From assembly GCA_965116905.1 (NCBI GenBank), contig OZ220732.1:32001-96000 (forward strand): a stretch of 64,000 bases of DNA. The letters run 5' to 3'. Both the position numbers and the translations under genes were made by a program. Under the pieces are notes generated by a model, which was given only the letters and a program-made list of their open reading frames with translations, made no database searches and was not told the origin of the DNA. This document shows, one piece after another, positions 1-64,000 of this stretch; the stretch's first letter is position 1, and each line of letters opens with the position of its first letter. Source of the stretch: Longimicrobiales bacterium (GTDB taxonomy: Bacteria; Gemmatimonadota; Gemmatimonadetes; Longimicrobiales; Gaopeijiaceae).

Positions 1-1
1 C

Positions 2-1921
2 ACCTCGCCCTCCGAGTACGCCCACCCCGTGTGGTCCCCCGACGGCTCCGAGATCGTGGTGACACGCGGAAGCGGCGCCGCCTCCCGCGCCCGGTCCGCC
101 ACGCAGAACCCCTACTGGGAACTGTGGCGGGTCCCGGCCGAAGGCGGATCACAGGAGCGCATCATGACGATCCCCGCCGGGGGCCCGGGCGGATTGCTCG
201 GCAACCGGCGCCAGATCACGCGGGCGTCGTTCGGACCGGGCGGGCGCATCCATTTCCCCGCAGGCCACGATGCGGGAGAAGGACAGGGCGCGATCGCCCT
301 CATGTCGGTGCGCGGTGACGGCTCGGATGCGCGGGTGCACGCGACCATCCCCTGGGGTGACGAGTTCGTGATCTCGCCGGACGGAGACCGCGTCGCCTTC
401 CAGGAGGGCGACAACGTGTTCTGGGCGCCGCTGCCACCCGGCGGAGCGGGCGGTGATCCCGTCGCGCTCAGGAAGAGGGGCGCACCGGTGCCGGTCACAC
501 AGCTCACCACCGAGGGCGGCCTGTACCCGCGCTGGCTCGACAACGACCGGCTCGAGTACGGGAGCGGGCAGCGCTTCTTCATCCACGACGCAAACGCCGG
601 CGAGACCGACACCATGTCCATCCGGCTCAGTGTCGACCGCGTCGTCCCCCAAGGCACCCTCGCGCTGACCAACGCGCGCGTCGTCACCCTGGACGACCGC
701 GCCGTCCACGAGAACGCCACCCTGCTCATCGAGGGCAGCCGGATCGCCTGCGTGGGCGATTGCGACATCTCCGGGGCCGACAGGACCATGGACATGACCG
801 GCAAGACCATCATCCCCGGCTTCATCGACATGCACGCCCACCACTACCGCGAGCACAAGGGCCTGATCCCGAAGCGCGACTTCGAGTCGGCCATCTACCT
901 GGCGTACGGCGTGACCGCGAACCTCGACAACTCGATGTGGTCGCAGAATGTCTTTGCCAGCGCCGAGATGATCCGCGCGGGCGCGGTGGTCGGGCCGCGC
1001 ACGTACTCCACGGGCGACCCCATGTACCGCGGCGACGCCGCCCGGCAGAACGAGATCTCCAGCTACGAGGTCGCCGAGCAGAACATCAACCGGTTGGCGT
1101 CGTGGGGGGCGACCGCGCTCAAGCAGTACCTGCAGCCGCGCCGCGACCAGCGCCAGTGGGTCTCCGACATCGCGCGCCGGAAGAACCTCATGGTCACCTC
1201 CGAGAACAACGACATCCCGTACACGATCGGGATGATGATGGACGGGCAGACCGGGTTCGAGCACCCCATGACGTACCTGCCGATGTACCGCGACCTCAGC
1301 ACCTTCCTGGGCCAGGCCGAGTCGACCTACTCGCCGACTTTCGTCGTGGGCGGCATCGGTCCCTGGAACGAGGAGTTCTTCTTCGCCGAGCAGGAGGTCT
1401 GGCTCGACCCGAAGCAGCGCGAATGGCTGCCGTGGCGCCAGGTCATTCCGCACATGCGCCGCCGCTGGGAGCGCCCCGACACCGACTACACGTACCCGCT
1501 CATCGCCCTGGGCATGATGGACGTGATCGAGGCCGGTGGCTGGGGGGCGATCGGCTCGCACGGACAGGCCCACGCCATCGCGTCGCACTGGGAGGTCTGG
1601 ATGGTAGAGGCCGCCGCCGGGCCCATGGCCGCGCTCGAAGTCGCGAGCCTCCACGGCGCCGTCTTCCTGGGCGCACAGCAGGACATCGGCTCGATCGAAG
1701 TCGGCAAACTGGCGGACGTGCTCGTGCTGAACTCGAACCCGCTCGACAACATCCGCAATACTACCGACATCATGTACGTGGTACAGGGCGGCATCGTGCG
1801 GGATGGACTCACCCTCGACGAGGTGTGGCCCAACCAGATGCCCTACGGCGAGCATTGGTGGGTGGACCCGGACGCGTGGCTGATGGACAACCGGCCGGTG
1901 GACTACTGGGACCGGAGGTAG
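2..1921 (+). CDS. Amidohydrolase family protein with N-terminal TolB/PD40-like beta-propeller repeats (5' truncated by window edge)
   Basis: WSPDG/ISPDG propeller motifs; PGFIDMHAH metal motif; GSIEVGKLADVLVL..NPL C-terminal motif; frame open to window start. Confidence 0.85.
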   Translation, partial: TSPSEYAHPVWSPDGSEIVVTRGSGAASRARSATQNPYWELWRVPAEGGSQERIMTIPAGGPGGLLGNRRQITRASFGPGGRIHFPAGHDAGEGQGAIALMSVRGDGSDARVHATIPWGDEFVISPDGDRVAFQEGDNVFWAPLPPGGAGGDPVALRKRGAPVPVTQLTTEGGLYPRWLDNDRLEYGSGQRFFIHDANAGETDTMSIRLSVDRVVPQGTLALTNARVVTLDDRAVHENATLLIEGSRIACVGDCDISGADRTMDMTGKTIIPGFIDMHAHHYREHKGLIPKRDFESAIYLAYGVTANLDNSMWSQNVFASAEMIRAGAVVGPRTYSTGDPMYRGDAARQNEISSYEVAEQNINRLASWGATALKQYLQPRRDQRQWVSDIARRKNLMVTSENNDIPYTIGMMMDGQTGFEHPMTYLPMYRDLSTFLGQAESTYSPTFVVGGIGPWNEEFFFAEQEVWLDPKQREWLPWRQVIPHMRRRWERPDTDYTYPLIALGMMDVIEAGGWGAIGSHGQAHAIASHWEVWMVEAAAGPMAALEVASLHGAVFLGAQQDIGSIEVGKLADVLVLNSNPLDNIRNTTDIMYVVQGGIVRDGLTLDEVWPNQMPYGEHWWVDPDAWLMDNRPVDYWDRR

Positions 1922-1922
1922 C

Positions 1923-3143
1923 TCAACCCTCCAGTCGGTTGTACTTCCGCAGCACCTCTCGCAACCGGTCGTGCGGGAGGGCGTGCACGGTCACGTCGTT
2001 CGCGCCCGTCATCGTCTCCGCCGCGACCAGCGCGTTGATGATCGCCTCCTCGGTCGCCTCGACCGTGCCTGTGAAGAGCGGGTTCAACCGCCCGTTGGCC
2101 AGCACCCGCGCGTCCGCCGCCGTCGCCCGCTCGGAAGCCGCCTCCTGATTCGCGGTCGAGAAGGCCATGAAGATGTCGCCCGAGCCGTTGGACGAAATGC
2201 TCCCGTTGCGGCCCAGTCCCAGCGATACCCGGCGCGCCATCCTCTCGAGCTGATGGGTCAGCACGGGAGCATCCGTCGCGACCACGACGATGATCGAACC
2301 GTCGCGGTCCGCCTCTCCCTCCACCCCCTCGAGCTGCTCCCCGCCAGGCCGTTCCGGCATGAGGTCCGCGATCTCCCGCCCCACCGGCACACCGGCCACG
2401 CGGAACAGGTCGCGGCTTCCGTAGTTGCACTGCACCAGCACGCCCACCGTGTAGGGCTCGCCCGCGACCTCCACCACCCGCGAGGACGTCCCGATCCCGC
2501 CCTTGAAGCGGTGGCAGATCATTCCCGTGCCGCCACCCACGTTCCCCTCGGCCACTGGTCCGCCGCGCGCCGCGTTCATCGCGGCAACCGCGTCTTCCTC
2601 GGTAACGTGTTGACCCCGGATGTCGTTGAGCGTCCCGTCCCAGGTCTCGCCCACGACCGGCAGCGCCGCGAGCCACCTGCCCTCACCCCGTTCGACGCCC
2701 TTCGCCACCCCCCACCGGATCACCGCATGATGCACGATCCCCACACTCAGCGTGTTCGTGATCATCACCGGACCCTCCAGGATGCCGGAATCGCGCACCC
2801 AGGTGGTGCCGGTCATCTCGCCGTCCCCGTTCAGCGTGAACCACGCCGCGTATACGGGGTCAGGCTCGGCCCGGCCGCGCGGCCACACCGCCGTAACCCC
2901 GGTCCGCACCGGGCCCTCGCCGATCACCAGCGGCCCACGTCCGCGAACGATCGTCGCGTGACCCACCTCGACGCCTTCGACATCGGTGATCGCGTTGAGC
3001 GCGCCGGGAGTGCCCTCGAAGGGGACTCCGAGGTCGCGTGCCCGCGGCTTCTGGGCGGACGCCGGAACAACCGCACACGCCAGCAGAAGCAACAACACGC
3101 TCCCGAAAACGCCACAAACTGGTAGATTTCTGGTTGTACTCAC
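1923..3143 (-). CDS. P1/S58 family peptidase (DmpA-like aminopeptidase), signal peptide; start uncertain
   Basis: RARDLG, NAITDVEGVEVGH, GPVRTGVTAV, EGNVGGGTGM, KGGIGTSSR, DGSIIVVVATDAP, NGSGDIF motifs. Confidence 0.9.
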   Translation of the reverse strand: MSTTRNLPVCGVFGSVLLLLLACAVVPASAQKPRARDLGVPFEGTPGALNAITDVEGVEVGHATIVRGRGPLVIGEGPVRTGVTAVWPRGRAEPDPVYAAWFTLNGDGEMTGTTWVRDSGILEGPVMITNTLSVGIVHHAVIRWGVAKGVERGEGRWLAALPVVGETWDGTLNDIRGQHVTEEDAVAAMNAARGGPVAEGNVGGGTGMICHRFKGGIGTSSRVVEVAGEPYTVGVLVQCNYGSRDLFRVAGVPVGREIADLMPERPGGEQLEGVEGEADRDGSIIVVVATDAPVLTHQLERMARRVSLGLGRNGSISSNGSGDIFMAFSTANQEAASERATAADARVLANGRLNPLFTGTVEATEEAIINALVAAETMTGANDVTVHALPHDRLREVLRKYNRLEG

Positions 3144-3186
3144 TTTGCGTTCACTTTCTGCTGGATCCCTGGAGTCCGCGATTGGC

Positions 3187-3594
3187 ATGACCACTATGAA
3201 TTGGGGCCGCAACCGTCAAGAGAAAGCGATGGTGGCCGCCGCGATGACGGCCGCCCACTACCTTGCTGCCGCCCTCCAGGCCGGCATGAGCCGGACGGCA
3301 ATCGAGACGGCGCTCGCGGCAGTGGTGCGCCGGTCCGGGATGTCCGAGTTCTGGATCACGGACGAAACCGGTCGCATCGTGTTCGGCTCGGAACCCATGG
3401 ACTTCGTGTTCCCCAGCGATCCCGACGGGGACAGCCAGGGAGCGCCGTTCGCGGCTCTACTGCAGGGGACTACGGACGTTGTGATCCAGGATCCGCAACC
3501 TCGCGAACTCGATGGCAAGGTCTTCCAGTATGTGGGTGTTGCGGGTGTGGACTGTCCACGAATCGTGCAGGTGGGCGTGGCCGACGGGGCTTGA
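3187..3594 (+). CDS. Stand-alone Cache/PDC-like sensor domain protein
   Basis: 135 aa; EFWITDETGRIVF...DGKVFQYVGVAGVDCPRIVQVG resembles chemoreceptor ligand-binding domains; no TM or output domain. Confidence 0.55.
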   Translation: MTTMNWGRNRQEKAMVAAAMTAAHYLAAALQAGMSRTAIETALAAVVRRSGMSEFWITDETGRIVFGSEPMDFVFPSDPDGDSQGAPFAALLQGTTDVVIQDPQPRELDGKVFQYVGVAGVDCPRIVQVGVADGA

Positions 3595-3642
3595 CCCGTC
3601 TCACGCTGGTCCGGAAGTGCGATCAGCGCCCGCCCCCCAACC

Positions 3643-4557
3643 TCATCCGACCCAGCCGCGCATCGCGACCGATCCCGCAGGGTCCAGCGCTTCGACGACG
3701 CACTCCACAGGAGGTGACGCGCCACCGCCCGGGCCGGCCTCACCTGCGTCCGGCACCGGCGCCGACACCGGCCGACCCACCAGCGTGATCGGCTCATCGA
3801 CAAACAGCGGCGCCAGCGCGCGATAGCGGAAGCTGGAGACCGCGGCCTCGCAGTGCCGCCCGGCCGCATCGAGGAGCAGAAGCGCCGTCAGCGGGCCGTG
3901 CACAAGCAGTCCGCGATAGCCTTCCTTGCCGGTCACGTACGGCTGGTCGTAGTGGATGCGGTGGCCGTTGTAGGTCAGTGCCGAGAACTGGAAAAGCGTG
4001 ACCGGAGTGGGGACGAAAGTCTCGGTCCACGCGGCGGCAGGCGGCGTGCCGGGCGGGGCAACCGGCCGGGGCGGGACAGCCGGCCGGCGCGGGCCAGCCG
4101 GCCGGGGCGAAGCAGCCTCCCGGTAGACCATCACCTGCTTCTCCTCCACGCACGCGTGGCCGTCCTGCAGCAACGTGTGGTCCACCGTGACGAAGACGAG
4201 GCGGCCGCTCTTTCCCCTCTTCTCCTCCACCTCACGGACGCCGGACCGAAGTTCCGCGCGTGCTCCAATCCGCACCGGCCGAAGAGCACGCAACGTGCCC
4301 CCCGCCCACATCCGCCGCGGAAGGTCTATTTCGGGCATGAAGGTGCCCCGCCGCTCGTGTCCATCCGGACCGAGACCGGACGCGCGCACGGGATTCCTGA
4401 AGTGGAGCCAGTGCCACCCGAGCGGCAGCGGATCTCCTTCGGCGAGCGTTCCAGGGTCTCTGTCGAGAAGGGCGGCCATGGCCTGCGACGGCCAGGGCCC
4501 CAGGATGTCCGTCCGGACCGTCGTGCGGTGCGCCTGCGGGATGTGCGACTCCGTCAC
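3643..4557 (-). CDS. MaoC/FAS1-like double hotdog hydratase (itaconyl-CoA/mesaconyl-C4-CoA hydratase-like)
   Basis: LPLGWHWLHF, GPDGH, PRRMWAGG, LFQFSALTYNGHRIHYD, LLVHGPL; GTGA overlap with upstream gene. Confidence 0.85.
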   Translation of the reverse strand: MTESHIPQAHRTTVRTDILGPWPSQAMAALLDRDPGTLAEGDPLPLGWHWLHFRNPVRASGLGPDGHERRGTFMPEIDLPRRMWAGGTLRALRPVRIGARAELRSGVREVEEKRGKSGRLVFVTVDHTLLQDGHACVEEKQVMVYREAASPRPAGPRRPAVPPRPVAPPGTPPAAAWTETFVPTPVTLFQFSALTYNGHRIHYDQPYVTGKEGYRGLLVHGPLTALLLLDAAGRHCEAAVSSFRYRALAPLFVDEPITLVGRPVSAPVPDAGEAGPGGGASPPVECVVEALDPAGSVAMRGWVG

Positions 4558-5459
4558 GGCCTCGCTCCAGAGCGCGGAGGTCCCGCCCGCGCAAGGACCC
4601 GCCGCGCCGCCTCGACCACCGGCCGGTCCACCATCCTGCCGTCGAGAGACACGGCGCCTCCGCCTGCGGCGCGGTCCGCCTCGACGATCCTGCGGGCCTG
4701 CTCCACCTCCTCGGGCGAGGGCGTGAAGACATCGTGAATGACCGGGATCTGCGCGGGATGGATCGCCACCTTGCCAGTCATTCCGAGCCGGAGGGCGTTC
4801 TCGGCCTCGGCGCGCAGGCGCGACACGTCGCGAAAGTCGCGCGACGGCATGTCGATCGTGTCCAGTCCGCTCAGGGCCGCCGCGTGCACCACCCGGGAGC
4901 GCGCGTAGAGGAGCGGCTCCCATTCGGGTTCGGCGCCCAGCTCGGCGGAAAGATCGAAGCCGCCGAACATGAGCGCTGCGACCGCGGGAGACGCCGCACC
5001 GATCTGCGCCGCGTTCTCCAGTCCGGCGGCAGTCTCGATGATGGGGAACAGGGGGATGTCGTCGCCCAGGAGCCGTTGGGCGCTCCGGATCGTGTCCGCG
5101 CCCGTGACCTTCGGGATCATGAGCGCGTCGGGCCTCGGGACACCGGCCAGCGCCTCCGCATCCAGCCGGCCCCCCTCCGAGTCCGGGTCGTTGACGCGCA
5201 CGATCACGGGCGGCCGGCGCCCGCGGCCCGGGTCGGCACCGGTCACGGCCGGTCCCTCCCATCTCGCGAGGAAAGCGGCCACCGCGTCCCGCGCGCCCGC
5301 CTTCGCCGCCGGTCCGACCGCGTCCTCCAGGTCGACGCAGACCGCGTCGGCCCCCGCAACCATGGCCTTGTCGCATCGGTCCGGCCGGTCGCCCGGCACG
5401 AAGAGGACGGACCTGCAGGGCGGGAACAGCCGTCGCGGCCCGGACATCCGCTCCGCCAT
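4554..5459 (-). CDS. CitE/HpcH-HpaI family CoA-ester lyase (citramalyl/malyl-CoA lyase-like)
   Basis: RSVLFVPGDRPDR, VDLEDAV, IIETAAG, FGGFDL, GKVAIHPAQI, LDGRMVDRP. Confidence 0.88.
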   Translation of the reverse strand: MAERMSGPRRLFPPCRSVLFVPGDRPDRCDKAMVAGADAVCVDLEDAVGPAAKAGARDAVAAFLARWEGPAVTGADPGRGRRPPVIVRVNDPDSEGGRLDAEALAGVPRPDALMIPKVTGADTIRSAQRLLGDDIPLFPIIETAAGLENAAQIGAASPAVAALMFGGFDLSAELGAEPEWEPLLYARSRVVHAAALSGLDTIDMPSRDFRDVSRLRAEAENALRLGMTGKVAIHPAQIPVIHDVFTPSPEEVEQARRIVEADRAAGGGAVSLDGRMVDRPVVEAARRVLARAGPPRSGARP

Positions 5460-6610
5460 CAGAACGACCTCGGCATGCCGAGCACATGCGTCGCCACATG
5501 GCTGAGCACGAGGTTGTTCGCGACGGGCGCCACCATGTAGAGCCGCGCCTCGCGAAACTTCCGCTCGATTCCGTACTCCGACGCCATGCCCCACCCGCCG
5601 AACGTGTCCATGGCTACATTGGCCGCCTTCCAGGCCGCCCGGGACGCCAGGTACTTCGCCATGTTGGGACCGTGGCCCCGGGTCTCGCCGGCGTCGTACT
5701 CGCGCGCCGCCTCGTTGCGGACGGCCGCCGCCGCGCGCACGTCCATGTACGCGTCCGCGATCGGGAACTGCACCCCCTGGTTCTCGCCGATCGCCCGGCC
5801 GAAGACCTTGCGGGCGCTCGCATAGTCCGATGCGCGGTCGACGAAGTACAGGCCGTCGCCGACGGATTCGGACGCCAGCAGAATGCGCTCAGCGTTCATC
5901 CCGGACATGATGTAGCGGAACCCCCTGCCCTCCTCGCCGATCCGGTTCGCTGCCGGGACCTTCAGGCCGTCGAAGAAGACCTCGCAGCTCTCGTGGTTGA
6001 TCATCGTGTCGATGGGGCCGACGCGCACCCGGTCCCCGGCATCGCGCAGGTCGACGATGAACACCGAGAGCCCGGCGGTCCGCTTCTCGACTTCGGCAAG
6101 CGGCGTGGTGCGGGCCAGCAGGACCATCAGGTCGGACTGGCGCACCCGCGAGATGAACACCTTCTGCCCCCGAACCACGTACGTGTCCCCCCGGCGCTCG
6201 GCGAAGGTGCGGATGCGCGTCGTGTCGGACCCGGCGTCCGGCTCGGTGACCGCGAACGCCTGCAGGCGCAGCTCGCCCGCCGCGATCCCGGGCAGCCAGC
6301 GCCGCTTCTGCTCGTCGGAGCCGTGCCGCAGCAGCGTGCCCATCGTGTACATCTGCGCGTGGCAGGCCCCGGAGTTCGCGCCCGAACGGTTGATCTCCTC
6401 GAGAATCACGCACGCCTCCCGCACCCCGAGCCCCATCCCGCCGTACTCCTCGGGGATCAGGCACGCCAGGTAGCCGGCCTCGGTCAGCGCGTCGACGAAC
6501 TCGTGCGGGTAGGCGCGCTCGTCATCGGCGGCCTGCCAGTAGTCGTTGCCGAAGTCGGCGCAGAGGGCCCGGACGGCGGTCCGGAGCTGGTCCTGTAGGG
6601 GATCGCTCAA
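5459..6610 (-). CDS. Acyl-CoA dehydrogenase
   Basis: IPEEYGGMG, CHAQMYTMG, FAVTEPDAGSD, GQKVFISR, RKVFGRAIGENQGVQF, FGGWG; TTGA overlap start. Confidence 0.92.
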   Translation of the reverse strand: MSDPLQDQLRTAVRALCADFGNDYWQAADDERAYPHEFVDALTEAGYLACLIPEEYGGMGLGVREACVILEEINRSGANSGACHAQMYTMGTLLRHGSDEQKRRWLPGIAAGELRLQAFAVTEPDAGSDTTRIRTFAERRGDTYVVRGQKVFISRVRQSDLMVLLARTTPLAEVEKRTAGLSVFIVDLRDAGDRVRVGPIDTMINHESCEVFFDGLKVPAANRIGEEGRGFRYIMSGMNAERILLASESVGDGLYFVDRASDYASARKVFGRAIGENQGVQFPIADAYMDVRAAAAVRNEAAREYDAGETRGHGPNMAKYLASRAAWKAANVAMDTFGGWGMASEYGIERKFREARLYMVAPVANNLVLSHVATHVLGMPRSF

Positions 6611-7950
6611 TGTCCCATCGAGTGCATGTCGCGCCCGCCCATCACGTGCTTGATCACGCGGCCTCCCTGCATCACGAACCGCACGTCCTTCGTCACCTCG
6701 ATGTCGTCGAGCGGGTCGCCGGGCACGGCGATGATGTCGGCCAGCATCCCCTCCGCCAGACGGCCCCGGTCGGGCGTGCCCAGCAGGTCGGCGGCGTGGA
6801 TCGTCGCGGTGCGGAGCGCGTCCAGCTCGCTCATCCCCAGCTGCACGTAGATCCCGAACTCGCCCGCGTTCTCGCCGTGCGGGAACACGCCCGCATCGGT
6901 GCCGAACGCAATCGGCACGCCCCGTTCGATCGCGCGCCGCAGGCTCACCCGCATGACCGGCAGGATCTCCTCGGCCTTGCCGCGCACCAGGGCCGGCAGC
7001 GCATCGAGGTCGATCCGGTCGGCGAGATACGTGGTTGGGACAAGGTACGTACCCTTCTCGATCATCAGGTCGATGATCTCGTCGGTCAGGACCGAGCCGT
7101 GCTCGATCGAGGCCACCCCGGCCTGGACGGCCGCCAGAATCCCCTCGGAGCCGTGCGCGTGGGCGGCGACCTTGATCCCGTGACGCGCCGCCTCGTCCAC
7201 CATGGCCGTCAGCTCCTCCAGCGTGTACTGCTGCGCGCCGACCGGCCCCTCCATGGACAGCACGCCCGCCGTCGCGCACGTCTTGATCACCTTCGCCCCG
7301 TGCTTGATCTGGTAGCGGACCGCCTCGACGACCTCCCAGGGTCCGTCCGCGACGCCCTCCTCAGTCCCTCCTTCACGCACGCCGGGCGCAAACCCCGTCA
7401 CGTCGCAGTGACCGCCCGTAATGCCAAGCGGGTGGCGCGAAGGCACGACCCGCGGCCCGACGATGTGCCCGCTCTCGACCGCGTGCCCCAGCTCGACCGT
7501 GACGTCGCCGCCGTAGTCGCGCACCGTCGTGAATCCCGCGCGCACGGTCCGCCCGCCGTACACGACCGCGTTGTAGGCGCCCCACGCCTCCGTCCGCGTA
7601 ACCGCGTCGGTGAACGAAGTCGCGCTGATCTGTCCGGCAAGGTGCGTGTGCGCGTCGATGAACCCGGGCAGCAGCGTCACGTCGCCCAGGTCCATGTCGT
7701 GCATCGCGTTGGGCACGGTCTCCGGATTTACCGCCGTGATCAGGCCGTCCTCGACGACGAGCACGGCGTCCGCGTGCATCTCGCCCGTCTCCACATCGAG
7801 CATGCGCGCGGCGCGCAGCACGGTGGGTCCGTCGTACATGCCGTGGTGCATCGCATGGCCCCCCTCCTGTGCGGCGACGGGGTTGTTGGGAGCGAGGGCG
7901 GCGGGGGCCACGAGGGCCATGGCCAGTGTGACGATCGTCGGGATTCTCAT
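6607..7950 (-). CDS. Secreted amidohydrolase (Xaa-Pro dipeptidase-like)
   Basis: Signal peptide; PGFIDAHTH, TGGHCD, VAAHAHG, SIEHG, FGTDAG, LADIIAVPGDPL. Confidence 0.88.
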   Translation of the reverse strand: MRIPTIVTLAMALVAPAALAPNNPVAAQEGGHAMHHGMYDGPTVLRAARMLDVETGEMHADAVLVVEDGLITAVNPETVPNAMHDMDLGDVTLLPGFIDAHTHLAGQISATSFTDAVTRTEAWGAYNAVVYGGRTVRAGFTTVRDYGGDVTVELGHAVESGHIVGPRVVPSRHPLGITGGHCDVTGFAPGVREGGTEEGVADGPWEVVEAVRYQIKHGAKVIKTCATAGVLSMEGPVGAQQYTLEELTAMVDEAARHGIKVAAHAHGSEGILAAVQAGVASIEHGSVLTDEIIDLMIEKGTYLVPTTYLADRIDLDALPALVRGKAEEILPVMRVSLRRAIERGVPIAFGTDAGVFPHGENAGEFGIYVQLGMSELDALRTATIHAADLLGTPDRGRLAEGMLADIIAVPGDPLDDIEVTKDVRFVMQGGRVIKHVMGGRDMHSMGH

Positions 7951-8142
7951 GCTTGTGCGCCTGCTGGATGCTGATGACGTGGATTCGGTGGCCGAGGCAG
8001 TCTCATGGCCTCGGGTGGCCGCGCCGCGACCGGGGACTGCCCGCCGGCCGGTCACGGCCAACCGGAATGCGGAATTGATCCGATCCGGACAGGGGACGCA
8101 ACCCGTGATCCGCCGCGCCCGGGCCCCCGCCCCGGGGACGCG

Positions 8143-8709
8143 CTACCCCTCGTCCTCCAGCCGTTCCACGCTCTCCGCGTACATCGAGGACTTCTCCAGC
8201 ACCGGGTTCGCGTTGTACGCCTCGGACTGCCCCGGCGGAATGCTCAGGTACTCCCAGTCCTCGCCCCGGAAGGATCTGGCCAACAGGACGATCTGTCCCA
8301 CGTGGTAGGCGAGGTGGGCCAGCGACCGCAGCAGCGCCTCGTCGACCCGGAACGGGACGCCCCTGATGGTGATCGGCGCGGCGAGATCGTCGTCGGTCAG
8401 CTCCGCCAGCGCGCCCAGAAGCACCCGCCACCCGCGTTCCCACTTCCCGGTGACCTCCGCGGGAGACACACCGCGCGGCTCGAACTCGGAGTCCCGGTTG
8501 CGCCACGGCTTCTCGCCGTCCGTCGTCAGCAGATCGGTGAACTTCGACTCGAGGTTGCCGGCCACGTGCCACACGATGATCGCGACCGAGTTGCCGTCAT
8601 CGCCGCGGACGTTCAGCTCCTCGGGGCGAACCTGCCGCAGGGCGCGCTCGCCCAGGAGCTTGTAGCGCACGAATTCGGCTTCGTAGAGGGGGAGGAGGGT
8701 ACGGGTCAT
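8143..8709 (-). CDS. DinB/DUF1572 family protein
   Basis: NSVAIIVWHVAGN, TTDGEKPWRNRDSEF, HLAYHVGQIV. Confidence 0.85.
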   Translation of the reverse strand: MTRTLLPLYEAEFVRYKLLGERALRQVRPEELNVRGDDGNSVAIIVWHVAGNLESKFTDLLTTDGEKPWRNRDSEFEPRGVSPAEVTGKWERGWRVLLGALAELTDDDLAAPITIRGVPFRVDEALLRSLAHLAYHVGQIVLLARSFRGEDWEYLSIPPGQSEAYNANPVLEKSSMYAESVERLEDEG

Positions 8710-8713
8710 CGTG

Positions 8714-9118
8714 CTACGCCAGTTCCACGCGCTCGATCCCCTCGATCCGGTCGAAGCCGCGGTCGAAGGTCGCGATCGCCGTCACACGCCGGTTGATCAT
8801 GACCCCGGCGTGCACGGCGTCGCGCGCGGAGAGGCCCGGCGTGGAGAGCAGGATCTTCTTCGCCAGGTCGGTGTCGGCCAGGGTGACCTCGAAGATCTCC
8901 GGGATGAGCGCGACGAAAAGGTCGTACACCTGGTCGGCCAGTTCGGGCCTCCCCAGCACCGTGTACCGATAGAGGATCTCCTGCAGCACCTCGGTGCTCG
9001 TGCACAGTTCGAATCCCTCGTCCGCGGCACTCTCCATGAAGCGTGTCGCCGGACCCTTGTTCGGGTGTTCGGCCCCGGCGACGTACATCGGGATGTTGGA
9101 ATCGACGAATACCCTCAC
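8714..9118 (-). CDS. vapC: VapC PIN-domain toxin
   Basis: VFVDSNIPMY, EVLQEILY, ARDAVHA, TFDRGF; GTGA overlap with antitoxin. Confidence 0.9.
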   Translation of the reverse strand: MRVFVDSNIPMYVAGAEHPNKGPATRFMESAADEGFELCTSTEVLQEILYRYTVLGRPELADQVYDLFVALIPEIFEVTLADTDLAKKILLSTPGLSARDAVHAGVMINRRVTAIATFDRGFDRIEGIERVELA

Positions 9119-9351
9119 GAGCGTCCCGCCTCGATCTCGCTGATCATGGCGCAGATGTCGGCTGTGGGCCCGTTCAGCTTTCGGAGTTCGCCGAGAGGGT
9201 CCCGGATGGCCGGACCGGCCTCCCGTTCGAGCCTCTCTTCGATGGCGCTGCGCACCCACGCGCCCCTGGAGACCTGAGCGCGCTCCGCGGCCCTGCGCAG
9301 GCGACTGTCGAGACGGGGGGGAATCAGAACTTGCAGGCGATATGATGGCAT
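9115..9351 (-). CDS. CopG/RHH antitoxin
   Basis: RLQVLIP...LRRAAERAQVSRGAWVRSAIEE ribbon-helix-helix pattern; directly upstream of and overlapping vapC. Confidence 0.8.
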   Translation of the reverse strand: MPSYRLQVLIPPRLDSRLRRAAERAQVSRGAWVRSAIEERLEREAGPAIRDPLGELRKLNGPTADICAMISEIEAGRS

Positions 9352-9397
9352 CGGTGCGCTCCGAGGTGTGGTGCGTTGGCCTGAGCGACGGCAAAGC

Positions 9398-9420
9398 ATA
9401 CTCATATGAGTATATACTCA
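9398..9420. promoter_or_regulatory. Putative antitoxin operator (overlapping palindromes)
   Basis: ATACTCATATGAGTAT (9398-9413) and TGAGTATATACTCA (9407-9420), ~50 bp upstream of the antitoxin start. Confidence 0.65.
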
Positions 9421-9618
9421 CAATTGTGCGAGAGGATGCCACAATGAGTGAGAAACGAGGGTTTTCCCAACGCTGGGGTCACCTGGAGGCGTACGCGCTG
9501 GACCTGGTCGCAACAATGACGTTCTCCGCGGTCACGGGAGAGGGAGCCTCAAGTGCGACGTGGGCGGAGTTCCCCGTCGCCGTAGGCGTGCGCCCCCGGC
9601 AATAGCCTCGACGGAACC

Positions 9619-10719
9619 ATGCCGACCCTCGTCTTCACCGTCGTCACCCTGGTCGGGACTGCGACCCTGGCTTCCGTCCGCACCCTGCGTCCCGACCGCG
9701 AGGCAAAAGGACTGACCGAGGTCTGCGTCCTCCTGGCGGCCTACGGCGCCGTCGACGGACCGGTCGGAATGGGATTCGTATTGCAACTTCAATACGGGCC
9801 CGATCTCGCGAATCTGCCTCCATTCATCGGCGGCGCGCTCATGGGAGCGCTGCTCGCAATACTGGTCGCGGGGGGAATGTGGCTTGCCACTGCGCTGGCC
9901 CTTTGGGTGCTCCGCCGTCCTCTCGAACTGCCCACCAGGCGGATTGGTGTGCGTATGGCGGTCCTTCTCGTCGCCGCCTTCGCCCTCGTGTTCGGCTCGG
10001 GGATGGCCCTCCTGGAAGCCGTGGAAGACCGTAGCGCGGGGCTCCTGTGGGTCGGCATGGGCCTGTTCTACACCCTGTTCTTCGTGGCCCAGTCGTTCGT
10101 GGTGCCCTGGCTGACGTTCCTTCGGTTGCCGCGCCTGGCCGAGTCGTCCGATTCCGGAGATCTGCAGGCCTGGGTGGATGACGTCATGACCCGGCACGGC
10201 AGGCGACCGATGGCGGTGCGCATACACGAGGGCGGCCTGGTGAACGCGTTCGTGCTGTGGGGGCTCCGCAGGCCGTGGCTGCTGGTCGGCGAGGGACTGC
10301 TGAAGGCGATGTCGCACAGTGAGGTGCGGGGGGTGCTCGCACATGAGGTCGCCCATCTGCTGCGAAGGGACCATGTGCGTCTGCTGCTCTCCGGACTCGG
10401 GTGGGCGGTCGGCATGACCGTATGTACCATGCTTGTGATCGCCCCGCTCTACGAGGCCGATCGCCACGTGTTCGGGGTCATTGCGACGGCGACCGCCAAC
10501 ACGCTGTACTTCGTCGCCCTGGGCGTGATGATGCGCCGCGTCGAGTACGCGACCGACCGTCTCGCAGTCGAACTCCTGGACGGAGAAGGCGCGTCGCTCG
10601 CCTCGGCTCTCGAAAAGCTCGCGACCCTGAAGAAGACGCCTCTGAAGCAGAAGGGGGCCATGCACCCGGCGGTCCAGGATCGGATCGAGGCGATAGACAA
10701 AATATCGCTCCTTGCATAA
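9619..10719 (+). CDS. M48 (HtpX-like) membrane zinc metalloprotease
   Basis: Multiple TM segments; VNAF, VLAHEVAH, EYATD, HPAVQDRI. Confidence 0.85.
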   Translation: MPTLVFTVVTLVGTATLASVRTLRPDREAKGLTEVCVLLAAYGAVDGPVGMGFVLQLQYGPDLANLPPFIGGALMGALLAILVAGGMWLATALALWVLRRPLELPTRRIGVRMAVLLVAAFALVFGSGMALLEAVEDRSAGLLWVGMGLFYTLFFVAQSFVVPWLTFLRLPRLAESSDSGDLQAWVDDVMTRHGRRPMAVRIHEGGLVNAFVLWGLRRPWLLVGEGLLKAMSHSEVRGVLAHEVAHLLRRDHVRLLLSGLGWAVGMTVCTMLVIAPLYEADRHVFGVIATATANTLYFVALGVMMRRVEYATDRLAVELLDGEGASLASALEKLATLKKTPLKQKGAMHPAVQDRIEAIDKISLLA

Positions 10720-10776
10720 TGAATGCGAAATGTCTACACTATGCTTTCGTCATTCCAGCACGGAGGCGCGGCACCA

Positions 10777-11181
10777 ATGGGCGTACTCACCATTCGCAAC
10801 GTCGACGACGAGGTGATCGCCGCGCTCAAGGCGCGTGCCAAGGCGAATCACCGCTCGCTGGAGGGTGAACTTCGCCACCTGCTGAGCCGCTTTGCGACCC
10901 CCCACTCCAACCTCGGCCTGATGCGTGAGCGGGCTCGCGCCGCCTACGGTGCGCCGCCGGCAGCCCAACACCCTACGCCCGACTCACCGTCCGAGGCCAC
11001 CGATCCACCTCCGGACGCCGCGGCCGAGCGAGTGGAATGGCTGGGCGCGATGCGGGATGTCACCGCGATCAAGGGCGACATTATCTCGCCTGTGTCCGAG
11101 CTGTCCGACTGGGACGTGTACCGTTCGGACGCGACATTCGGGGAGGAGTCCAGCGAAGAGGAGGGCGACGAGCCGTCGTGA
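10777..11181 (+). CDS. FitA/Arc-like RHH antitoxin with extended C-terminus
   Basis: GVLTIRNVDDEVIAALKARAKANHRSLEGELR; GGAGG RBS; overlaps downstream vapC. Confidence 0.8.
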   Translation: MGVLTIRNVDDEVIAALKARAKANHRSLEGELRHLLSRFATPHSNLGLMRERARAAYGAPPAAQHPTPDSPSEATDPPPDAAAERVEWLGAMRDVTAIKGDIISPVSELSDWDVYRSDATFGEESSEEEGDEPS

Positions 11182-11573
11182 CCCTGCTGCTGGACACCCA
11201 CATCTGGATCTGGAGCGTAGGGAGCCCGGCTCGCATCTCGACCAGTGCCCGCGACGCTCTGTCGAACCCGGCAAACACATTGGCGCTTTCCCCTGTGACC
11301 GTCTGGGAGGCGCTTCTTCTCGCGGAGAAGGGCCGGGTGGATCTTGCTCCCGATCCCTGGAGCTGGATCCGCATGGCCCTCGCGAACAGGACCATGCGGG
11401 AGTTCCCCCTGACGCACGAAGTCGCGCTCCGCAGCCGCAGCGTCCGCCTTCCCCATGACGACCCGGCCGACCGCTTCATCGCGGCGACCGCCATGGTTCA
11501 CGGGCTCACGCTGGTGACCGCCGACAGGACACTCCTCGGCTGTCCCGATATCAGGGTGTTGCCGGGCGCCTGA
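11178..11573 (+). CDS. vapC: VapC PIN-domain toxin
   Basis: LLLDTHIWIW, SPVTVWE, HDDPADRFIAATA, LVTAD. Confidence 0.92.
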   Translation: MTLLLDTHIWIWSVGSPARISTSARDALSNPANTLALSPVTVWEALLLAEKGRVDLAPDPWSWIRMALANRTMREFPLTHEVALRSRSVRLPHDDPADRFIAATAMVHGLTLVTADRTLLGCPDIRVLPGA

Positions 11574-11588
11574 CGGCGCAGGCGCCCG
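11563..11588. terminator. GC hairpin between convergent genes
   Basis: CGGGCGCCTG / CAGGCGCCCG 10-bp inverted repeat; no U-tract. Confidence 0.4.
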
Positions 11589-11597
11589 TGCGCCCCG

Positions 11598-14048
11598 TCA
11601 GCCCGCCGGGTCCAGCACCGCGTCGATGCGCGCGATCGCGTCCTCGAAGTGGAGCCGCGTGGCTCTGTGGGACGTGCCGCCGAAGGCGGCCGCAAGCTCA
11701 CCGCGGAGAGCGCCGAGCTGGCCGCGCGCAAACGGGACCACGTCGGACTGCATCGCCTCTTCTTCCTCCATCAACTCGGCCATTCGCGCGAGCCAGGCAC
11801 GCTGGAGGTTGCGCCGGTAGGCGTCCGTGGCGCGGCCCGAGCCGACCTCGGACCACACGCCCGTGCGCAGATCGTCCAGCATCTCGCCCAGCGAGTAGGC
11901 GTCGTCGCCGTTGAAGGCCTCCTGCTCCACCAGCCGCTTCATGCGGTCGACGTTGAGCACCTGGTTCAGCGCCTGCGTCTGGCGGGTCCGCACGAGTTCG
12001 ACGGCGCCGGTCCCCTGGAAGCGGTCCAGGATGTCGGCCTCCAGCAGCCACTCGGGGGTCGCGAAGACCTGCCGATTCAGGTATTCCAGCGCCCGCTCCT
12101 GACGATCGCGGTCGACCATCTGGTAGGGGACGCCGTCCTGTCCCTGGCGCTTCCGCGTGCGCACGACGCCGCCCACGTTGGCGACCACGTGCCCGGTGTA
12201 GCGGCCCCACTGGCCCACGACGTTGTTGTAGAGCTCCTGGAGCTGGGCGTAGTCCTCGCCCTCTTCGTAGGTCCAGTCGGTCAGGTTGTCGACGATGCGC
12301 TTGAGGTTCTCGACTCCGTAGTCGGACGCGCGCATGGCGTCGTCGCCGATGGCCTCGGTGAGCGCGGAAGGATCGGAGCCGGTCGGGCTCGAGAAGTGGT
12401 AGACGGGGTCCTCCTGCATCTCGGCCACCAGCGCGCGCAGGTCCTCGCGCTCGGTCAGGCGGTCCTTGCCGGGGAAGTAGGTGTAGCCCCACTGAATGGC
12501 GAACTTGTCGTAGGGTCCGACGAGCGGCATGTAGCAGGTGTCGTCGCCGGGCTGCGCGACGTAGTTGAAGCGCGCGTAGTCCATGATCGAGGGCGCGACG
12601 CCCATCTCGCAGACGAAGCGGGTGCGCAGGTCCTCGACCGAATAGGCGGCCGACGCCTGCATGTTGTGCTGAAGCCCGATCGTGTGTCCGACCTCGTGCG
12701 CCGAGACGAAGCGGATGAGCTCGCCCATCACCTCGTCGTCGAACTCGATTCCGCGGGCGTCCTCGTTGGCCGGCGCGGTCTGCACGAAGAACCAGTTCCG
12801 CAGCAGGTTCATCACGTTGTGGTACCACTGGATGTCGCTCTCGAGGATCTCGCCGGTGCGCGGGTCGTGCACGTGCGGACCCGACGCGTTCTGGATCGGC
12901 GAGGCCAGGTAGCGGATCACCGAGTAGCGCGCGTCCTCGGGGCTCCAGTCGGGGTCGTCGGTTGGCGCGTCGGCGGCGATGATCGCGTTGCTGAAGCCGG
13001 CCTGCTCGAACGCGACCTGCCAGTCCACGACGCCCTGCTTCAGGTAGGGCACCCACTTGGGCGGCGTGGCCGGGTCGATGTAGTAGACGATCGGCTTGAC
13101 CGGATCGACCAGTTCGCCGCGCGCGTGGGCCTCGGGGTCGCTGGGCTCCAGCCGCCACCGCGTGACGAGGCAGCGGGTGACCGCGCGCTGTTCGTCCAGG
13201 CCGTAGTCGATCTGGCTGGTGCTGAAGAACCCGACGCGCTCGTCGCAGAGGCGGGGTTCCATGGGGTCGTCGGGGAGCAGAAGCATCGAGTGGTGCATCT
13301 CCATCGACAGCGTGTTGCTGGCGGCGTTCGAAGGAGCCTCGGTGGCGTCGTAGGTCAGGACGCGACGGACCTCGACGTTCGTGGGGAACGCGTTCGCGCG
13401 CACCACGTAGGTGCGGTCGGCGTCCACCCGCCGAACGCCGTACGCCTGGCGCCGGAAGCTCTGCAGGCCGAGCAGGGTGACGTCCTCGGTGAAGAGGTCG
13501 GTCACTTCCACGACCAGGGCGGTCGAATCCTCGTTCATCACCTCCACGTCGAAGGCCATGATGATCGGCTCGAAATTCGAGTTGCGGACGGCCCCCGCGA
13601 TCGCCGTGGTATCGTCGGCGACGTTCTCGTAGCTGACCAGGCGCAGCAGGACACGGTCGCCGTCGTGTTCCCAGCGGACGGTCGAGGTGTTCGCCTTGGA
13701 GCCGCCGTAACCGGCGCCGTCGGGGGTGCGCGCGATGCGGGTCAGCAGCAGCATCTCTCGGCCGATCATGTCGAGCGGGATCTCGTAGAAGAGGTCGCGG
13801 TCGATCATGTGGGTGTCGAAGAGGCCCTCGCTGGTGATCGCGTCTTCGGTGATGACATCGGAGTAGGAGGTGGTCGTGTCCTGGGCCTCTTCGTCGCCGG
13901 CGGCTTCTTCCTGCTCCTGGGGGACCGGGGCGGGCAGCGGTGCGGCGAACGGGACGGCGAACAGTGCGGCGTTCAGATCGGAGGGCGTGACGAGGAGCCA
14001 GGAGCCAAGGATCAGTGACGCGAGTGTCGAGGTGGTCGCGCTACGCAT
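11598..14048 (-). CDS. Secreted zinc-dependent metalloprotease (metzincin; DUF5117/DUF4953-type)
   Basis: Signal peptide; DERVGFF, RWRLEP, KPIVYYID, DPRTGEILES, HEVGHTIGLQHN, SIMDY Met-turn. Confidence 0.9.
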   Translation of the reverse strand: MRSATTSTLASLILGSWLLVTPSDLNAALFAVPFAAPLPAPVPQEQEEAAGDEEAQDTTTSYSDVITEDAITSEGLFDTHMIDRDLFYEIPLDMIGREMLLLTRIARTPDGAGYGGSKANTSTVRWEHDGDRVLLRLVSYENVADDTTAIAGAVRNSNFEPIIMAFDVEVMNEDSTALVVEVTDLFTEDVTLLGLQSFRRQAYGVRRVDADRTYVVRANAFPTNVEVRRVLTYDATEAPSNAASNTLSMEMHHSMLLLPDDPMEPRLCDERVGFFSTSQIDYGLDEQRAVTRCLVTRWRLEPSDPEAHARGELVDPVKPIVYYIDPATPPKWVPYLKQGVVDWQVAFEQAGFSNAIIAADAPTDDPDWSPEDARYSVIRYLASPIQNASGPHVHDPRTGEILESDIQWYHNVMNLLRNWFFVQTAPANEDARGIEFDDEVMGELIRFVSAHEVGHTIGLQHNMQASAAYSVEDLRTRFVCEMGVAPSIMDYARFNYVAQPGDDTCYMPLVGPYDKFAIQWGYTYFPGKDRLTEREDLRALVAEMQEDPVYHFSSPTGSDPSALTEAIGDDAMRASDYGVENLKRIVDNLTDWTYEEGEDYAQLQELYNNVVGQWGRYTGHVVANVGGVVRTRKRQGQDGVPYQMVDRDRQERALEYLNRQVFATPEWLLEADILDRFQGTGAVELVRTRQTQALNQVLNVDRMKRLVEQEAFNGDDAYSLGEMLDDLRTGVWSEVGSGRATDAYRRNLQRAWLARMAELMEEEEAMQSDVVPFARGQLGALRGELAAAFGGTSHRATRLHFEDAIARIDAVLDPAG

Positions 14049-14175
14049 GGTCTTTCCTTCTGTCGGTGAGGTTTGGGGCCCTGCGGCGGGCGGATGGCGG
14101 CATCAGCGGCGCGGGCCGCTGCCCAGGGGGTCCTACAGTACGGAGCCCGGCAGGCACGGGCCAGCGGGGGAGGGT

Positions 14176-15936
14176 CTAGTATTCCATCCCAACCCGCCCG
14201 AACTCCGCACGGAAGAGCGCCCGGGTGTTCGGATCGAGACGGACATCCGACGGTTCGGCCGGAACCGGGATGACGATGCGGCTCACACCGGGTCCCACGT
14301 CGATGGCGGTGACCTGCGCCGGCAGCGCTTCGCCGTCCAGGTAGACGCCAACATCGAGCGGAAACCGGAAGCGGCCCACTGCCTGCACCTGGCGCAGCTC
14401 GACCTCCACCGCCCCCGCAGCGGCATCGTATCGCCACGAGCCCGCCAGCCGCGGGTTCCCGCCCTGCCGCAGCCACTGGTCGAAGAACGCCTGCAGGTTG
14501 TCGTTGGATGCTTCCTCCATGGCGCGCATGAATTCGTCGGTGGTCGCGGTCCCGTTGAAGTGGCGCGCGTAGTAGAGCCGGATGCCGCGCCAGAAGGCTT
14601 CGTCGCCGAGCCGGCTGCGGAGCATGTGGAGCACCCAGGCCCCCTTCTGGTAGGTCGCGATGCTGGTCACCCGCGACATGTCGGTGAGGTTGTCGTGGAC
14701 GATACGGTAGTCGGGGTTTTCGTCGTACCAGCGCCATACGCGGTCCGCAGCCTCCCTGAGCCCCGCCACGAAGTCGTCGCGCCCGTACGCGTGTTCGCGG
14801 AAGAGCAGCGTGAAGTACGTCGCGAAGCCCTCGCTCAGCCACACGTCGTCCCACTCGGACTCGGTCACCGAATTGCCGAACCACTGGTGCGCGATTTCGT
14901 GGATGACCACGTTGCGCCACCGCACCGAACGCTCGCCCGTGACCGAGTTCTCGCCGTACATGAGCGCGGTCGCCGCCTCCATTCCGCCGCCCGTCGCCGG
15001 CGAGGTGATGTTGGCGAGCTTCTCGTACGCGAAGGGGCCCACGTACGCGTCGTAGAAGTGGAGGACTTCCATGGTGGGGACGGCGAAGTCGTGGAAGCCC
15101 GCGTCCCGGTCGCGCGCGTACACCCAGGTCTGCACCGGCAGGCCATTGAACTCGCCCAGGTGCTGCACGGCGAACCGGGCCACGCCCACCACGTAGAGCC
15201 ACGGTGAAATCGCTACCGACTGCCGCCAGTGGGTCAGCCGCATGCCGCCGTCGACGTCGGTTTCCTCCAGCAGTCGGCCGTTCGACACAACCTGGTAGTG
15301 GGCGGGCGCGGTGACGATGAACTCGCACGTCGCCTTGTCGCCGATGTGATCGACGGTGGGCAGCCAGTTGCGCGCGCGGTTCGGCCAGTTGTCGCTGAAG
15401 AAGGTGCGCTCGCCGTATTTGTTCGGGCCGATGCGGAGGCCGGATGCGGGAATGCCGCGGTAGCCGACCGTGAACGTGGCACGGGTGCCGGCCGTGCCGG
15501 GCTCGGGAAGGCTCACGGTCAGGACGTCGTTCTCGTGGCGGTGGGCAAGCGAGTCGCGGTTGCCGGGCGGATCTCCAGCGCCGCGCGTATCTCCAACGCT
15601 GCGCGGATCCCCAGCGCCGCCGCGGGTCACGGCGACAACCTCCATGCCGCGCCCATCCTCGCCGCGCCCGATCAGGTCCAGGGGCACCTCGGTGACGCCG
15701 TCGGCGGTGAAGCGCAGGGTGACGGTGGTCCGTCCCGCGATCTCCTCCGTGTCGTCCCGCAGGGTGAGTTCGAACCTGTACGCCTCGATATCGATGCCGG
15801 GCCGGCTGGGGCCGCCGTCATGAGGTCCAGCCTGCGCGGCGAGCGAAGCCGTGCCGACGGGCAGCGTCGCGAAAAGGATCGCCAGGAGAGGTTGGATGAA
15901 GGGCGGCGCGTGTCGTGCGGTGCGACTGTGATGCAT
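14176..15936 (-). CDS. M1 family aminopeptidase
   Basis: GGMEA exopeptidase motif, HEIAHQWFGN..WLSEGFATY, YQKG. Confidence 0.92.
   Translation of the reverse strand: MHHSRTARHAPPFIQPLLAILFATLPVGTASLAAQAGPHDGGPSRPGIDIEAYRFELTLRDDTEEIAGRTTVTLRFTADGVTEVPLDLIGRGEDGRGMEVVAVTRGGAGDPRSVGDTRGAGDPPGNRDSLAHRHENDVLTVSLPEPGTAGTRATFTVGYRGIPASGLRIGPNKYGERTFFSDNWPNRARNWLPTVDHIGDKATCEFIVTAPAHYQVVSNGRLLEETDVDGGMRLTHWRQSVAISPWLYVVGVARFAVQHLGEFNGLPVQTWVYARDRDAGFHDFAVPTMEVLHFYDAYVGPFAYEKLANITSPATGGGMEAATALMYGENSVTGERSVRWRNVVIHEIAHQWFGNSVTESEWDDVWLSEGFATYFTLLFREHAYGRDDFVAGLREAADRVWRWYDENPDYRIVHDNLTDMSRVTSIATYQKGAWVLHMLRSRLGDEAFWRGIRLYYARHFNGTATTDEFMRAMEEASNDNLQAFFDQWLRQGGNPRLAGSWRYDAAAGAVEVELRQVQAVGRFRFPLDVGVYLDGEALPAQVTAIDVGPGVSRIVIPVPAEPSDVRLDPNTRALFRAEFGRVGMEY
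15567..15620. repeat. 18-bp imperfect tandem repeat x3 inside M1 peptidase
   Basis: GCGGATCTCCAGCGCCGC / GCGTATCTCCAACGCTGC / GCGGATCCCCAGCGCCGC. Confidence 0.7.
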
Positions 15937-16001
15937 GGGGCCTCCTGTCGGTGAACGGGAGTGGGGTTGCGGGCGGATGTACGTCTTCCATCTTACCCAA
16001 C

Positions 16002-17939
16002 ATGAAGACCCTCCGCGTCGGTGATCGCCTCGCCGTCCCCGCGGTCGTCGCCGTCCTCGCCCCGCTCGCGCTGGCGTCGTGCGGCGGCGACGGCGACCAG
16101 GTCACCCCCGATGCCCCCGCCGCCCTGGTGATCCACTCGGGAGACGGGCAGACCGCCGGTACGGGAACCGAGGCCGCGGAGCCGGTGCGAGTGCGGGTGA
16201 CGGCGCAATCCGGCAGCGGGCTGAGCGGCGTCCCGGTGGCGTTTCAGGTCACGGTCGGCGGGGGCTCGGTGCCGTCGTCCACCGCCGTGACCGACGCCAA
16301 CGGGATCGCGTCGCCGGGCCGCTGGACCATGGGCGCGCCCGGGCCCCAGGAGTTGCGCGCGAGCGTGCCCGGGCTGGATCCGGTCGTGTTCCGCGCCACC
16401 GCGCAGGGGATCCCGGCAGAGATCGCGATCGTCGCAGGGGCCGACCAGCAGGCACCCGTCGCGACCGCGGTCCCCGTGGTGCCCGAGGTGCTCGTCACCG
16501 ACGCCAGCGGCGTGCCGCTGTCCGGCATTTCGGTGGTGTTTGCAACCGGGATGGGCGCCTCGGTGGCCAATCCCGATGCGCTTACCAACGCCCAGGGCCG
16601 CGCCAGCCCCGGCGCATGGACGCTCGGTACCTCAACCGGGGTCTACCAGTTGTTCGCAAGCGTGGACGGCGACGGCATCACCGGAAACCCGATCCGCTTC
16701 GAAGCCGTGGCGGTGGCCGGGCCCGCCGCGCGCGTGGTGGCTGTCGAAGGCGACGGGCAGGAGTCGGAGACCACGCTGCCCGTGCGGATCGCGCCCCGGG
16801 TCCGGGTCGAGGACGCGCACGGCAATCCCACCGCGGGCGTCACCGTCAACTTCTCCGCGAGCGGCGACAGCGAAGTCATACCGACGGAAACGATGACCGA
16901 CTCGGCCGGGCATGCCGCAGTCGACAAATGGGTCCTCGGAACCACGGCCGGAGCGACGTACAGGCTCACCGCGAGCGTAGCCGACGTGGCCGGCGTGCCC
17001 GGCAACGTGGACCCTCTGGTCTTCACCGCGACCGCGACGCCAGCCGTATACGACATCGAAATCGTTCATGTGAGTGCTTCGCTTCTGACCGAGTCGCAGC
17101 GCCAGGCCTTCGAGAAGGCGGAGGAGTACTGGGAGCGTGCGATCACGGGGAACCTGGCCTGGAGCACGGTCCGCAAGCCGGCCCTCGAGCATTGCCTCGC
17201 AAGGAACGACATCACCGAGGAGATCCCTGGCGACCGCGTGGTGGACGACCTGCTGATCTACGTCCAGATCAAGGAAATCGACGGTCCGGCGGGCGTCTTC
17301 GGCGGAGCCGGTCCGTGTCAGATCCGCGTGGGCAACTCACTGCCCGTGGTCGGCGTGATGTTCTTCGACCTGGGCGACATGGAGGGCCTCGAGTCCAACG
17401 GCCACCTGGAGGGCACCATCCTCCATGAGATGGCGCACGTGATCGGGTTCGGGACCCTTTGGGACCACCTCGGCCTGCTGCAGGATCCGGCCGGACACGG
17501 GCGAAGCGCGGACACCCGTTTCGTCGGCGACTCGGCGGTCGCGGCCTTCGATCGGATCCGCGGTGACTATTACCCGGACAGCGACCTCGTGCCGGTGCAG
17601 AGCGTGGGCGGCGAGGGCGTGTGGAACGGCCACTGGAGCGAGTTCGTCTTCCGATCCGAACTCATGACCCCCTTCCCCGACCGCGGCCACAATCCACTGA
17701 GCGTGGTCAGCCTGGCGTCGTTTGTGGACGTGGGGTACGAGGGCGTCGACTACAGCACGGCGGACGAATTCGTGCTGCCGCCTCCGCTCTACCCCGTGGC
17801 GAAGGATGCACGGGCGGGCGCCCGGGAGAGCCCCCAGGAAGGCGCGATCGATCTCGGCGACCACATCCTGCGGATGCCGCTCATGGTCGTGGACCGGGAC
17901 GGCAATGTCGTCAGGGTGATTCCGGTGGAAGGGCGTTGA
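16002..17939 (+). CDS. Lipoprotein with Ig-like (Big_1-type) repeats and leishmanolysin-like (M8) zinc metallopeptidase domain
   Basis: LASC lipobox; three GD.Q...V.V.D..G.P..G..V.F...TD..G.A....W.LG units; IDGPAG..GGAGPC, LHEMAHVIGFG, GHWSE..F.SELMT. Confidence 0.82.
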   Translation: MKTLRVGDRLAVPAVVAVLAPLALASCGGDGDQVTPDAPAALVIHSGDGQTAGTGTEAAEPVRVRVTAQSGSGLSGVPVAFQVTVGGGSVPSSTAVTDANGIASPGRWTMGAPGPQELRASVPGLDPVVFRATAQGIPAEIAIVAGADQQAPVATAVPVVPEVLVTDASGVPLSGISVVFATGMGASVANPDALTNAQGRASPGAWTLGTSTGVYQLFASVDGDGITGNPIRFEAVAVAGPAARVVAVEGDGQESETTLPVRIAPRVRVEDAHGNPTAGVTVNFSASGDSEVIPTETMTDSAGHAAVDKWVLGTTAGATYRLTASVADVAGVPGNVDPLVFTATATPAVYDIEIVHVSASLLTESQRQAFEKAEEYWERAITGNLAWSTVRKPALEHCLARNDITEEIPGDRVVDDLLIYVQIKEIDGPAGVFGGAGPCQIRVGNSLPVVGVMFFDLGDMEGLESNGHLEGTILHEMAHVIGFGTLWDHLGLLQDPAGHGRSADTRFVGDSAVAAFDRIRGDYYPDSDLVPVQSVGGEGVWNGHWSEFVFRSELMTPFPDRGHNPLSVVSLASFVDVGYEGVDYSTADEFVLPPPLYPVAKDARAGARESPQEGAIDLGDHILRMPLMVVDRDGNVVRVIPVEGR

Positions 17940-17976
17940 CGCGGACGGCTTGCGTGCGTGGACGGGCTCAGCCTGA

Positions 17977-17999
17977 CGTTACGTCATGGTCAAGGGGGG
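17977..17999 (+). repeat. attL candidate
   Basis: CGTTACGTCATGGTCAAGGGGGG; 21/23 identical to 36016-36038. Confidence 0.8.
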
Positions 18000-18116
18000 A
18001 GGGGATCAAGGCAAGGAATCGTCCAAGTTGAACTGGGACTGCACGATCTGCCATCCTTGCCGTTGGAGCGCGTCCCATCCCACCCGCGCGTAACAGCGGG
18101 AGAATCGTACCAGAAT

Positions 18117-18129
18117 GGCGGGAATCCTG
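18117..18129 (+). repeat. Putative integrase arm-type site (left)
   Basis: GGCGGGAATCCTG identical to 35946-35958; AGCGGGA just upstream at both ends. Confidence 0.55.
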
Positions 18130-18173
18130 GAATCTCCCGTTGCGGTCCCGCCTCCCGTCGCACCTTCCCCGGC

Positions 18174-18941
18174 TCAGCTCTCGTCCCCTCCTTCGGCGAC
18201 GCTTGGCTTGAGCCGCTCGCTAATGATCCTCGCGGTCCTTCTGAGGTTCCAGATGGCTCCCAAGTCTTCGTCCGCGTCCCCTCCGATCTTCGCCAGAAAC
18301 GCTATCGCGACATCACGGTCAAATGACCTGGTCTCGCTCGTCGGATCTATCTTGGATTCGATGAAGAGCCCGGCTTCGACCAGCGATTCGAGACGTCCCA
18401 CGAACTGCGCGGTTCTCATCTCGTTGATGACTTCGTTCATCAGGTGGCTATTCCAGAAGCCCATTTCCACGACGTTCAGAGCGGCGTGCACAGAATCCAA
18501 CCCCGCCTTGAGATCTCCGTACCTAACCGGTCTTCCTCGCTGCCACCTGTCTCGGTGCGCGATATGATGGTTCCTCCGATCCCTGGCCGACTCTGCGTGC
18601 TTTTTCGCATCGGAAACATGTTTTTCCACCTCCTTCTGGAGGTGGGGATGCTTGCGAAGGAATCGCGGCAGGTGATGGACCGATACGCTACGCTTCCCCG
18701 TATCCGTTAGCCGGGTCAGCCTGAGAATCAGGTCGTTCGACAGCACCTCTTGAAGGTCGCCGACGAACGCGGCTCCGAGGGCGTTGAGCATGGCCACTCG
18801 CTTCTCATCCTTACCGAACATTTCCATCAGCTCTTGGTAGCGATCAAGAGCCATGGTCCATTCCTCGTGTATGGCATCGAGCATCTCACCGACCTCAGGT
18901 CCCAGCTTGTCGATGTATTTCTGTCTGGTCTTGTCCGACAT
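18174..18941 (-). CDS. HEPN-domain protein, AbiU2-like
   Basis: Helical; DLILRLTRLTD and RDRRNHHIAHRD (RNxxIAH HEPN-type motif). Confidence 0.72.
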   Translation of the reverse strand: MSDKTRQKYIDKLGPEVGEMLDAIHEEWTMALDRYQELMEMFGKDEKRVAMLNALGAAFVGDLQEVLSNDLILRLTRLTDTGKRSVSVHHLPRFLRKHPHLQKEVEKHVSDAKKHAESARDRRNHHIAHRDRWQRGRPVRYGDLKAGLDSVHAALNVVEMGFWNSHLMNEVINEMRTAQFVGRLESLVEAGLFIESKIDPTSETRSFDRDVAIAFLAKIGGDADEDLGAIWNLRRTARIISERLKPSVAEGGDES

Positions 18942-19396
18942 GGCGGTTTTCCTCTCCCTCAGCGCACGGAGTCGGGGCCCTCGGGCTACGCTCGCCGCTG
19001 ACCCGGCGAAGCAGAGTGCATGGACCGCCTTGGTGGTTGTCATCCTGGCAGGCGGTGGCGATCAGGGTTCCAAGCTAAGCTAGCGAATCTGGGGTTGCCG
19101 TCGGACGGAGACTCCACCCCTGGGTCTCGACCAACCTCCGTCAGGCCAGGATGGGCCAGCCACGCGAAGAAGCCCGTCTGCCGATTGACTCGGTCGCCCG
19201 CTCCGTGACTGCACTCGCTGGTGCCAACCAGCGCCGCCTCGTGCCTGGTAGGTTATCTTGCGAGGGCTCCCCCGCGACGCGGGCGAAGCTCATCAAAGAC
19301 CACCTCGCGACCCACGAGCGGATCGTGGACACGCGCCCGGTGCGGTTCAGTGCCCCCGAAGTTGGATTGCCACAACCAGACCTGAGAAACCGACGG

Positions 19397-20119
19397 ATGG
19401 ACCAAATCAACGAATTCGTGGACGAACGGCAGAAGGCGTGGTGCATCCAGTGCGGCGCGGGGATCGGGGACGTGGACACCAACCGGGACCACGTGCCGTC
19501 CAAGGTTCTCCTGCGCGAGCCCTACCCGGAGAACCTTCCCGTCGTCGACACCTGCGTAGACTGCAACAACGGGTTTTCGGCGGACGAGGAATACCTGCAC
19601 CTGTTCCTGCACTGCGTACTCAGGGGCTCCACGGACCCGGAACAGCACTCGGACGCCAAGACCGCGCGGGCGTTACAGCGCCACAGGAAACTCCGCGCGA
19701 GGATCGAGCGATCAAAGACGGAGTACCGGACGATTGGCGGCGAGACGCGTTGTGTCTGGGAGCCCGAAGAGGAGAGAGTAGAGCGTATCGTGGTGAAGAA
19801 CGCGCGCGGTCACGTCTTCTACGAATACGGCGAACCGATGCTGAGCGAACCGCAACACGTCCGGACCCTGCCCCTAGTGGCGATGCCGACGGCGGCGCGC
19901 GAAGGATTCGAAAACGACCGGATGGCCGGAGAACTGGCAGGTTGGCCCGAAGTGGGCAGTCGGATGATGACGCGCGTGCTCACCGGGCAGGATATGCATG
20001 ACGGCTGGGTCATCGTACAGGACGGTGTCTATCGGTTCCGCCTACAGCAGCGCTCCGGGATCGTCGTCAGGTCCGTTCTCCTCGAATACCTCGGGACCGA
20101 GGTGTACTGGAGCGACTAA
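19397..20119 (+). CDS. HNH endonuclease family protein
   Basis: CIQC...RDHVPSK...NLPVV.TCVDCNNGF zinc-finger/HNH pattern. Confidence 0.8.
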   Translation: MDQINEFVDERQKAWCIQCGAGIGDVDTNRDHVPSKVLLREPYPENLPVVDTCVDCNNGFSADEEYLHLFLHCVLRGSTDPEQHSDAKTARALQRHRKLRARIERSKTEYRTIGGETRCVWEPEEERVERIVVKNARGHVFYEYGEPMLSEPQHVRTLPLVAMPTAAREGFENDRMAGELAGWPEVGSRMMTRVLTGQDMHDGWVIVQDGVYRFRLQQRSGIVVRSVLLEYLGTEVYWSD

Positions 20120-20516
20120 TGAGCAGAGCGACGGTACGCGCTGTCGGGCCGCTCCTCTGAGAGCATGCACTCAATAGGGTCCTTCGCGTCGCACGGTACC
20201 ACGGCCTCGCTTCTCCAATACCAGCAACGACTTCCCCGCCTCCCGGAGGCGTGCTACGGACATGACGGATCCCCGTGACGAGTACGCCCGAGATCAAGTA
20301 GTGGGTACGATCCTCCCCCGGTCCACACGAACCGCATCCGGGCCAGAATCGGCCAGCGACGCGAGAAGGTCGCCCGTCGAATCGACTCGTCGGTCGGCTC
20401 GCTGACGGCGCTCCCTCACGCTACCAACGCCGCATCGTGGCCGGTACGTTATCGTACAAGGGTTCCCGCGCGATGCGGATGACACCCGACCGGAGAGCGA
20501 CCCACGACGCCACGAC

Positions 20517-22655
20517 ATGACCGCGCCCAACCTGAACTGGATTGCCAACTACATCTGGGGCATCGCTGACGACGTGCTCCGCGATGTCTACGTGCGCGGC
20601 AAGTACCGCGACGTGATCCTGCCGATGACTGTGCTCCGGCGGCTGGACGCCGTGCTGGAGCCCACCAAGCAGGCCGTCCTCGACATGAAGGCCACGCTGG
20701 ATGCAGCCGGGGTCGCGAACCAGGACGCCGCGCTTCGGCACGCGGCAGGGCAGGCATTCCACAACACCTCGAAGTTCACGCTCAGAGACCTGCGGGCGCA
20801 GCCGAAGCAGCAACAACTCAAGGCCGATTTCGTGGACTATCTCGACGGATTCTCACCCAACGTGCGGGACATCCTCGACAACTTCGAGTTCCGAAACCAG
20901 ATCCAGAAGCTCTCCAGGGCCGACGTGCTGGGGGCGCTGATCGAGAAACTGACGTCGCCGGACATCAACCTAGGTCCCGATCCGGTAATGGATACCGACG
21001 GCAGGGTCCGGCATCCTGGCCTCGACAACCACGGCATGGGCACGGTCTTCGAGGAACTGATCCGGCGCTTCAACGAGGAGAACAACGAAGAGGCGGGCGA
21101 GCACTTCACGCCGCGCGACGCCGTGACTCTGATGGCGAAGCTGGTATTCCAGCCCCTTGCCAACCGGATCGAGTCCGGCACGTACCTGCTCTACGACGGG
21201 GCTTGCGGGACAGGCGGTATGCTGACCGTGGCCGAGGACGTGCTGCACGGGCTCGCAGAGGGACGGGGCAAGGAGGTGTCCACGCATCTGTACGGCCAGG
21301 AGATCAACGCAGAGACCTATGCGATCTGTAAGGCCGACTTGCTGCTGAAGGGCGACGGCGAGGCCGCCGACAACATCGTGGGCGGCCCGGAGCACTCGAC
21401 GCTCTCGAACGACGCGTTTCCGACGCGGGAGTTCGACTTCATGCTCTCGAACCCGCCGTACGGGAAGAGTTGGAAGACCGACCTTGAGCACATGGGCGGC
21501 AAGAAGGGGATGCGGGATCACCGCTTCCTGATCGAGCACGCGGGCGACCCAGAGTATTCGCTGGTCACCCGCTCCAGCGACGGCCAGATGCTGTTCCTCG
21601 CCAACAAGCTGTCGAAGATGAAGCGGGACACGCCGCTCGGCAGCCGGATCGCTGAAGTCCACAACGGAAGCTCGCTGTTCACCGGGTCGGCGGGCCAGGG
21701 CGAGAGCAACATCCGGCGGTGGATCATCGAGAACGACTGGCTGGAGGCCATCGTCGCGCTGCCGCTTAACATGTTCTACAACACGGGGATTGCCACCTAC
21801 GTCTGGGTGCTCACGAACCGCAAGTCCGAGCACCGGCGGGGCAAGGTGCAGTTGATCGACGCGACGAAGTGGTTCCGTCCGCTCAGGAAGAACCTGGGGA
21901 AGAAGAGCTGCGAACTCGGACCGGAGGACATTGAGCGGATCTGCCGGACGTTCCTCGACTTCGAGGAGACGGAGGAGAGCCGCATTTTCGACAACGAGGT
22001 GTTCGGTTACTGGAAGGTGACCGTCGAGCGGCCACTCCGCCTGAAGGTGGATCTGTCGCCCGCGCGCTGCCTCGTGTTGTCCGAGACGTGCCGCCAAGCG
22101 GGAGAGGGGCCGCTCGCGAACTCCGTCGAGCGGGTGGCCGAGACACTCGGCCCAGGGCCTCACCTAGACTTCAACGTCTTTCTGAAGGCGCTCAAGGCCG
22201 ACATGTCTGGTCGTCGCGCGAAGCTGACGGCTAAGCGCAGGAAGCTGTTGCAGACTGTGCTGGCGGAGCGGGACGAGACGGCGGAGCCGGTAGTCAAGAG
22301 GGTTTACCGTCGCGGAACTGCGCCCGACCCAATCCGGGGACTGTTCGAGTCTGGGGAAGGCCCCAATCCTAGCGTCGTCGAGTACGAACCTGACAGGGTG
22401 CTCCGCGACACCGAGCAGGTTCCGTTCCTAGAAGAGGGCGGAATCGAGGGCTTCCTGCGACGGGAGGTGCTTCCCTATGCCGGGCCCGCGTGGTATGTCG
22501 CCAAGAGAGTGAAGACCGGCTACGAGATCAGCTTCAACCGGTACTTCCACAAGCCCGAGCCGATGCGGACGCTCGATGAGATCAGGGGCGACATTTTGGC
22601 GGTCGAGCGGGAGACCGAGGGACTGCTGCTTGAGATACTGGGACGGCCCAAATGA
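20517..22655 (+). CDS. hsdM: Type I R-M methyltransferase subunit
   Basis: IWGIADDVLR, VILPMTVLRRLD, EEAGEHFTPRD, YDGACGTGGML, GQEIN, SNPPYG, GYEISFNRYF. Confidence 0.96.
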   Translation: MTAPNLNWIANYIWGIADDVLRDVYVRGKYRDVILPMTVLRRLDAVLEPTKQAVLDMKATLDAAGVANQDAALRHAAGQAFHNTSKFTLRDLRAQPKQQQLKADFVDYLDGFSPNVRDILDNFEFRNQIQKLSRADVLGALIEKLTSPDINLGPDPVMDTDGRVRHPGLDNHGMGTVFEELIRRFNEENNEEAGEHFTPRDAVTLMAKLVFQPLANRIESGTYLLYDGACGTGGMLTVAEDVLHGLAEGRGKEVSTHLYGQEINAETYAICKADLLLKGDGEAADNIVGGPEHSTLSNDAFPTREFDFMLSNPPYGKSWKTDLEHMGGKKGMRDHRFLIEHAGDPEYSLVTRSSDGQMLFLANKLSKMKRDTPLGSRIAEVHNGSSLFTGSAGQGESNIRRWIIENDWLEAIVALPLNMFYNTGIATYVWVLTNRKSEHRRGKVQLIDATKWFRPLRKNLGKKSCELGPEDIERICRTFLDFEETEESRIFDNEVFGYWKVTVERPLRLKVDLSPARCLVLSETCRQAGEGPLANSVERVAETLGPGPHLDFNVFLKALKADMSGRRAKLTAKRRKLLQTVLAERDETAEPVVKRVYRRGTAPDPIRGLFESGEGPNPSVVEYEPDRVLRDTEQVPFLEEGGIEGFLRREVLPYAGPAWYVAKRVKTGYEISFNRYFHKPEPMRTLDEIRGDILAVERETEGLLLEILGRPK

Positions 22656-24058
22656 GTGTCAACGGCCTCGGGTCCTATCCGGCCTACCGGGACTCAGACG
22701 TGCGGTGGATGGGAATGCTCCCCGACCATTGGCGCCTAGTGCGGGCCAAGTGGCTGTTCACCAAGATGGATCGTGCCGTTAGGCCGAGTGACGAGGTCGT
22801 TACCTGCTTCCGCGATGGCACGGTGACGCTCCGAAAAAACCGACGAGAACTGGGGTTCACCGAATCCCTGAAAGAGATCGGCTACCAAGGGGTCCGCCGC
22901 GGTGATCTTGTCATTCATGCGATGGATGCCTTCGCCGGTGCTTGTGGTGTCTCCGATTCGGACGGGAAGAGTACGCCCGTGTATTCGGTCTGTACCCCTA
23001 AGGATGAGGGAGTGAGCTCCCGATACTACGCGTTTTGCGTTCGCGAGATGGCTCGGAGTCGGTGGATCATGGCTCTTTCGAGAGGCGTGCGGGAGCGATC
23101 GACCGACTTTCGGTTCGCGGCCTTTGGAAACCAACTGGTCCCAGCACCGTCGGGTCGAGAACAGCGCGCCATCGTCCTCTATCTAGGCTCCGCCGACCGC
23201 CGCATCCGACGCTACATCCGTGCGAAGGAGCGGCTGATCGAGCTATTGGAGGAGTGGAAGCGGGCGCTGATCCACGCGGTCGTCACGGGCCGGATCGATG
23301 TCCGAACCGGCCAACCCTATCCCGCCTACCAAGACTCCGGCGTCGAATGGCTGGGGAAGGTGCCAGAGCATTGGGAGAGACGTCGGTTGAAGACCCTCCT
23401 CCGCGTCGTCGACCGGCGGTCCAGTACTGGAGATGAGACGCTGCTGTCGTTGCGGCGAGACCACGGCGTGGTGGTCTACTCTGAGCACTTCACCCGGCCG
23501 CCACAAGGCAGAACCCTCGTAGGCTACAAGCAGCTTGCTGTAGGACAGCTCGTGGTTAATCGCCTACAGGCCAACAACGGACTTGTGTTCTGTTCGGGTG
23601 TCGACGGTCTCGTCAGCCCCGACTACTCCGTGTTCGATAAGACCGCACCGCTCCAGATGAAGTACTTGAGCGATCTGTTGAGGACATCGACCTATCGTTC
23701 GCACTTCCGGCGGGTTTCCAAGGGCTTGGGAACGGGGACCGCTGGTTTCCTCCGTCTGTATGATGACGTGTTCCTTTCAACGACCGTGTTTCTGCCGCCT
23801 GAACACGAACAGGTTTCCGTACTGGAGTACGTCAGGATCGAGGTCAGAAAGATCGAGGGATTGATAGCGGCGGCAGCAGGTGGTTTGGAGTTGCTTGACG
23901 AGTACCGCACCCGCCTCATCGCCGATGTCGTGACCGGCAAGCTCGACGTACGGGAGGCTGTGGTCCGTTTCCCGGGCGACAATTCCCCCGTCGAGTCAGA
24001 CGACCGGAAGCCCGCGTCGCCCCAAGCTGTGGCCCGAACGCAGGCGCTGTCACGATGA
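22652..24058 (+). CDS. hsdS: Type I R-M specificity subunit
   Basis: Two YPAY.DS.V.W.G..P.HW units and two EQ...LI..VVTG coiled-coil segments separating two TRDs; ATGA overlap with hsdM. Confidence 0.92.
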   Translation: MSVNGLGSYPAYRDSDVRWMGMLPDHWRLVRAKWLFTKMDRAVRPSDEVVTCFRDGTVTLRKNRRELGFTESLKEIGYQGVRRGDLVIHAMDAFAGACGVSDSDGKSTPVYSVCTPKDEGVSSRYYAFCVREMARSRWIMALSRGVRERSTDFRFAAFGNQLVPAPSGREQRAIVLYLGSADRRIRRYIRAKERLIELLEEWKRALIHAVVTGRIDVRTGQPYPAYQDSGVEWLGKVPEHWERRRLKTLLRVVDRRSSTGDETLLSLRRDHGVVVYSEHFTRPPQGRTLVGYKQLAVGQLVVNRLQANNGLVFCSGVDGLVSPDYSVFDKTAPLQMKYLSDLLRTSTYRSHFRRVSKGLGTGTAGFLRLYDDVFLSTTVFLPPEHEQVSVLEYVRIEVRKIEGLIAAAAGGLELLDEYRTRLIADVVTGKLDVREAVVRFPGDNSPVESDDRKPASPQAVARTQALSR

Positions 24059-26253
24059 GTGCCCGCTCCACCCCCGAGCGCCGCGACAACTCGCCGAGCA
24101 TCTCGTCACCTGCGCCTAATGCCCCGCTCTCCTTCCGATTCCACGCCCGCGCTTTGGCTGCATTAGGCCGCGACTTGGTCACCAACGATGTGGTCGCCGT
24201 CATGGAGCTTGTCAAGAACGCCTACGACGCGATGGCTCGGAGGGTTGCGGTACGAATCCGCAGAGACGACACCAGTGGCGGCGATGTCTACATCGAAATC
24301 GAGGATGACGGACACGGCATGGACTACGACACCATCGCCAACGTGTGGTGCGTCGTCGCGACACCGTTTCGAGCCAGGCGACCGATTGCGACGGCCGGTA
24401 GGCGAACGCGGCAGGTTACCGGGGAGAAGGGACTCGGACGCCTCTCGGCCGCCAGGCTCGGGGGAACCCTTGAAATGATCACCCGTGTCGCGGGCGGTCC
24501 CTCGCTCCGCTTCTCACTGGATTGGGATGCACTCCTGAACGCCGACCGACTCGCCGAAGTAGCGTTCCCAGTCGAGAAAGCCCTACCAGAGCAGTTCGGC
24601 GGCAGCCACGGAACGCGAATTCGAATTGGTGCTCTGCGGAGCGTTTGGACGGAGGATCGGATTCGCGAGTTGCGGCAAGGGCTCGCTCGTCTGGTATCCC
24701 CGTTCGCGGGCGCTGAGGACTTCCGGATTGTTCTGCACACAGACGACACCGATGAGACAGCCCCGCTGGAGATCGCCGCACCCGAATTCATGTCCGCACC
24801 GAAATACTCGATGACAGGACGGGTTGACCGTGAGGGGATGATCCGGGCCGAGTACCGTTTTCGACCGCTTGACATCCGCCCCGGTCGGGACCGCTCGGTC
24901 TGCGAGGCCGCGCCATCGACCGATAACCCTCGCCGTGGGGTCGGCCGGGACAACTACGCAGCATCGGCCTGTGGGCCGTTCGAGTTCGAGATTCGAGCAT
25001 GGGATCTCACGCGTGACGACACCCGGGATATCGCGGAGCACTATGACGAACAACGCAGCGCTGTTCGAGCTGCAATAAGGTCTCACTACGGGATCTCGGT
25101 TTACCGCGACCATGTTCTTGTGCTGCCCAAGTCAGAAAAGTCCTACGACTGGCTCGGCCTCGACCTTAGACGAGTCAGTCGGGTCGGCCCTCGTCTCAGC
25201 ACTAGCCAGATTGTGGGATCTGTGCGGATTACGAAAGCTGACAATCCTGGTCTTGTGGACACCAGCGACCGCGAGGGCCTGGTGTCCAATGCTGCGGCGG
25301 AGGTATTCCGCGAGCGAATGGAACGGATCGTCCAACTGCTCGAAGTCGAGCGTAGCGCGGATCGCTTGGAAGAACGGGATAAAGGGCCGGCAGTTGACCT
25401 GTTCGCGAGGCTTAACGCAGAAGCCCTAGTTGAGGGACTGGAGGAAGTCCGCGACGGCAAGCGAGGCATCGGCGCCGCCATCAAGCTTGCCGAACGACAC
25501 AATCGCGAGCTAGAGGGAACGCGTGCAGCGATCGAGAGACGCTTCGGCTACTATAGCCGATTGGCGGTGATCGGCACCATCGCGCAGATGGTGATCCATG
25601 AGATACGAAACCGCACCTCCGTGATCGGCCCGGCGCTGAAGACGGCGGGGAAACTGGCTGGCCGTGTCGCGGACGCCACGTTCAAACGAGCGGCTGACAT
25701 GGCGTGGAGGTCCCTGGAAGCCCTGGACGCGCTTGCCGACCGGTTTGCTCCGCTCGCAAGCCGGGGATACCGGCCGGGACGCCGTTCCTCGCTGCTGGAG
25801 GAGTCCATCGCACGGTGCTTCGAGATGCAGGCCGGACAAGTTCGCAGTGGCAGGATCGCCGTAGAACTGCCGCCCGACACCCGCACGGTGGTGCGCATCG
25901 ATCCGGGCGAGTTGGACACGGTGATGACGAACCTTCTGCTGAATGCTCTATACTGGATTCGGCGCACTGACGGCGAGCGCCTGCTCCGCGTGAGTTTAGA
26001 GCCCGGACCGTCGCCGGATCGCATCTCGGTACGCTTTGACGACTCGGGGCCGGGGATAGACCCGGATGATGCGGAGCGCGTTTTCTGGCCGGGCGTAACC
26101 CGGAAGGCAGACGGGTTCGGAATGGGTCTGACCGTCGCCGCCGAGTTGGTGCGCGGCCGCGGGGGCACGATGCGCACGGAAGTGCCTGGAAAGTTGGGGG
26201 GAGCGACATTCGAGTTCGATCTGCCGCTGGTTCCATCGAAGAAGGAGACGTGA
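24055..26253 (+). CDS. Soluble histidine kinase with N-terminal HSP90/MutL/MORC-like GHKL ATPase and C-terminal HisKA-HATPase
   Basis: N-terminal ELVKNAYDA, EDDGHGM, GEKGLGR, GTRI; C-terminal IHEIRN H-box, NLLLNA N-box, DDSGPGI G1, GFGMGL G2. Confidence 0.88.
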   Translation: MSARSTPERRDNSPSISSPAPNAPLSFRFHARALAALGRDLVTNDVVAVMELVKNAYDAMARRVAVRIRRDDTSGGDVYIEIEDDGHGMDYDTIANVWCVVATPFRARRPIATAGRRTRQVTGEKGLGRLSAARLGGTLEMITRVAGGPSLRFSLDWDALLNADRLAEVAFPVEKALPEQFGGSHGTRIRIGALRSVWTEDRIRELRQGLARLVSPFAGAEDFRIVLHTDDTDETAPLEIAAPEFMSAPKYSMTGRVDREGMIRAEYRFRPLDIRPGRDRSVCEAAPSTDNPRRGVGRDNYAASACGPFEFEIRAWDLTRDDTRDIAEHYDEQRSAVRAAIRSHYGISVYRDHVLVLPKSEKSYDWLGLDLRRVSRVGPRLSTSQIVGSVRITKADNPGLVDTSDREGLVSNAAAEVFRERMERIVQLLEVERSADRLEERDKGPAVDLFARLNAEALVEGLEEVRDGKRGIGAAIKLAERHNRELEGTRAAIERRFGYYSRLAVIGTIAQMVIHEIRNRTSVIGPALKTAGKLAGRVADATFKRAADMAWRSLEALDALADRFAPLASRGYRPGRRSSLLEESIARCFEMQAGQVRSGRIAVELPPDTRTVVRIDPGELDTVMTNLLLNALYWIRRTDGERLLRVSLEPGPSPDRISVRFDDSGPGIDPDDAERVFWPGVTRKADGFGMGLTVAAELVRGRGGTMRTEVPGKLGGATFEFDLPLVPSKKET

Positions 26254-27398
26254 TGCGCCTCAGAGTGCTCGTAATCGACGACGACGAAGCGGTGCGCGAG
26301 AGGGTTCGCATGACTCTCGAGACTGCTATCGCACAACCACCGGAGCAGGAGTGGGAAGTCTTCGACTATGGCTTCGAAGGCGTGCGTGACTCTTTGCTTG
26401 CCATCCGTCCCGACGTGGTGATCCTGGACTTGGTGGATGGCGAACCACCTGACGGTCAACCGCAAGGCAACGTGCGCTTCCGCGAGATCCGGGACACATG
26501 GTTCTGTCCGGTAGTGGTGTACTCGGCGTTTCCGAACACGCAGGATTTCGGCCACCCTCTTGTCCACACCGTGGTGAAGGCCGCGGATGCCATGGAGAAG
26601 GTCCTGATGTGCCTGGCTGAGCTTGCTCCGATGGCAAGAGCGATACGATCCGTCCACGACGAGTTCGACTCACGAATCAGGAAGTCTCTGCACGACTCAG
26701 TAGGCACTCTCCGCGAGCAGATCGGGGAGGAAAGCGATGATGAGCCCGTCCTTCGCCGGGCGGTTCGCCGGCTGGTCGCAGCAGGAGTTGATGTTGGTGA
26801 TGTCGGAGCTGAGGGCATGGCTCCTTGGGAGCGATTTGTCATCCCGCCGCTGGGCGGCCACCTTCTGATCGCCGACATTCTGAAGAAAACGGGTGCGCAG
26901 TGGCACAGCGAGGAGTCTTTTCGGGTCGTGCTTACTCCTTCGTGCGATCTCGTGCCAGGAGAGTCGGGCCAGCCCAAGGCCCACCGCGTGCTGGTGGCTT
27001 GCTGTGAACAGCTAACGCGGCTCGGGAGGATTCAACTGAAGCCCGGGGAACGGCTGAAGGGAAAGAGGGAAACGCGGGTCCGGGGGTTCCTGAACGATGG
27101 AATGGTGGATGGTTTCCTGCCCATTCCCAAGTTCCAGGGTCATGTGCCGCTGATGGTCGCGAATCTCAAGGCACTTGAGTTGATTGAGTGGCAGAGGGTA
27201 TCGCCCGTGCCAATCGGCGGGAATGAGGAGGCGCAGGACTTCGAGTTCGAGCGCGTGGCTTCCACCGACAGCCCGTTTCGCGAAATGGTAGTGTGGGCCT
27301 ACCTGCGCGTGACCGGTCGACCGGGACTCCCCGAGATTGACGTGCAGCAGTGGTTGACTGATATCTCTGATCACTTCGAGCAAGAGGTGCATCCGTGA
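26250..27398 (+). CDS. Response-regulator receiver fused to uncharacterised C-terminal domain
   Basis: VLVIDDD, PDVVILD, VVVYSA, VVK receiver residues; C-terminal ADIL..VVLTPSCDL..RVAS..SPFRE..RPGLP; no HTH. Confidence 0.8.
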   Translation: MMRLRVLVIDDDEAVRERVRMTLETAIAQPPEQEWEVFDYGFEGVRDSLLAIRPDVVILDLVDGEPPDGQPQGNVRFREIRDTWFCPVVVYSAFPNTQDFGHPLVHTVVKAADAMEKVLMCLAELAPMARAIRSVHDEFDSRIRKSLHDSVGTLREQIGEESDDEPVLRRAVRRLVAAGVDVGDVGAEGMAPWERFVIPPLGGHLLIADILKKTGAQWHSEESFRVVLTPSCDLVPGESGQPKAHRVLVACCEQLTRLGRIQLKPGERLKGKRETRVRGFLNDGMVDGFLPIPKFQGHVPLMVANLKALELIEWQRVSPVPIGGNEEAQDFEFERVASTDSPFREMVVWAYLRVTGRPGLPEIDVQQWLTDISDHFEQEVHP

Positions 27399-28423
27399 AG
27401 GCGATCGATCTCTTCTGTGGTGCCGGGGGACTCACGCTCGGACTGAGGCGCGCGGGCTGGGACGTTCTTGTCGGCATCGATGTCGATGAGGCCGTCGGCG
27501 AGACCTATCGGCGCAACAATCCCAACACCGGGTTTCTGGCAGCCGACCTGCGATCCGTGACCGAAGAGGACATATTTTCGTTGGCGGGCAATACCCCTCG
27601 CCGCGAGCTGCTCCTAGCGGGATGCGCCCCCTGTCAGCCCTTCTCCAAACAGCGACGACGGCGGGGGATAGCCCGATGTCCCGACGGTACACTTCTCGGT
27701 CAGTTCGCTCGCCTCGTGGTTGCATTGCGGCCTGGCGCGGTGCTGATGGAGAACGTCCCCGGCATCAGAACCGTGCCGGGATTCAGTTCCTTTCGGCGCT
27801 TTCTCAAGATCCTCCGCGATTGCGGGTACGGTTTTGAGCACTGCGTCCTCAACGCCTGCGACTTCGAGGTCCCGCAGCATCGCCGCCGGTGCGTACTGCT
27901 GGCCCTGCACGAGTTGGAGGCGAGGTTGCCGACACCGATCATGCGCGAGCCCGCCCAAGGTGGCGCGACCGTGCGTGCCAGCATCGGACGGTTTCCGGCC
28001 ATCGCGGCGGGCGAAGCTCACCGCTGCATCCCGAATCACGTCGCTGCGGGCCTGTCGCCGCTGAACTTGGAGAGAATACGGGCCACGCCTGCGGACGGCG
28101 GCAGCCGACGGAATTGGCCGGAACGCCTGACGCTCGACTGTCACCGCCGCACTCTCGGGTTCAGCGATGTCTACGGACGAATGTGGTGGGACCGCGTGGC
28201 CCCAACGCTCACCAGCCGGTGCAACAGCCTCTCGAATGGCAGGTTCGGCCACCCAGAGCAGGACCGAGCCATCAGCCTGCGGGAAGCAGCCGCGCTCCAG
28301 ACGTTTCCCGACGACTACGAGTTCTTCGGCACAAGGAACCGAATCGCCGGGTGGATCGGTAACGCCGTGCCCGTATCGTTTGCCGAGGCGCTGGGAACGG
28401 CGGCCATCAGGGCCGCTGCCTGA
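27395..28423 (+). CDS. dcm: DNA (cytosine-5) methyltransferase
   Basis: DLFCGAGG, GCAPCQPFS, MENVPG, PQHRRR, HPEQDRAISLREAAALQTFP, IGNAVP. Confidence 0.96.
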   Translation: MKAIDLFCGAGGLTLGLRRAGWDVLVGIDVDEAVGETYRRNNPNTGFLAADLRSVTEEDIFSLAGNTPRRELLLAGCAPCQPFSKQRRRRGIARCPDGTLLGQFARLVVALRPGAVLMENVPGIRTVPGFSSFRRFLKILRDCGYGFEHCVLNACDFEVPQHRRRCVLLALHELEARLPTPIMREPAQGGATVRASIGRFPAIAAGEAHRCIPNHVAAGLSPLNLERIRATPADGGSRRNWPERLTLDCHRRTLGFSDVYGRMWWDRVAPTLTSRCNSLSNGRFGHPEQDRAISLREAAALQTFPDDYEFFGTRNRIAGWIGNAVPVSFAEALGTAAIRAAA

Positions 28424-28426
28424 CAC

Positions 28427-28876
28427 TTGTCGGACAAAGCCGGAAGGGAACCGACGGCCGAGTCCGCACCGTCCCCAGAACGTAGCGCCAACATGGCCCG
28501 CATCGGCGCGAAAGACACGCGACCGGAGCTCGCGGTTCGGCGACTCCTCCATCGCTTGGGCTACCGCTACCGCCTTCACCGGGGTGATCTTCCTGGGCGG
28601 CCCGATATCTGCTTCCCCGGTCGTAGAAAGGCGATCTTCGTTCACGGCTGCTTTTGGCACCGGCACGACGGGTGCCGACGCACAACCACCCCGAAGACAC
28701 GCACTTCCTTCTGGAAAGACAAGTTCGAGAGGAACATCGTGCGCGACCGACTGAACCTGTCGGATCTTGGAAAGCTCGGGTGGGAAGCGATGGTGGTCTG
28801 GGAGTGCGAGACGACCGACCTTGAGGGGCTCGCGCCGCGCCTCGTGCGATTCCTCGATGGCGAATTGCCGAGATGA
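28427..28876 (+). CDS. vsr: Very short patch repair endonuclease
   Basis: RSANMARIGAKDTRPE, LPGRPDI, IFVHGCFWHRH, FWKDK, VVWECE. Confidence 0.95.
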   Translation: MSDKAGREPTAESAPSPERSANMARIGAKDTRPELAVRRLLHRLGYRYRLHRGDLPGRPDICFPGRRKAIFVHGCFWHRHDGCRRTTTPKTRTSFWKDKFERNIVRDRLNLSDLGKLGWEAMVVWECETTDLEGLAPRLVRFLDGELPR

Positions 28877-28892
28877 CATTACGTTGGATTCC

Positions 28893-31892
28893 ATGACCAC
28901 GGACACTTCCGAACGGAGCCTTGAACGCCTGATCTGCGAGGCGCTTACTGGTGATCCGTGCGAGCCGCCGTCGAGCGGAACGGTCGGTGAGCCGTCCCCC
29001 GGATACGGCGGCGTCGGCTGGTCTCCCGGTAACGGTCGCGACTACGACCGCGAGTACTGCGTCGACCTCGTCCAACTCCGCACCTTCCTCCACGCCACGC
29101 AGCCCGAATCCGCCCGCGCCCTCCGGCTCGCCGAGGACTGCGCGGCGCGCCGGAAGTTCCTGTCGCGGCTTCATGGCGAGATCAACAAGCGCGGCACCAT
29201 CGACGTGCTCCGGCGCGGCGTCAAGCGCGGCCCCCACGACCTGGAGCTCTTCCACGGCACCCCATCGGCCGGGAACGAGACCGCCCGGCGGCTGTTCGAG
29301 CTGAACCGCTTCACGGTCACCCGCCAGCTACGCTACAGCCGGAACGAGACCCAGCGCGCACTCGACATCGCGCTGTTCATCAACGGCCTTCCCGTCTTCA
29401 CCCTCGAACTCAAGAACAATCTCACGAAGCAGACGGTCCACGATGCCATCCGCCAGTACCAGAGAGATCGCGACCCGAGGGAGCCGCTCTTCCGGCTTGG
29501 ACGCTGCGTGGCGCACTTCGCGGTGGACGAGGGCGAGGTCCGCTTCTGCACCCACCTGGAGGGCAAAGCCTCCTGGTTCCTGCCGTTCAACCGAGGCTGG
29601 AACCAGGGAGCGGGCAACCCACCCAACCCGGACGGCCTCAAGACTGAGTACCTTTGGCGCGACGTGCTGGCCCGCGGGAGCCTGACGGACATCCTCGAAA
29701 ACTACGCCCAGATGTTGACCCCGAAGGACGCCAAGGCGGGGAGGAAGAAACGCATCCTGATCTGGCCCCGGTACCAGCAACTCGATGTGGTGCGCCGCCT
29801 GCTGGACGACGCGCGGCGTCACGGGGCCGGGAAACGATACCTGATCCAGCATTCAGCGGGCAGCGGCAAGAGCTATTCGATCGCATGGCTCGCCCACCAG
29901 ATGATCCCCCTCAAGAAGGACGGCAAGTCGGTCTTTGACTCGATCATCGTAGTCACCGACCGCAAGGTCCTCGATGGCCAGATCCACGACACGATCAAGC
30001 AGTACGCGCAGGTGGGATCGACGGTTGGGCATGCGGACAGGGCCGCCGACCTGAAAACCCTCATCGAGCAGGGCAAGAAGGTCATCATCTCAACGATCCA
30101 GAAGTTCCCGTTCATCCTCGACGAGATCGGGAGCGGGCACCGTCAGCGTAGCTTCGCGATCATCATCGACGAGGCGCATTCGAGCCAAGGCGGGAAGGCC
30201 GCTGGAGCGATGGCGGCCGCGCTCGGCGAGGCGGACGGCGAGGACGGGTACGAGACCTACGAGGACCGCGTCAACCACGAGATCGAGTCTCGGAAGATGC
30301 TCGACAACGCCAGCTATTTCGCCTTCACGGCCACGCCGAAGAACAAGACGCTGGAGCTGTTCGGCGAGCCCGATCCGCAGAGCGACGGCACGGTCAGGCG
30401 CCTTCCGGTCCACAACTACAGCATGAAGCAGGCGATCCAGGAAGGGTTCATCTTGGACGTGCTCGAACACTACACACCCGTCGAGAGCTACTACAGGCTC
30501 GCTAAGACGGTCGAGGAGGACCCGGAGTACGACGTCCGGAAGGCCGGTAAGAAGCTCCGGCGCTACGTCGAGGGCCACGAACACGCGATCCGGCTCAAGG
30601 CCGAGATCATGGTGGACCACTTCCACGAGCAGGTGATCGCCCAGCACAAGCTTGGAGGCAACGCGCGGGCGATGGTGGTCACGAACGGGATCGAGCGCGC
30701 GATCCAGTATTTCCACGCCATCCGAAACTACCTGACGGAGCGCAGGAGTCCTTACGAAGCCCTTGTCGCGTTCTCGGGCGAGCACGACTACGGGGGAGAC
30801 CGGGTGAGCGAGGCCAGCCTGAACGGCCTCCCCTCGTCGAAGATCCCAGAGACGTTCCGGGAGGACCCGCACCGGTTCCTCGTCTGCGCGGACAAGTACC
30901 AGACCGGCTACGACGAGCCGCTGCTGCACACCATGTACGTGGACAAGACGCTCTCGGGGATTAGGGCGGTCCAGACGCTTTCGCGCCTGAATCGGTCGCA
31001 CCCAGAGAAGCGAGACGTGTTCGTGCTCGACTTCCTGAACGACACCGAGACCATCACGAAGGCCTTCTCGGATTACTACCGGACCACGGTCCTGTCCGAC
31101 GAGACCGACCCCGACCGGCTCCACGACCTACAGGCCGACCTTGACGGTGCGCAGGTCTACTCTCCCGATCTGGTCCGGGCGTTCGTGAAGCTGTATCTGG
31201 ACGGCGCGGACCGAGATCGGCTCGACCCCATCCTCGATCGGTGCGTGGCGGTGTATCTCAAGGACTTGGACGAGGACGGGCAGGTCCGGTTCAAGGGCAG
31301 GGCCAAGGCGTTCGCGCGCGCCTACGCTTTCCTGTCCTCGATCCTCCCCTACAACAACCTGGGCTGGGAGGAGCGCTCGATCTTCCTGAACTTCCTGATC
31401 CCGAAGCTGCCGGCACCCGAGGAGCCCGATCTGTCGAAGGGCATCCTTGAGAAAATCGACATGGACAGCTACCGCGTCGAGAAGCATCAGATGCGGAAGA
31501 TCATCCTTGAGGACGAGGACTCGGAGATCGATCCGGTCAGCACGGGCGAGGGCGGCGGCAAGGGCGAGATCGAGACCGACCGCCTTTCAGCGATCATTGA
31601 GGAGTTCAACGACCTGTTCGGTGGAATCGAGTGGGGGGACCGCGACCGTGTCATCCAGACGGCCACCGTGGACATTCCGGCCTCGGTGGCGAAGGACGTA
31701 AGGTTCAAGAACGCGCGGCAGAACTCGGACAGGGCGAACGCCCGCATCGAGTCCGACAAGGCAACGGAGAGGGCGGTGCTTGAGGTCGTGCGGGACAACA
31801 CCCGACTCTTCAAGCTGTTCGCGGACAATCCAGACTTCCGGCGGTGGCTGGCGGACACGGCATTCAGGCTGGCCTACGAAGCGGCGGACTGA
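28893..31892 (+). CDS. hsdR: Type I R-M restriction subunit
   Basis: DIALFINGLPVFTLELKN nuclease motif, HSAGSGKS Walker A, DEAHSS, FTATPK, TGYDEP, QTLSRLNR. Confidence 0.96.
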   Translation: MTTDTSERSLERLICEALTGDPCEPPSSGTVGEPSPGYGGVGWSPGNGRDYDREYCVDLVQLRTFLHATQPESARALRLAEDCAARRKFLSRLHGEINKRGTIDVLRRGVKRGPHDLELFHGTPSAGNETARRLFELNRFTVTRQLRYSRNETQRALDIALFINGLPVFTLELKNNLTKQTVHDAIRQYQRDRDPREPLFRLGRCVAHFAVDEGEVRFCTHLEGKASWFLPFNRGWNQGAGNPPNPDGLKTEYLWRDVLARGSLTDILENYAQMLTPKDAKAGRKKRILIWPRYQQLDVVRRLLDDARRHGAGKRYLIQHSAGSGKSYSIAWLAHQMIPLKKDGKSVFDSIIVVTDRKVLDGQIHDTIKQYAQVGSTVGHADRAADLKTLIEQGKKVIISTIQKFPFILDEIGSGHRQRSFAIIIDEAHSSQGGKAAGAMAAALGEADGEDGYETYEDRVNHEIESRKMLDNASYFAFTATPKNKTLELFGEPDPQSDGTVRRLPVHNYSMKQAIQEGFILDVLEHYTPVESYYRLAKTVEEDPEYDVRKAGKKLRRYVEGHEHAIRLKAEIMVDHFHEQVIAQHKLGGNARAMVVTNGIERAIQYFHAIRNYLTERRSPYEALVAFSGEHDYGGDRVSEASLNGLPSSKIPETFREDPHRFLVCADKYQTGYDEPLLHTMYVDKTLSGIRAVQTLSRLNRSHPEKRDVFVLDFLNDTETITKAFSDYYRTTVLSDETDPDRLHDLQADLDGAQVYSPDLVRAFVKLYLDGADRDRLDPILDRCVAVYLKDLDEDGQVRFKGRAKAFARAYAFLSSILPYNNLGWEERSIFLNFLIPKLPAPEEPDLSKGILEKIDMDSYRVEKHQMRKIILEDEDSEIDPVSTGEGGGKGEIETDRLSAIIEEFNDLFGGIEWGDRDRVIQTATVDIPASVAKDVRFKNARQNSDRANARIESDKATERAVLEVVRDNTRLFKLFADNPDFRRWLADTAFRLAYEAAD

Positions 31893-32616
31893 CGAGAGCG
31901 GGTGGCCTGCTGAGACGTTATCGGGGGGCGTTTTCCAGCCCAGTTGGCGACAACCTGCGGTGGGCCGGATACCTTCTGAAACATCCTGATACTTCTTGAC
32001 ACATTAGGGCGTTTCCCCAGGGGTTGACTGTCCCGCATGGGCTCTTCAGCGTCCAAGCATGGAGGCGCCGAAACACCAGTTCAACGCGCGGGTCTGCACA
32101 TCCCCGATGGACACCTCCGCACCGTCTTCCACGGCATTCGCGGTGAAGCTCCCGATCCGAACCGTGCGGACGGTTCGGCCCCCGGAAGCTCTCGACATGG
32201 GCAGGGATCGGCCTCCGCTGCCCTCGGCTCCGAGGCTGGATTGAAACCCATGACGGATGAGACTCGTAGGATGCCGCCCTTCGGGTCACCGAAGGGTGAA
32301 GGGCGGCACGACCAAGCATCGAGGCGAGAACCGGAGGAGTCGCAAGTAGCCAGACTGATCCACCCCAAGGCGGAACCGGTGCCCATGCCCAGCGACATGG
32401 GCGCTGGCGAGATCGTTCGCCGCTCCGGCTTCCGGAGTGCGTGGACGGCCCGGCACCGCCGGCCTTCGTCCGACCGCCAGCCGCGCCTCGCGAGGTGCGT
32501 CTGAACGGGTTTCCCCGAGCGCTGGCGGAGGTGCCTCGCCACCGCATCGGCGGCGTCGGTCGCCGGGTCCCGGGCGCGGCGCCCACGGGGGTGTTTGGCG
32601 CGTCTAAGGTCGTTCA

Positions 32617-32650
32617 GCCAGCCTACCCATTGTCATACAATGGGGCTGGC
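32617..32650. other. Candidate oriT hairpin
   Basis: GCCAGCC-TA-CCCATTGT-CAT-ACAATGGG-GCTGGC inverted repeat ~100 bp upstream of mobC, ending in CTGGC like the ColE1-family nic context. Confidence 0.55.
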
Positions 32651-32753
32651 GAGGGGTGGCCTCCGCCCCCCCTTCGATCCCCCCGCTCTTCGCGCTCCCG
32701 TGGAGGTCGCGGACGGGGGCTCCGCCCCCCTTCCCCCGTGCCGGTGCGGCGTG

Positions 32754-33095
32754 ATGCCTGAGCGCCGCACCGCCGTCGTCACCGCCCGCGTGTCGGCGAC
32801 CGAGTCCGCCGACTGGCGGGCCAAGGCGAAGGCCGCCGGCGTGCCCCTGTCGGCGCTGATCCGGCGGGCGATGGCCCGCACGCGGACGTGGACCGCCCGC
32901 GCGGCCGAGGTCGAGCGCGAGCGCACCCGGCAGGTCTCGCGGATCGGGAACAACCTGAACCAGATCGCGCGGTGGGCCAATCGCCACAAGGGGGCGGCCG
33001 AGGCCGTAGAGGTCCTCGCCCGCCTCGTCTCCATCGAGCGGGCGCTTACGGCGCTGGCCCGCTTCGAGAGCCCGGAGGACGACAATGCACATTAA
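32754..33095 (+). CDS. mobC: MobC/MbeC relaxosome accessory protein
   Basis: RHH-like N-terminus and RIGNNLNQIARWAN signature; overlaps relaxase start. Confidence 0.92.
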   Translation: MPERRTAVVTARVSATESADWRAKAKAAGVPLSALIRRAMARTRTWTARAAEVERERTRQVSRIGNNLNQIARWANRHKGAAEAVEVLARLVSIERALTALARFESPEDDNAH

Positions 33096-34656
33096 GTTCC
33101 TCGCGCACGGGACCGGGTCGGCGTGGGCTGCGGCCAAGTACCTCCTCGGGGAGCAGGATGCGGCCGGGAAGCCGCGCGAGGGCGTCGAGGTGCTGCGGGG
33201 GAATCCGGAGATGGTGGCCGCGGTCGCCGACTCGCTCGACTTCGAGCACAGGTACACGTCGGGCGTGATCGCTTGGGCGCCGGACGACCATCCCACCGAC
33301 GAGCAGATCGAGCGCGTCCTCGACGACTTCGAGAAGACGGCCTGGGCGGGGATGGAGCCCGACCGCTACGCATGGGCGGCCGTGCTCCACCGTGAAGAGG
33401 GCGGGGGTGCCCATGTCCATGTCCTTGCGGCGCGTTGCGACCTTGAGACCGGCCGCAGCCTCAACATCGCGCCTCCGGGCTGGCAGCGAACGTTCGATCC
33501 GCTCCGCGACGCTTTCAACCACGAGCACGGCTGGGGCCGTCCGGACGATCCGGCGAGGGCCAGAGTGCAGCAGCCCGGACACCGCGCCTACATCGAGGCG
33601 GCGCAGTTGCGGACCGGGCTCCGGCTCGAAGCCTCACCGCGCGACCTGATCCGCGACTACCTGATCCAGCGTGTCGAGCACGGCATGGTGCGGGACCGCC
33701 ACGATGTCCTCGCCGCGCTGCGGGAGGCCGGCCTCGAAGTGCCGCGCCAAGGCAAGGACTATCTCACCGCGATGGACCCCGAGACCGGGGGCCGGTGGCG
33801 GCTGAAAGGAGAACTGTACGCACTTGACTTCGACCGCGAACGACTTGAGCGACCGGCTGAGGAAGCGGCTGGAGAGCGAACGCAAGGAAATCGAGGAGTT
33901 GACCGCGAGCGAGCTGAAGCGGCTCGCCGAGAACTCGCGGCGCGTTGCGAGGAACGCGCTCAGTACAATCGAGCGCGATACGGAGGAGGCGACCGGGCGG
34001 ATGCGCGAGTTGCTCGTCAAGGCGTGGCAACGGCCTCTGATCGTCGGCCTGAGCCTTTGGCTCGGTTTCTTCGGCGGAAGCTGGGCGACGATGCGCTGGT
34101 TGGCGGGGAGCATCCAGACCCGGATCGAGGCCCGCACCGAACTGGGCCGGGACATCGAGGACGCCCGGCGGACGCTTGCCCAACTGGAGGTGGACACTTG
34201 GGGGCTCGTGTTCCACGAGATCGAGGGCGAGCGGTTCGTGGTGGTGCCGGACGCGGCGTTGGACGATCCGCCCTGGAGGGTGGACGGTCGCCCGGCGTTG
34301 AAGCTGTCGAACGAGTGAAGGAGGTCTATGACCGCGTTAGAGGAGCAGTTGACGAGGGCCTTGCGGAGGTTGTCCGCGCAGTACGAGACGGAACAGCGGC
34401 GGCAATCCGGGCAGCTCGAAGCCTTGCGGCGGCACGTCGAGCGGCAAGGCGGAGAGAACGAAGCCTTGAGGCGGCACGTCGAGCGGCTGAGCGGGGAGAA
34501 CGAAGTCTTGCAGCGGCGAATCGAGCGGCTCGACGGGCAAGTGACACGCTTGGCCGAGTACTATGGGACATCCGCCGCCGCGAGACCGAGCGGTCGCGGC
34601 TGGTGATAAGGCCGCCGACGCCCGGGCCGGACCGCGATGCCGGACCGAGCCGCTGA
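33085..34656 (+). CDS. mobA: Relaxase, ColE1 MbeA/MOBP5-like
   Basis: MHIKF..G.G....YLL, VLRGNP, YTSGV, HREEGGGAHVH, DLETGRSLN, RLKG.LY. Confidence 0.9.
   Translation: MHIKFLAHGTGSAWAAAKYLLGEQDAAGKPREGVEVLRGNPEMVAAVADSLDFEHRYTSGVIAWAPDDHPTDEQIERVLDDFEKTAWAGMEPDRYAWAAVLHREEGGGAHVHVLAARCDLETGRSLNIAPPGWQRTFDPLRDAFNHEHGWGRPDDPARARVQQPGHRAYIEAAQLRTGLRLEASPRDLIRDYLIQRVEHGMVRDRHDVLAALREAGLEVPRQGKDYLTAMDPETGGRWRLKGELYALDFDRERLERPAEEAAGERTQGNRGVDRERAEAARRELAARCEERAQYNRARYGGGDRADARVARQGVATASDRRPEPLARFLRRKLGDDALVGGEHPDPDRGPHRTGPGHRGRPADACPTGGGHLGARVPRDRGRAVRGGAGRGVGRSALEGGRSPGVEAVERVKEVYDRVRGAVDEGLAEVVRAVRDGTAAAIRAARSLAAARRAARRRERSLEAARRAAERGERSLAAANRAARRASDTLGRVLWDIRRRETERSRLVIRPPTPGPDRDAGPSR
33824..34318 (+). 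CDS. MbeB/MobB-like protein overprinted inside relaxase gene
   Basis: Coiled-coil N-terminus, one hydrophobic segment, TWGL..HE..GERFVVVP tail; AAGGAG RBS; position as mbeB in ColE1. Confidence 0.65.
   Translation: MTSTANDLSDRLRKRLESERKEIEELTASELKRLAENSRRVARNALSTIERDTEEATGRMRELLVKAWQRPLIVGLSLWLGFFGGSWATMRWLAGSIQTRIEARTELGRDIEDARRTLAQLEVDTWGLVFHEIEGERFVVVPDAALDDPPWRVDGRPALKLSNE
34328..34606 (+). CDS. MbeD/MobD-like coiled-coil protein overprinted inside relaxase gene
   Basis: MTALEEQLTRALRRLSAQY resembles MbeD N-terminus; GGAGGT RBS. Confidence 0.72.
   Translation: MTALEEQLTRALRRLSAQYETEQRRQSGQLEALRRHVERQGGENEALRRHVERLSGENEVLQRRIERLDGQVTRLAEYYGTSAAARPSGRGW
34418..34536. repeat. 42-bp imperfect tandem repeat (~3 copies)
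   Basis: Units begin at 34418, 34460, 34502 (GAAGCCTTG.GGCGGCACGTCGAGCGGC...GAGAAC). Confidence 0.8.
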
Positions 34657-34763
34657 TGGTCGCGTTCGCAAACGGGAGCCGTGAGTCTGGCGCGGGCGCA
34701 CTCGCTCCGCGAGCTTCCGGGCAGGCGGATCGTGCAGTCCATCGAATCGAGAGGAATCGAACG

Positions 34764-35933
34764 ATGGCACGCACGAAACGAAGTCGGCGCTCTTACGGCG
34801 CCGGTGAATGGGGCCGGAACCGGGTCCGGGTGTTTCCCGATCCCAAGACCGGCTTGTACCAGATCGAGTGGCGCGAGAACGGGCGCAGACTCACGAGGTC
34901 GCTCAAGCACCGCGACTGGTCGCGGGCCAAGAGGCAGGCCGACGAGGCCGCCGCTGGCCTTGCGGGGCTGGGGCTGAACGGTCGGAAGGACGCCGAGCCT
35001 GAGCCGCTCACACTGGGAAGGCTTCTTGAAATCTACGGTGAGGAGGTGACGCCCATGAAGGCGGAGACTTCTCAGAGGTCCGACCGGGCCGCGACGAAGA
35101 TGTTTCTCGGGTTCTTCGGTCGAGACCGGAGGCCGGAGACGCTGTCGCGGAGGGACTGGGACCGGTTCATCCGGGCGCGGCGCGCGGGCAAGATCGGCCC
35201 GAGCGGCAGGCCCGTGTCCGACCGGACCATCGAACACGACCTCAAGTTCCTGATCGCAGTCTTCAACTGGGCCGCGAAGTCGAGGGACGAGGCGGGGAGG
35301 CTGCTCCTCCGCTCGAACCCGCTGAAGGGCCTGAAGACGCCCACGGAGAAGAACCCCACCCGAGTGGTGTTGTCGGAGGAGGAATACCACGCGTTGCTCG
35401 GAGTCTCCCGGAAGATGGACTGGCGGTTCCATGTCGCCTTGGTCCTCGCGCACGAGACCGGACACCGAATCGGGGCCATCCGAAAGCTCCGGTGGCCGGA
35501 CATCGACCTTGAGGGCGGAGTGGTGCGGTGGCGCGCTGAGCACGAGAAGACCGGCTACGAGCACTACACGCCGGTGACCGCCGAGGCGCTAGCCGCCTTG
35601 GAAGAGGCGCGAAGGAAGAATCCCGGAAACGGGGACGATCCGGTGCTGACGGCATCCACGGACACCTCAAGGTGCGTGGGCCGTTCGCTGGTCCGCTACT
35701 GGTGGAACCGAGCCGAGAAGCTCGCGGGTTTGGAACCGCAACGGGGCAGAGGTTGGCACTCGCTGAGACGGAAGTTCGCCAGTGACTTGATGGACCAGCC
35801 CCTCAAGGTGCTCTGCGAGTTGGGAGGCTGGAAGACGGCCAAGACCGTTCTTCAGTGCTATCAGAGAGCCGACGAAGACCGACTGCGGCAGGCGCTCGCG
35901 AGCCGCCGCAACGGCGCGCTCGATCCCGTTTAG
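34764..35933 (+). CDS. Tyrosine recombinase/integrase
   Basis: ETGHRIG (R), HEKTG (K), WHSLRR (HxxR), LGGW, LQCY (Y); N-terminal arm-binding-like region; GAGGA RBS. Confidence 0.93.
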   Translation: MARTKRSRRSYGAGEWGRNRVRVFPDPKTGLYQIEWRENGRRLTRSLKHRDWSRAKRQADEAAAGLAGLGLNGRKDAEPEPLTLGRLLEIYGEEVTPMKAETSQRSDRAATKMFLGFFGRDRRPETLSRRDWDRFIRARRAGKIGPSGRPVSDRTIEHDLKFLIAVFNWAAKSRDEAGRLLLRSNPLKGLKTPTEKNPTRVVLSEEEYHALLGVSRKMDWRFHVALVLAHETGHRIGAIRKLRWPDIDLEGGVVRWRAEHEKTGYEHYTPVTAEALAALEEARRKNPGNGDDPVLTASTDTSRCVGRSLVRYWWNRAEKLAGLEPQRGRGWHSLRRKFASDLMDQPLKVLCELGGWKTAKTVLQCYQRADEDRLRQALASRRNGALDPV

Positions 35934-35945
35934 CGGGAACGGATC

Positions 35946-35958
35946 GGCGGGAATCCTG
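35946..35958 (+). repeat. Putative integrase arm-type site (right)
   Basis: GGCGGGAATCCTG identical to 18117-18129. Confidence 0.55.
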
Positions 35959-36015
35959 ACCTCCAATCCCGTAACCTCAACCATCGCAACACGATGAGAA
36001 TCTGTGACCTCCCGC

Positions 36016-36038
36016 CGTTACGTCAGAGTCAAGGGGGG
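36016..36038 (+). repeat. attR candidate
   Basis: CGTTACGTCAGAGTCAAGGGGGG, ~80 bp after the integrase stop. Confidence 0.8.
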
Positions 36039-36130
36039 TTGTATCTTGTTTGATTCTTGGACTTACGGGTTTCGGTGGCTGGACTGTCCAACGAAGTAGG
36101 ACCACCGCAACGAAACCAAAGGAACGAACC

Positions 36131-37063
36131 ATGACGAACCAGACCCTCGCCCCCGGCAAGAACGACATCCAGTTCAAGAGCCTGGGTAACAATCTCGCTG
36201 CTCACCTCTACATCCCTGAGGGATTCGACGAGAACGGCAGCTACCCGGCAATCATCTACTCCGGACCCTTCAACCAGGTCAAAGAGCAGACCGGCGCCGT
36301 CTACGGTCCTCGACTGGCTGAACGCGGCTACGTCACCATCGTCTTCGACCATATCGGCTACGGCGACAGCGAAGGGGAGATTCGCAACAACGAGAACTCC
36401 TTCATGAAGATCGAGAGCATCCGTGACGCGATCAGCTTCATGGGAACGCTGCCCTTCGTCGATCGTCAGAGGCTCTTCGGGCTGGGCGTTTGCGCCTCGG
36501 GCGGCTACATCGCCCTCGCCGCCACGACGGACAAGCGCCTCAAGGCCATCGCTACCGTCTCCGGTATGCTCGGCAACCAGCAGTCCTACTTCGGTACGAT
36601 GGATCGAGAGACGATCACCGCGCTGATCACTGCACAGAACGCCGGTCGGCAAAAGACCTACGAAACCGGTGAGGTCGAGTATGTGGACGCCTTGGGGCTG
36701 GAAGCGGGCAAAGATGCCCCGGAAGGCGCCTTGCGCGACGGTTACGACTACTACATGACCGAGCGGGCCGGTGCCCAGACCTACCCAAACTACAACCACC
36801 TGGCACCGTCCTTCATGCTGGAAGCACCGATGCTCGCCGATGCGATGAGCTACGCGCCCTATCTCTACACGCCGTTCATTGGCATCCATGGTGAACACGC
36901 CGGCACCGCAACTTTGACCACCTCATTCCATGAAAAAGCGTCTGAGCCCAAGGAGCTGGTTGAGATCTCCGGCGCTACGCACGTCTCGCTCTACGATATC
37001 CCGGAAGATGTTGACCGGGCCGTCGAGGCCATGGACCGCTTCTTCGAGAAGCACTCGGCCTGA
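36131..37063 (+). CDS. Alpha/beta hydrolase (YcjY-like)
   Basis: VKEQT...Y...LAERGY, GDSEG, GVCASGGY nucleophile elbow, GATHVSLYD; AAGGA RBS. Confidence 0.88.
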   Translation: MTNQTLAPGKNDIQFKSLGNNLAAHLYIPEGFDENGSYPAIIYSGPFNQVKEQTGAVYGPRLAERGYVTIVFDHIGYGDSEGEIRNNENSFMKIESIRDAISFMGTLPFVDRQRLFGLGVCASGGYIALAATTDKRLKAIATVSGMLGNQQSYFGTMDRETITALITAQNAGRQKTYETGEVEYVDALGLEAGKDAPEGALRDGYDYYMTERAGAQTYPNYNHLAPSFMLEAPMLADAMSYAPYLYTPFIGIHGEHAGTATLTTSFHEKASEPKELVEISGATHVSLYDIPEDVDRAVEAMDRFFEKHSA

Positions 37064-37068
37064 CGAAG

Positions 37069-37095
37069 AGCCGGCCCCGGGGGCCGGGGCCGGCT
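37069..37095 (+). terminator. Hairpin downstream of hydrolase
   Basis: AGCCGGCCCCGG-GGG-CCGGGGCCGGCT 12-bp stem just after the stop. Confidence 0.5.
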
Positions 37096-37242
37096 ATCGA
37101 CCAGGCGAACAAGAAGATTGTCCACCGCCAAGTCGGACCGGACGAGGCAAGGCCTGCCCCCGGCGCGGGCGAAAGGTTGAGCGGCAGGGCGACGATGGCC
37201 TCCCGCCAGCGTTCTCGATGATCCCCGCCGGATGTTGCTCTG

Positions 37243-38544
37243 TCAGGGTCCACCCCGCGCATCCACCAGGGCCGGCCCGTCCTCCGGGATCGTCCCCGCC
37301 CTCACCACCTCCACCCCCGCCCGCACCTTCACGGCCTCCCGGATCCGCGCGCCCAGCCCGTCCACCGCAGCGGCGTCGAGCGAGCATCCCGGCGCGGCCT
37401 CGATCCGTACGGTGAGCACGTCCTGTCCGCCGTCTCCCTCCGTCACCACGGCCTGGTAGCGCGCCACCGACGGCTCCGGCGCCAGCGCCGCGGCCAGTTC
37501 GCGGGGATGCACGAACATTCCCTTGACCTTCACGCCCTCGCCCACCCGGCCCAGGAACCCGACCAGCCGCGGACTGCTGCGGCCGCATCGGCACGGCTCC
37601 GGGTTCCAGGCGGACAGGTCTCCGGTACCGAACCGCACGAGCGGATAGACGTCGTTCGGGCTTGTCACCACCACCTGGCCAGCCTCGCCGTCGGCAGCCG
37701 GACGGTCCTCTCCCGGCACGAGCACCTCGATCACCATGCCCCTCGGGACGTGCCACCCGTTCTTCGCCTCGCACTCGTAGCCGAGCAGCCCGGCGTCGGC
37801 CGTCCCGTACGCCTGGTAGACATCGACGCCGAACTCGTCCTGGAGCCGGGTGCGTAGCGGCGGCGGCAGGGGCGCCCCGGTGACGACAGCGCGTGCGAAG
37901 CGCAAATCGCGTCCCAGATCGCGCGCGCGCTCCAGCAGCGTCAGCAGGAACTGCGGCGTACCGGTGTAACCCGTCGCGCCCGCCGCACACGCGATCTCGA
38001 CCTGCGCCGCCGTGTTGCCCACGCCGCCGGGGATCACGGTGCACCCCGCCGCGCGGAGGCCGCCGTCGAGCATGAGGCCGCCGGGCGTCAGGTGATACGA
38101 GAAGGTGTTGAGGACCACGTCGACCGCGCCGAGTCCGGCCGCGCGCACGGCAGCGGCCATGTTCCAGAAGTCCTGCTGGTCCCCCTGGGGGTCGTTGATC
38201 GGGCCAGGCGAGCGAAAAACCCTGCGCAGCGAGGCCACGGGCACGGCGAGCATCCTGCCGAAGGGTGGATCCGCGGCCTGCAGAGCCGGGAGGTCGTCCT
38301 TGGCGAGCACGGGGATCCCGGCAAGGTCCGCGACGCCTCTCACGTCCTCCGCCGAGACCCCGGCGCCCGCCAGCCGGCGTGCGATCTCGGGACTGTGCGC
38401 CGCCCCGTGGCCAACGGCGGCCACGGCAACCTGGTCCTGCGCGTCACGCCATTCGAGCGACGGCCATGCGGCCCCCGGCAACGCGGCCCCAGGCACCGCG
38501 GCCCCCGGCCTTCCGGCCCCCGGCTGCGACCTCACGACAGCCAC
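37243..38544 (-). CDS. Phenylacetate-CoA ligase family protein (start may be 38535)
   Basis: SPGPI.DP, NTFSYHLTPGG, YGTAD, RFGTGDLS, KVKGMFVHP. Confidence 0.85.
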   Translation of the reverse strand: MAVVRSQPGAGRPGAAVPGAALPGAAWPSLEWRDAQDQVAVAAVGHGAAHSPEIARRLAGAGVSAEDVRGVADLAGIPVLAKDDLPALQAADPPFGRMLAVPVASLRRVFRSPGPINDPQGDQQDFWNMAAAVRAAGLGAVDVVLNTFSYHLTPGGLMLDGGLRAAGCTVIPGGVGNTAAQVEIACAAGATGYTGTPQFLLTLLERARDLGRDLRFARAVVTGAPLPPPLRTRLQDEFGVDVYQAYGTADAGLLGYECEAKNGWHVPRGMVIEVLVPGEDRPAADGEAGQVVVTSPNDVYPLVRFGTGDLSAWNPEPCRCGRSSPRLVGFLGRVGEGVKVKGMFVHPRELAAALAPEPSVARYQAVVTEGDGGQDVLTVRIEAAPGCSLDAAAVDGLGARIREAVKVRAGVEVVRAGTIPEDGPALVDARGGP

Positions 38545-39374
38545 CGTTTCCGGCGGCGATAGTGCTTCACGTCGCGGTACGAGCGCCGCCCGGCATCCCC
38601 CAGCCCGAGGTAGAACTCCTTCACGTCCTCGTTCGTGCGCAGCTCGTCGGCCGTGCCCTCCATGACCACGCGGCCGCCCTCCATCACGTATCCGTAGTCC
38701 GCGACGGACAGAGCCAGCCGCGCGTTCTGCTCGACCAGCAGGATCGTGGTCCCTTCGTCGCGATTGATCCGCCGGATGATCTCGAAGATGCTCTCGACCA
38801 GGATCGGAGCGAGGCCGAGCGAGGGCTCGTCGAGGAGCATCATGCGCGGGCGGGCCATCAGGGCGCGGCCCAGCGCCAGCATCTGCTGTTCACCGCCGGA
38901 GAGGTGGCCGGCGGTCTGGCGACGGCGTTCGGCAAGCGCCGGGAAGTAGTGAAAGACCTTCTCCACGTCGGCCTCGGCACCCCGCCGGTCGTGCCGCGTG
39001 TACGCCCCCGCGGCGAGGTTCTCGCGCACGGTCAGATGCTCGAACACCCGGCGGCCCTCCAGGACCTGGAAGATGCCCTTCTCCACGATCCGGTGCGCGT
39101 CGACCCCCTGGATCTCCTGGCCGTCGAAGACGATCGTGCCGTCGGTGACCTCGCCGTCCTCGACGTACAGGAGCCCCGAGATCGCCTTCAGGGTCGTGGT
39201 CTTCCCCGCCCCGTTCGATCCGAGCAGCGCCGCGATCCTGCCCTCGCCGACCTCGAGCGAGAGTCCCCGCAGCACCAGGATCACGTCGTCGTAAAGGACC
39301 TCGATGTTGTTGAGACGCAGCAGGGGGGCGGCACTCTCGCGGGGCCCGCCGTTGCCGGTCGTCGTCGCGGTCAC
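38532..39374 (-). CDS. Liv-type ABC ATP-binding protein (LivF-like)
   Basis: GSNGAGKT, LSGGEQQM, LLDEPSLGL, LVEQNA, KEFYLG. Confidence 0.92.
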   Translation of the reverse strand: MTATTTGNGGPRESAAPLLRLNNIEVLYDDVILVLRGLSLEVGEGRIAALLGSNGAGKTTTLKAISGLLYVEDGEVTDGTIVFDGQEIQGVDAHRIVEKGIFQVLEGRRVFEHLTVRENLAAGAYTRHDRRGAEADVEKVFHYFPALAERRRQTAGHLSGGEQQMLALGRALMARPRMMLLDEPSLGLAPILVESIFEIIRRINRDEGTTILLVEQNARLALSVADYGYVMEGGRVVMEGTADELRTNEDVKEFYLGLGDAGRRSYRDVKHYRRRKRWLS

Positions 39375-39378
39375 CGCG

Positions 39379-40584
39379 TCACGGCACCGTCGGCGCCCGG
39401 ATGAACTCGGTGAAGGGCACCCATTCACCGGCTTCCACCCGGAAAAGCCTGAGCCCCTTCGCTCCGAGATGGTCATCCGGCGTGAAGCTGATCGGCACCG
39501 TCACGCCGCCCATGTCCAGGTCGGTGAAGGTCTCGAGCGCACCCTTGATATTCGCCCCGGTCAGCTCCCGCCCCGACGCCAGCACCCGCCTCATTGCCTC
39601 GGCGAAGACGGCGAACGTCCACCACGCCTGGGTGTAGGCGTTGGTCTTCCCCTCGATCGTCTCCCCCTTGCCGGTCAGGTAGTCGCGGATCACGCGTGTT
39701 CCGGGCACGTCGACGTTGAGCGGCGCGTACGGGATCGTCCCCATCACCCCCTCGGCCACCTCGCCCGCCAGATCCACCAGCTGCCTGTTGGCACACCAGT
39801 TCAGGCAGATGAAGGTCAGGTCCAGACCCAGGCTGCTCGCGTTCTGCAGCGCCACCGCGGCCGGCCCGGAGGTGTTCTGGAAGACCACGTACTGGGCGCC
39901 GCTCTGGCGTATCCGCGAGAACTCGCCCGTGAAGTCGACCGCGGCGCGCGGCATTTCGTAGAGCGTCAGGTCGACGCCGACGGCCTCGGCGTATTCCACG
40001 CCGCCGTACCGCGACGGAGACAACCCGAAGGGACTCGCGTTGTGCATGAGCGCCACGACCGGCGTCCCTTCCCCGTGGTTGGCTACAATCCAGTCGAGCG
40101 CAATGCGGAACTGATCGGTGTACGTGGGTGCGACCAGGAAGTTGTACGGGGCGTCCGCCGGGTCGCCCAGCACGTGGGAAAGGGAGGCTGAACTGAACGG
40201 GACTTCGTCTTCCGTGATGCGGAGTCGCAGCGCTTCGGTGTCGCCGGTGCCCCATCCCATGAAGACCACCGCACCCTCCGCCACGAACTGGCTGTAGAGC
40301 TGTTCGGCACGGGCGACCTGGTAGGCGTAGTCCTGGTAGATCAGCTCAATCGGCCTGCCTTCGATCCCCCCCTGCATGTTGGTCCAGTCCACGAACCCGC
40401 GCATGCCGTCGGCGTAATCGGTCCCGACGTCGGCCGTCGGCCCCGTAAGGTCGAAGATCGCGCCGACCTTGATTGCGTTGTCGGCCGGTCCGCCTTCACC
40501 GCCATCGCCCCCGCAGGCCGCTGTGGCAACGACGAAGGCAGCGACGAGCGGGTGGATGGGCCGCGTCGGTTGGCGTCTGGTCAT
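39379..40584 (-). CDS. Liv-type ABC substrate-binding lipoprotein
   Basis: TAAC lipobox; IKVGAIFDLTGPTA, GGIEGRPI, GWGTGDTEAL. Confidence 0.88.
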   Translation of the reverse strand: MTRRQPTRPIHPLVAAFVVATAACGGDGGEGGPADNAIKVGAIFDLTGPTADVGTDYADGMRGFVDWTNMQGGIEGRPIELIYQDYAYQVARAEQLYSQFVAEGAVVFMGWGTGDTEALRLRITEDEVPFSSASLSHVLGDPADAPYNFLVAPTYTDQFRIALDWIVANHGEGTPVVALMHNASPFGLSPSRYGGVEYAEAVGVDLTLYEMPRAAVDFTGEFSRIRQSGAQYVVFQNTSGPAAVALQNASSLGLDLTFICLNWCANRQLVDLAGEVAEGVMGTIPYAPLNVDVPGTRVIRDYLTGKGETIEGKTNAYTQAWWTFAVFAEAMRRVLASGRELTGANIKGALETFTDLDMGGVTVPISFTPDDHLGAKGLRLFRVEAGEWVPFTEFIRAPTVP

Positions 40585-40660
40585 GGCCCTGCTCCTGGTT
40601 TCGCGGGGTTTTGTCCACGGGCTGCTGCCCCTTCGCCTCCTGGCCACGTGCACTGTCCCT

Positions 40661-41926
40661 CTACGCCCTCACCACCAGCCCGTCGTGGAGAGCGGTACGA
40701 TAGGCCTTGAGGGCGGGCACGAAACCGATCAGGAACCCCGCGACCACGACCGAGCCCAGGAAGAGCCACTCCACGAAGCCGGGCGGCGTGATCGGGATGA
40801 AGAGACCCGCCTGCGTCTCGGCGATCGGCTGGCCAACCGAGAGCATCAGGTACGCGAGCGCCATGCCGCCGATTGCGCCCGCCGCCGCAAGGCACACCGA
40901 TTCCAGCACCAGGAGCGTGACGATCCTTTTCGGCCCTGCCCCGACCGCGCGCAGGATCGCCATCTCTCGCCGGCGCTCGTTGAGGGACGTGTAGAGCGAG
41001 ACCAGCATGCCGAGCAGTCCTACCAGCACGACGAAGATCGTGACAAGACGGAGCCCGGTTTCGGCGTAGCCGATCCCCCGCCACATCTCGTTGAGCGCCA
41101 CGCCGGGGATGACCGCCATCATCGGTTCGCCTTCGTAGTCGTTGATCTCGCGTTGCAGCCGGAGCACGTCCCTCCGGTTGGTCGCGCCCACGAAGAACGA
41201 CGTCACCTGGGTGATCTCGATCTCCTCCATGGCGAGCACTTCCGCGTGCGTGTGCTCTTCGCCGGGCATGGGCGGCGCGCCATCCTCCCACCCGAAGTGG
41301 ATGGCCTCGATTCCCTCGAGGGTGACGTAGACTGCGCGGTCGACCGGCGTGAACGTCTTGTCGAGGATGCCCACCACCGTGAACGGCATTTCGTCGTGGT
41401 TCAGGAAGCCCACCTCGCCGATCCCGTGCGTCACCGCGACCTGGTCGCCCAGCCCGTAACCCAGTTCAGTGGCGACATCCGCACCCAGGGTCACGTCGAA
41501 GACCTCCGAGCCGGCGCGGCCCTCGGCCAGCGCAATCTCCTGCCCTCCGCGGTAGCGATAGTGGCGATAGAAGTCCTCATTGGTGCCGATGACCCGGAAG
41601 CCCCGGTGGCTGTCCCCGAGTCCGTACGGAATGGTCCATTCGACCGCGGGGTGCTCGGCCCATTCGCGGTAGGTGTCCCAGGACAGGTTGTTCGTGGGAG
41701 ATCCCATGCCGAAGACCGAATACAGCAGCAGCTGGATGGTGCCCCCCTTGGTGCCCACGACCAGGTCGGTCTGGCTGATCGTGTTGGAGAAGCTCTCGCG
41801 CATTCCCACGCGCACGTTCTCGACGCCGATCAGAAGCGCGACGCTGAGTGCGATGGAACCGACCGTGAGTGACGTGCTGAAAGCGCGGTTGCGCAGTGAC
41901 TTGAGGGCGAGGTCGAGGCTGAACAT
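40661..41926 (-). CDS. FtsX/MacB-type ABC permease
   Basis: LALKSLRNR, QLLLYSVF, LGDSHRGFRVIGT, NERRREMAILRAVGA. Confidence 0.9.
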   Translation of the reverse strand: MFSLDLALKSLRNRAFSTSLTVGSIALSVALLIGVENVRVGMRESFSNTISQTDLVVGTKGGTIQLLLYSVFGMGSPTNNLSWDTYREWAEHPAVEWTIPYGLGDSHRGFRVIGTNEDFYRHYRYRGGQEIALAEGRAGSEVFDVTLGADVATELGYGLGDQVAVTHGIGEVGFLNHDEMPFTVVGILDKTFTPVDRAVYVTLEGIEAIHFGWEDGAPPMPGEEHTHAEVLAMEEIEITQVTSFFVGATNRRDVLRLQREINDYEGEPMMAVIPGVALNEMWRGIGYAETGLRLVTIFVVLVGLLGMLVSLYTSLNERRREMAILRAVGAGPKRIVTLLVLESVCLAAAGAIGGMALAYLMLSVGQPIAETQAGLFIPITPPGFVEWLFLGSVVVAGFLIGFVPALKAYRTALHDGLVVRA

Positions 41927-42609
41927 CAGAGGGCGGCCCTGTTGATGTCGGGGAGCGCGATCCTGCGGGAAAACATTTCCTCGAGCGTCCGGTCGTGGCT
42001 GACGAACACCAGCGTCGCACCGGCCCGCCCGCACTCCGCAAACAGCAGCTCCAGGAAGGCCTCCCGGCGGTCGAAGTCCAGGGACGAGGTCGGCTCGTCG
42101 GCGACGATGAGTTCCGGCGCCCCGATCAGCGCCCGGCAGGCCGCAACCCGCTGCTGCTGGCCCACCGACAGCTCCGTCACCCGCTTTTTCAGCAGATCGC
42201 CAATGTGAAGGTGGTCCGCAAGCTGCGCGGCGGTCTCCTGCACGCCCACGCCGTCCAGCCTCGCCCGCCGTGCGGCGTTCATCCGCGCCGGGAGGGCAAT
42301 ATTGTCCAGAACCGAGAGGTAGGGGATGAGGTTGAACATCTGGAAGACGTAGCCGATGTGCTCCGCGCGAAAAGCGTCCCGCTCGGCGCCCGAGAGCGAG
42401 GCGAGGTCGCGGTCGAGCACTCTGACCTCGCCCTCATGAGGCTTCAGCACACCCGCCAGGACGCCGAGCAGCGTAGTCTTGCCGCTCCCGCTGGGGCCGT
42501 ACAGAAACGCGCGCGTCCCACGCTCAAGGGTCAGTTCGGGAATGTCGAGCACCCACGGACCTCCGTCATACCGGAAACGAAGGCGTCGGATATCGACCGC
42601 GAGGCTCAT
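41926..42609 (-). CDS. ABC ATP-binding protein (LolD/MacB-like)
   Basis: GPSGSGKTT, FQMFNLIPYL, LSVGQQQRV, ADEPTS, VSHD. Confidence 0.92.
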   Translation of the reverse strand: MSLAVDIRRLRFRYDGGPWVLDIPELTLERGTRAFLYGPSGSGKTTLLGVLAGVLKPHEGEVRVLDRDLASLSGAERDAFRAEHIGYVFQMFNLIPYLSVLDNIALPARMNAARRARLDGVGVQETAAQLADHLHIGDLLKKRVTELSVGQQQRVAACRALIGAPELIVADEPTSSLDFDRREAFLELLFAECGRAGATLVFVSHDRTLEEMFSRRIALPDINRAAL

Positions 42610-42663
42610 CGGCGACAGCCCGAGAACATTGCCCACCCGGTCTTCGAGCGGCGACTCACCGCG

Positions 42664-43185
42664 CTAGGACTCGTACGGATAGACCCGCTGGCCGGAGATG
42701 GTGAACCCAACGTACCCGTATACGCTCTCCGTCATCTCGATGCTGAGCACACCTTCGACCCATACCGGGTTCCAGCCGTCCATCTTCGCACGCTTGCCCT
42801 CGTCCATCTGTATGTACACGAGCTGGTTGGGCGGCGGCGGCGGCGTGTGGATGCAGGCGCCCACGTAGGGCACGAGGAGGAATTCCGTCGCCGAAGACGC
42901 AAAGTCCTCGAGCGGAACCGTGAAGCCGGGAATCTTGACAAGCTTGCCCTCGAGAGCGGCCAGCTCTTCGCTCTTCTCGCCCGTCCGGTAGTTGAGCTTG
43001 GCGAGGAGCCGCCAGCCCACCTCGGTGGGTTCGTTCGGCGACACCGCCGGGAGCGGGTCCACCGGGGGTCGCGGGTCGTCCGGGGACCCGATGACACCCT
43101 CCGGGCTGCTGCCGGCCCCGGAAAGGACGGCCGCCAGCAACACGCTGGCCACCGCCGAGAAACGTCTGCGGCTGGCTGCTTTCAT
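42664..43185 (-). CDS. DUF3299 family exported protein
   Basis: VKIPGF.VPL, EFLLVPYVGACIHTPPPPPNQLV. Confidence 0.88.
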   Translation of the reverse strand: MKAASRRRFSAVASVLLAAVLSGAGSSPEGVIGSPDDPRPPVDPLPAVSPNEPTEVGWRLLAKLNYRTGEKSEELAALEGKLVKIPGFTVPLEDFASSATEFLLVPYVGACIHTPPPPPNQLVYIQMDEGKRAKMDGWNPVWVEGVLSIEMTESVYGYVGFTISGQRVYPYES

Positions 43186-43210
43186 CAGAAACCTCCGATT
43201 GTCAGAATCT

Positions 43211-44836
43211 TCAGCGCGATCCCTGGTCATCCGATCCCTGGTCATCCTCGGAAATCGGCCGCGTGAGAGTGGGATACTTGATGCCCAACTGTTCAAGGTA
43301 CGTCTCGAAGCGGGTCTCGTCGTAGTAGTACTGGCTCAGCAGGGGACGGAACGCATCCATGATTTCCCTGTTGAGATCGATGGGCGGCGGATCGTCGGGT
43401 CCGATGAAGGGAATATACTCGACACCCGCAGTCTGGTCTTCCCGGAAGTAGGTCCAGGCCTGATCGACCAGCTCCGGTTGCGCGAAGAGCTGGAGGGCCG
43501 TGCGCGCCATCACCCGGGCGCCGGCGACCGCTCCCTTGTGCGCGATGGGCGTGGCCATCGCCATGGCGCTCGACCAGTGGTGACCGGGCAGCCCAGGCAC
43601 ATTCGACGGAAAGCGGAGCGTCACTGTGGGCACATTCCACGAGATGTCGCCGATGTCGTCCGATCCGCCGCTCCGGCGCGGGCCCGGCGTGCCGAGTTGC
43701 GAGAGGGCAGTCGGCATCCCCGACGGTACGCTCCCGACCGACTGCTGCACTGCGCTCGCAAAGTCGTGGTCGTCGTCGGTCCACTCCGGGAGCCCGACGT
43801 CCTGGATGTGCTCGTACATGGTCTCGGCCACGACCTTGTTGAAGTGCCTCGGCCAGGCGGCCCCGATGATCCGGTACGACATCTCCGTATCGGTCATCAT
43901 GGCCGCGCCCTCGGCGATGCGCACGGCAGTATCGAAGTTGCGCTTGATGTCCTCGTAGTCCATCTCGCGGATGAAATACCATACCGAGGCGCTCGGCGGC
44001 ACGACGTTCGGCTGATCGCCGCCGTCGCTGATCACGTAGTGGGAGCGCTGGTCGGGCCGCAGATGCTCGCGGCGGAAGTTCCAGGCGACGTTCATGAGCT
44101 CGACCGCGTCCAGGGCGCTGCGGCCGCGCCACGGAGCACCCGCACCGTGCGCCGCCTCGCCCGCGAAGGTGAACTCCACCGAGACCAGTCCCGTGCCGCC
44201 GCCCTGGCCCCAGTTCACCGACAGGTTGCTGCTGACGTGCGTGAACAGGGTGACGTCGACATCCTTCAGGTAGCCGTCCCGGACGTACCATGCCTTCGAG
44301 GCCAGCTGCTCCTCGGCGACGCCCGGCCAGAGTACCAGCGTGCCCTGGATACCCTCGGCTTCCATGACCTCCTTGAGGGCGAGCGCCGCCACCACGTTCA
44401 CGGCCTGTCCGGAGTTGTGACCCTCGCCGTGGCCGGGCGCGCCCGGAATCAGGGGGTCGTGATACGCCACGCCGGGCTTCTGGTTGGCCTTCGGGATCCC
44501 GTCGATGTCCGACCCGAAGGAGATGACCGGCCTGCCGCTGCCCCACCGCGCAAACCAGCCCGTCGGGATGCCCGCGGGCTCGCGCTCGATGGTGAAGCCG
44601 TTCTCCTCAAGGATGCCCGTGACGTACGCCGACGTCTCGATTTCCTGCTGCCCCAATTCCGAAAAGGAGAAGATCTTGTCGACCATCACCTGGGCCAGCT
44701 TGGCGCGTTCGAGAACACCCTCTTCGACACGGTCCACGAGAGGCGCCAGCTCCTCGTCGGAGAGGCTCTGCGCGACCGCGAGGGCGGGAGTGACGAGAAT
44801 GGCGACCATCGCCGCCGTGATCGTTCGGTTGGCCAT
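43211..44836 (-). CDS. M20 amidohydrolase, AbgB-like, secreted
   Basis: Signal peptide; GHGEGHN, PGVAEE, AHGAGAPWRGRSALDAVELM, GGSDDIGD. Confidence 0.88.
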   Translation of the reverse strand: MANRTITAAMVAILVTPALAVAQSLSDEELAPLVDRVEEGVLERAKLAQVMVDKIFSFSELGQQEIETSAYVTGILEENGFTIEREPAGIPTGWFARWGSGRPVISFGSDIDGIPKANQKPGVAYHDPLIPGAPGHGEGHNSGQAVNVVAALALKEVMEAEGIQGTLVLWPGVAEEQLASKAWYVRDGYLKDVDVTLFTHVSSNLSVNWGQGGGTGLVSVEFTFAGEAAHGAGAPWRGRSALDAVELMNVAWNFRREHLRPDQRSHYVISDGGDQPNVVPPSASVWYFIREMDYEDIKRNFDTAVRIAEGAAMMTDTEMSYRIIGAAWPRHFNKVVAETMYEHIQDVGLPEWTDDDHDFASAVQQSVGSVPSGMPTALSQLGTPGPRRSGGSDDIGDISWNVPTVTLRFPSNVPGLPGHHWSSAMAMATPIAHKGAVAGARVMARTALQLFAQPELVDQAWTYFREDQTAGVEYIPFIGPDDPPPIDLNREIMDAFRPLLSQYYYDETRFETYLEQLGIKYPTLTRPISEDDQGSDDQGSR

Positions 44837-44923
44837 TGACGCACCTGGATTGGAAAAATGGTGAGGAATCAAGGACTTTTGAAAATAGGGGCTGGCCACC
44901 CGAATCCGAAAGCCGAGGCTGCC

Positions 44924-45982
44924 TCACCCCCGCCGGTACGCGAATGGCCACACGTGAAAGTAGTCCTTCACGTTGCCCCACAACTTGGACAGTCCCTTGG
45001 GCTCGAAGATGAGGAACAGGATGATCACGACGCCGAACACGGCTTGCTGCGCGTAAGGCAGCAGGTTGGCGACCACCGGCGCCGTGTCCTGCAGCGAGCG
45101 CCCCGCGTTGGTGATCAGCGCCGGCAGCAGCGTGATCAGCGCGGCGCCGAAGAACGACCCGCGGATCGAACCGAGTCCCCCGACGATGATCATGGCCAGG
45201 TAGATGATGCTCGTCTCCAGCGTGAAGCGCTCCCAGGTGATGATGGTGCGGTAGTAGGCGATCATGGCGCCCGCCAGGCCCACGAAGAACGACGACGTGG
45301 CGAACGCCAGCAGCTTGGTGCGGAAGAGGTTGACGCCGATCACGCTGGCCGCGATGTCCTGGTCGCGGACCGCCACGAATGCGCGTCCCATGCGCGTGCG
45401 GAAGAGGTTGGCCGCGAAGAGCGCGGTCCCCGCCGCCATCAGCACGCCGAACCAGTAGAAGGCGAAGGTGCTGTTCAGGCGCACGCCGAAGAGGCTCGGC
45501 GCGGGCAACACGATCGCCTCGGTGCCCCCGGTCAGCGCGGTCCAGTGCGTCATGCCCCACTCGACGATCTCTTGGGCGGCCAGCGTGGCGATCGCCAGGT
45601 ACAGGCCCTTCAGCCGCAGCGAGGGCAGCCCGAAGAAGGTGCCCGCCACCGAGGTGAGGACGCACGCGAGAGCGATGCTCACACCCCAGGGCAGCCCGAG
45701 GTTGAGCGTCAGAAGCCCGGCGGCGTAGGCCCCGATCGCCATGAAGGCGCCCTGCCCCAGCGAAATCTGCCCCGTGTAGCCCACCAGGATGTTCAGGCCG
45801 ATCGCTCCGACCGTCGCGATCGCGATCTGATTCGCGAGGTCGAGCCAATAGGTCCCGGCCACGAACGGGAACACGAGCACGAAGACCGCGAAAGCCGCCA
45901 GCCGGATCCGCTGCACGGGCCGCGGGCGCAGCCCCATGTCGGACTCGTAGCGGGTGTGAAAGACGCCGCACTCGAGACTCAT
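44924..45982 (-). CDS. Liv-type ABC permease (LivM-like)
   Basis: GLNILVGYTGQISLG, LKGLYLAIATLA, GRAFVAVRD, IIVGGLGS. Confidence 0.92.
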   Translation of the reverse strand: MSLECGVFHTRYESDMGLRPRPVQRIRLAAFAVFVLVFPFVAGTYWLDLANQIAIATVGAIGLNILVGYTGQISLGQGAFMAIGAYAAGLLTLNLGLPWGVSIALACVLTSVAGTFFGLPSLRLKGLYLAIATLAAQEIVEWGMTHWTALTGGTEAIVLPAPSLFGVRLNSTFAFYWFGVLMAAGTALFAANLFRTRMGRAFVAVRDQDIAASVIGVNLFRTKLLAFATSSFFVGLAGAMIAYYRTIITWERFTLETSIIYLAMIIVGGLGSIRGSFFGAALITLLPALITNAGRSLQDTAPVVANLLPYAQQAVFGVVIILFLIFEPKGLSKLWGNVKDYFHVWPFAYRRG

Positions 45983-45989
45983 GACCCGC

Positions 45990-46862
45990 TCATACCCGTT
46001 CGATGATCTCCTTGCCGAAGAGGCCGTAGGGACGGACCATCAGCACCAGAACGAGGACGACGTACGGCACCACGAGACTGAGCCCGTGGCCCACGTACCC
46101 GCCGGTGTAGACCTCCAGCAGACCGATGATCGCACCACCGATCACCGCCCCCCGGATCGAATCGAGTCCACCCAGGATCACAACCGGGAAGACCCTGAGT
46201 CCGATCGACGCCACGTTCGGGCTCACGCCCACGATGCCCGCGAGCATGATCCCGCCGATGGCCGCCGACGCGGCCGCGAGCCCCCAGGCGATGCCGAACA
46301 CCCGCGGAATGCTGATCCCCATGCTCAGCGCCGCCTGCTGGTCGTCGGCGATGGCCCGCATGGCGATCCCGTCGCGCGTGAGCCGGAAGAAGAGCCACAG
46401 CGCGGCCAGAACGGCCAGCGCGATCGGAATCGACAGAAGGCGCCCCGTGGACAGCATGACCGGACCCAGAGCGACATCGCCGGCCGGCAGGAACGACTCG
46501 AACGAGCGCGGCGCCGGACCCCATATCGCGTTGACGGCGGCGCGCAGGACGGACGACAGCCCGATCGTCACCATGATCATCGAGATGATCGGCTCGCCGA
46601 TCAGCGGGCGCAGCACAAGCCGCTCGATGGCGAGTGCCACGGCGACGGCCAGCAGCACCGTCACGACAACCCCAAGGCTCCACGGAAGTCCGGCCTGGGC
46701 CACGGCGAAGAAGACCAGGTACGTGCCGAAAAGCAGAAGATCCCCCTGTGCGAAGTTGATGACATCGCTGGCCTTGTAGATCACCACGAACCCGGCCGCC
46801 GCCAGGGCGTAGACCATTCCGGTGCTGAGTCCGGAAACGGTGAGCTGCAGGAAGACGTCCAT
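45990..46862 (-). CDS. Liv-type ABC permease (LivH-like)
   Basis: VINFAQG, GIAMRA, ILGGLDSI, RPYGLFG. Confidence 0.92.
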   Translation of the reverse strand: MDVFLQLTVSGLSTGMVYALAAAGFVVIYKASDVINFAQGDLLLFGTYLVFFAVAQAGLPWSLGVVVTVLLAVAVALAIERLVLRPLIGEPIISMIMVTIGLSSVLRAAVNAIWGPAPRSFESFLPAGDVALGPVMLSTGRLLSIPIALAVLAALWLFFRLTRDGIAMRAIADDQQAALSMGISIPRVFGIAWGLAAASAAIGGIMLAGIVGVSPNVASIGLRVFPVVILGGLDSIRGAVIGGAIIGLLEVYTGGYVGHGLSLVVPYVVLVLVLMVRPYGLFGKEIIERV

Positions 46863-46865
46863 GGC

Positions 46866-48857
46866 TCAGCCCAGCGTCTCGATGCGGAGGTCGTGGGCGA
46901 CTTCGGCGGTGCGGCCGTCCTGGTAGGTGATCTCGGTCGCCACCGTGACGGAACCGCGGTCGCCCTGCAGCGCGCCGATGATGTCGCCGAAGCGGGCGGC
47001 GATGTGCCGGCGCCGCACCTTGCGCGTGCGCGTCAGCTCGGCGTCGTCGGCGTGCAGTTCCTTGTGCAGGAGGAGGAAGCGGCGGATGCGGGCAGCCGTG
47101 GGCAGGTCTTCGTTGACGTTGGCGACGTGGTCGCGGACCAGCTCGTAGATCTCCGCACGGCGGGCCAGGTCGGTAAAGGTCGTATACGGAATGCGGTGGC
47201 GCTCCGCCCACTGCCCCGCGTTCTCCATGTCAATCGCGATCATGGCCGTGACGAACGGGGCATCGGCACCCCCGAAGACCACGGCCTCGCGGATGTACGG
47301 ACTGAACTTGAGCTTGTTCTCGACGTATTGGGGGGAAAAGTTCGTCCCGTCGGACAGCTTCATCACGTCGGCCAGGCGGTCGATGACGACCAGGTGGCCG
47401 TCCTCTTCGAAGTAGCCGGCGTCGCCTGACCGCAGCCAGCCGTCCTCGAGGGTCTCGGCAGTTGCCGCGGGATTGCGAAAGTAGCCCTGGAACACCGCGG
47501 GACTGCGGCAGAGGATCTCGCCCTCGTCCGATATCCTGATCTCGGTTGCCGGGAACGGCGTCCCGACCGTGTGGAAGCGGATGTCTCCGTCGCGATGCAC
47601 CACCGAGATGCCGGAGACCTCGGTCTGGCCGTAGAGCTGCTTCAGATTCACACCGATGGCGTGGAAGAACCCGAACACGTCGGGACCCAGCGCCGCACCG
47701 CCCGTGTACGCGCGTCGCACCCTGTCGAGACCGAGCTGATCGCGGATGGGCCGAAACACCGTCCAGTCGGCGACTCGGTGGCGGATTCGGGTGGGGAAAC
47801 CAGGGCGGCCGCCGCGCACCCTCGTCTCGGCGGCGTGCGCTCCCGCCTTCATCGCCCAGCCGTAGAACCAGCGCTTGAGCCAGGTCGTGTCTTCGGCCAT
47901 CACCTGGATGTCCGAGACCATGTTCTCCCAGATCCGGGGCGGCGACATCAGGAAGGCGGGGCCGATCTCGCGCATGTCGCTCCGCACGGTCTCCGTCTCT
48001 TCCGGGAAGTTGACCGTGAAGCCGACAAGCATGGCACTCGCGACCCCGACCATCTGCTCGCCGATCCACGCCATCGGCAGGAAGGAGACGAATTCGTCGT
48101 CCGCCTCCATCCTGTCCACGTCCTGAAGCTGCGACGCCATGGCCAGAAGGTTGGCGTGCGAGAGCATGGCCAGCTTCGGAATGCTCGTCGTCCCGGACGT
48201 CGTGCAGAGGAGCGCTGTGTCGCCGGACCCGACTTCGGCCAGCCTGCGGTCAAATTCACCGGGGAATCTGTCACCATATCGGTCGCCGAGGGCTTCCACG
48301 TCTTCGAAGGACATGAGGCCGGGCGCTTCGTAGGCGTACATCCCCCGGGGATCGTAGTAGACGATGGCCTCCAGCCCCGGCAGTCCGTCACGCACCTCGA
48401 GCACCTTGTCGACCTGCTCCTGGTCCTCGGCGACAATGATCCGGACGCCGGCCACCTCGAGCATCTTCGCCAACTCGGTGGAAATCGAGTCCTGGTAGAG
48501 GCCCAGCGGCAGGGCGCCCATCGACTGGGCCGCGAGTTCCGCGATCACCCATTCGGGTCGGTTGTCCCCGATGATCGCGATCCGGTCGCCCCTTGCGACG
48601 CCCAGATCGACCAGCCCCAGCGCGAACGACTCCACGCGGGCCCGGTACTCCGCCCACGTCGTCTCCTGCCAGATGCCGAACTCCTTCTCGCGCAGAGCGA
48701 CTTCGTGCGGGTGGTCGGCGGCGTGACGGGCGAGCAGTCCGGGAAGAGTGCCACCGCTGCGCCGGCCGTCGCTCGCGGTCCCTTGCTCTGCCGCGCCGTG
48801 CTCCCCGGTCACGTGCTCCGCCGCGCCGTGCTGCGCGGCCCCCTGCTCCGCGGTCAC
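46866..48857 (-). CDS. Long-chain acyl-CoA synthetase (AMP-binding)
   Basis: REKEFGIWQ, TSGTTSIPK, YGQTE, SGDAG, ELTRTRKVRR. Confidence 0.92.
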   Translation of the reverse strand: MTAEQGAAQHGAAEHVTGEHGAAEQGTASDGRRSGGTLPGLLARHAADHPHEVALREKEFGIWQETTWAEYRARVESFALGLVDLGVARGDRIAIIGDNRPEWVIAELAAQSMGALPLGLYQDSISTELAKMLEVAGVRIIVAEDQEQVDKVLEVRDGLPGLEAIVYYDPRGMYAYEAPGLMSFEDVEALGDRYGDRFPGEFDRRLAEVGSGDTALLCTTSGTTSIPKLAMLSHANLLAMASQLQDVDRMEADDEFVSFLPMAWIGEQMVGVASAMLVGFTVNFPEETETVRSDMREIGPAFLMSPPRIWENMVSDIQVMAEDTTWLKRWFYGWAMKAGAHAAETRVRGGRPGFPTRIRHRVADWTVFRPIRDQLGLDRVRRAYTGGAALGPDVFGFFHAIGVNLKQLYGQTEVSGISVVHRDGDIRFHTVGTPFPATEIRISDEGEILCRSPAVFQGYFRNPAATAETLEDGWLRSGDAGYFEEDGHLVVIDRLADVMKLSDGTNFSPQYVENKLKFSPYIREAVVFGGADAPFVTAMIAIDMENAGQWAERHRIPYTTFTDLARRAEIYELVRDHVANVNEDLPTAARIRRFLLLHKELHADDAELTRTRKVRRRHIAARFGDIIGALQGDRGSVTVATEITYQDGRTAEVAHDLRIETLG

Positions 48858-49649
48858 GGCCCGGCTCCCAAAGCCGCGGTCTCCTCCCGCGCGTGCCCCA
48901 GGTACGCGTCGATCACGGCCGGATCGTTCCGCACCGCGTCCGGCGTTCCCTCCGCAATCTTGCGCCCGAAGTCAAGCACGATCACCCGATCCGAGATGTC
49001 CATGATCACGTCGATGTCGTGGTCGATCACCACGACGGTGACGCCGCGCTCCTCCTGCACGTCGAGGATGAACCGCGCCATCGATTCCTTCTCCTCGGCG
49101 TTCATGCCGGCGGTGGGCTCGTCAAGCAGGAGGATCAGGGGATCGAGCGCCAGAGCCCGGCCCATCTCCACCAGGCGCTGGTTGCCGTACGCCAGATTCC
49201 CGACCTCGGCGCTGCGCAGAGGTTCGAGGTTCATGAAGTCGATGACCTCTTCCACGTAGCGCCGGTGCTCGATCTCGGCGCGCCGCTGCCGACCCAGGTA
49301 GAGCCCGCCGCTCAGCACGCCGCCGCGCATGTGGACATGGCGCCCGAGCATGAGGTTTTCGAGCACGGTCATGTGCTTGAAGAGCTCGATGTTCTGGAAG
49401 GTGCGCGCCACGCCCAGCGCGGCGATGCGGTGCGGAGCGAGGCGGTGCAGTGCGTGGCTCGCGCCGTCACGCCCCTTCAGGCCGATCGTCCCTTCCTGGG
49501 CGCGGTACAGACCGGAAATGCAGTTCAGCACGCTCGTCTTCCCCGCGCCGTTGGGCCCAATCAGCGCGAGCAGCTCGCCCTTTCGCACCTCCATGCTGAA
49601 CCCGGCGAGCGCGGTGACGCCGCCGAAGCGGAGTGAGAGGTCGCGGACT

Positions 49650-49663
<14 letters not shown>
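48854..49663 (-). CDS. Liv-type ABC ATP-binding protein (LivG-like)
   Basis: FGGVTAL, GPNGAGKT, RTFQN, LAYGNQR, LDEPTAGM, AYLG. Confidence 0.92.
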
Positions 49664-52918
<3,255 letters not shown>

Positions 52919-52976
52919 CTAGCAGTCCGTGGGTGAAGCCGCATCGCGAACTGGCGCTTGCGACACCCGCCAGGAG

Positions 52977-53012
52977 ATGTACATTTCGACATGTACATCT
53001 CGATATGTACAT
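52977..53012. promoter_or_regulatory. Putative Phd/YefM operator array
   Basis: ATGTACAT palindromes at 52977, 52991, 53005 (14-bp period), 20 bp upstream of the antitoxin ATG. Confidence 0.75.
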
Positions 53013-53032
53013 CTAACAAGAGGGACTTTCCG

Positions 53033-53272
53033 ATGAAGATCGTTGGCGCAGCCGAGTTCAAGGCTCGGTGTCTGCGATTGATCAAGCAGATGAACCAGGA
53101 CCGGGAGCCTGTAACCGTCACGAACCGGGGCCGACCCGTCGCCGTACTCTCGCCCTTGCCCGAACAGGCGCCACGCGCGTCGATCATCGGCACGATGAAA
53201 GGCACGGTTCTGGCCTACGACGATCCTCTGGCACCGGCCGCCGATCCCTCTGAGTGGGCGTCGCTCGGTTGA
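53033..53272 (+). CDS. Phd/YefM antitoxin
   Basis: AAEFKARCLRLI...EPVTVTNRGRPVAVL. Confidence 0.92.
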   Translation: MKIVGAAEFKARCLRLIKQMNQDREPVTVTNRGRPVAVLSPLPEQAPRASIIGTMKGTVLAYDDPLAPAADPSEWASLG

Positions 53273-53682
53273 TCGTACTCGACACGCACACGCTCATATG
53301 GGCTGTGGAAGGCGACCGGGAACTCGGCGCGGGCGCGTCCCGCCTGATCGAGCGTACTGCTCGGACCGATCGAGTGGCGGTGGCGGCGATCACGCCCTGG
53401 GAAATCGCGTTGCTGGTGGAACGCCGGCGCTTGCGGCTCGGTCATGAGGTGGGCGAATGGATCGCGCAGGCTCTCGCCCGGCCGGGTGTCACGCTCGTCC
53501 CGATCGAACCGGATATTGCCGTGGACAGCGTGCGGTTGCCGGGCAACTTCCACGCCGACCCCGCCGACCGGTTCATCGTCGCCACGGCGCGTCACCTCAA
53601 GGCACCGCTGCTGACCGCCGACCGGAAGATTCTGGAGTACTCGGCGGCCGGGCACCTTCGGACCGTCGACGCCGCGAAGTGA
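53269..53682 (+). CDS. vapC: VapC PIN-domain toxin
   Basis: VLDTHTLIW, ITPWEI, HADPADRFIVATA, LLTAD; TTGA overlap. Confidence 0.92.
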   Translation: MIVLDTHTLIWAVEGDRELGAGASRLIERTARTDRVAVAAITPWEIALLVERRRLRLGHEVGEWIAQALARPGVTLVPIEPDIAVDSVRLPGNFHADPADRFIVATARHLKAPLLTADRKILEYSAAGHLRTVDAAK

Positions 53683-53712
53683 TGAGCGCCTGCACGGACC
53701 GCCGGCCGCTCG

Positions 53713-53747
53713 CTACCCATATTGCCCATATATCTCCATATGGGTAG
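53713..53747. promoter_or_regulatory. Putative VapB operator
   Basis: CTACCCATAT / ATATGGGTAG inverted repeat with CCATAT copies, just upstream of the antitoxin ATG. Confidence 0.6.
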
Positions 53748-53756
53748 TATGGTACG

Positions 53757-54005
53757 ATGAAGACCACGATCGATATACACGACGAATTGCTCACTCGGGC
53801 CAAGCGACACGCCCGCGGCGCCGGGGTGCCCCTCAGGGCCGTCGTCGAAGAGGGGCTCCGTCTGGTGCTGCAGGCCCCCCAGCCCACCGAGGGCTACCGG
53901 ATGCCGGACCTCGGCGTCGGCGACCCGAACGGCGACGACCCCCTGGAAGCCTACAGCTGGCAGGATCTGTCCGACATCATCTACGGACACCCACAGGGCG
54001 AATGA
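53757..54005 (+). CDS. vapB: VapB RHH antitoxin (DUF2191-like)
   Basis: MKTTIDIHDELL.RAK......LRAVVEEGLR. Confidence 0.88.
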   Translation: MKTTIDIHDELLTRAKRHARGAGVPLRAVVEEGLRLVLQAPQPTEGYRMPDLGVGDPNGDDPLEAYSWQDLSDIIYGHPQGE

Positions 54006-54439
54006 TCGCGGTCGACACCAACGTGCTGGTGTACGCGCACCGCCGCGAATGCCGCGCGCACGAAGCGGCCGAGGAGGTGCTGCGGGCGCTGGCCGAGGGA
54101 GGTCGGCGGTGGGCGATTCCCTGGCCCTGCTGCTACGAGTTTCTCAGCGTGGTGACCAACCGCCGGATCTGGCGGGGCGCAGAGTCGTCTCCAGATGAGG
54201 CGTGGAGCCAGCTGCAGGCCTGGATTGACTCGCCCTCGAACCGCCTGATCGGGGAGGCGCGCGGGTTCCCGGCCGTCCTCGAGCGCTTCGTGCGTCGCCC
54301 CCGGGTGCGCGGCCCGGTCGTCCACGACGCACGCGTGGCCGCGATTTGCCTGGCCCACGGTGTCGAGGAGCTGCTGACCAGGGATCGCGACTTCGCATTG
54401 TTCCCGGAGTTGAAGACGCGGAATCCGTTTGCCGGCTAG
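54002..54439 (+). CDS. vapC: VapC PIN-domain toxin
   Basis: MIAVDTNVLVYAH, EFLSVVT, VHDARVAA, TRDRDF; ATGA overlap. Confidence 0.92.
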   Translation: MIAVDTNVLVYAHRRECRAHEAAEEVLRALAEGGRRWAIPWPCCYEFLSVVTNRRIWRGAESSPDEAWSQLQAWIDSPSNRLIGEARGFPAVLERFVRRPRVRGPVVHDARVAAICLAHGVEELLTRDRDFALFPELKTRNPFAG

Positions 54440-56214
54440 CTGGGCCAGAAGAGGGGGATGAAGAGGCTGGCCGTGACCAGGAGGATGAGGTTGAGCAGGC
54501 CGCCCACCTTCACGAAATCCGAGAAGCGGTATCCGCCCGGACCGTAGATCATGACGTTGGTCTGATAGCCGAAGGGCGTGACGAACGAGGCCGATGCCCC
54601 GAACATGACGGCGACGAGCAGCGCGTAGGGGTTCACGCCGGCCTGCGTGGCCGCCAGGATCGCGACGGGTGTCAGCATCACCGCCGTCGCCGCGTTGGAC
54701 ACGATGGCGGTCATGATGGCGGTCACCAGATAGAAGGCCGCGATGAGTCCGGTCTCTCCCAGCGGCGCCGTCAGGGTCACCACCCAGCTCGCGAGCAACT
54801 CCGCCGCCCCGGTGGCCTCGAGCGCCACGCCGAGCGGAATAAGCCCGGCCAGCACGAAGATGACCAGCCACTCCACCTCCGCGTAGATCTCCTCCACGTG
54901 CACGCAACGCGTGAAGACCATGAGGCCGACGCCGGTGAGGGCGGCCGTCATGATGTCGAGGATCCCAAGGCTGGCACTGAGCACCACGCCGGCCATGATC
55001 GCCGCGGCGACGCCCGCCCGTGGCCTGCCCCCGGCCGGCGTCTTCACCTCGGCCATGGGCACGAACCCGGGATCGTCGGCGAGGCGTTCGAGCGCGTGCG
55101 TCGTTCCGTGTACCAGGAGCAGGTCGCCGACGCGCAGCGAGAGTTCCGCGAGCCTTTCCGACACCGTGACGCCGGTGCGCTGGACAGCGAGCACCGTCGA
55201 ATCGAAGCGCTGCCCGAAGTCCGAGTCGCGCAGCGTCCGGCCCACGAGACTCGAGCCGGGCGCCACGAGCACCTCGACCAGCCGACCACGCCCGGCGGTC
55301 AGGTCCAGCTCCTGCTCATCCCCTTCCCGTGGCGTCTTGAGCCGCTGCCTGCGCACGAGGTCGACAAGGCTCTCGGCGGACCCCTGCACGTACAGGATGT
55401 CGCCGGGCCGGATGTGACGGTCGCCATGGGGGGCCGTGATCTCCTCTTCATCCCGCTCGATATCCAGCACGGTGACGTCGTAGCGTTCGCCCCACCCGAG
55501 CTCGGACAGCGTGCGGCCGTTCGCGGGCGAATCCTCCGGCACGTGCAGTTCCGTGACAAACCGGCGGACATCGTATTTTCCGGCCAGGTCCGGCGGCCGG
55601 CTGCGCCGAGGCAGGAGCACCCGGCCGGCGGTGAAGAGATACAGCAGCCCCACGGCGAGACAGATCAGGCCCAGCGGGGTGATCGAAAACATGCGGAGTT
55701 CGTCGAACCCCCGGCTCATCGCTTCGCCGTGCACGACCAGATTGGTGGAGGTCCCCATCAGGGTGACGGTGCCTCCGAGGATCGAGACGAAGGAGAGCGG
55801 CATGAGGTACCGCGAGGGCGGCTCCCCGGCCTGATCCGCAAGCGCGATGAAGACGGGAATGAACACCATCACGACCGCGGTGGTCATGAGGAACGGGGAG
55901 AGGAACGCGCAGACGAGGCAGAGTACGAGCAGGCGCGTGTACTTGCCGCCGAGGGGAGCGGTTCGCGCCCACGCCCCGATCGCGGACACGAGGCCCGTCT
56001 TGCGGAGCCCCAGCCCGAGCACGAGCATCGAGCCGACCGTCACGGTCGCACGGCTTGATAGGCCCGACACCGCCTGGGCGGGTGTGAGGATGCCGCTCAG
56101 GAGGAGGACCACGGGCACCGCCATGGCGACCTGGTCCAGCCGCAGCCGGTCGAGGGCAAACAGGACCAGAGCCGCAAGGGTCAGGCCGAGCACGAATACG
56201 ATGTCGAACGTCAT
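54436..56214 (-). CDS. SLC13/DASS permease with two TrkA-C domains
   Basis: LGGTVTLMGTSTN, SNAATAV, TPFGYQTNVMIYGPGGYRF.DF. Confidence 0.92.
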   Translation of the reverse strand: MTFDIVFVLGLTLAALVLFALDRLRLDQVAMAVPVVLLLSGILTPAQAVSGLSSRATVTVGSMLVLGLGLRKTGLVSAIGAWARTAPLGGKYTRLLVLCLVCAFLSPFLMTTAVVMVFIPVFIALADQAGEPPSRYLMPLSFVSILGGTVTLMGTSTNLVVHGEAMSRGFDELRMFSITPLGLICLAVGLLYLFTAGRVLLPRRSRPPDLAGKYDVRRFVTELHVPEDSPANGRTLSELGWGERYDVTVLDIERDEEEITAPHGDRHIRPGDILYVQGSAESLVDLVRRQRLKTPREGDEQELDLTAGRGRLVEVLVAPGSSLVGRTLRDSDFGQRFDSTVLAVQRTGVTVSERLAELSLRVGDLLLVHGTTHALERLADDPGFVPMAEVKTPAGGRPRAGVAAAIMAGVVLSASLGILDIMTAALTGVGLMVFTRCVHVEEIYAEVEWLVIFVLAGLIPLGVALEATGAAELLASWVVTLTAPLGETGLIAAFYLVTAIMTAIVSNAATAVMLTPVAILAATQAGVNPYALLVAVMFGASASFVTPFGYQTNVMIYGPGGYRFSDFVKVGGLLNLILLVTASLFIPLFWPS

Positions 56215-56366
56215 GTGGAGATGTTCGTCCCCTACGGAGCTCGGCGCCAGTGCGATGGGCGCCCTGGGCCGGTCACGGCGTTGTGCACAGTTTGCACGGA
56301 ATGGAGGCGTCGACTGTTCTTGTTAGTAGAGAGGGGATCTTTTCACGGACAGGCAGGAGCAGGCAA

Positions 56367-56567
56367 ATGGTGAAGGGCGTTACGATGACGATGTTCGACG
56401 GAGAGCCGACGCTGGTGTTCTGGCACGTTATGGATATCGACAAGGGCATGGCCGCGAGCCGGGACATGGGCCTGCCGGTAACCAGCCCTCGGGAGGTCTC
56501 GGAAGAGATCACCAGGCGCATCTGGCAATCGCTCCTGGATGACCCGGAACCTGAGGAGGCGGAATAG
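56367..56567 (+). CDS. Small hypothetical protein
   Basis: 66-aa ORF with AGGAG upstream filling an intergenic gap; no motif. Confidence 0.4.
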   Translation: MVKGVTMTMFDGEPTLVFWHVMDIDKGMAASRDMGLPVTSPREVSEEITRRIWQSLLDDPEPEEAE

Positions 56568-56592
56568 AGTTGGCGACCCCGGTGGATCGAAG

Positions 56593-57675
56593 TCAGCCGG
56601 GGGCACCCGATTCCACCGCGACCCGCAGTCCCGCCCGGATGAACGCCCACTGAAACCGCATCTGGTCGCGGACGGGCATGGCTGTAAGGCCGGCCGCGGC
56701 CACTTGCTCGCGTACGGCTGCCTCCTCAGGCACGCCCATCTCCTCGCCTCCGGCTACCGCGCTTGCCTGGGCACTGCCGGCCGCCCTCAAGCGCGCTTCC
56801 CAGTCCGCGATCCGCTCGCGCCACCTCATCAGCACGGGATCCGGCGGCCCCAATTCGGCCCCCACACCCGGGGTGATGAAGAGCGGCATTTCGGTCACCA
56901 GGGTGAGCGGGTCTCCGCCCAGCGCGCGCACCGCCTCCATCGAGCTGGGACGAAAACGCGCGGCCGTCTCGCGGTCCCCGAGGTCGAGGAAGTGCCGCCT
57001 CATCGCGCGGCTGTCCGGGCGACTGCAGAACCCGCGCCCCAGGCGGTGGAAGCCCTTCTCGCCATCGCGCTCCACGTCGTGCAGCGTGTAGCCGGCATCC
57101 TCGACCGCGCGGGTGAGCGACGCGGCTGCGTCTCCGAATCGAGGCCACCAGGACCGCTCGACGAGGAAGTATGGGCCAGCGGCCACGCTCATGCCGTGCA
57201 TGCTCACGTGAAGGTGGTACGGCGCGCCCGCCCGCCAGAACTCCCACGCGGCCCGGTTCTCGGGGCGGGCGCCCGGGTCGTCGTCGCCGCGCGGGAAGCC
57301 GAATTCGATGTCGTCGCCGGGAAGTTCCCGCACCCGATGGCGCAGATACGCGACGAAGTCGTAGCTGTCGGCACCGGGCGTCTGCCACGCCGCGTTGGCG
57401 CGTGCGCCGTCGGGATTCACGTGCGGGATCACGGACCAGGTGGCCAGGCCGCGCAGTTGCGCCCCGGCCGGACCGGCAAGGTAGCGGACCAGGCGGTCCA
57501 GAAACCGCGGCCCCACCGGCTCGTCGGCGTGGCAACCCCCGATCAGGCTGACGCGCAGGGGTCCGCTGCCGATCGTATACGCGAGGATCGGCCGCCCCTC
57601 GCGGGTGCGGCCGATCTCGGCATCCGGTGGCCGGGGGTTGTCACAGTTGACGATGCGGTCGATGGTTGCCGCCAA
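56593..57675 (-). CDS. M14 family zinc carboxypeptidase
   Basis: IGRTREGRPI, GCHADEP (HxxE), PHVNPDG, RPEN, SMHG. Confidence 0.82.
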   Translation of the reverse strand: MAATIDRIVNCDNPRPPDAEIGRTREGRPILAYTIGSGPLRVSLIGGCHADEPVGPRFLDRLVRYLAGPAGAQLRGLATWSVIPHVNPDGARANAAWQTPGADSYDFVAYLRHRVRELPGDDIEFGFPRGDDDPGARPENRAAWEFWRAGAPYHLHVSMHGMSVAAGPYFLVERSWWPRFGDAAASLTRAVEDAGYTLHDVERDGEKGFHRLGRGFCSRPDSRAMRRHFLDLGDRETAARFRPSSMEAVRALGGDPLTLVTEMPLFITPGVGAELGPPDPVLMRWRERIADWEARLRAAGSAQASAVAGGEEMGVPEEAAVREQVAAAGLTAMPVRDQMRFQWAFIRAGLRVAVESGAPG

Positions 57676-57677
57676 CG

Positions 57678-58286
57678 CTAGCCGCCCTCGAGGGCCGCGC
57701 CGGGGCCCGGGTCAATCCGTTCGACATCCACCCCACACACCGTTCCCGCGCGTTCTCCAAACAGCTGTGGCTCGGCAAAGTTCTGGACGGCACCAGCACT
57801 GAATGCCATGTCGAACACGCACGTCCCCCAGCGGTCGTCCAGTTCCCAGTCCACCGCACCGCCAACCGTCCCTTCCATGCGGAACTCAAGGTCCGTTCCC
57901 GTTCCCGAAATGGTCATCTCGACGCGAAACTCGGGGTTGCCGTCCACCGTGAACTCCCAGCCCTCGCTCGACAGCGAGCACCTGTCCGGGTCGAGAGTGA
58001 ACTCGACGGTCGTGCGGGTCGTGTCGCCCGACATTTCCAGGGTGCTGGTGAACGTTCTCGTCACCTGTCCTGCCATAGGACATGCCAATACCCCGTCAAA
58101 CAGCGTCCCGGAAACGACATTGGGAGCCGTGTCGCCTACCAGTGCCATCATCCCCAGCAGGAGCGCTTCCGCCTCTCGGGGCGAGAGCGGCTCTCCGGGT
58201 TCAGTGGCGCCGTCGCCGCACGCCACAGACGCAGTCGTGACCAGGACTGCGAGGATCGCCCATAGCCGGTTTGCACGCGTCCGCAC
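57678..58286 (-). CDS. Hypothetical lipoprotein (paralog of 58319-58927)
   Basis: VAC lipobox; four conserved Cys blocks shared with neighbour; GGAGG-n6-GTG start. Confidence 0.7.
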   Translation of the reverse strand: MRTRANRLWAILAVLVTTASVACGDGATEPGEPLSPREAEALLLGMMALVGDTAPNVVSGTLFDGVLACPMAGQVTRTFTSTLEMSGDTTRTTVEFTLDPDRCSLSSEGWEFTVDGNPEFRVEMTISGTGTDLEFRMEGTVGGAVDWELDDRWGTCVFDMAFSAGAVQNFAEPQLFGERAGTVCGVDVERIDPGPGAALEGG

Positions 58287-58324
58287 GTCCAACCTCCGCA
58301 CGTCCAACCTCCGCACGTCTAACC
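58280..58324. repeat. 15-bp tandem repeat x3 at gene junction
   Basis: TCCGCACGTCCAACC x2 + TCCGCACGTCTAACC. Confidence 0.85.
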
Positions 58325-58927
58325 CTCCACCCCGATGCCGATCGCGTCGAACTCCACCTCCAGACCGCACATCATCCCGGAAAAGGTGGCTCTCGGGGTC
58401 GGATCCGTTCCCGCCGGGTCGATGTCCGCGCTGAGGATCAGATCGATCATGCACGTGCCGGAGCGGCCGTCCAACCGCCAGTCCAACCCGCCGGTAATCG
58501 ACCCCTCAATCTGGAACTCCAGGGTCGGTCCGGCGATCCCGAGGGCTACGACCGTTTGCACATTCGGATTACCGTCCAGAGTGAACTCATAGCCCTCGCT
58601 GGACAGCACACACCCTGCCGGGTTGAGCGTGACGTTCGTGACGACGCGGGCCGTGTCGCCCGCCTGCTCTTCCCTGATGCCCACCACCGCCGTCACCTGT
58701 CCGCCCAGCGGACAGGCAATCACGCCGCCATCCGGCGTCACGGCAACGAAACTCGCAGCCGTGTCACTGGCCAGTTCCTGGACTCCGAGGTAGAGCGCCT
58801 CGGTTTCGTCCATGTTGAGCGGCTCGGCCGGAGCGGTGGTGCTGTCATCACACGCCATCACCGCGGTCGTGAAAAGCCCGCCCATGAAGAGCATGCCCAA
58901 CCTTGTACACCGTTGATGCGCTGACAT
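58319..58927 (-). CDS. Hypothetical lipoprotein
   Basis: MAC lipobox; GGGAGG RBS; ACPLGG, CVLSSEG, GTC, MCG blocks. Confidence 0.75.
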   Translation of the reverse strand: MSAHQRCTRLGMLFMGGLFTTAVMACDDSTTAPAEPLNMDETEALYLGVQELASDTAASFVAVTPDGGVIACPLGGQVTAVVGIREEQAGDTARVVTNVTLNPAGCVLSSEGYEFTLDGNPNVQTVVALGIAGPTLEFQIEGSITGGLDWRLDGRSGTCMIDLILSADIDPAGTDPTPRATFSGMMCGLEVEFDAIGIGVEG

Positions 58928-59018
58928 TGCGGCCTCCCTTGTGTTCAGCCGTACACGGGACAGTCCTTCAACTGCGTCCTACCCCGGAGGTGCGTGCTTG
59001 TTCTACGTTAACCGCGGA

Positions 59019-60290
59019 ATGACCGATACATCGCTGAAACTGTCCCACTTCGAGGCCGGCCTCCTCGACGGCGCATCCGACCCCGCGGTGCAGCTCGCCA
59101 TGGGCATCGTCGTGCGCATGGGAGAGATCCTCGGAGCCCGCGACCTCGTCGAGATCACCTCCTCGCACATCGACGGGTGCCTCTACCACGGCGACGGTGG
59201 CGTGGAATTCGCCGAGCGGCTGGTGGACCTGGAAGGCAGGGTTTCCGTCCCCGCAACGCTGAACGTGGGCGCACTCGACCTGCTCCACCCCTCGCGCGTG
59301 CGGTCACGGGGCCACAAGCGCGAAATGGCGCTCCGCCAGATGCGCGCGTACCAGGCGCTCGGCTGCACCCCGACATGGACGTGCGCACCGTACCAGGCCG
59401 GACACCGTCCCGCGCCGGGCGAGCACGTCGCATGGGGCGAGAGCAACGCGGTGTGCTTCGCCAACTCGGTGCTGGGCGCGCGCACGAACCGCTACGGCGA
59501 CTTCATGGACATCTGTTGCGCGCTCGCGGGACGGGCGCCGCGCACCGGACTCCACCTGGACGGCGCACGCCGCGCTACCGTCGTGGTCGACACAGGCGCC
59601 GTCGCGCCCGAGTTGAAGACGCGCGATGTCTTCTACCCGGTGCTCGGCACATGGCTGGGTGCTGCCGTGGACGACCGTGTGGCCGCCATCACCGGGCTGC
59701 CCGGAGACGTCACCGAGGATCAGCTCAAGGCCATGGGAGCCGCCGCGGCATCGTCGGGCGCGGTCGGGCTCTTCCACGTCGTGGGCGTCACCCCCGAGGC
59801 GCCGGACCTCGCGACCGCACTGGGCGGGGCTTCCCCCGGGGCCGGCGCCGTCTTCGCACCGCGCCCGAACGAGCTCCGTACCGTGCGGGATACGCTGAGC
59901 ACGGCCGGCGCGGGCCGGATCGACGCCGTGGCGGTGGGCAGCCCGCACTTCTCCCTCACCGAGTTCGACCGCCTCGAAGCGCTCCTGCCGGGCACCCCGT
60001 TCGACGTGCCCTTCTATGTCTGCACCGGTCGCTCGGAGTACCGCCGCCTCGAATCCGCAGGCCGTCTGGACCACTTCCGCGACGCGGGCGTGGAGATCGT
60101 CGTCGATACATGTGTCGTCGTCACGCCCATCCTTCCCCCGAAAGACGGTGTCCTCATGACGAATTCGGGCAAGTTCGCGCACTATACCCCGTCCAATACC
60201 GGGTACGGGGTGGTCTATGGCAGCCTGGAGGACTGTGTGCGGTCGGCGGCGAGGGGTCGAGTCGTCAGGGACGAGAGTCTGTGGAGCTGA
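59019..60290 (+). CDS. Aconitase X catalytic subunit (DUF521)
   Basis: HIDGC, WTCAPY, AWGESNAV..NSVLGARTN, HVVGVTPEA, GSPH, DTC, TNSGK. Confidence 0.92.
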   Translation: MTDTSLKLSHFEAGLLDGASDPAVQLAMGIVVRMGEILGARDLVEITSSHIDGCLYHGDGGVEFAERLVDLEGRVSVPATLNVGALDLLHPSRVRSRGHKREMALRQMRAYQALGCTPTWTCAPYQAGHRPAPGEHVAWGESNAVCFANSVLGARTNRYGDFMDICCALAGRAPRTGLHLDGARRATVVVDTGAVAPELKTRDVFYPVLGTWLGAAVDDRVAAITGLPGDVTEDQLKAMGAAAASSGAVGLFHVVGVTPEAPDLATALGGASPGAGAVFAPRPNELRTVRDTLSTAGAGRIDAVAVGSPHFSLTEFDRLEALLPGTPFDVPFYVCTGRSEYRRLESAGRLDHFRDAGVEIVVDTCVVVTPILPPKDGVLMTNSGKFAHYTPSNTGYGVVYGSLEDCVRSAARGRVVRDESLWS

Positions 60291-60772
60291 CCAGCGGCCC
60301 AACCGGCGACGCACCGGTCGCGGCGCGCGGCAGCGAGCCTGCGACGATCCACGGCACCGCACTGCATGGGGGGTCCGCCGCGGGAACCCTGTTCGTCCTC
60401 CGCAAGCCGGTCAGCTTCTGGGGCGGTGTGGATCCCGTGAAGGGGATCGTCGCCGATCCGCGCCACCCTCAGCACGGGGCACCGCTAAGCGGCCGCATCC
60501 TGGTGATGGAGCGCACGATCGGGTCCAGTTCGTCCAGCGCGATCATGCTGGAACTGCTGCGCAACGACGTGTCGCCCGCCGGCATCGTGCTCGGCCGCCC
60601 GGACGCCATTCTCATGCTCGGCATCCTTGTGGCCCGTGAACTGGGGTACCCTACGGTGCCGGTCGTGCAGGTCGACGAATCCGGGATCGAGCGCCTGGCG
60701 CGAGCCGACGGGCGCCGCGCCACGATCAGCGACGGCGCGGTAGAGGTGGAGGAGGCGGCTGGCCCGGGCTGA
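60281..60772 (+). CDS. Aconitase X swivel subunit (DUF126)
   Basis: SFWGGVDP..G...D..HP..G, GSSSSS; GTG overlapping upstream stop. Confidence 0.88.
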   Translation: MELTSGPTGDAPVAARGSEPATIHGTALHGGSAAGTLFVLRKPVSFWGGVDPVKGIVADPRHPQHGAPLSGRILVMERTIGSSSSSAIMLELLRNDVSPAGIVLGRPDAILMLGILVARELGYPTVPVVQVDESGIERLARADGRRATISDGAVEVEEAAGPG

Positions 60773-60830
60773 GCGTCGGAGGCGGGCCTTCGCCTCTCAC
60801 CGTCAGGGCATCCCCGCCAGGGCATCCCCG

Positions 60831-62000
60831 TCAGGGCAGCGCGTAACGCTCCAGGTACTGCAGCCCGTACTCGTCCATCCGCACCACGTAGATCTTCCCG
60901 TCGCCGAAACTCACGACCCGGCGCCCGGGTAGCAGCTGCACCACCATCCTTCGCTCGCCCGTCCCGTCGAAGACGTCGTACACGGGTGCCTCGCCGGCAT
61001 CGAGATGACGCCTTACCCACGCGCGGCCCGCCGGGTCCACCGGTACGGGGCGCCCGTAGAACGCCGGGGCGTAGTCCGGCCACTCATACTGGTCCAGATC
61101 GTCGTCGTTCGAAGCCCCGCCGCGGCTGGCGGTCATGGTCATCGCGTTGTTCGAGACCGACAGCGAGATGCCGAGACCCCCGCCGGTCTCCGATCGCGAA
61201 TCCGCCCACTCCTGGCGTTCTCCACGTCCGATGCGGACAGGCTCGTACGCCACGGCGGGTCCGCTCACCACGTCCCCACCGGACCCGATCCAGTCGACGT
61301 GATAGTCCCCGGACCGGACGATCACCACGCGCCCATCGGCAGCGACTCCCCACGCGTCGGCCGCCGAAAGCGGGATCGGACTGACCGAGGTGTTCTGGTT
61401 GTTCGGCCCGCCGCTGGTACGTGTCGTGGTTCCGGCCAGCTTGATCCGGCCAACCGAGTCCACCACCTCGGATTCCAGGTCCAGACGGAGGATGTACGCC
61501 GAGTCAGAGGCCAGCTCACCACCACCCATCCGGCCGAAGCTGCGGAAGTAGAGGCGGCCCCGGTCGTCCACGGCCTGCGGAATGGCGAGCACCAGTTCGC
61601 GGCCGGGTCCGAGTTCGCCGATCGCGTACGGCCGGGTGTCCCCGAACTCGAGCTCGGGGCTCAGCTCGGTGAGCCGGCCGTTGCCGAGGTCGACCAGCAA
61701 CGTCTTGCCGCCTGGCAGCGGCCACACCGCATCCGGCTGCCGGTATTCCTCGGGGCCCTCCCCCACGCGTCCCAGCGTGTCGGCCGTGCCCGCGTCCAGG
61801 TCCAGCCGCATCAGCACCTGACCCAGGGCGTCCGCCACCAGCACCCGACCGTCGGGCATTTCACGCACGGTGGAGACCACGGAGAACGACTCTTCATACA
61901 CCGCTTCCGCATCACCCAGCGTCACGGGCTCCTGCGCGGCCAGAACGCCACCGGCCAGCGGCAGCCCGACCCCTCCCAGAATCGACAGCATCGTCTTCAT
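60831..62000 (-). CDS. Secreted beta-propeller (NHL/6-bladed) protein
   Basis: Signal peptide; DGRVLVAD, GRVGEGPEEY, VDPAGRAWV, YDVFD..G, DEYGLQYL.RY. Confidence 0.72.
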   Translation of the reverse strand: MKTMLSILGGVGLPLAGGVLAAQEPVTLGDAEAVYEESFSVVSTVREMPDGRVLVADALGQVLMRLDLDAGTADTLGRVGEGPEEYRQPDAVWPLPGGKTLLVDLGNGRLTELSPELEFGDTRPYAIGELGPGRELVLAIPQAVDDRGRLYFRSFGRMGGGELASDSAYILRLDLESEVVDSVGRIKLAGTTTRTSGGPNNQNTSVSPIPLSAADAWGVAADGRVVIVRSGDYHVDWIGSGGDVVSGPAVAYEPVRIGRGERQEWADSRSETGGGLGISLSVSNNAMTMTASRGGASNDDDLDQYEWPDYAPAFYGRPVPVDPAGRAWVRRHLDAGEAPVYDVFDGTGERRMVVQLLPGRRVVSFGDGKIYVVRMDEYGLQYLERYALP

Positions 62001-62147
62001 CCCTGCTCCTCACTCCTCACTTGTCCGCAGCTCCTGTCTCCGAACGCTCCTGGTTCGACGAACCGACGGGGCGCCGCGGTTGCCCACGACGCCCCGCCAG
62101 GTCTCGCGGCCCCAACAGGCCAGTTCCGACTTCCTTCGCTTTCCGAC

Positions 62148-63998
62148 CTACCGCACGAAGATCATGTCCCGGTAGGACGGCAGCGGCCACAGGTCGGTCG
62201 GGACAACGCCCTCCAGCTGGTCCGCCGCGTCCCGCACGGCATCCATCGCCGGGGCCACCCCGTGGCGCACATGCTGCAGGTGCGCGTTCATGTCGTCTCC
62301 GTCGTCCTCGTGCGCGAGCTGCCCTTCGAGCGCGTCGAGCGCCGCGACGAGTTCGTCGACCAGGCCGCCCACGGTCCCTGCGGTCGAATCGAGTCCGTTC
62401 GCTCCGGCGCCGCCGCTGCGGGCCGCCGCCAGGTCGCCAAGGTAGCGCACCGCGGCAGGCAGAATCATCGTCCGCCCCATGCTCAGAGCGGTCTCGCCCT
62501 CGGTCGTGATCCTGGTCACGTACTGCTCGGCCAGGACTTCGAAACGGGAGTGCACCTCTTCCTCGGAGAGCACGCCGTACTTGACGAACAGCGCCGTGTT
62601 CTTCGCGGAGACGATGTCGGGGAGCGCTTCCGCGCCGCTGGGGCTGTTCACCAACCCGCGCCGCGCCGCCTCTTCGACCCACTCCTGCGTGTAGTTGTCG
62701 CCGTTGAAGAGAATCTGGCGGAATCCGGAAACCTCGCGCGACAGCACGCTGCCCAGCGCCGCGCTCAGTCCCGCGCCATCGGCCATGGCGGCTTCCACCG
62801 CGCTGGTGAGCTCGTCGACCGACTCGGCCACGATGGTGTTGAGGACCGTCGCCGGGAACGAGATGCTGACCGCCGAGCCCAGCGCGCGGAACTCGAACTT
62901 GTTGCCGGTGAACGCGAAGGGTGACGTGCGGTTCCGGTCTCCCGAGTCCTTGGGCAGATCCGGGAGGATGCTCACCCCCAGGTCCATGAGGCCGCCGCCT
63001 CCGCCTTCCGAAGCCGTGCCCGAGTCCGCGATCTCCTCGAAGATGCCCTGGATCTCGTCACCAAGGAAGATCGAAATGATCGACGGCGGGGCCTCGTTGG
63101 CGCCCAGGCGGTGGTCGTTGCCGGCGCTGGCCACACACGCGAGCAACAGGTCCTGGTGCCGCTCCACCGCCCGCATGACCGCCGTGCAGAAGAAGAGGAA
63201 CTGCTCGTTCTCGTGGATCGACTTGCCGGGCTCCATCAGGTTCTGCGACGGCGTGCCGAACGACCAGTTCAGGTGCTTGCCGCTGCCGTTGATGCGCGCA
63301 TAGGGCTTTTCGTGCAGCAGACAGACCAGCCCGTACCGCGCCGCGTTCCTCTCCATGACCCGCATCATGAGCTGCTGGTGATCCGCAGCCACGTTGGCGT
63401 TCTCGTAGACCGGGGCGAATTCGAACTGCTGCGGCGCCACCTCGTTGTGACGCGTCTGCATGGGCACGCCCAGCCGGAAGAGGTCCGCTTCGACGGACTG
63501 AATGTACGCCATCATGCGGTCGTGAATCGCGCCGAAGTAGTGGTCGTCCAGTTCCTGGCCCTTGGGCGGCCTGGCGCCGAACAGCGTGCGGCCCGAGTTG
63601 ATGAGGTCCGGACGGCGGTAGTAGAACTCCTGGTCGATCAGGAAATACTCCTGCTCGGGCCCCAGGTTGGCCGACACCCGGCCCGTGTCGTCTCCGAAGA
63701 GCGCCAGGGCGCGCCGGGTGACCCGGTCCAGTGCGTCGATCGACCGGAGCAGCGGGGTCTTGTAGTCCAGGCTGTCGCCGGTCCAGCTCACGAACGCTGT
63801 GGGAATACAGAGGTAGGTCGCGCTCTCGCCGTGCAGGATGAACGCCGGCGACGTCGGATCCCAGGCCGTGTAGCCGCGGGCCTGGTGCGTGAAGCGCAGT
63901 CCGCCCGAGGGGAAGGAGGACGCGTCGGGCTCGCCCTTGATCAGCTGATCGCCCCCGAACTCGGTCAGTGCACGGCCGTCCCTGCCGACCTTGAGGAA
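62148..63998 (-). CDS. Glutamine synthetase type III (5' truncated by window edge)
   Basis: [78 protein letters not shown]. Confidence 0.95.
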
Positions 63999-64000
63999 GG

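Follow-up and report, generated by a model that had tools for sequence, protein, structure and literature searches.

A putatively mobile kinase-receiver-C5-methylase cassette docked in a type I restriction-modification operon, with a predicted toxin-fold output domain

A block of genes for a GHKL/histidine kinase, a receiver (REC) protein, a C5 cytosine methylase and a Vsr endonuclease lies between hsdS and hsdR of a type I restriction-modification (R-M) operon in the DNA analysed here (the window), a stretch of 64,000 nucleotides from a Longimicrobiales bacterium (contig OZ220732.1). The explanation that fits best, taken as a whole and leaving at least as much room for doubt as for confidence, is that positions 24055-28876 make up a self-contained cassette, horizontally mobile and carried as cargo in a cargo-accepting slot of the hsd operon. 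It would serve defence or addiction in an R-M-like manner, with phosphotransfer to a toxin taking the place of the nuclease, and it would act independently of the hsd operon that hosts it.

The operon (20517-31892) comprises seven open reading frames on the forward strand, in the order hsdM-hsdS-kinase-REC-dcm-vsr-hsdR, as proposed by an earlier sequence-only reading of this DNA and now borne out by the reading frames, Pfam, PADLOC, NCBIfam and the fold of the receiver. The type I set is complete, with all three genes present at full length. hsdM (20517-22655; 712 aa) encodes the methyltransferase subunit (Pfam N6_Mtase and HsdM_N; PADLOC MTase_I, E 1.3e-243), and hsdS (22652-24058; 468 aa) encodes a specificity subunit with two target-recognition halves, which is recognised by PADLOC Specificity_I (E 1.2e-68) and 42 further models and is without any match in the Pfam search. 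The restriction subunit, hsdR (28893-31892), contains the Pfam families HSDR_N, SWI2_SNF2, ResIII and T1R_D3-like and matches NCBIfam hsdR (E 1e-57); its start was placed at the ATG at 28893, with the open frame extending back to 28767. Weak matches of HsdM and HsdS to mad2 and mad5 reflect generic type I-like subunits, and an identity with MADS was rejected. The inserted genes encode the kinase P0001 (24055-26253; 732 aa; Pfam HATPase_c_3 and HATPase_c), the response regulator P0002 (26250-27398; 382 aa; REC by fold), the C5 cytosine DNA methyltransferase Dcm (27395-28423; 342 aa; Pfam DNA_methylase, E 2.1e-53) and the very-short-patch T:G mismatch endonuclease Vsr (28427-28876; 149 aa; Pfam Vsr, E 8.5e-28; NCBIfam vsr, E 3e-40).

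Read directly from the sequence, the junctions are as tight as had been reported: 4-nt overlaps join hsdM to hsdS (ATGA at 22652), hsdS to the kinase gene (ATGA at 24055), the kinase to the REC gene (GTGA at 26250) and the REC gene to dcm (GTGA at 27395), vsr, which starts with TTG at 28427, follows dcm after a 3-nt gap, and the vsr stop (28876) is separated from the hsdR ATG by 16 nt. Since its relatives begin with MRLRV, the REC gene may instead start at the ATG at 26253, which would preserve its overlap with the kinase stop codon. Crude and uninformative scans of positions 19000-33000 returned no promoter-like site and four terminator-like sites, fewer than in shuffled sequence. The identical seven-gene order recurs in two other loci (L009 and L016) and again in L013, there with an insertion sequence in the REC gene, indicating that it is no chance juxtaposition.

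The whole operon is carried by an inserted island, an integrative element of about 19.3 kb (17943-37246) that was delimited by a break in synteny and by GC content. A genome of the same genus (L096) is syntenic with the window over 16044-17942 and 37247-48750 and has only 1.47 kb between these two blocks; the GC content is 0.639 in the island versus 0.683 in the rest of the window. Besides the operon, the island contains a HEPN_AbiU2 abortive-infection-type gene on the reverse strand (18174-19043; PF18734, E 1.4e-16) and, on the forward strand, a relaxase-like gene (33085-34656; Pfam Relaxase of the MobA/VirD2-like type, E 5.2e-7) and a tyrosine integrase gene (34563-35933; Pfam Phage_integrase, E 7.2e-19). 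Another genome of the genus has a different island at this site, with a stretch 73% identical to the relaxase-like gene. No tRNA genes were found in the window.

The recurrence of the cassette was followed in 20 related genome loci (21 with the window), with three metagenome loci kept outside the counts. Kinase, REC gene and dcm are adjacent and in this order in 16 of the 20; dcm directly follows the REC gene in all 19 loci in which that DNA is present, the kinase gene directly precedes it in 17 of 19, and vsr occurs in half (10/20). The conserved unit is thus kinase-REC protein-dcm, often accompanied by vsr. In seven loci (L004, L005, L006, L008, L012, L014 and L018), each with about 8-9 kb of flank on either side, this core stands without any hsd match, as judged by a search with the proteins of the window (E ≤ 1e-5) and Pfam analysis of 41 chosen reading frames, which a very divergent type I gene could escape. 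Its neighbours there include AbiE, Z1/DUF4420/AIPR, McrBC, Mrr, HNH_2 and transposases and, in L004, plain metabolic genes. The defence-related setting suggested earlier is supported. The Z1/DUF4420/methylase system adjoining L006 is the one described by Miller et al., 2022 (PMC9523054); the passages available from that article and from a paper on BREX (PMC12839542) do not concern the cassette. No relative was found in viral contigs, and metagenome contigs yielded only the three short loci, the most distant of which (L023; 31% identity) gave no informative Pfam match.

Nesting of the cassette inside hsd operons was seen in 6 of 21 loci, the window included, and a convergent hsd operon adjoins it in two more. 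In the neighbourhood comparison that had been recommended, the block occurs both with and without hsd genes. Its insertion point varies: L003 has it in the hsdM-hsdS interval, and the window, L009, L013 and L016 have it in the hsdS-hsdR interval. The hsd family varies as well (HsdM or HsdR is only about 42-43% identical in L003 and L010). On the kinase tree, nesting requires at least four changes, and this scatter implies repeated origin or retention. Such recurrence is not fully accounted for by mere hitch-hiking, and the hsd position may thus bring the cassette some benefit.

The hsd operon, for its part, is regularly found without the block. All 16 close relatives of the operon (HsdM 78-89% and HsdR 73-87% identical) lack it and retain hsdM, hsdS and hsdR (73-89% identity). 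In twelve of the 16, these two slots are filled by different cargo, namely GmrSD_N in two cases, an AAA_13 ATPase, PIN, Phd, PIN_10 and HTH_66. The AAA_13 gene, which belongs to a family that we take to include PrrC/RloC-type proteins, occupies the hsdM-hsdS slot. Across the phylum, the REC protein was detected in 2 of 401 genomes, versus 56 of 401 for a close HsdM, and the third-position GC content of the block (0.70-0.76) differs from that of hsdM (0.86) and hsdR (0.88).

P0001 appears to be a soluble sensor kinase. Pfam places HATPase_c_3 at its N-terminus (aa 47-161) and HATPase_c at its C-terminus (aa 616-725), NCBIfam histidine-kinase models match aa 480-731, and a PDB profile search returned ZraS, FixL and HK853 over aa 490-730 and MutL over aa 41-102. 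From these matches, we propose a layout that begins with a paraMORC/MutL-like GHKL ATPase (aa ~26-229) and a middle domain that is conserved (aa ~230-440); a helical linker then leads to a DHp domain, with H515 as the putative phosphorylation site, and to a CA domain (aa ~580-732). Among 31 kinases, the H-box (H515-E516) and the N, G1 and G2 boxes show no or almost no variation, and the catalytic motifs of both ATPase modules and the H-box are complete. For the middle domain, PDB profile and ESM Atlas searches gave no structural or family match, the latter only unnamed clusters, and profile and cluster searches found no known methyl-DNA-reading domain in the protein.

Alignments connect P0001 to two groups of proteins. 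When the 31-row kinase alignment was compared by hhalign with four kinases that pass the HEF_HK model PF19191, it aligned over aa 26-722 versus 3-983 (probability 100%, E 6.1e-49), showing homology over the full length. The N-terminal ATPase, in turn, matches the BbrUII/HgiDII model NF050001 over aa 29-228 only (E 2.2e-23; 82.7 bits versus a cut-off of 550) and seven enzymes of that family over aa 33-229 only (hhalign, probability 99%, E 2.9e-18), and its homology to the N-terminus of these restriction enzymes is newly recognised here. Of these seven enzymes, six have a dcm gene 39-44% identical to that of the window, and five have vsr, within 1.5 kb. Beyond the shared ATPase, however, they continue into a C-terminal part with an invariant D...ExK, which we take to be a PD-(D/E)XK-type signature, whereas in P0001 a middle domain of another kind and a histidine kinase follow. 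The PADLOC search suggested earlier succeeded in part: it recognised HsdM and HsdS and matched the N-terminus of P0001 with type II restriction enzyme models only, but no model names the cassette and no family matches P0002.

P0002 shows no Pfam family at E ≤ 0.01, and its N-terminal part is a receiver by fold (3hv2_B; Z 15.8, rmsd 2.0, 118 aligned residues). Among 36 receivers, D60 and K110 are invariant, D10/D11 are near-invariant and position 92 is S or T, so the catalytic residues of the pocket are complete. Together with the boxes of the kinase, this conservation upholds the earlier view that the two proteins form a complete phosphorelay pair. Modelling suggests that a REC domain (aa 1-~113), with D60 as phospho-acceptor, is followed by a long helix (aa 114-158), by a linker (aa ~160-200) that is conserved but was modelled poorly, and by an output domain (aa ~203-357) with terminal helices after it. 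A phmmer search of the PDB returned only designed ankyrin repeats over aa 169-226 (E 4.7e-5 and weaker), matches that we discarded as driven by the Ala/Gly/Asp/Val-rich composition of the linker.

The output domain is predicted to adopt the MazF/CcdB/Kid toxin fold, an assignment newly proposed here. Its best match is MazF-mt3 (8zws_A; rmsd 2.9, 102 of 105 residues aligned) with a Z score of 9.5, which is suggestive rather than decisive, since best scores of 7-8 are common for models without a true match; S. aureus MazF (Z 8.8), CcdB (8.6) and Kid (8.1) follow. Among 48,161 chains, ranks 1-11 are held by MazF, CcdB and Kid structures and rank 12 by the CptN toxin, after which the score drops from 6.0 to 4.1, and all matches listed by Foldseek are MazF- or CcdB-type toxins (best E 1.5e-3). 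The underlying model is of moderate quality (mean pLDDT 67, pTM 0.65, 14-row alignment). At the sequence level, no link to MazF or CcdB emerged from Pfam (E ≤ 10), PDB phmmer or a PDB profile search, the last of which returned nothing meaningful for this domain. In the ESM Atlas, it falls into unnamed clusters, and the nearest named cluster (score 0.77), with PF19192 in 13% of its members, offers a lead only. A complex prediction for two copies of the output domain (residues 40-225) scored 0.08 against a mark of 0.42, in a run made without controls, and carries no weight for or against a dimer.

The domain retains about 50 invariant positions, and its profile retrieves 630 cluster representatives at E ≤ 1e-3. 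Conservation singles out R225, S231-C232-D233, C252-E253, S338-T339-D340-S341 and R344-E345 as candidate residues, with a putative catalytic or gyrase-binding role. No helix-turn-helix or other DNA-binding family was detected in P0002 even at E ≤ 10, and sequence and model together suggest a non-DNA-binding output, in line with the REC-fused effector postulated before. The way in which the REC gene decays resembles that of a harmful gene: DDE-transposase insertions break it in L010 and L013, at a different place in each, and elsewhere it is interrupted by a stop codon (L014) or reduced to a remnant (L015 and L020), with the dcm frame still open in four of the five. The methylase of the window has its motifs intact, with FCGAGG, PCQ, ENV, QHRRR and GNAVP in the translation.

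The closest described relatives are the HEF_HK (PF19191)/Response_reg_2 (PF19192) two-component-like R-M elements identified by computer analysis (Bellieny-Rabelo, Pretorius and Moleleki, 2021; PMC8011034). The parts of that article available to us speculate on signalling that controls R-M systems and give no fold or role for the output domain of the receiver. These elements share with the cassette a soluble kinase that runs from HATPase_c_3 through DHp to HATPase_c, a receiver protein next to it whose C-terminal part is uncharacterised and a neighbouring C5 methylase, often with Vsr and type I genes nearby. However, their proteins are much longer (975-988 versus 732 aa for the kinase, 525-635 versus 382 aa for the receiver), their methylase lies upstream of the kinase in four PF19192 loci rather than downstream of the REC gene, and neither P0001 nor P0002 matches PF19191 or PF19192 even at E ≤ 10. 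PF19192 has no match in the entire genome of our bacterium at E ≤ 1, PF19191 is absent from the precomputed Pfam families of the 120 kinase relatives listed, and the P0002 relatives listed carry PF00072 or no family. Alignment of P0002 with Response_reg_2 (hhalign; probability 55%, E 1.2e-4 with 4 rows; 24%, E 8.4e-4 with 33 rows) covers aa ~190-239 only and is confined to a shared hydrophobic strand plus SCD/PCD motif. Given the lack of matches to the 2021 models, the cassette of the window is a compact, uncatalogued branch of the HEF_HK family.

A related five-gene system, Ambrosia, has been shown to defend against phages (10.1101/2025.09.30.679545). According to the portion of that report available, it unites R-M and two-component features and comprises an XRE regulator, an N6 adenine methylase, a kinase, a REC-wHTH protein (AbrC) and an HNH nuclease; the GHKL kinase, REC protein and methylase act together in defence, which a D60A exchange in the REC protein abolishes. 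Methylation by its own methylase gave phages no protection, and the authors favour transcriptional control, based on infection-induced expression and the wHTH of AbrC (10.1101/2025.09.30.679545). Compared by description, the block of the window likewise brings a GHKL/histidine kinase and a REC protein together with a methylase in one operon, but the methylase is of the C5 type, Vsr is present and the output is predicted to have a toxin fold; Pfam shows no XRE/HTH or HNH family among the seven operon proteins, and no wHTH was found in P0002. Detocs, in which a kinase and a receiver fused to a toxic effector form an abortive-infection system (10.1101/2023.01.24.525353, as far as the available text goes), offers an analogy, in that a kinase is paired with a receiver carrying a seemingly non-DNA-binding effector, cell-arresting in Detocs. 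Its sensor is of the TPR type, its effector is mostly a PNP ATP-nucleosidase, a third, 'buffer' receiver is present and a methylase is missing, whereas the operon of the window has no stand-alone receiver; the lack of a PADLOC match for P0002 bears on Detocs only if the release used holds Detocs models. The earlier statement that no experimental characterisation of the arrangement was known stands only for its compact form, on which no experimental study was found in the full-text literature outside subscription journals; its kind had been described computationally, and the related Ambrosia is defensive by experiment.

In the mechanism that we tentatively favour, Dcm would mark the cell's own DNA, and Vsr would mend the T:G mismatches arising from deamination of 5-methylcytosine. 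The MutL/MORC-like N-terminal module of P0001 could engage DNA, or a signal of its methylation state, by ATP-driven dimerisation, which would switch on autophosphorylation at H515 and then transfer to D60. Phosphorylation might free the toxin-fold domain for RNA cleavage (as in MazF or Kid) or gyrase poisoning (as in CcdB), leading to a cell arrest that aborts infection or to the killing of cells without the methylase. All that the cassette would gain from the hsd operon is a promoter, translational coupling and co-transfer. If, however, the transcriptional control favoured for Ambrosia holds throughout the superfamily, the R-M-like logic proposed here for the cassette would be wrong.

Other explanations assign the hsd genes or Vsr a more active part. 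PrrC-type accessory genes nest in type I hsd loci, and PrrC depends on its type I partner. By analogy, the sequence-only reading held that the kinase monitors the type I enzyme or its adenine methylation and that the REC effector acts as a PrrC-like back-up upon inhibition of R-M, a reading in keeping with the overlapping stop and start codons of a block set between hsdS and hsdR, with the nested and adjoining loci and with the AAA_13 gene in the hsdM-hsdS slot of the operon relatives. The window does resemble PrrC loci in placing a non-R-M defence or toxin gene between hsd genes, and its operon relatives carry GmrSD, AAA_13, PIN and HEPN-type cargo. Yet, unlike PrrC, the block occurs without an hsd partner in at least seven loci, it is missing from every close relative of the operon, its insertion point and the hsd family differ between loci, it is far rarer in the phylum than the hsdM that it would monitor, and it always brings its own cytosine methylase, which would be superfluous for a type I sensor. 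Sensing of type I R-M status is therefore the least probable of the explanations considered, and the evidence goes against that earlier claim.

Also quite improbable, if less so, is a regulatory two-component system in which the phosphorylated REC protein turns on R-M genes, be it dcm, vsr, hsdR or an unlinked nuclease. Such a role would agree with the full-length homology of P0001 to HEF_HK kinases, with the speculation on R-M control in the available part of PMC8011034 and with the infection-induced expression and wHTH protein of Ambrosia (10.1101/2025.09.30.679545, as excerpted). It sits poorly with the P0002 output, whose model matches toxins rather than wHTH proteins, and with a conserved core that includes no separate nuclease to regulate; the crude scan gave no promoter-like site, and translational coupling within one operon leaves little room for a regulated internal promoter. 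Intermediate in probability between these two readings is a non-enzymatic toxin-fold domain, serving as a binding module that recruits or unleashes Vsr or HsdR or as a DNA or RNA adaptor. A fold does not fix function, CcdB itself acts by binding, and vsr accompanies half of the loci. Moreover, the N-terminal module of the kinase is related to MutL, which in E. coli interacts functionally with Vsr. The MutL-Vsr interaction is discussed in the accessible part of Iyer et al., 2008 (PMC2292703). Nevertheless, about half of the loci or more lack vsr, and the same is true of hsdR, yet the invariant positions of the output domain are retained, suggesting that the core needs no outside partner encoded nearby.

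A self-contained cassette that signals to a toxin hence remains our preferred reading. Combining its elements leads to a broader picture, rather unlikely to be right in all its parts, of an R-M system that lacks a restriction nuclease. In it, a fusion of a MutL/MORC-like DNA clamp with a histidine kinase would read DNA methylation and, through His-to-Asp phosphotransfer, fire a toxin of the MazF/CcdB fold; this type of output would recur across the whole HEF_HK/Response_reg_2/Ambrosia superfamily, whose receivers are now read as transcription factors, and hsd operons would be preferred docking sites that lend expression and mobility. The cassette family is large, with more than 1,700 proteins retrieved by the kinase search, yet the Pfam models of its nearest described relatives miss it. 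The toxin-fold output, if true, would provide a concrete mechanism that can be tested by point mutants and would link classical R-M logic to abortive infection via a phosphorelay. Moreover, this lineage of type I operons emerges as a dock for swappable defence cargo, so that being located within an hsd operon is only weakly indicative of functional dependence, a point that is also relevant to 'nested' genes elsewhere.

Our analysis bears out the gene order and the junctions that the sequence-only reading had proposed for the type I restriction-modification (R-M) operon. Seven ORFs were called in the same direction at positions 20517-31892 of the window, and Pfam, PADLOC and NCBIfam identify them, in order, as hsdM, hsdS, a 732-aa GHKL/histidine kinase (P0001; 24055..26253, + strand), a 382-aa receiver (REC) protein (P0002; 26250..27398, + strand), a C5 cytosine methylase (dcm), Vsr and hsdR; P0002 itself matches no Pfam family at E <= 0.01. 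The sequence contains four overlaps (ATGA at 22652 and 24055, GTGA at 26250 and 27395), followed by gaps of 3 nt before vsr and 16 nt before the hsdR start codon (ATG at 28893). The REC gene may instead start at an ATG at 26253, which would retain the overlap with the kinase stop codon. Translation yields a full-length Vsr protein and a Dcm protein with the usual C5 motifs. The GC content at third codon positions is 0.86 for hsdM and 0.88 for hsdR, close to that of the host flank (0.87), with lower values for hsdS (0.72), kinase (0.71), REC (0.70), dcm (0.76) and vsr (0.74); the split between the block genes (0.70-0.76) and hsdM/hsdR fits a later insertion of the kinase-REC-dcm-vsr block.

The kinase combines two ATPase modules. 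Its N-terminal part is a GHKL module of the MutL/MORC type, with HATPase_c_3 at aa 47-161, and aa 29-228 correspond to the N-terminus of restriction enzymes of the BbrUII/HgiDII family (NCBIfam, E 2.2e-23), while its C-terminal part is a canonical HisKA-type kinase. A profile of 31 P0001 relatives matches ZraS, FixL and HK853 at aa 490-730 and MutL at aa 41-102. In all 31 sequences, E51, N55, D84/G86/G88 and G123/K125/G126/G128 are invariant in the N-terminal ATPase, as are H515-E516, N626/N630, D662/D663/G665/G667 and G687/G689/G691 in the kinase half. Because these key residues are invariant, the two ATPase sites and the site of histidine phosphorylation look functional.

P0002 starts with a receiver fold (Z 15.8, rmsd 2.0, 118 aligned residues to 3hv2_B). 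Every one of the 50 matches listed in the fold search aligns within model residues of about 1-170. Across 36 sequences, the receiver pocket shows invariant D60 and K110, near-invariant D10 and D11, and S/T at position 92. For the output domain, aa 158-382 were folded alone from a 14-row alignment (pLDDT 67.1, pTM 0.65), and the model was compared with 48,161 representative PDB chains. The top eleven chains are MazF, CcdB or Kid toxins, led by MazF-mt3 (Z 9.5, rmsd 2.9, 102/105 aligned) and including S. aureus MazF (Z 8.8), CcdB (8.6) and Kid (8.1), values to be read against a model of moderate quality and the tool's caution that models lacking a match often reach a best Z of 7-8. After these eleven toxins come the type III toxin CptN (Z 6.0) and then a drop to 4.1, such that only 12 chains reach Z 5. 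The matches listed by Foldseek are likewise all MazF or CcdB-type toxins; their best E value is 1.5e-3, with none at E <= 1e-3. The toxin-fold match covers model residues 46-200 (P0002 aa ~203-357), and neither Pfam nor phmmer or profile searches of the PDB link the output domain to MazF, CcdB or Kid toxins. On the strength of the structural model, we consider it likely that the output domain adopts the MazF/CcdB/Kid fold, from which a toxin function may be inferred. Between the last receiver helix and the toxin-fold domain, aa ~160-200 (window 26730-26850) are strongly conserved (AVRRLVAARVD, WERF) and modelled with pLDDT < 50; as pure conjecture, this linker could be an inhibitory segment acting in cis, similar to an antitoxin tail.

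P0002 belongs to a large family, with at least 585 relatives of equal length and about 50% identity, nearly all of them unnamed. A profile of the output domain retrieves 630, 376 and 229 cluster representatives at E <= 1e-3, 1e-10 and 1e-30, respectively, and the best 150 of these are almost all 340-400 aa long and carry the domain at aa ~155-370. Linkage was analyzed by tblastn with the seven proteins of the window at 20 loci from named genome assemblies of Chloroflexota, Acidobacteriota, Gemmatimonadota and one member of the Paracoccaceae. The kinase, REC and dcm genes are adjacent in conserved order at 16 of the 20 loci; dcm directly follows the REC gene at all 19 loci with downstream DNA, and the kinase gene directly precedes it at 17 of 19, with only REC remnants and dcm left at L015 and L020. 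A vsr gene is present at half of the loci (10/20), either upstream or downstream of the block. As to the association with hsd genes, same-strand flanking recurs at five of the 20 loci (L003, L009, L010, L013, L016), and convergent hsd genes lie beside the block at two more (L001, L002). On the other side, tblastn with the window proteins detected no hsd genes at 13 loci, seven of which (L004, L005, L006, L008, L012, L014, L018) have about 8-9 kb of flanking sequence per side. A Pfam scan of 41 chosen ORFs at eight loci identified as neighbours AbiE, Z1/DUF4420/AIPR, McrBC, Mrr, HNH_2, a 2077-aa DEAD/MZB helicase, transposases and an integrase; those at L004 are ordinary metabolic genes. Given the linkage of the core, the hsd-free loci and the defence-type neighbours, it follows that the kinase-REC-dcm core is an autonomous cassette belonging to defence islands.

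Several loci show individual features. One metagenome-assembled genome has a copy of the cassette on each of four contigs (L007, L009, L011, L019). One of these copies sits inside an hsd operon and at least one does not, which reflects either paralogous cassettes in one organism or a mixed bin. At L006, a Z1/DUF4420/AIPR block with its own C5 methylase (12766-18533, - strand) adjoins the cassette and corresponds to a putative system described in the part of Miller et al., 2022 (PMC9523054) considered here. At L008, an HNH_2 gene lies 5' of the cassette and the 2077-aa ORF, which encodes DEAD, Helicase_C and MrfA Zn-binding domains, is located 3' of it (12621-18854, - strand).

The REC gene is disrupted at five of the loci. 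DDE-transposase insertion sequences split it at L010 (8391-10007) and L013 (8036-9772), at two sites and in two orientations, with the kinase and dcm genes intact, and a stop codon interrupts it at L014. Across the five REC-decayed loci (L010, L013, L014, L015, L020), dcm is still an open frame in four. Loss of REC with retention of dcm fits a harmful effector that is kept in check by a persistent methylase.

In the phylum of the window, P0002 occurs in only two of 401 sampled genomes, its own and one other, and in none of the remaining same-genus genomes of that sample, while hsdM is found at E <= 1e-100 in 56 of the 401. None of the 16 closest hsd operons (L056-L071; hsdM 78-89%, hsdR 73-87% identical) contains the kinase, REC, dcm or vsr genes. 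Four of them are compact, and 12 have extra DNA in the hsdM-hsdS and/or hsdS-hsdR slots. Among 24 cargo ORFs scanned with Pfam, 13 match a family and 11 do not; the families include GmrSD_N (2), AAA_13/SMC_N (an 863-aa ATPase), PIN (3), Phd antitoxin, HTH_66 (2), PIN_10/DUF5615 (2), HEPN_AbiV (below the cut-off) and others, with DUF433 also noted alongside PIN_10. When hsd nesting is mapped as a label on a maximum-likelihood tree of 18 kinases, it requires five changes, at least four of them forced by well-supported branches, and 285 of 500 sets of shuffled labels give a score as low, indicating no extra clustering. Because the label needs several changes and is unclustered, the cassette has entered or left hsd operons repeatedly. 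The type I lineage can thus be read as a dock for swappable cargo, and the hsd-nested position may confer a selective benefit. The earlier interpretation of a phosphorelay-controlled defence system belonging to the R-M operon is thereby upheld in part; the seven well-flanked hsd-free loci and the 16 close operons without the block speak against its tie to type I.

The operon as a whole lies on an integrative island. Synteny with a same-genus genome extends over window positions 16044-17942 and 37247-48750; in that genome just 1.47 kb separates these flanks (an empty site), so that about 17943-37246 represents a 19.3-kb insertion. Besides the operon, the island carries HEPN_AbiU2, relaxase-like and integrase genes; the HEPN_AbiU2 gene (18174-19043, - strand) and a 322-aa ORF without a family (19151-20119, + strand) are situated just 5' of hsdM. 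In a second same-genus genome this site is occupied by a different island, and the two islands share a relaxase region at 73% identity.

The closest precedent is a computational study describing a HATPase_c_3 + HEF_HK + HATPase_c kinase that adjoins a Response_reg_2 protein and is associated with C5 methylases, Vsr and genes of type I and type II systems; in the sections consulted, the authors speculate that these elements regulate R-M systems (Bellieny-Rabelo et al., 2021; PMC8011034). P0001 and P0002 do not match the corresponding models PF19191 (HEF_HK) and PF19192 (Response_reg_2) even at E <= 10, and neither model is found in their listed relatives. In another class, 4/351 genomes yielded four bona fide PF19192 loci; they are ordered as C5 methylase, 975-988-aa kinase and 525-635-aa receiver protein. 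The window kinase family aligns with the HEF_HK kinases along its whole length (probability 100%, E 6.1e-49), and the latter have an additional ~250 helical residues ahead of the DHp domain. Profile comparison did not establish homology between the receiver proteins: the probability was 55% when 4 rows were used and 24% when 33 were used, both times with an alignment confined to the same short stretch around a conserved strand and an S-C-D or P-C-D that comes after it. At one PF19192 locus, in a low-GC genome, an ArdA anti-restriction gene (L077:3019-3528, - strand) lies about 640 nt 3' of the cassette. Overall, the block very probably represents an autonomous cassette that forms a compact branch of the 2021 family and is lodged here as cargo.

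A second line of comparison leads to restriction enzymes. The N-terminal ATPase module of P0001 is homologous to that of BbrUII/HgiDII (99%, E 2.9e-18), over aa 33-229 only; the C-terminal part of these enzymes has invariant D...ExK residues. Among seven bona fide members from 301 genomes, six have a dcm gene within 1.5 kb (39-44% identical to that of the window) and five a vsr gene. ParaMORC ATPases had already been tied to cytosine methylases and Vsr, and the passages of that work dealing with them mention no kinase fusion (Iyer et al., 2008; PMC2292703). As far as the parts of the reports consulted describe them, two validated defence systems also pair a kinase with a REC protein: Detocs, an abortive-infection system with a REC-toxic effector (10.1101/2023.01.24.525353), and Ambrosia, whose five genes encode an XRE regulator, an N6 methylase, a GHKL kinase, a REC-wHTH protein and an HNH nuclease (10.1101/2025.09.30.679545). 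Methylation by Ambrosia's own methylase gave phage no protection, and its authors favour transcriptional control.

These data establish the components and their intact motifs, how the components are linked, and that they do not depend on hsd; how they work together can be proposed more tentatively. The cassette would keep the logic of GHKL-type type II R-M systems and their partners (methylase, Vsr and GHKL ATPase), with the kinase taking the place of the nuclease half and the ATP-driven N-terminal module controlling autophosphorylation. Phosphate transfer to D60 would then release the MazF/CcdB-fold domain and stop the cell. No methyl-DNA reader was found. The lack of phage protection by Ambrosia's methylase and the transcriptional control favoured for that system speak against such an R-M-like reading. 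We regard the chain as a whole as slightly short of an even chance.

Collectively, our results contribute three new elements to the biology of these systems: the predicted fold of the output domain, the connection between the sensor module and restriction enzymes of the HgiDII type, and the apparent behaviour of a type I lineage as a dock for cargo.
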